Source of the DNA: Hypericibacter terrae
GTDB taxonomy: Bacteria; Pseudomonadota; Alphaproteobacteria; Dongiales; Dongiaceae
Assembly (NCBI RefSeq): GCF_008728855.1
Contig: NZ_CP042906.1
Location: 3,623,570 to 3,647,569, forward strand
Direction: 5' to 3'
DNA length: 24,000 bases
Every line of letters starts with the position of its first letter. Positions within the stretch are counted from its first letter, which is position 1. Below the pieces are notes generated by a model that did not search any database, was not told the origin of the DNA, and was given only the letters and a program-made list of their open reading frames with translations. This document shows, one piece after another, positions 1 through 24,000 of the stretch. Position numbers and translations under genes: made by a program.

Positions 1-1
1 G

Positions 2-262
2 CAGCGGAACCGCGGCATCGAGCGCTTGCGCGACCTGGCGCGAGGACCCGGAAGGCTCACCGCCGCGTTGCAGATCGATCTCCGGCTCGACGGGCTCGAT
101 CTTTGCCGAAAAGGCCCGCTCTGGCTCGGACGCGACGACCAGGAGCCCGGCGAAATCGGGCGGAGCGTCAGGATCGGCATTTCGAAGGAGGCGGACCGCC
201 GCCTGCGGTTCTATCTTCGGGGCAGCCCGTTCGTCAGCGGTCCAAGATCGCTCAATGAATAA
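2..262 (+). CDS. DNA-3-methyladenine glycosylase (MPG/AAG family), C-terminal part; 5' end lies outside the window
   Basis: The frame is open from nt 2 to TAA at 260-262. The peptide ...GPGRLTAALQIDLRLDGLDL...RIGISKEADRRLRFYLRGSPFVS matches recalled MPG-family C-terminal motifs (GPG.L..AL.I, RIGIS.A.D..LRF). Confidence 0.6.
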   Translation, partial: QRNRGIERLRDLARGPGRLTAALQIDLRLDGLDLCRKGPLWLGRDDQEPGEIGRSVRIGISKEADRRLRFYLRGSPFVSGPRSLNE

Positions 263-309
263 GAGACAGCCGGAGCACGTCAAACAGGGTGCCCCAGAGG
301 AGCCTCACG

Positions 310-963
310 ATGACCATCGTCATTACCGCTTTCGAACGGTCACCCGATGGCGGCAAGGGGCTGGCGCGCGACACGCGCGTTCGCTGGGCGCTCGAGGAAG
401 TGGGTCAGCCCTACGAAGTTCGCCCGGTTTCGTTCCCTGCGCTGAAGGAACCCGCGCATCTGGCCCTTCATCCTTTCGGCCAGATACCGACCTATGAGGA
501 AGGCGATCTGGCGCTGTTCGAGACAGGATCGATCGTCCTCCATATCGCCGAGCGCCATGCGGGGCTGCTGCCGAAGGATGCCAAGGCCCGGGCGCGCGCG
601 ATCACCTGGATGTTTGCCGCGCTCAACACGGTGGAGCCGCCGATCCTCGAGCTCGTCACCGCCAGGCTTCTGGAGAGCGACAAGCCCTGGAGCCAGGAGC
701 GCCTCCCTCTGGTCCAAGATCGCATCCGCGACCGGTTGAAGCCACTTTCCGCCCGCCTCGGCAGTGCCGACTGGCTCGAGGGCGGGTTCAGCGCGGGCGA
801 CCTGATGATGGTGTCGGTGCTGCTCAGGCTGAAGCCATCGGGCCTTCTGGACGAATATCCGAACCTGGCCGCCTATGTCGCCCGCGGCGAAGCGCGGCCC
901 GCCTACAAGCGGGCTTTCGCCGCGCAATCGGCGACTAACGCCGGCAAGTCACCGACCGGCTGA
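310..963 (+). CDS. glutathione S-transferase family protein
   Basis: ORF 289..963. I prefer the internal ATG at 310, which has GAGGAG just upstream. The N-terminal thioredoxin-like GST signature is present (HPFGQIPTYEEGDLALFETGSIVLHIAE), followed by a helical C-terminal domain. Confidence 0.85.
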   Translation: MTIVITAFERSPDGGKGLARDTRVRWALEEVGQPYEVRPVSFPALKEPAHLALHPFGQIPTYEEGDLALFETGSIVLHIAERHAGLLPKDAKARARAITWMFAALNTVEPPILELVTARLLESDKPWSQERLPLVQDRIRDRLKPLSARLGSADWLEGGFSAGDLMMVSVLLRLKPSGLLDEYPNLAAYVARGEARPAYKRAFAAQSATNAGKSPTG

Positions 964-997
964 TGATGCCGCGCATCTCGTTGACGACGAGCGTCGA
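964..997 (-). repeat. internal guaA-like fragment (non-coding relic)
   Basis: TGATGCCGCGCATCTCGTTGACGACGAGCGTCGAG matches guaA nt 13477-13510 at 30 of 34 positions in the same orientation. It lies in the convergent GST/HD spacer. Confidence 0.55.
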
Positions 998-1031
998 GGG
1001 ACAGGACATGCCCTTGTCTTGATGTCGAGCC

Positions 1032-1685
1032 TCAGGCTGCGGAATCCGGGAAGGGAGAGGCCGCGATCAAGTCGCAGGCGTTGGGGCTCTTGAACCCCGG
1101 GATGAAACGCTCGCAGACACCGGCGTTGACGGTGCCGTAGGTGGTCGCGGGCTTGTGCGAAAATCCGGCGAAATACTCCTGAATGAAGCGTTTCTTGAAG
1201 TTGGTACGCGGGTATCGGGCGACGATCTCCTCGCGCAGCGCCGCGGGAAATTGATCGAACCCCACCCCCAGCACATCGAGAAGAACACCCGAATTGAGGA
1301 GCGCCACCTCGGGGCGCATATAGCGCGGGATGCCGGGGGTGGTATGCAGCGCGATCGCTTCCCAGACGGTCTGCACCTGGTCCTCGGCAATGTTGTGGGC
1401 GGTGAGGAACTGCCGGGCGGCATTCGCGCCGTCAACCTCGAAGCGTTCGGCCTGGCTCGAGAAATCCTTGATAAGTCCAAGATCGTGAAATGCGGCGGCC
1501 ACATAGAGGAGCTCGGGGTCGAAGCGCAGTTTCCTCTCGCGACCCTGCTCGGCCGCGAACAGATAGACGCGGATCGAGTGATTGAAGAGCAGATCGGTAG
1601 AATGCCTGCGCAGGATCTCCGTGGCCTCTTTTGCGAGCAAGCTATCGGGAATGACGGGAGCAGAGACGAGATTGGCCGCGGCCAT
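1032..1685 (-). CDS. HD domain-containing protein (metal-dependent phosphohydrolase superfamily)
   Basis: 217-aa ORF with the H...HD motif (HSIRVY ... AAAFHDLGL). AAGGAA lies 7 nt upstream of ATG 1685. Confidence 0.8.
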   Translation of the reverse strand: MAAANLVSAPVIPDSLLAKEATEILRRHSTDLLFNHSIRVYLFAAEQGRERKLRFDPELLYVAAAFHDLGLIKDFSSQAERFEVDGANAARQFLTAHNIAEDQVQTVWEAIALHTTPGIPRYMRPEVALLNSGVLLDVLGVGFDQFPAALREEIVARYPRTNFKKRFIQEYFAGFSHKPATTYGTVNAGVCERFIPGFKSPNACDLIAASPFPDSAA

Positions 1686-1759
1686 TGTCGATTCCTTCGA
1701 AGGTCAGCTATAGAGCTCGGCGATGCGTCCGGCAACGCGAGCCTAACTGGGGTGATCGA

Positions 1760-2695
1760 TCAACTTTCTCGAACGGCAAGCACGATCTTTCCTTTCGGCA
1801 GAGGCCGCACGCGTTCCAGCATGAAATGAGCCGCGCGTGCATCCGCGAGGGGCAGGACTGCCCCCACCTTTGTTCTTAGTTTTCCATCGTCGATGAGGCG
1901 GGCGATCTCCGCGAGATACGGACTCGTTACGTTGACCAAAAAGAAGGCGGATTCGACGCCATGGCTTTCGGCAAGATGCTGATCCGGACGGGACACTGCC
2001 GAAATCAGCTTGCCGCCTCGACGAAGGACCCGAAACGACCGGTTCTGTGTTTCGCCGCCGACCAGATCGATGACAGCGTCCGCGTCCCGAACTTCTTCCT
2101 CGAAGCGCCGGGTCCGGTAGTCGATCACCGTGTCTGCGCCAAGACCGCGCACGAGGGGAATATCGTCCACGGCGACGGTCGCGATCGTTCGCACACCCGC
2201 GCGACGGGCCAGCTGAACCGCATAGGCTCCGACGTTTCCCGCCGCTCCGTGAATAACCGCTGTTTGACCCGCTTTGAGCTGAGCGTGATCAAACAGCGCC
2301 TGCCAGGCCGTCACGGAAATGACGGGAACGGAGGCCGCTTCAACAAAGGTCAGCGAGGTTGGCTTGAGCGAGACCATCGCTGCGGAAGCCAGCGCATACT
2401 CGGCGTAGGCCCCGATGAACTGCGGATTCGTGACACCATAGACCTGATCGCCCACCTGCAGCCCGGAAACCCCTGGCCCCATGGCGACGATTTCACCAGA
2501 CAGATCCGAGCCCAACGTGAGAGGGAGCGGTTGCGGCAGAGCGCTTCTTCCGGCCCTGATCCAGCCATCCCATGGACCGACCCCGGCGGCTTCGACTTTG
2601 ACCAGGATCTCGCCAGGGCCAGGCTCGGGCCGAGGGACTCGCTCGAAACTCATGACCTCCGGCGGTCCAAACTCATGCACGCGCCAAGCCATCAT
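1760..2695 (-). CDS. NADPH:quinone reductase-like zinc-type alcohol dehydrogenase (MDR superfamily)
   Basis: MMAWRVHEFGPPEVMSFERVPRPEPGPGEILVKVEAAGVGPWD and the Rossmann motif AVIHGAAGNVGAYAVQLA. Family homology starts at ATG 2695. An alternative upstream ATG at 2749 has a GGAGGA RBS. The 2950 start of the track ORF is unlikely. Confidence 0.85.
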   Translation of the reverse strand: MMAWRVHEFGPPEVMSFERVPRPEPGPGEILVKVEAAGVGPWDGWIRAGRSALPQPLPLTLGSDLSGEIVAMGPGVSGLQVGDQVYGVTNPQFIGAYAEYALASAAMVSLKPTSLTFVEAASVPVISVTAWQALFDHAQLKAGQTAVIHGAAGNVGAYAVQLARRAGVRTIATVAVDDIPLVRGLGADTVIDYRTRRFEEEVRDADAVIDLVGGETQNRSFRVLRRGGKLISAVSRPDQHLAESHGVESAFFLVNVTSPYLAEIARLIDDGKLRTKVGAVLPLADARAAHFMLERVRPLPKGKIVLAVRES

Positions 2696-3079
2696 TGTTG
2701 AATGAGTTCGCCCCTCACTGACCTCGGGAACGATGCTGCTGGCGGCCATCTGATCCTCCACAACATTCAGCTTGGCGCGCTCCGTGGCGGCGGCACCGCG
2801 CTCGCCGGCGACCTCGTCACGACTGTTCGGGGCATCTCCCGCGAGCCGGAATTTCTCGATCGCGTTCACTTCGGTGAACGGCGGCAGCGGAGGGCGCATG
2901 GATCGTTTCTCCAGAGCGGTTCGTCGGATGGGCTTGTCCGTATTTCGCAATTGACCCCTGCGGCGGACAAGGAACGCGATCCTGCAGATCAGGACAGCCC
3001 TACGTCGTTTCCCGACAATGGCCTGTCGGAGCCCTCGTCGCAGCAGAGGACGGCGGTTTCGTCGCCGGACGGTCCCGAT

Positions 3080-4054
3080 CTAGGCCGGTTCCGCCCGCCG
3101 GAAGCTGGCGCGATACTGGGCCGGTGTCACGCGGAGACGCGTGCTGAATACGATTCTCATCCGGTCCGCCGACCCGAAGCCGCAATCGAAGGCGACGGCC
3201 TTCAGCGGCCGGTCGCTTCCTTCCAGCATCATGCGCGCGGCGTCGACGCGCGCGCGCTCGATGAATTCGTGTGGCGTGATCCCGGTCTCCCGCACGAAAT
3301 GCCGTGCCAAATTCCGGGTGCTCATGCCGACGGCGGCGGCGAGCGAGTCCAAGGTATGACGGCCCGCGATGTCGGCCATGACGTGGTCCTGGATGCGTGC
3401 GATCGGCGCCCCCGGATCGGAAGGTGCCGTGAGATAGGGGCTGAACTGCGACTGTCCGCCTTGGCGCTGGGCAACAACAACCAGCCGCTTGGCGACCTTG
3501 AGCGCCGTTTCCGCGCCGTGCCGCTGCCGGACCAGCGCCAAGCCCAGATCTATCCCCGCCGTCACACCGGCCGAGGTGATCAGCTGTCCATCACGAACAT
3601 AGATCAAATCCGGTTCGACTTTTGCCTTCGGGAACCGGGCCGCCAGCGCCTGTGCATCCTGCCAATGGGTCGTGACCCGCCGGTCGTCCAGGAGGCCGGC
3701 ATAGCCAAGTACAAAAGCCCCGGTGCAGATCGATCCATAGACGCTCGAGCGCCGCGGCAACTCTTTGGCCCACTGAACGAAGTACGGTGCGGGCTCCGCT
3801 TCCGGTGGCGTCGGCGCGCCGGCGACCAGAACGATGTCGAAGCTGCCCGCCGCCTCCTCGAAGGTCAGGTCGGCCACCAGCCCTATGCCGTTCGAGGCGC
3901 GCAGCGGATTGCGGTGAGCCGCGACCAACACCGTTTCGTAGCGGTCCGCGCTGTCGAGAAAGCTATTCGCCTCGCTGAACACGTCCAGCGGCCCGGCCAC
4001 ATCCAGGGCCTGGACCCCCTCATGGACGACGATCGCGACAGTTTGTACCGGCAC
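3080..4054 (-). CDS. GlxA-family transcriptional regulator (DJ-1/PfpI domain fused to AraC-type HTH)
   Basis: The N-terminus VAIVVHEGVQALDVAGPLDVFSEAN and ICTGAFVLGYAGLLD indicate a DJ-1/PfpI-like domain. The C-terminus LDSLAAAVGMSTRNLARHFVRETGITPHEFIERARVDAARMML is an AraC HTH. GTG start at 4054. Confidence 0.9.
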   Translation of the reverse strand: MPVQTVAIVVHEGVQALDVAGPLDVFSEANSFLDSADRYETVLVAAHRNPLRASNGIGLVADLTFEEAAGSFDIVLVAGAPTPPEAEPAPYFVQWAKELPRRSSVYGSICTGAFVLGYAGLLDDRRVTTHWQDAQALAARFPKAKVEPDLIYVRDGQLITSAGVTAGIDLGLALVRQRHGAETALKVAKRLVVVAQRQGGQSQFSPYLTAPSDPGAPIARIQDHVMADIAGRHTLDSLAAAVGMSTRNLARHFVRETGITPHEFIERARVDAARMMLEGSDRPLKAVAFDCGFGSADRMRIVFSTRLRVTPAQYRASFRRAEPA

Positions 4055-4224
4055 CTCTTACCGCCTCTCGAGCTTGGCGCCCATGTTATGCGGGCGGCCC
4101 GCACGCCATAAAAGGCCTCGACTGCGCAAGGAGCCAAGCTCCCCGGACCGGCGCCCGTCTTGATCGATCTTGCGCCATTGAGAAAACCGCCACCGAAACC
4201 ACGCTAGGACCGCCGATTGCCCCG

Positions 4225-4303
4225 TCACTCCCACTCGATCGTTGCCGGCGGCCTCGAGGTCACGTCACAGCCCACCCGGTCGATGCCGAGCGCGTTGTTC
4301 CTA
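4225..4303 (-). repeat. guaA 3'-terminal remnant B (att-like copy of the GMP synthase gene end)
   Basis: The minus strand translates as LRNNALGIDRVGCDVTSRPPATIEWE-stop, compared with the authentic guaA end [24 protein letters not shown]-stop. It is intergenic and has the same orientation as guaA. Confidence 0.75.
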
Positions 4304-4355
4304 AGGACCTTCCGGTGCCGAATTCAGCCTGCGCGGCCGCAAGGACAGGTCTTCC

Positions 4356-4700
4356 TCAGGATGTCGGCCTATCGGCGAGCGCCCGCGCGATGATCGCGTC
4401 GAGATGGGCGCACGCGCAAACGAGCGCCCGGAAGCCGCAGGTGGTTTCGTCGAAGGCCAACGACAGCTCGGTTCCGGCCAGGATCACCGCGTCGGCGCCT
4501 TGATCCCGCACGAGGCGCTGGGCGGGAGCGCCCGCCTGCACGCGGCCCAGCACATAGCTGAGATCGGCATGCGAGATCGAGAGACGCAAGGGGACGCCGC
4601 GCTCGGCGAACGCTTGCGTCAACCGTTCGTAATAGTGAATCGTCGCGCCGGGACCGAGGCCTCCAATCAGACCGATGGTCCGGCCGCTCTCGCCTTTCAT
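4356..4700 (-). CDS. aspartate/glutamate racemase family protein, internally shortened (possible pseudogene)
   Basis: The N-terminus TIGLIGGLGPGATIHYYERL is the family signature. The C-terminal DAVILAGTELSL corresponds to the second catalytic motif but lacks the Cys. At 114 aa it is about half the usual family length. Confidence 0.55.
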   Translation of the reverse strand: MKGESGRTIGLIGGLGPGATIHYYERLTQAFAERGVPLRLSISHADLSYVLGRVQAGAPAQRLVRDQGADAVILAGTELSLAFDETTCGFRALVCACAHLDAIIARALADRPTS

Positions 4701-4730
4701 CGTGACGCCCTTCTCCGAACACCCTTCCCC

Positions 4731-4772
4731 TCACTCCCCCTCGATCGTCCATGGCGGGGCGACCTTCGAGGG
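4731..4772 (-). repeat. guaA 3'-terminal remnant C
   Basis: TCACTCCCCCTCGATCGTCC...CTTCGAGG translates on the minus strand as PSKVAPPWTIEGE-stop. It is collinear with the guaA end apart from an in-frame 6-nt insertion. It lies between the racemase start and the SWIM gene stop. Confidence 0.6.
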
Positions 4773-4784
4773 AGGCCCGCCCGA

Positions 4785-6488
4785 TCAGGGCGTCAGCAAT
4801 TTCATGAGATTGCGTTTGCGGCGGTGGCGGTCCTTGATATCCGCGACGTAAGTGGCCTGTTCGGTTGCGTCGCGCAGCTTGGCCATGCGCGCCACCAGCT
4901 TCACGGCCTCCTCATAGTGCCCGCCATTGACGAGCTCCTCCACCCGCGCGGCATAGACGCCGAGCGCCTCGCGCGGATGACTTTTCTGGCTCGCATCGGC
5001 GAGGTGTTCCTGCGCTCTCATCGAGGCGCCGTGCTTCCGAACCGCGGCCCATGCGCGGTCGAACGCCTTCTCCTGGATGAAAATCGCGATCAGCACCTCT
5101 TGCGGCCCATTCAAGCTCCAGCGATCCCCCGCGCCGCGTTTTCCAGAGGCGGATCGCGCCTCGAGAAAGCCGATCGCCCGCTCGCGCGCACCCGGCCCGG
5201 CCAGCTTGGCAAGCCGCTGATACAGATCGAGGCTCGGGCGCTTCTCGAACAGCCGCCACAGATGCGCGGCCGCCTCCACCTTGCGGCCCTTTCGGGACAG
5301 AAGGTCGGCGACGAGCAGCGTCAGGCCATTGTCGGGCCCTTCATCCTCGAAGATCCACAGACCCTCCTCCGCCCGGCGCAGCGCCTCGTCCTCCCGGCCC
5401 TGGTCGAGGCAGAACTGCGCAAGCTGCCCGTAGCGCCATGGCGAGGAAAGGTCCCTGGCGCGCAGCGCGATACGGGCGTCGATATCGCCCTCGCGCTCGG
5501 CGAAGAAATCCAGGATCGCCATCAGTCGGTCCGGTTCCCATTCGTCGTCGTCCGTCGTGGGTTTCTTCCTGCCCGTCCGCGCCGGCAGCTTGCGCCATGC
5601 GGCCTCGGCCAGGCGCCGATATTCGGCAAGCCCCTGCTCCCCGAGCACGCCTTCATAGAGTCCGGCGGCGCCATAGAACATGTCAAAGGCATCGTGGGTT
5701 TCGCGGCCGAACAGATAGCGCGCAAGCGCCACGGGTTCGGGCGGCGCCGCGGCGCAGGCGGCCAGATGGATGTCTCGCGTCCGCGACAGCAGCGCTCCGC
5801 CATGCCCGTCGGAATCGTCGATCGACTCCATCGCTTTCTCGATTCTTTCCATGGCGTGGTCGGCGAGCGCGCGCACGCGCTCCGCCTGCGGGCCTGAGGC
5901 CATGTCCGCAAGGATATCAAGCGCCTCGTCCACGCCCTCGGCCCAGCGCGACACATCGGCATATTCGATGAAGCCCCGTATGCGCGTGGCGGCGTCGATC
6001 GCCTTGCGCAGCCGCGCCTCGAGCGCCTTGTCGTCCGCATGAACGAGGGAAGCCGCAAGATCGAGCTTGCGGAACAGTGCCGGATCCCGCTCGGCCATAT
6101 CCACGATCAGATCGACCAGCGCGTCGACGCTCCTGGTCTTCAAATGCGCCCGGATACGCCCCAGCGAATCCGGACCGTCCGCCTGCCCGCTTGCGGCGGC
6201 CTCGTTTGCCGCCAGGGCGGTCGCGACCATATGCTTGCAGAAGCCGGAGTCCTCGAAGGCCCGGCAGCTGCAGGAGCCGTCGATGGCACGGCCTCGCCCG
6301 GAAAGCGTCACGCGATAGTCTTCGGTGCCGGCCACCTGCGCCAGCACCCGATCGGCCGCGAGCGACAGGATGGTGACCTTGCCGCCGCGGTGATAGGCCT
6401 CGCCGCGGGCGAAAGTCCGGTCGCCCGTCAGCGCCGCCAGCTCGCCGGGGTCGAATCTCGGCGCGCCCTTCTTCGTCTTATTCGTCAT
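4785..6488 (-). CDS. SWIM zinc-finger protein with a long helical-repeat C-terminal region
   Basis: SWIM signature CSCRAFEDSGFCKH (CxCx8CxH). I prefer ATG 6488 because it overlaps the upstream stop as ATGA. The 44 extra residues of the longest ORF (start 6620) are low-complexity and overlap the upstream gene. Confidence 0.85.
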   Translation of the reverse strand: MTNKTKKGAPRFDPGELAALTGDRTFARGEAYHRGGKVTILSLAADRVLAQVAGTEDYRVTLSGRGRAIDGSCSCRAFEDSGFCKHMVATALAANEAAASGQADGPDSLGRIRAHLKTRSVDALVDLIVDMAERDPALFRKLDLAASLVHADDKALEARLRKAIDAATRIRGFIEYADVSRWAEGVDEALDILADMASGPQAERVRALADHAMERIEKAMESIDDSDGHGGALLSRTRDIHLAACAAAPPEPVALARYLFGRETHDAFDMFYGAAGLYEGVLGEQGLAEYRRLAEAAWRKLPARTGRKKPTTDDDEWEPDRLMAILDFFAEREGDIDARIALRARDLSSPWRYGQLAQFCLDQGREDEALRRAEEGLWIFEDEGPDNGLTLLVADLLSRKGRKVEAAAHLWRLFEKRPSLDLYQRLAKLAGPGARERAIGFLEARSASGKRGAGDRWSLNGPQEVLIAIFIQEKAFDRAWAAVRKHGASMRAQEHLADASQKSHPREALGVYAARVEELVNGGHYEEAVKLVARMAKLRDATEQATYVADIKDRHRRKRNLMKLLTP

Positions 6489-6895
6489 GAGATTGGCCAG
6501 AGCAGCTCGTCGGTCCGGACCCGCTCCAGCGCCTCCTCGAGCGTCAGGGCCGCGTGGAGGAGAAACCACCGCCCGGTATGGCGGCGCCACATCACGTCGA
6601 AACGGGTTTCCGTCAGGCAATCCTCACGATGATCGAGGCGCGTGAAGGCCTCGTCGAACTCCTCGCCGAGATTGTCGGCGAAGCCGGACCGGAAACGTTC
6701 GATGAAACTGTATTGGCCGCCCCGCCATTTGCCGAAGATGTCGACGGGATAGTTGAACTCTGTTACCCGGATCTGCGGCAGAAAACGCGGCTTGAACTCT
6801 TCTCGAACGAAGCGCTCGCATCGTTCGGCGATGGCGGCCTTTTCCTCGTCGCGGAGCGCCCTCGCCCACACCCGTTCCGTGCCTTGCCGCGCCAT
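6485..6895 (-). CDS. hypothetical protein, DUF3024-like
   Basis: 136-aa ORF. Its C-terminal part RFDVMWRRHTGRWFLLH...TLEEALERVRTDELLWP resembles the recalled DUF3024 pattern (W.V.W.R....W..Y ... L.E.L..V..DE....W). It is translationally coupled to both neighbours. Confidence 0.7.
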   Translation of the reverse strand: MARQGTERVWARALRDEEKAAIAERCERFVREEFKPRFLPQIRVTEFNYPVDIFGKWRGGQYSFIERFRSGFADNLGEEFDEAFTRLDHREDCLTETRFDVMWRRHTGRWFLLHAALTLEEALERVRTDELLWPIS

Positions 6896-6903
6896 CCCCG
6901 TTC

Positions 6904-7119
6904 CTAGCTCTCTTTCATCCGCTCCAGCAAATGACGAATGATCGCCAGCTTGTCATCGGACAATCCGGCGAGCCGCCCCTCGTCCAGATAGCCCTCGCCG
7001 ATGAGCCGGGCAAAGACAAAGAGCAGCTGCGAATAGCGATAGTCGAACAGCTCATCGAGGGTCCGGCGCTGCCGCCGCAGATCGTCCTCGATCGCCCATA
7101 TGTCCGACAGCGTCGCCAC
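6904..7119 (-). CDS. fluorescence-recovery-protein-like (FRP-like) small helical protein; minimum extent given, since the coding frame stays open upstream to 7245
   Basis: SDIWAIEDDLRRQRRTLDELFDYRYSQLLFVFARLIGEGYLDEGRLAGLSDDKLAII aligns without gaps to recalled Synechocystis FRP (DDLWKLHDFLSAKRHEIDGKYDDRQSVIIFVFAQLLKEGLVQAEELTFLAADKQSKI). The first canonical start is GTG 7119. The FRP-like N-terminal helix (KWSGSEKKIARRAYDAALEAA...) is encoded at 7120-7224. Confidence 0.7.
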   Translation of the reverse strand: MATLSDIWAIEDDLRRQRRTLDELFDYRYSQLLFVFARLIGEGYLDEGRLAGLSDDKLAIIRHLLERMKES

Positions 7120-7302
7120 CGCGGCCGCCTTTGCCTTGAATTCGGCGACGATACCGGCTTTCGCAGCCTCGAGCGCGGCGTCATAGGCGCGCCGCGCAAT
7201 CTTCTTCTCGGAGCCGGACCATTTGAGGTTGTGCGGGCCCAGGACTCACCTCACTGAGCGGCCTATGGCAGGTCGAAGACCGTGAAACATCCCATCCGCC
7301 CC

Positions 7303-7320
7303 TCACTCCCACTCATCCAT
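7303..7320 (-). repeat. guaA 3'-terminal remnant D (short)
   Basis: TCACTCCCACTC is identical to the first 12 nt of remnant B. The minus-strand reading is DEWE-stop. It sits exactly where the sequence switches to visibly lower GC. Confidence 0.45.
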
Positions 7321-7852
7321 TTTAAGTCATGCTAACACGTTGAATTTACGGCATAACGCTTTTTTGATCGCGCCTCACGATCCGAACTGCGAACCGACAA
7401 AATTTTTCGACGCTGATTTTCAACAAGAAATCTCGCGATTCCGATTCCACGACATTCAGCGACTATCGACATCAATTGGTCGAATTTTCCGCTGATCGCC
7501 GCGGCTGATCGATAGCCAGCAACCACAAAAAAGGCCGTCACGAGACTACCGAACACCCGAGCGCGTGACCAGACCTGCGCTCGTCAGCAATGTCATTCCG
7601 GCCCGCAGCGACGAGTGTTCACACTTCGATTTCCTTGTTCCTCGCCGCAACCAAGCTACGGTCTCGCCTGGCGCAAGTCCGACCGTCGCGAGCCGGCAGC
7701 AGCCGAACCGTTAGATCTGAGCGTATCCGTATACTCCCTGCTTGCGACGTGCGCGATCCGGTCTTTTCATGTAGCGTAAGCTTCTCCGCCCATCGCTATC
7801 TGCGTTGGCGCGATGTCTAGCCGTGCGATTGCCGTCGAGGCTGGAGAAGAAC

Positions 7853-8692
7853 ATGATCATTGACTCCTCCGATGAAGTATCCCGATTCGTCTGGCTCAAG
7901 CGCTTTCCCTTTCCGCGCAACTTCAATGTCACGCCGGAATCGCGCATCGAGCCAGGACACACATGGCCAGCGCCCGCCGGCGCGACACGGACGAAAGCGT
8001 TCGACATCTATCGCTACGATCCCGATTCCGGCGGCAATCCTCGCCTCGACAGGTTTTATGTTGACCTCGACGATTGCGGGCCGATGGTTCTCGATGCGCT
8101 GATCTGGATCAAGAACAAGGTGGATTCGACGCTCGCCTTCCGCCGCTCATGCCGCGAAGGTGTGTGCGGCTCCTGCTCCATGACCATGGACGGCACCAAC
8201 TGGCTGGCCTGCACGCGTTTCAGCTCGGACATGGCGACCCCGGCGACGATTTACCCGCTCGCCAATATGAGAGTCGTCAAAGACCTCGTTCCCGACCAGA
8301 CCCACGTCTTCGCGCAATACGCGGCGATCCAGCCTTGGCTCCGCTCTAAAACGCCCGAGCCCGAGAAGGAGCGACTTCAGTCTGTCGAGGAGCGCGGCCG
8401 GATCGACGGCTATTACGAATGTATCCTCTGCTTCTGCTGCACCTCGGGATGTCCGAGCCACTGGTGGAACGGCGATCGTTTTCTTGGACCAGCGGTACTT
8501 CTTCAGGCGTGGCGCTGGCTGACCGACAGCCGCGACGAGGCAAAGGAAGAGCGGCTCGATAATCTCGAAGACCCATTCCGGCTGTATCGGTGCCACACCA
8601 TCCTCAACTGCACCCGGACCTGTCCGAAGGGATTGAACCCCGGCAAGGCCATCGCCGAGATCAAAAAGATGATCGTCGAGCGCGAGAGCTGA
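7853..8692 (+). CDS. sdhB: succinate dehydrogenase/fumarate reductase iron-sulfur subunit
   Basis: All three cluster motifs are present: [38 protein letters not shown] and [21 protein letters not shown] lies 6 nt upstream of ATG 7853. The N-terminus is about 20 aa longer than recalled rhizobial SdhB. Confidence 0.93.
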
Positions 8693-8694
8693 CC

Positions 8695-9114
8695 ATGGAC
8701 ATCAAGACGATCGCGCCTGCAACGCCGCAGCGTCGCCCGCTGTCACCCAACATTCAGCATTACCGGCCACAACTGACATCAGTTCTGTCGATCGCGAATC
8801 GCATCACCGGGGTCATCCTGAGCGTCGGCGCCGTTGGCCTAGTGATCTGGTTGAGTGCCGCTGCCGCCGGGGCTGAGCCCTACGCCGCCGTCCAGCAAGC
8901 GATCGGCTCGTGGATCGGCCGCTTCGTGTTGTTCGGCTGCACCTTCGCCTTCTTCCTGCACCTATGCGGCGGCATACGTCATCTCGTGTGGGACACCGTG
9001 CACGGCTTCGAGCTGCGTTCGATTTATATCTCGGGATGGTCGGTGGTGGCGGCGAGCATCGCGCTCACCGTGGCGGCCTGGGCGGCTGGTCTTTGCGTCG
9101 GCGGGGGGCTCTGA
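8695..9114 (+). CDS. sdhC: succinate dehydrogenase cytochrome b556 subunit
   Basis: RPLSPNIQHYRPQLTSVLSIANRITG and the heme-ligand region HLCGGIRHLVWD. ATG 8695 lies 2 nt after the sdhB stop. Confidence 0.9.
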   Translation: MDIKTIAPATPQRRPLSPNIQHYRPQLTSVLSIANRITGVILSVGAVGLVIWLSAAAAGAEPYAAVQQAIGSWIGRFVLFGCTFAFFLHLCGGIRHLVWDTVHGFELRSIYISGWSVVAASIALTVAAWAAGLCVGGGL

Positions 9115-9500
9115 TGAATCGCTCCTCCTTCCGCTCTCCGCTAGGACGCGCCATCGGGCTGGGCTCGGCGAAAAGCGGCTCGCAACACTGGCTGGTACAA
9201 CGGGTAACCGCGGTCGCGTTGGTGCCGCTGACACTGTGGTTCGTGGCGTCCATCATCGCCCATGCCGGTAGCGATTACACGACCTTCATCGCCTGGCTGA
9301 GGACACCGTTCGCTGCAGGGGGCATGATCCTGTTGCTGATCGCTCTCTTTCATCACGCCGCGCTCGGCCTGCAGGTAGTGATCGAGGATTATGTTCACTC
9401 GGGCGCCAGATTTGCGGCGGTGATCGCGATCCAGCTTTGCTGCTACGGTCTCGCCGTGACTGGGATCGTCGCGACGCTGCGTATCGCGTTCGGCGGTTGA
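9114..9500 (+). CDS. sdhD: succinate dehydrogenase hydrophobic membrane anchor subunit
   Basis: SPLGRAIGLGSAKSGSQHWLVQRVTAVALVPL and HHAALGLQVVIEDYVH. The start overlaps the sdhC stop as TGATG. Confidence 0.9.
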   Translation: MNRSSFRSPLGRAIGLGSAKSGSQHWLVQRVTAVALVPLTLWFVASIIAHAGSDYTTFIAWLRTPFAAGGMILLLIALFHHAALGLQVVIEDYVHSGARFAAVIAIQLCCYGLAVTGIVATLRIAFGG

Positions 9501-10082
9501 GTAGAGGCGGCGGCGATCGCGTGATTCCGGCTGCGGAGTTGCGGCCGGATAGAGGATCGTGCCGTCGCAGCCCACGGCGGCGCCCGGTGTCAGGCTGGCC
9601 CCGTCGACATGCGATGGTCCCGTGATGTGCATCACACGCTCGCCTTGGCTGAGCAGATAATCGGTGATAATGCGCCGATGACAGCGCCACCAGACGGCCT
9701 CGGCGCACATGATTGCGTACCGGTGCTGGCCGCCCAGTTCCCGCAGTCGCGCAAGGCCTGCGGCAAAGGGCGTCGTCAGGGCATAGTCGGCATAGTTACG
9801 AAAGCCGCGCACCCGCCAATAGGCATTTGGAGAGGGTTCGCCGCCACGCGTCTTTCCGCGAAGGCCGCCAAATTCCGCGATGTGTTCATAGCCGATTTGC
9901 CAAAGCGCCAGCGTTTCGGGGAGGCTATCACCGTTGAATTGCGGATTGGTGCGCGACCGCGGCATCGATCTCACGTCAACCACGAAATTGACGCGGAATT
10001 CCCGGAGGAGATCGACGAATTCGGCGATCTCCCTGGTAGAATGGCCGATGGTGAAGAATGTGTTCGTGTCGGCTCCGGTGAT
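9141..10082 (-). pseudogene. DUF488 domain gene, apparently degenerate (no canonical start for the conserved N-terminus; reads through antisense to sdhD)
   Basis: Hallmarks FFTIGHSTREIAEFVDLL, VVDVRSMPRSRTNPQFN and IMCAEAVWWRCHRRIITDYL. The frame is open from 10121, but the first ATG/GTG/TTG is GTG 9983, inside the domain. Family-like sequence ends near 9530 (GTILYP), yet the frame runs on to 9141 across sdhD. Confidence 0.55.
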
Positions 10083-10219
10083 ATGGCGGCAGCGGTCAAC
10101 CGCGGCGGCATTGCCGCAGAATTATGGTCAAAACACATTGTTTCAACGCTGGCTTTGGGCGCATGCTAGACGCGAGAAAAACTCGTTTGTGTCGCTCGAG
10201 GATCCGAAAGCGCTCGGAA

Positions 10220-10441
10220 ATGATCCTGAAAGCCAAATTCAAGATCGGTGATCATGTGAGCTGGAATTCGGAGGCCGGGCGCGTCAGCGGCGTGATCGTT
10301 CGCGTCCATACGCGCAATTTCGATGTTAACGGCTATACGCATCATGCAAGCGCGGAAGCGCCGCAATACGAGATCAAGAGCAGCAAGACCGAGCACGTCG
10401 CCTTCCACAAAGGCGCGGCGCTCACCCGACTTCGCGACTGA
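10220..10441 (+). CDS. DUF2945 (Hva1-type TUDOR domain) protein
   Basis: KFKIGDHVSWNSEAGRVSGVIVRVHTRNFDVNGYTHHASAEAPQYEIKSSKTEHVAFHKGAALT matches the recalled DUF2945 consensus. I prefer the internal ATG 10220. Confidence 0.8.
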   Translation: MILKAKFKIGDHVSWNSEAGRVSGVIVRVHTRNFDVNGYTHHASAEAPQYEIKSSKTEHVAFHKGAALTRLRD

Positions 10442-10461
10442 CACTCCGCCAGGCGCGATCG

Positions 10462-12216
10462 ATGACAGAAAGCGATCGCCCGATGCCCACGACTTCCCAG
10501 CCTCCCTCGCCCGAACCGCTTCGTGCCAGTCTTAGCGATGCGGACGATCGCATCCGTCTCAATCACTGGATGCCGCCGCAACAGGGAATTTTTCCGCGCA
10601 TCCGGATTGGGAGCCGCTGGATCAATACCTTGTGGGTGCTGCCGGTCGGAGCAGCGGCGCTGCTCTGCCTGATCGCGCTGGCGCAAAGCCTGCGCGAACT
10701 GCCAAGCGTCGCGGCCTTTATTCAAAACCATCCCGGCATCGCGCAATCGGCGCCGCCGGTCGACACGGGCTTTCCGTGGTGGCTACAGCTCCAGCACTTC
10801 CTGAACATGTTCTTCATGCTGTTCATCATGCGGGCCGGCCTGCAAATTCTGGCCGACCATCCACGGCTCTATTGGGGCCGCGACTGCACTCCGGGGAGCG
10901 ATTGGTTCCGGTTCCAGGTGCCGGTACCGAAGGGCCGCATCTGGACTGCCAAGGATGATTCCGTCACACTGCCGACGTGGCTCGGGATTCCCGGATTGCG
11001 CCATACGCTCGGGCTGTCGCGCTGGTGGCACTTCTCGATCAACCTGTTGTGGCTGATCAACGGCATTGCGTTTTATGCGCTGCTGTTTTCGACCGACCAG
11101 TGGCACCGGCTGGTGCCGCTGACCTGGGAGGTTTTTCCCGCAACGCTCTCAACAGCGATCCAATACGCCTCGCTGAACTTCCCGGTCGATGAAGGCTGGA
11201 CCCGCTACAACGGCCTCCAGCAGTTCAGCTACTTCGTCACCGTCTTCGTCGCGGCACCCGTCTCGATCGTCACCGGGTTGATGCAGAGCCCGGCGATCTC
11301 CAATGCGCTTGGCTGGTTTGGCCGGCTGTTCAACCGGCAGGCGATGCGGTCGGTTCACTTCATTTCGTTCGCGTGGTTCGTCGGCTTCATCCTGGCGCAT
11401 GGCGCCATGGTGTTCGTCACCGGCATCCGGCAGAACACCAATCACATGTTCGGCGGCGTCGATGACGCCTCCTGGACAGGGTTCCCACTCTTCCTCCTTG
11501 CGATGGCCATCATGTTTGTCGCCTGGCTCGCCGTCTCGCCTCTCACCATCCGCTACGCGCATCTCGTGCAGCGCTCGGGAGCGTTCATGATCGGCTGGCT
11601 CATGGGGCTGGCCGAAGGTTGGGACCCGCACTCGCAGCTAACCAAGAAGGACATCTCGCCGTATTTCTGGCCGAACGGCACGATGCCTAACTCGAAAGAA
11701 TTCGAGGATTTCTTGGCGGAGAACTTCGCCAGATACCGGCTCCGGATCAGCGGCCTCGTCGAGGCACCACAGGAGTTCTCCCTCGCAGATATCAAGGCGA
11801 TGGCGAAGCAGGAGCAGATCACGACGCATTTCTGCATTCAGGGCTGGTCCGGCGTCGCCGAATGGGGTGGGGTTCCCATGAGCGATATTCTCGCCTTGGT
11901 GAAGCCGACTCCCGAAGCCCGCTATGCCGTGTTCTACTCTCTGGCCGACGGGGCCGATGGCGGCCGTTATTACGACGTCCATAAAATCGAGAACATGAGG
12001 CACGAACTGACAATCCTCGCCTACGAGATGAACGGGGCGCCTGTCAGCGTTCTGCATGGCGCGCCGTTGCGGCTGCGTTGCGAGAACGAACTCGGCTTCA
12101 AGATGGTCAAATGGGTCGTAGCGATCGAGTTCGTGGCGGACTTTGCCGATCTCGGCGCCGGCCAGGGCGGCTACAATGAGGACCACGAATTTTACGGCTA
12201 CCGGATGCCGATTTGA
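10462..12216 (+). CDS. fusion protein: multi-pass cytochrome-b-like membrane domain plus sulfite-oxidase/MsrP-type molybdopterin oxidoreductase domain
   Basis: The N-terminal ~380 aa contain about six hydrophobic helices with conserved His residues (LQHFLNMFF, ADHP, WWHFSINLLW, VHFISFAWFVGFILAHG). The C-terminus carries the Moco-domain motif ITTHFCIQGWSGVAEWGGVPMSDIL and GAPLRLRCENELGFKMVKWV. Confidence 0.85.
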   Translation: MTESDRPMPTTSQPPSPEPLRASLSDADDRIRLNHWMPPQQGIFPRIRIGSRWINTLWVLPVGAAALLCLIALAQSLRELPSVAAFIQNHPGIAQSAPPVDTGFPWWLQLQHFLNMFFMLFIMRAGLQILADHPRLYWGRDCTPGSDWFRFQVPVPKGRIWTAKDDSVTLPTWLGIPGLRHTLGLSRWWHFSINLLWLINGIAFYALLFSTDQWHRLVPLTWEVFPATLSTAIQYASLNFPVDEGWTRYNGLQQFSYFVTVFVAAPVSIVTGLMQSPAISNALGWFGRLFNRQAMRSVHFISFAWFVGFILAHGAMVFVTGIRQNTNHMFGGVDDASWTGFPLFLLAMAIMFVAWLAVSPLTIRYAHLVQRSGAFMIGWLMGLAEGWDPHSQLTKKDISPYFWPNGTMPNSKEFEDFLAENFARYRLRISGLVEAPQEFSLADIKAMAKQEQITTHFCIQGWSGVAEWGGVPMSDILALVKPTPEARYAVFYSLADGADGGRYYDVHKIENMRHELTILAYEMNGAPVSVLHGAPLRLRCENELGFKMVKWVVAIEFVADFADLGAGQGGYNEDHEFYGYRMPI

Positions 12217-12285
12217 TCGTTCGTGGGAGCGCCGGTCGTGGCAAAGAGGCTTGACCGGCGACAAGAGGATGCGGGAGCTGAAACG

Positions 12286-12795
12286 ATGATCGTCGAGGAT
12301 ATATTGCCTTGCGCGATCGAACGTCTGGCCTTGATCGAAGCAGGAGCACCGGTCAGGGACGCGGCCGCGCTCATGTCTAAGCCGCATACCGACCTCATCG
12401 TTGTGTGCAATCATGGCGACATGGTCGGTGTTTTGACAAAGACCGACATCGTCGGCCAGATCGGTGGCTGCACGGGCGCCGGCTGCACGGCCAGGGTGGA
12501 TAGCATCATGACCCGCAATGTCACCTATTGCCGGACACACGAGACATTGCTCGACGTGTGTTCGGTGATGAGGGAACGAGGTCTGCAACGTGTTCCGATC
12601 CTTGACGAAGCACACCGGCCACTCGGCATCACCTATGCGCGGGAAGCCTTGCAGGCTCTGCTTTCGGAGTCAGAGAACCAGGATGAGTTGCTTCGCGATT
12701 ACATGTCCGGGGTCGGGTATCGGGAAGCTGAGCGAAGCGACCATCGCCAGTTCTGGCTATTCACCGATGGATATATGCGCCGACACGAATATTGA
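12286..12795 (+). CDS. CBS domain-containing protein
   Basis: Two CBS repeats (MIVEDIL...DLIVVCNHGDMVGVLTKTDIV and SIMTRNVTYC...RGLQRVPILDEAHRPLGITYAREAL). GGGAG lies upstream of ATG 12286. GTG 12223 is an alternative start. Confidence 0.8.
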   Translation: MIVEDILPCAIERLALIEAGAPVRDAAALMSKPHTDLIVVCNHGDMVGVLTKTDIVGQIGGCTGAGCTARVDSIMTRNVTYCRTHETLLDVCSVMRERGLQRVPILDEAHRPLGITYAREALQALLSESENQDELLRDYMSGVGYREAERSDHRQFWLFTDGYMRRHEY

Positions 12796-12806
12796 AAGGA
12801 GTTGCG

Positions 12807-13154
12807 ATGCCCCGTCAGAAGTCAGGTGACTTCAATCAGCGTCAACAGGCGTTATCGAGATGGGATAACGAAGGCGGAGCCGCCGGTCCCGTGATGGCTC
12901 CGACCGCTGACGAACAACAAATCCCAACTCCAAACATGAGCAATGCTGATCTGGTGGCGCTGCGTGTCCGGGTTATCGCGCTGGAGAATTTGCTGATTGC
13001 GTTGCTCGCCACGGCATCGAATCAGCAGCTCGAACTCGCGCGCGAAATGGCCGGATACATCTCGCCGAGGCCAGGCTTTACCCTTCATCCACTGACCATA
13101 CATGCCGCCGCCCATATGATTGATCTCATTGAGCGGCCGTCGCGCTTCCGATGA
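12807..13154 (+). CDS. hypothetical protein with N-terminal WDNEGGA motif
   Basis: AAGGAG lies 5 nt upstream of ATG 12807. The LSRWDNEGGA motif is typical of a family of small proteobacterial proteins of unknown function. The C-terminal half is helical. Confidence 0.7.
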   Translation: MPRQKSGDFNQRQQALSRWDNEGGAAGPVMAPTADEQQIPTPNMSNADLVALRVRVIALENLLIALLATASNQQLELAREMAGYISPRPGFTLHPLTIHAAAHMIDLIERPSRFR

Positions 13155-13209
13155 CGTGGAAGCCCTTTGATCGATGTGACGGACGCCGCTCCATGCACCA
13201 CGGGATATT

Positions 13210-13244
13210 CGGCTGCGGCTCCGTGAAGCCGCAACCGGTTTTTT
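13210..13244 (+). terminator. Rho-independent terminator closing the 10220-13154 operon
   Basis: CGGCTGCGGCT / AGCCGCAACCG form an 11-bp stem with one mismatch and a 6-nt loop, followed by G and TTTTTT. It lies 56 nt after the stop at 13154. Confidence 0.6.
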
Positions 13245-13419
13245 CAGGCCGCATGCGGCATGCGAGACGTGAAGGTAGCCCGGGAAATCGAGATCTTGGT
13301 GCAGCGGGATCTGCTTGCGACGTCTATTCGCGCATCGCGCTGCCAATCGAAGACAATCGGAAAGCAATGCGACGCCAAGGTATTCTATGATCTCCTAGAC
13401 TATCCTAAATTACTTTCCT

Positions 13420-14967
13420 TCACTCCCATTCGATCGTCCCCGGCGGCTTCGAGGTAACGTCATAGACCACGCGGTTGATGCCGCGCACCTCGTTGACGAT
13501 GCGGGTCGAGACGCGGCCGAGGAAGTCCATCGGGAAGGGGAAGAAGTCGGCGGTCATGCCGTCGGTCGAGGTGACGGCGCGCAAGGCGCAGACGCGGTCA
13601 TAAGTGCGGGCGTCCCCCATCACGCCCACAGTGCGCACCGGCAGCAGCACGGCGAAGGCCTGCCAGATTGCGTCATAGAGGCCGGCATTCTCGATCTCCT
13701 GCAGATAGATCGCGTCGGCCTTGCGCAGGATGTCGAGCTTCTCCTTGTCGATGTCGCCCATCACGCGGATGGCGAGACCCGGTCCCGGGAAGGGATGGCG
13801 GCGCACCATGCGCTCCGGCAATCCCAGCTCGCGGCCCAGCGCGCGCACCTCGTCCTTGAAGAGCTCGCGCAGCGGCTCGACCAGCTTCATGCGCATGCGT
13901 TCCGGCAGGCCGCCCACATTGTGGTGGGACTTGATCGTCACGCTGGGGCCGCCGGTGAAGGAGACGGATTCGATCACGTCGGGATAGAGCGTGCCCTGCG
14001 CCAGGAAATCGGCGCCGCCGATCTTCTTCGCCTCCTCCTCGAACACGTCGATGAAGAGTCGGCCGATGGTCTTGCGCTTGAGCTCGGGCTCCTCGAGCAG
14101 CGCCAGCTCACCCAGGAACAGATGCGAGGCGTCGCGATGCACCAGCGGGATGTTGTAATGGCCGCGGAAGAGCTCGACCACCTGCTCCGCCTCGCCTTCG
14201 CGCAGCAGGCCGTGATCGACGAAGATGCAGGTGAGCTGCTCGCCGATCGCCTCATGGATCAGCACGGCCGCCACCGAGGAATCCACGCCGCCCGAAAGCC
14301 CGCAGATGACGCGGCCCTTGCCGACCTGCTTGCGGATCGCCTCGACCGCCTGCTGGCGGAAGGCGGCCATGGTCCAGTCGCCTTTGGCGCCCGAGACGCG
14401 GCGCACGAAATTCGAGATCAGCTTGGCGCCGTCGGGGGTATGCACCACCTCGGGATGGAACTGCACGCCATACATCTTGCGGCTGTCGTCGGCGATGGCG
14501 GCGAAGGGCGCGCCGTCGCTGACCGCCACCGGGCGGAAGCCCGGCGGCAGCTTCACCACCTTGTCGCCGTGGCTCATCCAGACCTGGTGCCGCTCGCCCG
14601 GATTCCAGAGGCCCTCGAACAGGTCGCAAGGCTCCTTGATCTCGATCACCGCGCGGCCGAACTCGCGGGCCTCGCCGCGCTCGACCTTGCCGCCGAGCTG
14701 CTCGCAGATCGCCTGCTCGCCATAGCAGATGCCCAGCACCGGCGTGCCGAGCTCGAAGGCCTCGTGCGGCGCCTTGGGCGCGTCGCCCTCATAGATCGAG
14801 GCCGGGCCGCCCGACAGGATCACGCCCTTGGGCTTGAAGTTCTTGATGCGCTCCGGGGCGGCGTTGAAGGGGAGGATCTCGCAATAGACCCCCGCCTCGC
14901 GCACGCGCCGCGCTATGAGCTGGGTGACTTGGGAACCGAAATCGAGGATCAGGATGCGATCGGTCAT
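13420..14967 (-). CDS. guaA: glutamine-hydrolysing GMP synthase
   Basis: 515 aa. GATase motif GICYGEQ, PP-loop SGGVDSSV and the universal C-terminus KPPGTIEWE. Confidence 0.97.
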
Positions 14968-14993
14968 GACGCCCTTTCAGCGGAAGGCGCGCA

Positions 14994-15608
14994 TCATTCC
15001 CGGTTCGCCCCCGCCTCGCAAGCGGCGATGAGGGCGCGGATGTCGCGCCAGCCATAGGCCGTTTCCCGCGGCGTGCAGTCGGCCATAAGCACTTGTCCGG
15101 ACGCGATGATTTCGCCGCCGATCCGGGCGAAGAAGGGCCGGTTGGGATTGTCCTGGAAACACCAGACCAGAAGCCGTTCGGCGCCGTCGGCCGCCAGGCG
15201 GGCGGCGAGCGCGCTCACGAGTCGCCGGCCCCAGCCCTTCCGCTGCCAGTCTGGCGCCAGATAGACGGTGTAGATCTCGGCGCATTTGCGCTCGGACGGC
15301 CCGTCGATGGCGCCCTCGATCGGGCCCTCATGCGGCCGCACCGGTCCGCCGGCGGCGAAGCCCACCACCCGGTCGGCCGCCTCGAGCACGAAGGCGAAGC
15401 AGCCCTTCTTCTCGCGGGCGAGCTTGCGGCGCCAGGTCTGCCGGCGCCAGTTCTCGTCGCGCGCGGCGATCGCATCGGGTGGCAGGAAACCCGCATAGCA
15501 GCGCCGCCAGCCCTCGGCATGGATCTCGGCGATCGCGTCGGCGTCGAAGATCTCGGCTTCGCGCAGGCGGGTGGTGGATTTCTTGAGGACGGGACCCTTC
15601 ATGCTCAT
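14994..15608 (-). CDS. GNAT family N-acetyltransferase
   Basis: Acetyl-CoA motif YLAPDWQRKGWGRRLVSAL. It is a paralogue of the next gene. The start is ambiguous (ATG at 15629, 15608 or 15602) and no clear RBS is visible. Confidence 0.8.
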   Translation of the reverse strand: MSMKGPVLKKSTTRLREAEIFDADAIAEIHAEGWRRCYAGFLPPDAIAARDENWRRQTWRRKLAREKKGCFAFVLEAADRVVGFAAGGPVRPHEGPIEGAIDGPSERKCAEIYTVYLAPDWQRKGWGRRLVSALAARLAADGAERLLVWCFQDNPNRPFFARIGGEIIASGQVLMADCTPRETAYGWRDIRALIAACEAGANRE

Positions 15609-15650
15609 GCGCGGGAGTGTATCATGCATGGAGGTTTGGGCACGCGCAGG

Positions 15651-16214
15651 TCAGGCGCGGCGCGTCCGGTCGCCGCGGCAGGCCGGCGGCAGCACGGAGA
15701 GGTCGGGCCAGCCATAGGCGATCTCCGGCAGCGCCACCTGCCAGAGCTTCTCCTCGCGCTCGCCGATGCGCTCGCCGCCCATGGCCTCGTAGAAGAAGCG
15801 CGAGGGATTCTGCGACAGCACCCAGAGGAAGGCCCCGGTCCGGCCGCTGCGCTTGAGCCAGCGCAGCGAGGAGCAGAGCAGGCGCCTTCCGATCCCCTGC
15901 TCCTGCCAGTCGGGATGGACATAGAGGGTGTGGATCTCGCCGTCGATCCCGAGGGCGCCGCTGTCGGCGCGCCCGCAGGAGGCGAAGCCGACCAAGCCCG
16001 CCTGGGGCATCTCGGCCACCAGCACCACCTCGCCGGTCTGCGGCCGCAGCAGCATGCGCCGCCATTGCGAGGCCTTGCCGTCGGCCGACATCTCGACCAG
16101 CACCTGGTCGGGCACGATGCCCGCATAGGTCGCGCGCCAGGTCTCGACATGGACGCGCCCGATGGAGCGCGCATCCGCGGGGCCGGCGCGCCGGATCCGA
16201 AGTTCATCGATCAT
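15651..16214 (-). CDS. GNAT family N-acetyltransferase
   Basis: YVHPDWQEQGIGRRLLCSSL. It is collinear with the 14994-15608 product (ETWRATYAGIVP vs EGWRRCYAGFLP; EIAYGWPDL vs ETAYGWRDI). I prefer ATG 16214 (MIDELRIRRAG). Confidence 0.8.
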   Translation of the reverse strand: MIDELRIRRAGPADARSIGRVHVETWRATYAGIVPDQVLVEMSADGKASQWRRMLLRPQTGEVVLVAEMPQAGLVGFASCGRADSGALGIDGEIHTLYVHPDWQEQGIGRRLLCSSLRWLKRSGRTGAFLWVLSQNPSRFFYEAMGGERIGEREEKLWQVALPEIAYGWPDLSVLPPACRGDRTRRA

Positions 16215-16311
16215 GGGGAACAAAATGTAAGGGCCGGCGGGTTCTGTCAAACGGGGTTGAGCGGAGCTCGGGCTGACGCCCTCGCAATTATCCGTCACGG
16301 TGAAAGAGGTC

Positions 16312-16353
16312 CACGCCCCCTCCCCATGCGGGAGGGGGTAGGGGGAGGGGTGA
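16312..16353 (+). repeat. G/C-rich hairpin repeat R1 (CCCCTCCCC-N-GGGAGGGGG type)
   Basis: It matches R6 (22126-22167) at 41 of 42 nt and contains a self-complementary CCCCCTCCCC/GGGAGGGGG stem. Confidence 0.85.
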
Positions 16354-16542
16354 TCGTGGAACGCGCTTTCGCCCTTCTGTCATGCCCGGACTTGATCCAC
16401 GGCTGTCCGGTTGAGGTTTCTCCGAGATTGTTTAGAGCGCGGACTTGGAACGCAGAATGCGCATCTGGCCTCGTTCGGGTCACGAGACTCCGAAACTGAG
16501 TCCACCCCTTCAACGTCTCTGCCTTTCACCACGTCATCTTGT

Positions 16543-16594
16543 CCCCTCCCCCCTTGAGGGGGAGGTTAGGGTGGGGGGGTGATCGAAGAACGCG
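16543..16594 (+). repeat. G/C-rich hairpin repeat R2 (inside the MITE-like element)
   Basis: CCCCTCCCCCCTTGAGGGGGAGGTTAGGGTGGGGGGGTGATCGAAGAACGCG. It has the same architecture as R1 and R6, and as the reverse complements of R3 and R5. Confidence 0.8.
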
Positions 16595-16645
16595 ATGATG
16601 ACGGAGCCTTGAGCCACACGAGCTTGGCGAACATCGAGTTTGTGG

Positions 16646-16684
16646 CCACCCCCACCCCAGCCTCCCCCTCAAGGGGGGAGGGGA
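16646..16684 (-). repeat. G/C-rich hairpin repeat R3 (inverted copy, inside the MITE-like element)
   Basis: Its reverse complement CCCCTCCCCCCTTGAGGGGGAGGCTGGGGTGGGGGTGG closely matches R2. Confidence 0.8.
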
Positions 16685-16770
16685 AGAAAGCAGAGCAACG
16701 AGATTCTCCTTCAATGGCGCCAACCGGACAGCCGTGGACTTGATCCGGGCATCCAGTCTCACCGGGCCCT

Positions 16771-16801
16771 GGATCGCCGGGTCAAGCCCGGCGATGACAA
16801 C
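16771..16801. repeat. short hairpin repeat (CGCCGGG-TCAAG-CCCGGCG)
   Basis: Perfect 7-bp stem. The GGTCAAGCCCGGCGATGAC motif is a recurrent rhizobial intergenic repeat (recalled). Confidence 0.5.
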
Positions 16802-16825
16802 AAAAAGTGCATCGTGGCGCTGATA

Positions 16826-16863
16826 GCCCCCCAACCCCGGTCTCCCCGTCAAGGGGCGAGGTG
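16826..16863 (-). repeat. G/C-rich hairpin repeat R4 (degenerate, inverted)
   Basis: GCCCCCCAACCCCGGTCTCCCCGTCAAGGGGCGAGGTG has the same layout as R3 with several substitutions. Confidence 0.6.
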
Positions 16864-16976
16864 AAGAAGGCCCCAGCAATGCCGCGATTCCGCCGCGATC
16901 CGACCCTGCGCCCGCCATGACGCCACGGTCCTCTGTCCCGCGTTCGCCACCGAACGCATTCCAGGGGACCTCTTCC

Positions 16977-18419
16977 ATGACCGACATCGCACCCAAGTTG
17001 CCCGGGCTTTCCGGCTGGCTCGGACGGCTTGCCTTCAATCTTCATATCGCCGGCATCGTGGTGATCGCGCTGCTGCTGCTGATCCCGCTCTCGATGGTGC
17101 GCGACCTGATCAATGAGCGCTCCTACCGGCAGCAGGAGGTCGAATCCAGCATCGCCGCCGAATGGGGCGGCGCCCAGACCTTGGTGGGCCCGATCCTCAA
17201 GGTGCCCTACCAGGTGAAGGCCACGCCCAACCAGCCCGAGCGCATGTCCTACGCCTTCTATCTGCCGCAGACGCTCGACGCCCAGATCAGCGTCACCACC
17301 GAGATGCGCTATCGCGCGGTGTTCGAGATCCCGGTCTATCGCGCGCAAGGCCGCCTGGTCGGGACGTTCCCGCCGCCCTCGACCCTGCCGGTGCCACCCG
17401 ACGCCACCGCCATGCTGTGGAACCAGGCGGTGCTGCTGATGGGCGTGGGCGATCTCACCGGCATCGACAGCGACCCGAGCCTGAAATGGCTGGGCCAGCC
17501 GGTCGCCTTCACGCCCGGCAGCAGCGTCCCCGCCATGCCCGGCATGCAGGCGCCGCTGCCGACCCTCTCGCTCGCCGACACCGATCCCCTGCCCTTCGCA
17601 ATCGATCTCACCTTGCGCGGCACCGACCGGCTGCAGCTCGTGCCGGTGGGCGCCACCTCCTCGCTCACTCTCACCGGCGACTGGCCGCATCCGGGCTTCA
17701 CCGGCGGCGCGCTGCCGGCCGAGCGCGACGTCACCAAGACCGGCTTCACCGCGCATTGGACGCTGTCTTATCTCGCGCGCGGCTTCCCGCAGCATTGGAC
17801 CGAGGCGACCGAGATCCCGCCCGCGAACAACCAGGGCTACGATTCCAGCTATGACAACGACCGTAACGGGATCGCCGCGGCGATGGGCGCATCCTCGGTC
17901 GGCATGACGCTGATCCAGCCGGTCGATTTCTATCATGTGAGCGAGCGGGCCGCGAAGTTCGGCTTCCTGTTCGTGGCGGCGATGTTCGGCACCGTCTTCG
18001 TGATCGAGCTCGCCAGCGGCAAACGCGTGCATGTGGTGCAGTATCTCCTCATCGGCGCGGCGCTGGCGCTGTTCTTCTGCCTGCTGCTCGCCCTCTCCGA
18101 GGTGATCGGCTTCACGCCGGCCTATATCGTCGCCGCGGTCATGACCACGGGCCTCATCGGCGCCTATCTCGCCCATATCGCGCAGAGCCTGCGCAAAGGG
18201 GCGATCGGCGCCGGCGTGCTCGCCGGGCTCTATGGCTATCTCTATGTGCTGCTGCAGCTCGAGGACCTGTCGCTGCTCGCGGGCGCGCTCGGACTGTTCG
18301 CCAGCCTCGCCGCCTTCATGTGGTTCACGCGCAAGGTGGACTGGTTCCGCCTGGCGCCGACGGCGGCGAACGAGCTGCTGGGGACGTCGGCGAAGGCGGA
18401 GAATCCTCTGCCCTCATGA
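16977..18419 (+). CDS. creD: cell envelope integrity / inner membrane protein CreD
   Basis: N-terminal TM segment, then LINERSYRQQEVESSIAAEWGGAQTLVGPILKVPY (CreD signature) and a C-terminal multi-TM block. I prefer ATG 16977, which has AGGGGA upstream. Confidence 0.85.
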   Translation: MTDIAPKLPGLSGWLGRLAFNLHIAGIVVIALLLLIPLSMVRDLINERSYRQQEVESSIAAEWGGAQTLVGPILKVPYQVKATPNQPERMSYAFYLPQTLDAQISVTTEMRYRAVFEIPVYRAQGRLVGTFPPPSTLPVPPDATAMLWNQAVLLMGVGDLTGIDSDPSLKWLGQPVAFTPGSSVPAMPGMQAPLPTLSLADTDPLPFAIDLTLRGTDRLQLVPVGATSSLTLTGDWPHPGFTGGALPAERDVTKTGFTAHWTLSYLARGFPQHWTEATEIPPANNQGYDSSYDNDRNGIAAAMGASSVGMTLIQPVDFYHVSERAAKFGFLFVAAMFGTVFVIELASGKRVHVVQYLLIGAALALFFCLLLALSEVIGFTPAYIVAAVMTTGLIGAYLAHIAQSLRKGAIGAGVLAGLYGYLYVLLQLEDLSLLAGALGLFASLAAFMWFTRKVDWFRLAPTAANELLGTSAKAENPLPS

Positions 18420-18609
18420 GAAAATAATCCGGCCGCCGCGCCCTCGAAGTTTCCCGTCTCGCGCATGAATGCCCTGCGCGACTTGCAGAGACTACAACTC
18501 GTTGAACGAGTTGATTTGTTCCCGGCCGCATCAGCGCCCGGCTTGATTCAGATCAAAGCGGCGGCACGGCCGCTGAGTAGACTGTTTTTTTGACAGTCGT
18601 TTGACACTT

Positions 18610-18647
18610 GCGCCGAGGCATCGTAAGGCTGCCTCGGCGCAATTTTT
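18610..18647 (+). terminator. Rho-independent terminator-like hairpin in the creD / kinase spacer
   Basis: Perfect 11-bp stem GCGCCGAGGCA / TGCCTCGGCGC with a 9-nt loop, followed by AATTTTT. Confidence 0.55.
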
Positions 18648-18686
18648 CGCGGATCGCGCATTGCCCTTTCGGGGCGGACAAGGCCG

Positions 18687-20609
18687 ATGCCTGCACTCGA
18701 AACGCTCTTCTTCGACATCCCGCAGATTCGCCGCGGCAGCCTGATGGCCTATCTCGCGGCCGCGGCGTTCGTCGCCCTCGCGACAGGCTTGCGGCTGGTC
18801 CTTGGCGCCTGGCTCGAGGGCGCTTCCTTCGTCACCTTCTATCTCGCGGTCATCGCCGCCAGCCTTGTCTGCGGGATGGCGGCGGGCTGGCTGGCCGTCG
18901 TTCTTTCGGCCCTTTCGGCCTGGGCCTTCATCTATTCGCCGGGCCTTGCCTATTCGCATGCGCTCGGGATCGGATTCTTCCTCCTCGTCGCCGCCGCCAA
19001 TGTGGTGGTTGTCGGCGCCCTCCTCGCCACGATCGCGAAAGTCCAGTCGCTGGTGCGGACCCTGGAGAGCAGCGAGCAGAAGTTTCGCGGCATCGTGGAG
19101 TCCTCGCCGGAAGCGATGGTGATCGTCGATGCGAGCGGCATCATCGCGCTCGTCAATGCAAGAGTGGGAGACGTGTTCGGCTACCGCCGCGACGAGCTTC
19201 TCGGAAAGGCGGTGGAGACATTGGTGCCGAAGCGGCTGGCGGAACGGCACCGCCAGCACCTCGCGCGTTTCGCGACCGATGCGACGATGCGGCCCATGGG
19301 TGCCGGGAACGATCTCTACGGCCTGCGCAAGGACGGCACCGAGTTCCCGGTCGAGATCAGCCTCAGTCCGCTCCACACCCCGCAGGGCCTGTACGTCTCG
19401 AGCGTCATCCGCGACATCACGCAAAGACGGCAGATCGAGGCCGAGCTCTTCCAGGCCCGGCAGCTCGAGCAGGAGGCCAGCCGCGCCAAGACCCTGTTCC
19501 TCTCGAACATGAGCCACGAGCTCCGGACGCCCCTCAATGCGGTCATCGGGTTCGTGCAGCTGCTCGAAGGAGAGCAGGCCGGCCCGCTGACGCCGAAACA
19601 GCGGGAGTATCTTGGCTATATCCATGACGGCGGCACTCATCTCCTGAGCCTGGTGAACGAGGTGCTCGATCTCTCGAAGATCGAGGCCGGGCGGCTCGAT
19701 CTCTCGATCGAGGCGGTCGGCGTCCATGCCGCCATGGAGCTGGCTCACAACAGCCTGGTGTCGCTGGCGGAGAAGGCCCGCGTAGTGCTGATCCTGCGCC
19801 CGGCCAACGGGCTCCCGGATGTCGGCGTCGACCGGCTGCGGTTGCATCAGTGCCTGATGAACCTGATCTCGAACGCGATAAAATATAACCGACCCGGTGG
19901 AACCGTGACGCTGGACGCGCGCCGGACCCCCGATGACCGGATAGAGATCGCGGTGGCCGATACCGGAAGAGGAATCCCGACCGAGCGCCAGAGGGAGCTT
20001 TTCCAGCCTTTCCAGCGGCTGGGCGCGGAGCATACCGCCATCGAGGGAACGGGCCTCGGGCTCGCCCTGACGCGTTATCTGGTGGAAGCGATGGGCGGCA
20101 AGATCGGATTCAGCAGCAGGCCCGGTGTCGGCAGCCGCTTCTGGATCGACTTCCCCGTGCTCGCCGCGGTGTCTCACCCGGTTGCAACCGTTTCCGAGGC
20201 CAGGCTCGCGCCGGTCCTCACGGCCGGCCCCGGGCGTTCGCTGCTCTATGTCGAGGACAATGCGATGAGCGCCCGCCTGGTCGAGGCGATCCTGTCGGCT
20301 GTGCCCGGCCTCACCGTTCTGAGCGCCTCGACGGCCCAGGAGGGACTCGAGAAAGCGATCAGGCACCGGCCCGATGTCATCATTCTCGACATCAATCTGC
20401 CGGGCCTGAACGGCTACGATCTGCTTGCGCGGCTGCGCCACGCGCCCGAGACGCGCGATATTCCGGTGCTCGCGCTCACGGCGGCCGCCTTGCCCGGCGA
20501 CATCGCCAAGGGAACGGCCGCCGGTTTTTTCCGCTATCTCACCAAGCCGATCGACGCGCGCGTGCTGCAGGCTGCCGTCGAGGATGCGCTGACGGAAGCG
20601 GCGGCGTAG
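18687..20609 (+). CDS. hybrid sensor histidine kinase/response regulator (membrane sensor, PAS, HisKA, HATPase_c, REC)
   Basis: N-terminal hydrophobic helices. PAS region (FRGIVESSPEAMVIVDASG...EISLSPL), H-box FLSNMSHELRTPLN, N and G boxes (LISNAIKYN, DTGRGI, GTGLGLAL), and a receiver domain (LLYVEDN...DVIILDINLPGLNG...LTKP). Confidence 0.93.
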   Translation: MPALETLFFDIPQIRRGSLMAYLAAAAFVALATGLRLVLGAWLEGASFVTFYLAVIAASLVCGMAAGWLAVVLSALSAWAFIYSPGLAYSHALGIGFFLLVAAANVVVVGALLATIAKVQSLVRTLESSEQKFRGIVESSPEAMVIVDASGIIALVNARVGDVFGYRRDELLGKAVETLVPKRLAERHRQHLARFATDATMRPMGAGNDLYGLRKDGTEFPVEISLSPLHTPQGLYVSSVIRDITQRRQIEAELFQARQLEQEASRAKTLFLSNMSHELRTPLNAVIGFVQLLEGEQAGPLTPKQREYLGYIHDGGTHLLSLVNEVLDLSKIEAGRLDLSIEAVGVHAAMELAHNSLVSLAEKARVVLILRPANGLPDVGVDRLRLHQCLMNLISNAIKYNRPGGTVTLDARRTPDDRIEIAVADTGRGIPTERQRELFQPFQRLGAEHTAIEGTGLGLALTRYLVEAMGGKIGFSSRPGVGSRFWIDFPVLAAVSHPVATVSEARLAPVLTAGPGRSLLYVEDNAMSARLVEAILSAVPGLTVLSASTAQEGLEKAIRHRPDVIILDINLPGLNGYDLLARLRHAPETRDIPVLALTAAALPGDIAKGTAAGFFRYLTKPIDARVLQAAVEDALTEAAA

Positions 20610-20641
20610 CGGCGCCGAGCGAACGCGACGTCCGCTTCCAC

Positions 20642-21964
20642 TCAGGTGTTCCGCGCGAGCACGGCCACGAAGAATCCGTCCGTGCCATGGCGCGACGGCG
20701 AGAGTCTGAGAAAGTCGCCGTCCCCCGGACACTCCCCGCCGATGACGCTCGCCCATACCTCGGCGATCGGCACGATGCGGAACTTGTCGTGCATCTCGAG
20801 GAAGCGCCGGATCTGGCCCTCGTTCTCGGCCGGCAGCAGCGCGCAGGTGGCATAGACGAGGCGCCCGCCCTGCTTCACCAGGCGCGCGGCGCTCTGCAGG
20901 ATGCTGGCCTGGAGCGCCACCAGCTCCTCGAGGTCGTTGGGCGCCAGGCGCCATTTCTGGTCCGGGTTGCGCCGCCAGGTGCCGCTGCCGCTGCAGGGCG
21001 CATCGACCAGCACCCGGTCGAAGGCGGCGGCATGGCGCTTGACCCAGGGATCGCGTTCGCTGGTCAGCGCGCGGCGCTCGACATTATGCGCGCCGGCGCG
21101 CCGCAGCCGCGTCGAGGCGCGCATGATGCGGCCCTCGAGCACGTCGCAGGCGACGATATGACCCTTGTTCTTCATCTGCGCCGCGAGCGCCAGGGTCTTG
21201 CCGCCGGCGCCGGCGCAGAAATCCACCACGCGCTGGCCTGGGCGCGCACCGGTCAGCAGCGCCACCAGCTGCGAACCCTCGTCCTGCACCTCGATGGCGC
21301 CCGACTTGAAGATCTCGAGGCTCGCCAGCGGCGGCCGGCCGGTGACCCGCAGGCCCCAGGGCGAGAGCGGCGTCGGCTGGGCCTCGACCTTCTCGGCCTT
21401 GAGCGCGCGGATCGCGGCCTCGCGGTCGGCCTTGAGCGCATTGACGCGGATATCGGTCGCGGCCTCGTCCATCAAGGCCCGCATCTCGGCCTCGAAATCG
21501 GATCCCAGCGCTTCGCGCAGGGGCGCGTCGAGCCATTCGGGATATTCGAAGCGGACCCAGGTCGGCTGGTCGAGATGATCGAGCGGTTGCCCCGTGAGCG
21601 CCCGCGCCAGCGTGCGCTCCTCGCGCGTCATGGGTGCGGGACGATACTGCCCGCCATCGAAACTGCCGGCGATGCGATCGGCGTCCCAGCCTTCGAGGAG
21701 GGCCAGGGCGGCAATGACGCGGTTGCGGTCGGTGTCTTCGCTCTTGGGCGCGTCGGCCGGCCAGGCGCGCGCGATCGCCCAGTCGAGCCGCGCGCGGGCG
21801 CGCAGGACCGCGTAGGTGAGTCCCAGCACCTCGCGCCGGTCGCCGCCGCCGATGTAGCGCCGCGCGCGAAAGAACTCATGCGCCGCGCGATCGGCGGGCG
21901 CGGTGCCGGCGTGGATGGAGGTCAGCAGCTCGATCGCGGCCTGGAGACGGGCGCCGGGGGTCAT
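20642..21964 (-). CDS. RsmB/NOP-family class I SAM-dependent RNA (cytosine-C5) methyltransferase
   Basis: SAM motif VVDFCAGAGGKT and the catalytic Cys motifs DRVLVDAPCSGSGTWRRNPD and LVYATCALLPAENE. Confidence 0.9.
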   Translation of the reverse strand: MTPGARLQAAIELLTSIHAGTAPADRAAHEFFRARRYIGGGDRREVLGLTYAVLRARARLDWAIARAWPADAPKSEDTDRNRVIAALALLEGWDADRIAGSFDGGQYRPAPMTREERTLARALTGQPLDHLDQPTWVRFEYPEWLDAPLREALGSDFEAEMRALMDEAATDIRVNALKADREAAIRALKAEKVEAQPTPLSPWGLRVTGRPPLASLEIFKSGAIEVQDEGSQLVALLTGARPGQRVVDFCAGAGGKTLALAAQMKNKGHIVACDVLEGRIMRASTRLRRAGAHNVERRALTSERDPWVKRHAAAFDRVLVDAPCSGSGTWRRNPDQKWRLAPNDLEELVALQASILQSAARLVKQGGRLVYATCALLPAENEGQIRRFLEMHDKFRIVPIAEVWASVIGGECPGDGDFLRLSPSRHGTDGFFVAVLARNT

Positions 21965-22073
21965 GGGCGAGCACCGAGGCTGGGGCTACCCCTCAAGTTA
22001 ATGCGATCGCTTCGCTCTACTTCCAAGCTTCGAGCGAGAGGGATGATCGACGACATCGCTTCACCTTGAAGCG

Positions 22074-22112
22074 CACCCCCCTCCCTAACCCTCCCCCGCA
22101 AGGGGGGAGGGC
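22074..22112 (-). repeat. G/C-rich hairpin repeat R5 (inverted)
   Basis: Its reverse complement GCCCTCCCCCCTTGCGGGGGAGGGTTAGGGAGGGGGGGTG closely matches R2. Confidence 0.8.
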
Positions 22113-22125
22113 TAGAAAAAAGAAT

Positions 22126-22167
22126 CACGCCCCCTCCCCTTGCGGGAGGGGGTAGGGGGAGGGGTGA
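22126..22167 (+). repeat. G/C-rich hairpin repeat R6
   Basis: It matches R1 (16312-16353) at 41 of 42 nt. Confidence 0.85.
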
Positions 22168-22211
22168 CATGGGCGATGCTGTCGACGGCGAGCGCGACTT
22201 CACTACCGCGA

Positions 22212-23852
<1,641 letters not shown>

Positions 23853-24000
23853 TCAGGGACGGGAATCGATTTCGCAGCCAGTCTGTAAAAACCGAATAAA
23901 GACCCCAACTAGAACAGGGTCGGCATGGGGTCGCGACGCCATCGTCATGACGCCGCCCCACCGCTGGCCGCACACTTCCGGAGAAAAGGAATTCCTATGA

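Follow-up and report, generated by a model that had tools for sequence, protein, structure and literature searches.

Copies of the guaA 3' end in the window

The window, a 24,000-nt stretch of the genome of Hypericibacter terrae, contains the GMP synthase gene guaA (13420..14967, minus strand), the target gene, whose translation is 100% identical to H. terrae GuaA, and downstream of it an array of partial copies of the gene end. An earlier note, made from the sequence alone, had described the array as four gene ends including the authentic one; it proved to be real and to have five members, A to E, all sharing one orientation and lying within 13 kb. That note had proposed aligning the copies to find a common core, and this turned out to be a published one, GAGTGGGA, the 8-bp core of the GIsul2 integrase (Int) at the guaA 3' end, where its att sites measure 19 bp (PMC9376610). 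Copies B and D have this core unchanged, A and C each deviate from it by one mismatch, and E is without it.

Copy A corresponds to the last 18 nt of guaA itself (13420-13437), for which a role as attL/attB is proposed; its core at 13424-13431, TCCCATTC (equivalent to GAATGGGA), is the one that deviates from GAGTGGGA at a single position. Copy B (4225..4303, minus strand), a putative attR, is a 79-nt guaA-like arm with a perfect core at 4229-4236 and a stop codon. It is 82.7% identical to the guaA 3' end over 75 nt (4225-4299, E=9e-16), very near the four-fifths estimated before by eye, and positions 4225-4302 translate as RNNALGIDRVGCDVTSRPPATIEWE followed by a stop; the translation given earlier was right except for its leading 'L', which needs one more base. 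Copy C (4731..4772, minus strand) would be a decayed attR, with an arm of about 42 nt and a 6-nt insertion. It translates as PSKVAPPWTIEGE and a stop, just as had been read, and its core at 4735-4742, TCCCCCTC (also given as GAGGGGGA), has a single mismatch. Copy D was found together with the right-end module of block 1 (7303..7540, minus strand; see below), and the sequence that it had been said to share with copy B is an exact 12-mer, TCACTCCCACTC, at 7303-7314 that includes the perfect core TCCCACTC at 7307-7314. Copy E (959..998, minus strand), the addition to the first reading, is an internal guaA fragment covering nt 52-91 from the guaA stop, with a weak extension to 929, and adjoins the stop of a glutathione S-transferase (GST) gene. 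It is 85% identical to guaA over 40 nt (E=5e-8 over 71 nt) and its in-frame translation, STLVVNEMRGII, aligns with the guaA protein. The terminal 51 nt of guaA are missing from this copy, stop codon included, and therefore also the core.

Comparison with null controls, which the earlier note had named as a possible refutation, separated the copies. The local score of copy B (49) was far above the null maximum (19), and copy C was borderline as a generic guaA similarity (E=0.007, top 0.2% of the null), while copy D, with a score of 10, fell within the null and was not significant in this kind of comparison. By contrast, the terminal 12-mer, allowing up to one mismatch, occurs four times (A, B, C and D, all on the plus strand) where 0.07 occurrences are expected, and the terminal 18-mer three times against 0.04 expected. 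Between copies C and B, 17 of the 18 terminal bases agree (0.04 such matches expected). Copy C taken alone is the weakest of the set. A further match at 2568-2595, with a score equal to that of copy C, was rejected as a sixth copy because it is located inside a Zn-dehydrogenase gene, and is regarded as a chance match.

Gene content of the blocks

The copies divide the DNA into blocks, A-D, D-C and C-B being bounded by guaA-end copies in direct orientation and B-E only partly so, given that E is core-less. The gene content was as first described. Block 1 (7321..13419), the guaA-proximal islet, has no integrase and codes on the plus strand for an sdhB-like protein (7805-8692), sdhC/D-like proteins (8590-9114 and 8910-9500), a cytochrome b561-molybdopterin oxidoreductase fusion (10462-12216) and a CBS protein (12223-12795), with a DUF488 gene on the minus strand (9141-9983) and further ORFs at 12792-13390. 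Its GC content is 55-64%, compared with 66-72% in the core genome. Block 2 (4773..7302, minus strand) contains an FRP-like ORF without canonical start before codon 43 (6904-7245), a DUF3024 gene (6485-6895) and, at 4785-6620, the gene for a SWIM zinc-finger protein. The latter has a match (E=2e-51) to PDC-S62, a candidate defence protein of PADLOC. The sole content of block 3 (4304..4730, minus strand) is a 114-aa Asp/Glu-racemase-like stub (4356-4700) with N- and C-terminal motifs joined; its Pfam score of 28.7 bits is below the cut-off and its NCBIfam match is limited to residues 7-31. This stub is a deletion remnant. Block 4 (999..4224, minus strand) has an AraC/DJ-1 regulator (3080-4054), the Zn-dependent dehydrogenase (within an ORF at 1760-2950) and an HD-domain protein (1032-1685), and is either an older islet or ancestral DNA. 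Copies B, C and E look decayed, like the racemase stub, and blocks 3 and 4 with copies C and E look more like decayed scars than like mobilisable units.

The blocks lack integration and transfer genes of their own, in line with the absence of integrase, relaxase and transposase stated in the earlier note. No integrase, AlpA or transposase domain was detected by Pfam on the main ORFs of the window, and tblastn of a guaA-specific integrase and its AlpA (from L081, see below) against the window gave only E>0.6, with no trace of an int or alpA pseudogene. Replication and mobilisation domains (repA/repC, relaxase, trbJKL) were likewise absent from blocks 1-4, a search that leaves room for an oriT, which sequence does not exclude.

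The distal flank of copy B (4190..4224, minus strand), which reads CGGGGCAATCGGCGGTCCTAGCGTGG in guaA orientation, resembles the native sequence after guaA in the relatives L090 and L093 (GGGGTGCTATCGGCGGCGGTAGCC; AGGGCAATCGGCGGCAATAGCGT), and the pattern CTANNNCCGCCGATNGC is found once in the window, in this flank (0.09 expected). At the other border of the array, the GST gene (289..963, plus strand) was tried as a marker for the point where core synteny resumes and failed: its nucleotide identity of about 90% is confined to the ORF and appears in unrelated contexts elsewhere, so this gene itself moves horizontally.

The guaA 3' end in relatives

Close relatives were taken from homologous GuaA proteins and the contigs that encode them. 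Window homology with four of them (L081, L082, L083 and L085; 88-95% nucleotide identity) stops at 13420, the last base of the stop codon, and after it the four have contents different from each other. The synteny between L089 and L092 breaks likewise at the guaA stop. The closest relative, L081 (98% GuaA identity), has a P4-type tyrosine integrase and AlpA about 300 nt after guaA. This integrase is 92.4% identical to the GIsul2 Int of pAB3, and its identity to integrases found in Alpha-, Beta- and Gammaproteobacteria is 88-96%, those of Brucella suis (ca. 91%) among them. The note's claim that the guaA 3' end acts as an attachment site is thus supported for the lineage of Hypericibacter.

We also surveyed more distant loci by a GuaA scan of genome contigs, in which the matches listed had at most 78% identity to GuaA. 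Five of the 80 alphaproteobacterial guaA loci listed have a homologous integrase (43-59%) some 230-320 nt past guaA, and a sixth has a 67-aa integrase remnant. In Mesorhizobium sp. (L074) the integrase at this position is 43% identical to that of L081. Integrase-less blocks bounded by guaA-end repeats were also found in Pelagibius (L012), Kiloniellaceae (L003) and Reyranella (L042). The L012 islet includes a 404-aa ORF with the position and size of an integrase, which was discarded as such since it had no Pfam match and no similarity to Int. HEPN, PIN and SIR2-like genes are present at other guaA loci.

The comparison of relatives that had been suggested did find the guaA site with and without an islet. 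L089 and L090 come from strains 99.4% identical and differ by 2,375 bp that are present in L089 only, an islet that has no integrase, shows clean att junctions and is flanked by a 39-nt imperfect repeat. Deletion via this 39-nt repeat could have produced the same difference as integrase-mediated movement. In L093 there are two tandem islets, each ending with the module described below plus the core, and one of them encodes a type III-B CRISPR-Cas system.

A conserved module at the right end of block 1

Next to copy D there is a module of about 240 nt, strongest at 7303-7489. The 190-240 nt beside copy D are 82-89% identical to the ends of integrase-less islets in related metagenome contigs: the match to the L089 islet end reaches 85.6% over 188 nt (E=2e-56; up to 89%) and those to the two L093 copies 82-85%. 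The four-way alignment (window, L089, L093a and L093b) has a mean identity of 82%, for a family that consists of only four copies from three sources. These homologues of its flank validate copy D independently. The module is conserved at 82-89% across islets whose cargo has been completely exchanged, which points to selection on the islet end and not to random decay. Judged by this end, block 1 is one of a family of islets without integrase that have a right-end module of about 240 nt plus core in common and differ in their unrelated cargo, and the combination of conserved end and exchanged cargo suggests that it is a dedicated integrase-less unit.

As to its role, the module may be an attP arm or a regulatory region. 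Short RATCG-like repeats within it might be candidate arm-type sites. It matched no Rfam family and no sigma-70-like promoter, and showed no convincing conserved fold or covariation. Scans of viral contigs returned nothing beyond a 20-mer in L094, a chance match, and the window showed no similarity to the attL-int intergenic region, the int-proximal arm, of GIsul2-type elements.

Probable accretion at guaA

The array is probably the result of successive site-specific integrations at the guaA 3' end, which the GIsul2, IncP-island and PIME integrases use as attB, and is a clear but ordinary case of island accretion, i.e. a known kind of system. The gene end would serve as attB for P4-like tyrosine integrases, with the core 5'-GAGTGGGA-3' overlapping the last E-W-E codons. 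An incoming circle would bring an attP that mimics the guaA end, and recombination within the core would rebuild the end of guaA while displacing the previous one distally as an attR scar. Repeated beside guaA, such events would stack blocks by age, and the probable order is block 1 (A-D) as the youngest, followed by block 2 (D-C), block 3 (C-B) and block 4 (B-E). Since islets are gained or lost between near-identical strains, the integrase-less ones most likely moved in trans, by means of a co-resident integrase of the GIsul2/PIME type. Such trans-mobilisation would agree with the L089/L090 polymorphism and has a precedent: GIsul2 Int excised and integrated experimentally an integrase-less, att-flanked CR2-sul2 unit (PMC9376610). 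The older blocks would later have decayed by deletion and mutation, as copies C and E, the latter core-less, and the racemase stub indicate. Some block could still be mobile. With a core mismatch in A, a mutated core in C and none in E, the majority of the junctions may no longer be active. The reading put forward in the earlier note, CIME-like blocks without integrase that accreted in tandem, is supported.

The alternative that survives best, which we regard as unlikely, is that decay explains everything: the blocks would be stumps of an integrase-bearing IME or ICE that lost int, alpA, rep and mob, they would never have moved without an integrase and would be immobile now. Deletion and decay are evident in the racemase stub, in the indel and core mutation of copy C and in the core-less copy E; a truncated integrase remnant adjoins guaA in L032, L082 has truncated guaA copies, and integration, decay to a CIME and new integration is the standard model (PMC5704250). 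However, the 2.4-kb islet of L089 is polymorphic with clean att junctions and no integrase remnant, the module has been kept while its cargo was fully swapped in the window, L089, L093a and L093b, traces of int or alpA pseudogenes are absent from the window, and GIsul2 Int is able to generate and move integrase-less units via internal att sites (PMC9376610). An origin of the window blocks as CIMEs by ICE or IME decay would fit the signs of decay in blocks 3 and 4; neither there nor in the remaining blocks did the searches reveal remnants of int, of mob or of the int-proximal arm.

Local processes independent of site-specific recombination are very improbable and largely refuted. The guaA terminus might have undergone segmental duplication, gene conversion or a rearrangement mediated by RecA, or an element resembling a terminator might have been repeated. 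The common orientation of the copies within 13 kb would suit them, and the palindrome CTATCGGCGGCGATAG in the native flank downstream of guaA might be a repeated terminator, but the DNA between copies is unrelated, compositionally foreign and different in every relative from the stop codon on, the shared core is an experimentally defined integrase core (PMC9376610), and in the nearest relative the cognate integrase is found at this very site. That B, C and D resemble the guaA end by chance through GC-rich composition, as the generic alignment of copy D and the borderline copy C with its intragenic equal might suggest, is next to impossible and refuted for B, D and E by the E values of B and E, the counts of the terminal 12-mer and 18-mer and the islet-end homology of the copy D flank.

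Comparison with known systems

GIsul2 of Gammaproteobacteria, with its CR2-sul2 unit, is directed like the window blocks to the guaA 3' end and has the 8-bp core seen in B and D; the integrase at the guaA site of the nearest relative is 92.4% identical to its Int. Unlike GIsul2, the window is without resistance genes and lacks int, alpA, repA/repC and trbJKL. It carries metabolic or candidate-defence cargo, its host is an environmental Rhodospirillales bacterium, and its islets have a conserved end module of about 240 nt that was not found in GIsul2. The IncP island, known at the guaA site of Brucella suis (PMC5704250) and also from Burkholderia glumae, and the PIMEs, several subfamilies of which have the guaA-end attB in common, are integrative mobilizable elements at the guaA 3' end with int and alpA (PMC5704250; bioRxiv 10.64898/2026.01.12.698999). 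Their defining features are int, alpA, repA and a mobilisation module, all of them lacking in the window blocks; the words "tandem" and "integrase-less" are absent from the PIME preprint.

The general model of accretion and CIME formation is reviewed in PMC5704250. The CIMEs related to ICESt1/ICESt3 of Streptococcus thermophilus are, like the window blocks, flanked by attL/attR, devoid of integration and transfer genes and arranged in tandem behind a housekeeping gene, at its 3' end. They arise by integration, decay and renewed integration, and a related element can mobilise them in cis or in trans (PMC5704250), as may hold for the window blocks too. They belong to another phylum, with fda as target gene and another integrase family, and simple CIME decay does not predict at least one islet type with conserved end and exchanged cargo, as found here. 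The Mesorhizobium elements cited as precedent in the earlier note (guaA-integrating ICEs and the IntG of tripartite ICESym; PMC8627217) do share the use of guaA as attachment site in Alphaproteobacteria. Their integrase type is nevertheless distant (the 43% of L074), and these conjugative ICEs of 65-850 kb with three-way recombination have no counterpart in the window, so GIsul2, the IncP island and the PIMEs are the apt family. Lastly, a variable island flanked by guaA in Stenotrophomonas maltophilia collects diverse defence systems (PMC11680222), to which PDC-S62 in block 2, the type III-B CRISPR-Cas in L093 and the HEPN, PIN and SIR2-like genes of other loci would be the counterparts; that study is limited to gene content and does not describe att arrays or units without integrase.

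Significance

The window adds an environmental soil alphaproteobacterium to the hosts of the GIsul2, IncP-island and PIME integrases, best known from clinical resistance islands, and illustrates the build-up of cargo-only blocks at the guaA site. The shared module with unrelated cargo hints that integrase-less units may be regular hitchhikers of these integrases, which, if confirmed, would bear on the spread of defence and metabolic genes without mobility genes of their own. Going further, it is conceivable, though doubtful, that the guaA end in Dongiaceae-like bacteria hosts dedicated integrase-less "cassette" islets (cargo, module of about 240 nt and GAGTGGGA core) that integrases of the GIsul2/PIME type, acting in trans, would capture, stack and exchange. 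Were this the case, the locus would work much like an integron array, placed at a housekeeping gene and shuffling defence and metabolic genes, and not be a graveyard of decayed elements. Among the cargo known for such islets are type III-B CRISPR-Cas, an AAA_14/DUF4143 ATPase and a set of respiratory/Moco genes. In practical terms, the 12-mer TCACTCCCACTC (GAGTGGGAGTGA) can be used in annotation as a marker for island boundaries downstream of guaA.

guaA and the copies of its end

The window is DNA of Hypericibacter terrae (Rhodospirillales, Dongiaceae), and the GuaA that it encodes is 100% identical to the protein of this species; translation placed guaA on the minus strand, at 13420-14967. 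To search for copies of its end (the authentic end is here called A), the final 300 nt of the gene were aligned with the remainder of the window. Copy B was found at 4225-4299 (82.7% over 75 nt, E=9e-16), copy C at 4731-4757 (85% over 27 nt, E=0.007) and copy D at 7303-7314 (11/12 nt, E=54). A new copy, E, was located at 929-998 (74.6% over 71 nt, E=5e-8), with its best part at 959-998 (85% over 40 nt). Copy E translates as STLVVNEMRGII, in frame with the GuaA C-terminal region, but is missing the final 51 nt; its conserved part starts with the GST stop codon. Another stretch, 2568-2595, scored equally but lies inside the dehydrogenase gene and was discarded as a chance match.

In local alignments against a null drawn from the window itself, B (score 49) and E (31) stood out, C (19, top 0.2%) was borderline and D (10) was unremarkable. 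The anchored tests are more telling. The 12-mer TCACTCCCACTC, at no more than one mismatch, was found at four sites (A, B, C and D), all on the plus strand, vs 0.07 expected in the window, and an 18-mer of the guaA end at three sites vs 0.04 expected. The copies that the earlier note had described in the gaps downstream of guaA are real, and with A and E the copies now number five; the translations given in the note agree with those computed here. Chance similarity, which the note named as a refuting outcome, is contradicted for B and E by alignment and for D by the 12-mer test but not by local alignment, with C the weakest copy taken alone.

Read in guaA orientation, B and D have GAGTGGGAGTGA, A has GAATGGGAGTGA and C has GAGGGGGAGTGA. 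In the working guaA of H. terrae, GAATGGGA replaces the canonical core GAGTGGGA at 13424-13431, a synonymous change from GAG to GAA. All six relatives of the Hypericibacter clade have GAG, and GAA appears in only 4 of 80 loci among the matches listed, one of them the Reyranella locus L042, itself islet-bearing.

Gene content of the blocks

The upstream side of guaA (higher coordinates) contains two GNAT genes, creD, histidine kinases and rsmB, in an order that is syntenic in relatives. Downstream, block 1 (A to D, 7321-13419) carries sdhB/C/D-like genes, DUF488, a cytochrome b561-Moco fusion and a CBS protein (7805-12795), with a GC content of 55-64% vs 66-72% in the core genome part of the window. 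The sdh-like genes (7805-9500) follow the order B-C-D without the sdhA flavoprotein, and the 584-aa fusion (10462-12216) joins a cytochrome b561 domain and a MsrP/SorA-like molybdopterin domain. This respiratory gene set is an unusual cargo for an islet.

Block 2 (D to C) contains an FRP-like ORF (PF18032, E=9e-21) and DUF3024, which precede a SWIM zinc-finger protein (4785-7245 for the three) with a full-length match to the PADLOC candidate defence protein PDC-S62 (E=2e-51). No ATG, GTG or TTG precedes codon 43 in the FRP-like ORF, which may therefore start at a rare codon or be damaged. The racemase ORF of block 3 (C to B; 4356-4700) is an internally deleted pseudogene, since its N-terminal IGLIGGLGPGAT and C-terminal AVILAGTEL motifs are joined within 114 aa, vs ~230 aa in real racemases. 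Block 4 (B to E) holds an AraC/DJ-1 regulator, a Zn-dehydrogenase and an HD protein (1032-4054), and a GST and a truncated MPG gene follow (2-963).

No integrase, excisionase, relaxase or transposase was detected by Pfam, NCBIfam and PADLOC in any of the sizeable ORFs of the window, confirming what had been noted from the sequence. Five ORFs gave no family match (7332-7556, 9609-10169, 12792-13154, 12852-13367 and 13151-13390). The integrase and AlpA of the relative L081, described below, had no tblastn match in the window, the int-proximal arm of GIsul2-type elements had no counterpart there, and no tRNA genes were found.

The guaA 3' end as an attachment site

Four contigs of relatives (GuaA 98%, 94% and 92%) align to the window at 88-95% nucleotide identity, and the alignment stops with the final base of the guaA stop codon (13420). 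What follows guaA differs among them: a tyrosine integrase (Arm-DNA-bind_3, Phage_int_M, Phage_integrase) and then AlpA in L081; NmrA, cupin and other genes, together with an internal piece of guaA (160 nt), in L082/83; and a LysR regulator in L085. The break at the stop codon and the integrase with AlpA bear out the guaA 3' end as an attachment site. The L081 integrase is 88-96% identical to those of Brucella suis, B. canis, Sphingomonas, Paraburkholderia, Collimonas, Xanthomonas, Pseudomonas, Shewanella and E. coli, and 92.4% identical to the GIsul2 integrase on pAB3, where the complete set of GIsul2 genes is annotated (int, alpA, repA, repC, trbJKL, ars, CR2 element and sul2). Among the matches listed, homologues with 43-59% identity lie ~230-320 nt after guaA in Roseomonas, Novosphingobium, Sphingomonas, Xanthobacter and Mesorhizobium. 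In Novosphingobium lubricantis (L032, 11838-12038) a 67-aa remnant, the first 67 codons of a guaA-type integrase, occupies the usual position and directly illustrates how an integrase has decayed here.

GIsul2 inserts at the guaA 3' end, 5'-GAGTGGGA-3', with 19-bp att sites that have this core in common, and its integrase excises and integrates it in recA-deficient E. coli (PMC9376610). In the same background, this integrase used an internal att site to excise and integrate the CR2-sul2 unit, which has no integrase of its own (PMC9376610). IMEs at the guaA 3' end include the IncP island of B. suis, GIsul2 and ATE-1 (PMC5704250), PIMEs at guaA have been called pervasive in Pseudomonadota (bioRxiv 10.64898/2026.01.12.698999) and guaA-flanked defence islands are already known (PMC11680222). 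Although guaA is also the target of Mesorhizobium ICEs and IntG (PMC8627217), IntG, the precedent initially proposed, is not the apt one; the relevant family is GIsul2 / IncP island / PIME, which shares both the target and the core with the window array.

A family of integrase-less islets

Two JGI contigs, L089 and L090, have the same GuaA (85% identical to that of the window) and are 99.4% identical to each other, but L089 has an extra 2,375 bp directly after guaA, coding for an MJ1673-like protein and an AAA_14/DUF4143 ATPase but for no integrase. The empty site in L090 reads ...ATCGAGTGGGAGTGAGGGGTGCTATCGGCGGCGGTAGCC, and attL and attR of L089 read ...GAGTGGGAATGAGGGGCACTATCGGCGGCGATAGCG and ...AAAATGGATGAGTGGGAGTGAGGGATGCTATCGGCGGCGGTAGCC. 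Comparison of the region downstream of guaA in relatives, which had been suggested as a check, gave this empty site besides the varied content. The element side of the L089 attR is homologous to the D end of the window (89% over 149 nt; 85.6% over 188 nt, E=2e-56). Outside this homology the L089 islet and block 1 are unrelated, and the ATPase left no trace in the window.

Scanning metagenomes with a 22-mer of this right-end module retrieved one further contig, L093, in which module plus core is present twice in direct orientation. One copy closes an ATPase islet 94% identical to that of L089. Between it and the next copy, which closes the second islet, lie 10.4 kb (1895-12261) with Cmr1-6/Cas10 and Csm6, a type III-B CRISPR-Cas system, and with a DUF4143 gene that is truncated; neither islet has an integrase. 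Its type III-B effector set (RAMPs, Cas10/Cmr2, Cmr3) looks complete, with Csm6 in addition. The four modules align over ~240 nt with 82% mean identity. Since the D-end module is conserved at the right end while the cargo is exchangeable, block 1 is a member of this integrase-less family, a modestly novel detail. Rfam, structure/covariation and promoter searches found no function for the module.

Other integrase-less blocks are bounded by guaA-end repeats: a Pelagibius MAG (L012, 3825-7036; 68-nt repeat at 97%) with HEPN_Swt1 and DUF5343, a Kiloniellaceae MAG (L003, 11549-14953; 25 nt at 100%) with a weak SIR2-like match, and a Reyranella chromosome (L042, 11552-15777; 307 nt at 85%) with PIN, aldo-keto reductase and TetR. 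HEPN_Swt1 with DUF5343, SIR2-like and PIN are defence-like.

Origin of the array

Serial integrase-mediated insertion at the guaA core is the best-supported origin of the array. Such insertion would put the newest block nearest guaA, and decay is seen in the older junctions (a 6-nt insertion and core mutation in C, the core lost in E, and the racemase stub). For block 1, an integrase-less unit moved in trans is favoured by the exchange of cargo beside a conserved module, by the polymorphism between L089 and L090 and by the precedent of CR2-sul2. Blocks 2-4 may have come in integrase-less or may have shed the gene later. The initial reading of tandem accretion of CIME-like blocks is supported, with the family corrected. 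It is well known that CIME-like units accrete in tandem at gene 3' ends and that guaA serves as attB, and a three-step origin has been described for tandem arrays: integration, decay to a CIME and integration of a new element (PMC5704250).

The scars are of two kinds. A guaA-like arm of 25-307 nt borders the core on the element side in B, C and E, as in L012, L042 and L082, and the attP of these elements would have mimicked the gene end. In D, as in L089 and L093, this place is taken by the non-guaA module, which ends in ...AAAATGGAT. Distal to B, the flank at 4190-4224 is similar to what natively follows guaA in L090 and L093. Either B keeps ancestral downstream DNA or, as copy E farther out would rather suggest, block 4 may have started with an element-borne mimic of the native flank; the attL side of L089 shows that such mimics exist.

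Other mobile and repeated sequences

The GST gene at the array border (289-963) has ~90% nucleotide identity, confined to the ORF, to L087 (5424-6052) and L088 (4204-4875), contigs with unrelated contexts, and its protein has no nearer matches than Bradyrhizobium GSTs (86%), indicating that the gene is horizontally mobile. In L088 the GST adjoins an IS3-family transposase.

On the core-genome side of guaA, intergenic G/C-rich palindromic repeats (CCCCTCCCC...GGGGAGGGG) of 36-51 nt, 77-94% alike, were found at 16303-16353, 16542-16694, 16822-16874 and 22074-22167. They look REP-like, and a related piece is present in L081 and L082. Some of them are enclosed by 32-nt inverted repeats (16382-16413 and 16721-16752; 84% complementary, 307 nt apart), possibly a MITE-like insertion.

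Follow-up and report, generated by a model that had tools for sequence, protein, structure and literature searches.

Taken together, the three-gene operon FRZ44_33220/33210/33200 of Hypericibacter terrae is best read as one composition of a modular accessory cluster, in which a SWIM-finger/DUF6880 solenoid protein would be the hub, a DUF3024 protein its commonest small partner and an FRP-like protein (FRPL) a facultative third one, the unit being carried as a mobile, integrase-less cassette at the 3' end of guaA. We give this reading as a whole, which includes the three genes forming a real, co-oriented and translationally coupled operon, a probability of roughly 55%. Coordinates below refer to the window, i.e., the whole stretch of 24,000 nucleotides that was analysed.

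Gene content and packing of the operon

The operon occupies positions 4785-7242 of the window and comprises three ORFs, listed here with two short features that were read from the sequence (the zinc finger and the Shine-Dalgarno-like hexamer):

4785..6488, minus strand: SWIM/DUF6880-type helical-repeat protein, FRZ44_33200, 567 aa from ATG 6488, the putative hub of the module
6231..6272, minus strand: CxCx8CxH zinc finger, C73-S-C75-x8-C84-K-H86
6485..6895, minus strand: DUF3024 gene, FRZ44_33210, 136 aa, Pfam PF11225
6904..7242, minus strand: FRPL gene, FRZ44_33220, 112 codons plus a TAG stop, with CTG 7242 as the probable start and the ORF open from 7245
7247..7252, minus strand: GAGGTG Shine-Dalgarno-like hexamer, 4 nt upstream of CTG 7242

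Read along the minus strand, the FRPL gene (gene 1) is followed by the DUF3024 gene (gene 2) and the SWIM gene (gene 3, a helical solenoid of 567 aa). The stop codon of gene 1 lies at 6904-6906, leaving a spacer of 8 nt before ATG 6895 of gene 2, and genes 2 and 3 share the ATGA at 6485-6488 as overlapping stop and start codons. This is the packing that an earlier note on this DNA had described, and the three family assignments of that note are confirmed by Pfam: gene 1 significantly matches FRP (PF18032; 74.5 bits, cut-off 26.6, profile positions 1-97 of 99), gene 2 matches DUF3024 (PF11225; 65.8 bits, gathering 24.9, positions 4-111 of 112) and gene 3 matches SWIM (PF04434; 32.3 bits, cut-off 19.6). 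Searches of NCBIfam and PHROGs gave no match for any of the three proteins.

Neighbours in the window are metabolic and regulatory genes, no known defence gene was found among them, and, in line with what had been claimed earlier, the larger ORFs of the window include no OCP, carotenoid or photosynthesis gene. A scan of 4550-7650 returned no promoter-like site, and terminator-like sites occurred there at chance level. Compared with the corresponding genes of a related locus (L171), dN/dS is 0.48 for FRPL, 0.22 for DUF3024 and 0.27 for SWIM, values that point to purifying selection on all three genes.

The FRP-like protein and its start codon

Gene 1 aligns without gaps to three solved structures (8AG8, E 1.1e-28; 5TZ0, E 2.9e-16; 4JDX, E 1e-11). 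The gapless alignment to FRP had previously been put at about 57 residues; the absence of gaps is confirmed, and the extent is larger, at 99 residues against Synechocystis FRP (PDB 4JDX). In Synechocystis numbering, W50, D54, R60, F76 and L106 are kept, the first three corresponding to W49, D53 and R59 of the gene 1 product, and H53 is replaced by Glu. Within the F76/K102/L106 triad that contacts OCP, which defines FRP-like activity on OCP and not family membership (PMC10172135), F and L are present and K102 is Ile. The triad is therefore incomplete, and in this respect the product is like the majority of FRPLs, which have no activity on OCP (PMC10172135).

The 5' end of the gene requires a revision, because position 7245, given earlier as its start, marks the codon that directly follows a TGA stop, not a start codon. 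Upstream of GTG 7119 the ORF holds no ATG, GTG or TTG, and the GenBank annotation of FRZ44_33220 covers only 6904-7119 (71 aa from GTG 7119). Homologues start at the codon equivalent to CTG 7242, which is ATG in P0001 and L171 and TTG in L173, and their N-termini read MGLHDLKWSG or LSLHDLKWSG. The GAGGTG-containing leader is conserved in L001 and L173. Full-length expression of FRPL in this genome would depend on CTG-initiated translation; L001 also has CTG as its FRPL start codon, and its FRPL carries a 1-nt frameshift, which counts against the preferred reading.

The SWIM/DUF6880 hub, its DUF3024 partner and a possible role in defence

The four zinc-finger residues of gene 3 (C73, C75, C84 and H86) are invariant across 58 homologues. 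DUF6880 (PF21810) does not match gene 3 itself at E<=1, and homologues that are ~60% identical to it score 53-55 bits against this profile (cut-off 27.3) and match the SWIM profile as well. Gene 3 also matches the PADLOC profile PDC-S62 over its full length (E 1.6e-51, residues 7-565 on profile positions 7-558 of 566), and its residues 24-108 match the N-terminus of the PADLOC DpdE profile (E 5e-8). The three-component module had been presented as a candidate undescribed one; its SWIM part is in fact already catalogued, as PDC-S62 and, through its homologues, as DUF6880.

The AF2 model of the gene 3 product (pLDDT 88.1) places an N-terminal domain of beta strands plus finger before an all-helical solenoid, for which Foldseek returned only TPR, HAT and PPR repeat scaffolds. 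This confident all-helical prediction, together with the repeat matches, suggests that the SWIM protein serves as a scaffold. The possibility that the protein is a Mutator-like transposase was considered and rejected, as no DDE or other catalytic domain was found and the remainder of the protein is a helical solenoid. For gene 2, the AF2 model (pLDDT 89.8) predicts a long helix, a five-stranded sheet and a C-terminal helix, and Foldseek found no match in the PDB and BFVD at E<=0.001. The idea that DUF3024 mimics the NTF2-like C-terminal domain of OCP was dropped, since the top NTF2/ketosteroid-isomerase-like PDB entries reach a TM of ~0.12, i.e., no match. Searching PDB sequences with profiles built from the DUF3024 and SWIM alignments returned nothing, and, apart from the repeat scaffolds matched by the SWIM model, neither a catalytic domain nor a significant fold match was found for the proteins of the unit.

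The PDC-S62 match raises the question of anti-phage or anti-plasmid defence, with SWIM/DUF6880 as the defence protein and DUF3024, FRPL or a 195-aa nucleotidyltransferase (NTase)-like protein as exchangeable subunits with accessory or effector roles. The PDC candidates come from genes that lie inside BREX, DISARM or type I RM loci, and the variable partners around the hub resemble the modularity of defence systems. Several contexts point the same way: distant plasmid-borne DUF6880 homologues have an integrase next to them, or Wadjet JetD or Abi and MazE genes close by; one FRPL (L169/170), within a guaA-repeat array, has HsdM/HsdS on one side and a DpdE/ZorD-like SNF2 helicase on the other; another (P0452) forms a fusion with an HsdS target-recognition domain, with a Bro-N gene after it; and in prophage 933W stk and cI flank a DUF3024 gene (PMC10789677). 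However, all 145 PDC systems are candidates only, the three window proteins contain no nuclease, NADase, protease, pore or other effector domain, and the operon adjoins no known defence genes. Viral contigs gave a single match to gene 3, which is 31% identical and confined to the SWIM N-domain, no phage homologue of gene 2 was found by tblastn, and FRPL relatives were found neither in the viral contig collection nor in the plasmid collection. We thus consider a defence function unlikely, and retain the accessory-cluster reading as the better account of the hub and its partners.

guaA-terminus repeats flanking the operon

Copies of the 3' end of guaA flank the operon on the same strand as guaA:

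13420..14967, minus strand: guaA (GMP synthase; NCBIfam NF000848, 810 bits), whose 3' end supplies the repeats and serves as the integration target
7299..7363, minus strand: guaA-terminus repeat D with an element-side arm (repeat part 7299-7314), the attR-type junction of a 6.1-kb inserted segment
4727..4760, minus strand: guaA-terminus repeat C, ~30 nt, beginning ~25 nt past the SWIM stop codon
4221..4288, minus strand: guaA-terminus repeat B, ~62 nt, 89% identical to the true guaA end

A 16-mer of the guaA terminus occurs four times (0.29 expected), always on the guaA strand. Counting the true guaA end at 13416 and a copy at 964-987, five guaA-terminus copies partition 12.4 kb of the window into segments of unrelated cargo. 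Bracketing of the operon by remnants C and D, as first noticed in the earlier note, is borne out at the coordinates listed, and so is its cassette-like behaviour, because guaA-terminus direct repeats also flank homologous modules elsewhere (64-67 nt at 95% identity in L129/130; 49-52 nt in L087, L089, L112 and L116; all on the guaA strand). Equivalents of repeat C follow the module in L001, L083, L087, L089, L112, L116, L122, L129/130, L132, L135 and L136. The arm of repeat D, 'AATTCAAnGCGTTAC..ACTT..AATCGAGTGGGAGTGA', is also present in L001, L136 and L173, with looser versions in L011 and L153, and the leader downstream of it is near-identical in L001 and L173.

No integrase or recombinase was found between D and C or among the larger ORFs of the 987-13416 array, and the bracketed unit may depend on functions supplied in trans for any movement, or may be what is left of a larger element. 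The operon now lies 6.1 kb from guaA; it would have lain directly after guaA until the 6.1-kb segment inserted between them. Carriage as a small integrase-less cassette in a guaA 3'-end integration hot spot would account for the patchy distribution of the unit.

Recurrence and co-inheritance in other genomes

To read the counts that follow, it should be kept in mind that the FRPL and SWIM surveys each keep the best 80 matches, so that relatives of this locus are over-sampled, and that six-frame neighbour clustering is noisy in these high-GC loci and useful for strongly recurrent families only. The three genes recur together in soil alphaproteobacteria, and the adjacency in the window is thus not a chance one-off, the outcome that the earlier note had named as refuting its module. 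A DUF3024 gene precedes the SWIM/DUF6880 gene in 30 of 62 evaluable loci among the best 80 matches, and the 195-aa NTase-like gene is an alternative partner downstream of SWIM (22 of 68 loci among the best 80 matches); the SWIM gene is also frequently alone or with other partners. FRPL touches the SWIM/DUF3024 pair in 9 of the 80 best-matching SWIM loci and in 9 of 79 FRPL loci, or only about one locus in nine in these best-80 surveys. Against the preferred reading, neither partner lies within 6 kb in 70 of the 79 species-level FRPL loci of the best-80 survey. Profile searches beside these solo FRPLs revealed no hidden DUF3024 or full-length DUF6880 homologue, the sole extra match being a SWIM domain ~4 kb from FRPL in L022. 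The module is consequently not an obligate three-component unit: co-localisation is recurrent and facultative, and the SWIM/DUF6880 gene is its hub.

Where FRPL is linked, it is linked tightly. It lies 0-90 nt from DUF3024 and/or SWIM on the same strand in ~20 distinct loci, which display at least four gene orders: FRPL>DUF3024>SWIM (L001, L173, L171, L129/130 and P0095 contigs), DUF3024>SWIM>FRPL (L019, L021, L105, L118), SWIM>FRPL (L004, L033, L098, L099, L101, L109, L162, L166-168) and DUF3024>FRPL (L045). The order seen in the window is retained down to 63-68% FRPL identity.

Divergences of DUF3024 and SWIM are correlated across 35 loci (Mantel r 0.73, p<0.0005), in line with co-inheritance of the pair. 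For FRPL vs. SWIM (13 loci), r is 0.59 (p<0.0005), yet the rank correlation is weak (rho 0.26, p 0.053), which counts against the preferred reading. No residue is conserved in linked FRPLs (>=75%) and at the same time rare in solo FRPLs (<=25%), and there is thus no sign of a specialised interface.

Could the linkage be positional coincidence, FRPL, DUF3024 and SWIM/DUF6880 being independent same-orientation cargo at the guaA 3' att site, brought together by tandem accretion and decay of att scars? Each family can indeed also be found directly after guaA (FRPL in L063 and L070; SWIM in L084, L088, L091 and L100), as can the DUF3024>SWIM pair (L080, L081, L096 and others), and the five-copy partition of the window shows unrelated cargo accumulating at this site. 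L028 has a guaA remnant between FRPL and DUF3024, which counts against the preferred reading and indicates that the two can be independent neighbouring cassettes, and a gap of ~960 bp occurs in L003. However, the linkage persists away from guaA, after a membrane-protein gene in L171, after an LCM methyltransferase gene in L166-168, and in L004, L033 and L162, which have no guaA within 4 kb. The junctions measure 0-90 nt and, by our own arithmetic on the coordinates, several of them consist of overlapping stop and start codons and contain no att remnant; in L098, L101, L105 and L118 the SWIM stop and FRPL start overlap or abut, leaving no room for an att scar. Together with the conservation of gene order noted above, this makes coincidence improbable, somewhat more so than defence.

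Very unlikely, finally, is a housekeeping role alongside guaA, with transcription shared with GMP synthase and a function in guanine-nucleotide or starvation physiology: the guaA end does lie <=400 nt upstream on the same strand in 15 of 53 evaluable SWIM loci among the best 80 matches (gaps of 16-60 nt), a decayed copy is retained after guaA in S. meliloti, and the FRPL of P. borbori rises in level and relocalises upon starvation (PMC10172135), but GuaA and SWIM divergences are uncorrelated (rho 0.02), the direct repeats of the guaA terminus on either side of the module look like scars of integration, the majority of loci among the best 80 matches are not at guaA, and the operon of the window is itself now distant from it.

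Proposed organization and significance

Under the accessory-cluster reading, the products would assemble as a non-enzymatic complex. The TPR-like solenoid of the hub would be the scaffold, and its N-terminal zinc-finger domain would bind nucleic acid or protein; DUF3024, encoded just upstream with overlapping stop and start codons, would be the small partner most commonly co-inherited with it; and FRPL would have become linked to the hub on several occasions, on one side or the other. FRP itself is a textbook example of an allosteric regulator, and FRPL, presumably dimeric and all-helical, would behave towards its partner as FRP does towards OCP, binding reversibly and so resetting or tuning the partner's conformation. 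A physical interaction, the protein that FRPL would contact and any physiological role are predictions. It is tempting to go further and take the SWIM/DUF6880 scaffold, with or without DUF3024, as the native partner of the FRP-like family, carried in a miniature integrase-less guaA 3' cassette among conflict-system genes; we hold this tentatively, at a little short of even odds.

The function of FRPL was stated to be unclear by Steube et al. (2023; PMC10172135), who showed that FRP was recruited from proteobacterial FRP-like proteins and inferred that cyanobacteria acquired this photoprotection regulator by horizontal transfer. The recurrent linkage offers the first candidate partners for this orphan family, in a partnership that is optional and not obligatory. 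A translationally coupled neighbour is the simplest route to the function of FRPL, the candidate binders being the SWIM/DUF6880 scaffold first and DUF3024 second; if the scaffold is the native partner, this would be the first functional context for FRPL. Very small integrase-less cargo units bracketed by guaA-terminus repeats may also be the reason why FRPL is distributed sporadically and has spread horizontally and, if the cassette reading is true, would provide a specific carrier for the transfer that Steube et al. (2023) inferred. Finally, a catalogued single-gene defence candidate, PDC-S62, would become the central member of a modular cluster of several genes whose partners can be exchanged.

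Comparison with known systems

Gene 1 has the same length as the P. borbori FRPL (PDB 8AG8) and Synechocystis Slr1964 FRP (PDB 4JDX) and is clearly a member of their family, and, like other FRPLs, it has no OCP gene nearby. Here it is operonic with DUF3024 and SWIM/DUF6880 genes, an arrangement of which we found no description in the searchable literature, and its start codon is probably CTG. As for guaA 3'-end genomic islands (GIsul2; PMC9376610), the target is the guaA 3' terminus and the direct repeats share one orientation; unlike GIsul2-type islands, the bracketed unit spans no more than 2.1-2.5 kb and lacks genes for an integrase or excisionase. The DUF3024 protein shares PF11225 membership with ST933Wp24 of the Stx prophage 933W, and the alphaproteobacterial DUF3024 clade, unlike ST933Wp24, is fixed upstream of the SWIM/DUF6880 gene. 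With DpdE-type SNF2 helicases, gene 3 has the SWIM N-domain in common, whereas it has no helicase/ATPase domain and the remainder is a TPR-like solenoid. Lastly, PDC-S62 is listed as a single-gene candidate, whereas gene 3 and about half of its relatives are translationally coupled to DUF3024, and in subsets of loci the SWIM gene is coupled to FRPL or to the 195-aa NTase-like gene.

A minus-strand operon of FRP-like, DUF3024 and SWIM/DUF6880 genes

The three genes form a real operon, which confirms the minus-strand unit seen in the earlier note, and the family calls made there all hold in Pfam (FRP PF18032, DUF3024 PF11225 and SWIM PF04434). Each gene is annotated as "hypothetical protein," and no catalytic domain was found in any of the three proteins.

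6904-7242, minus strand: gene 1, FRP-like protein (FRPL), FRZ44_33220 (putative CTG start; reading frame opens at 7245, TAG at 6904-6906)
6485-6895, minus strand: gene 2, DUF3024, FRZ44_33210 (ATG 6895, TGA 6485-6487; 136 codons)
4785-6488, minus strand: gene 3, SWIM/DUF6880, FRZ44_33200 (ATG 6488; 567 codons)

Eight bases separate the FRPL stop from the DUF3024 ATG, and the DUF3024 TGA overlaps the SWIM ATG (ATGA coupling). Gene 1 matches the FRP profile over positions 1-97 of 99 (74.5 bits), as well as the Pseudomonas borbori FRPL crystal-structure sequence (8AG8, E 1.1e-28) and Synechocystis FRP (4JDX, E 1e-11); the latter alignment is gapless, as previously proposed, and extends over 99 residues rather than ~57. 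The Synechocystis residues W50, D54, R60, F76, and L106 are preserved, and H53 is replaced by Glu.

The FRPL frame opens at 7245 straight after a TGA stop and includes no ATG, GTG, or TTG upstream of GTG 7119, from which the GenBank product is only 71 aa long. Homologues are 112 aa long and begin one codon past this opening, with ATG in P0001 and L171 and TTG in L173, while the window and locus L001 have CTG, preceded by GAGGTG. Because of this homologous start, the GAGGTG, and an otherwise intact gene under purifying selection (dN/dS = 0.48 vs. L171), we place FRPL at 6904-7242, with putative translation from CTG 7242. The span of 6904-7245 given earlier is thereby corrected, 7245 being only the opening of the reading frame.

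Gene 2 matches DUF3024 with 65.8 bits, and its AlphaFold2 model (pLDDT 89.8) consists of a single long helix, a five-stranded antiparallel sheet and a C-terminal helix, with no significant fold match in PDB or BFVD. Gene 3 matches SWIM over residues 58-95 (32.3 bits; finger motif C73-x-C75-x8-C84-x-H86), and its homologues carry Pfam DUF6880. In its AlphaFold2 model (pLDDT 88.1), a small beta-plus-finger domain leads into an all-helical solenoid, for which the only fold matches were TPR, HAT, and PPR scaffolds. The start at ATG 6488 (567 aa) is favored, as supported by homologue alignment and the ATGA coupling. The frame is also open upstream to TTG 6620 (window 4785-6620, 611 aa), which would overlap the DUF3024 gene by ~135 nt, and the RefSeq start gives 601 aa.

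Recurrence of the linkage

To evaluate this association in other genomes, we surveyed 79 FRPL-anchored loci from species-representative genomes (6 kb on each side) and 80 SWIM-anchored metagenome loci. A DUF3024 and/or SWIM homologue lay directly beside FRPL in 9 of the 79 loci and neither partner was found in the other 70, to which profile HMMs of both families added a single SWIM-domain match ~4 kb away (L022). From the SWIM side, DUF3024 was just upstream, with an overlap, in 30 of the 62 loci that could be evaluated, and FRPL adjoined in 9/80. Targeted look-ups added DUF6880>FRPL (L166-168) and FRPL>DUF3024>SWIM (L171, L173, and two contigs with P0095). At least four orders were found (FRPL>DUF3024>SWIM, DUF3024>SWIM>FRPL, SWIM>FRPL, and DUF3024>FRPL), the FRPL-linked genes being always on the same strand with gaps of 0-90 nt, and several FRPL junctions being stop/start overlaps by arithmetic on the reported coordinates. 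Divergence of DUF3024 tracks that of SWIM (Mantel r 0.73, p < 0.0005, 35 loci), and FRPL does so less tightly (r 0.59; rank rho 0.26, p 0.053; 13 loci). Co-localisation, whose absence elsewhere the earlier note would have read as chance adjacency, thus recurs in other genomes. The proposed three-component module is borne out as a recurrent linkage, but only a minority of loci have all three parts: SWIM/DUF6880 is the hub gene, usually accompanied by DUF3024 and optionally by FRPL.

Two further companions were found. The first is a conserved protein of 195 aa that combines a CxxC...C cluster with a nucleotidyltransferase-like GS...DLD motif; its gene overlaps the end of the SWIM/DUF6880 gene, at the stop codon, in 22 of the 68 loci (L097, L102, L106, L107, L110, L113, L115, and 15 more). 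No Pfam or PADLOC family matched it significantly (Polbeta E 0.098), no locus has it alongside FRPL, and the window lacks it. The second, an ArsC-like gene, follows in 8 loci. In the model rhizobium Sinorhizobium meliloti (L172, 2401-8895), guaA is followed by vapC, a 109-aa DUF3024 fragment, the 195-aa gene (5335-5922) and, farther on, an ArsC-family gene, a decayed version of the cluster that has lost the SWIM gene.

Several linked copies look damaged, with FRPL frameshifted in L001 (4559-4893, 1-nt deletion) and L162 (5761-6089), and an internal deletion in DUF3024 of L129/130; this could be real decay or assembly errors in metagenome-derived sequences. Solo FRPLs of the Mesorhizobium clade (L014, L017, L018, L024, and others) have conserved synteny; judged by their translated ORFs, one neighbor resembles an MmyB-like helix-turn-helix regulator and another an NmrA-like protein that binds NAD(P). 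This is a different context, possibly a regulatory one.

The guaA 3′ hot spot

Copies of the last 12-60 nt of guaA, on the same strand as guaA, divide the 12.4 kb between this gene and a GST gene (289-963) into four unrelated cargo segments.

13420-14967: guaA
13416: guaA-terminus copy
7299: guaA-terminus copy, repeat D
4727: guaA-terminus copy, repeat C
4221: guaA-terminus copy, repeat B
964-987: guaA-terminus copy

This array (964-13431) has the appearance of tandem accretion at a single attachment site, and its larger ORFs revealed no integrase. Upstream of its core, repeat D has an element-side arm conserved in L001, L136, and L173 (less closely in L011 and L153), and the leader downstream is nearly identical to those of L001 and L173. 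This makes D the far junction of an insertion of 6.1 kb, which displaced the operon from guaA. This segment (7315-13416) carries sdhB-, sdhC-, and sdhD-like genes without sdhA, a cytochrome b561/molybdopterin-oxidoreductase fusion, a CBS-pair protein, a DUF488 protein, and two ORFs of no family. Between C and B, a 114-aa ORF (4356-4700) has only weak matches, to the N-terminus of amino-acid racemase families in NCBIfam (residues 9-31) and to a short part of Pfam Asp_Glu_race in its mid-to-C-terminal region (residues 60-87), where 28.7 bits fall short of the cut-off of 31. This ORF is likely to be a pseudogene, and the segment around it has decayed.

In relatives, the module commonly lies directly after guaA and is followed by a guaA-terminus copy, of 64-67 nt (95% identity) 9 nt past the SWIM stop in L129/130, of 49-52 nt in L087, L089, L112, and L116, and shorter elsewhere. 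Since such copies follow the module, the divergence of GuaA does not correlate with that of SWIM (rho 0.02) and the guaA 3′ end is a documented genomic-island target (PMC9376610), the cassette idea of the earlier note is supported; yet the unit is without integrase, and no more than 15 of 53 evaluable SWIM loci lie at guaA. Separately, the core GAGTGGGAGTGA is tandemly duplicated, 15-17 nt apart, at the guaA stop codon in L129 (2470-2498) and L148 (3364-3390), which suggests repeated recombination there.

A shared hot spot could by itself set independent cargo genes side by side, and L028, with FRPL, a guaA remnant, and DUF3024 in that order, is a case of just this. However, FRPL linkage also holds at sites away from guaA (L171, L166-168, L004, L033, and L162), FRPL junctions are too tight for attachment-site scars, and the FRPL-first order is maintained down to 63-68% FRPL identity, all of which argues against position as the whole explanation. 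No residues distinguish linked from solo FRPLs, which counts against a specialised partnership. Overall, operon and recurrent association are real but the association is facultative, and the best description of the trio is a modular accessory cluster, centred on SWIM/DUF6880 and joined by DUF3024 and at times by FRPL, which is carried in the hot spot at the guaA 3′ end.

Possible roles and known systems

Steube et al. (2023; PMC10172135) describe the function of FRPL as unclear and give only a starvation response in P. borbori; the text of that study includes no FRPL neighborhood analysis. The literature searched on DUF6880, DUF3024, PDC-S62, and FRP-like contained no account of an FRPL-DUF3024-SWIM association.

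The three window proteins lack an effector domain, and their genes have no defense neighbors; other contexts give a mobile-element or defense flavor, as leads rather than evidence of activity. Plasmid-borne distant DUF6880 homologues have an integrase next to them, or Wadjet JetD or Abi and MazE genes close by, and a DUF3024 gene lies between stk and cI in prophage 933W (PMC10789677). In L169/L170 (3169-7152), FRPL immediately precedes the gene of an 823-aa SNF2 helicase of DpdE/ZorD/DrmD-like type; the two genes come after hsdM and hsdS (type I RM) and have fragments of the guaA C-terminus on both sides. The 937 FRP-family representatives found in 1.84 billion clusters include rare fusions that place the FRP domain N-terminal to an HsdS target-recognition domain, with Bro-N as next gene (P0452, L175:6001-6927), or C-terminal to a plasmid pRiA4b ORF3-like domain (P0416, L178:5001-6161).

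The 567-aa protein matches over its full length the PADLOC phage-defense candidate profile PDC-S62 (E 1.6e-51), one of 145 untested candidates that were proposed from the finding of such genes inside BREX, DISARM, or type I RM loci. Over its first ~100 residues the protein is similar to DpdE-type SNF2 helicases at their N-terminus (E 5e-8). The window FRPL differs from Synechocystis FRP at the OCP-contact residue K102, where it has Ile.
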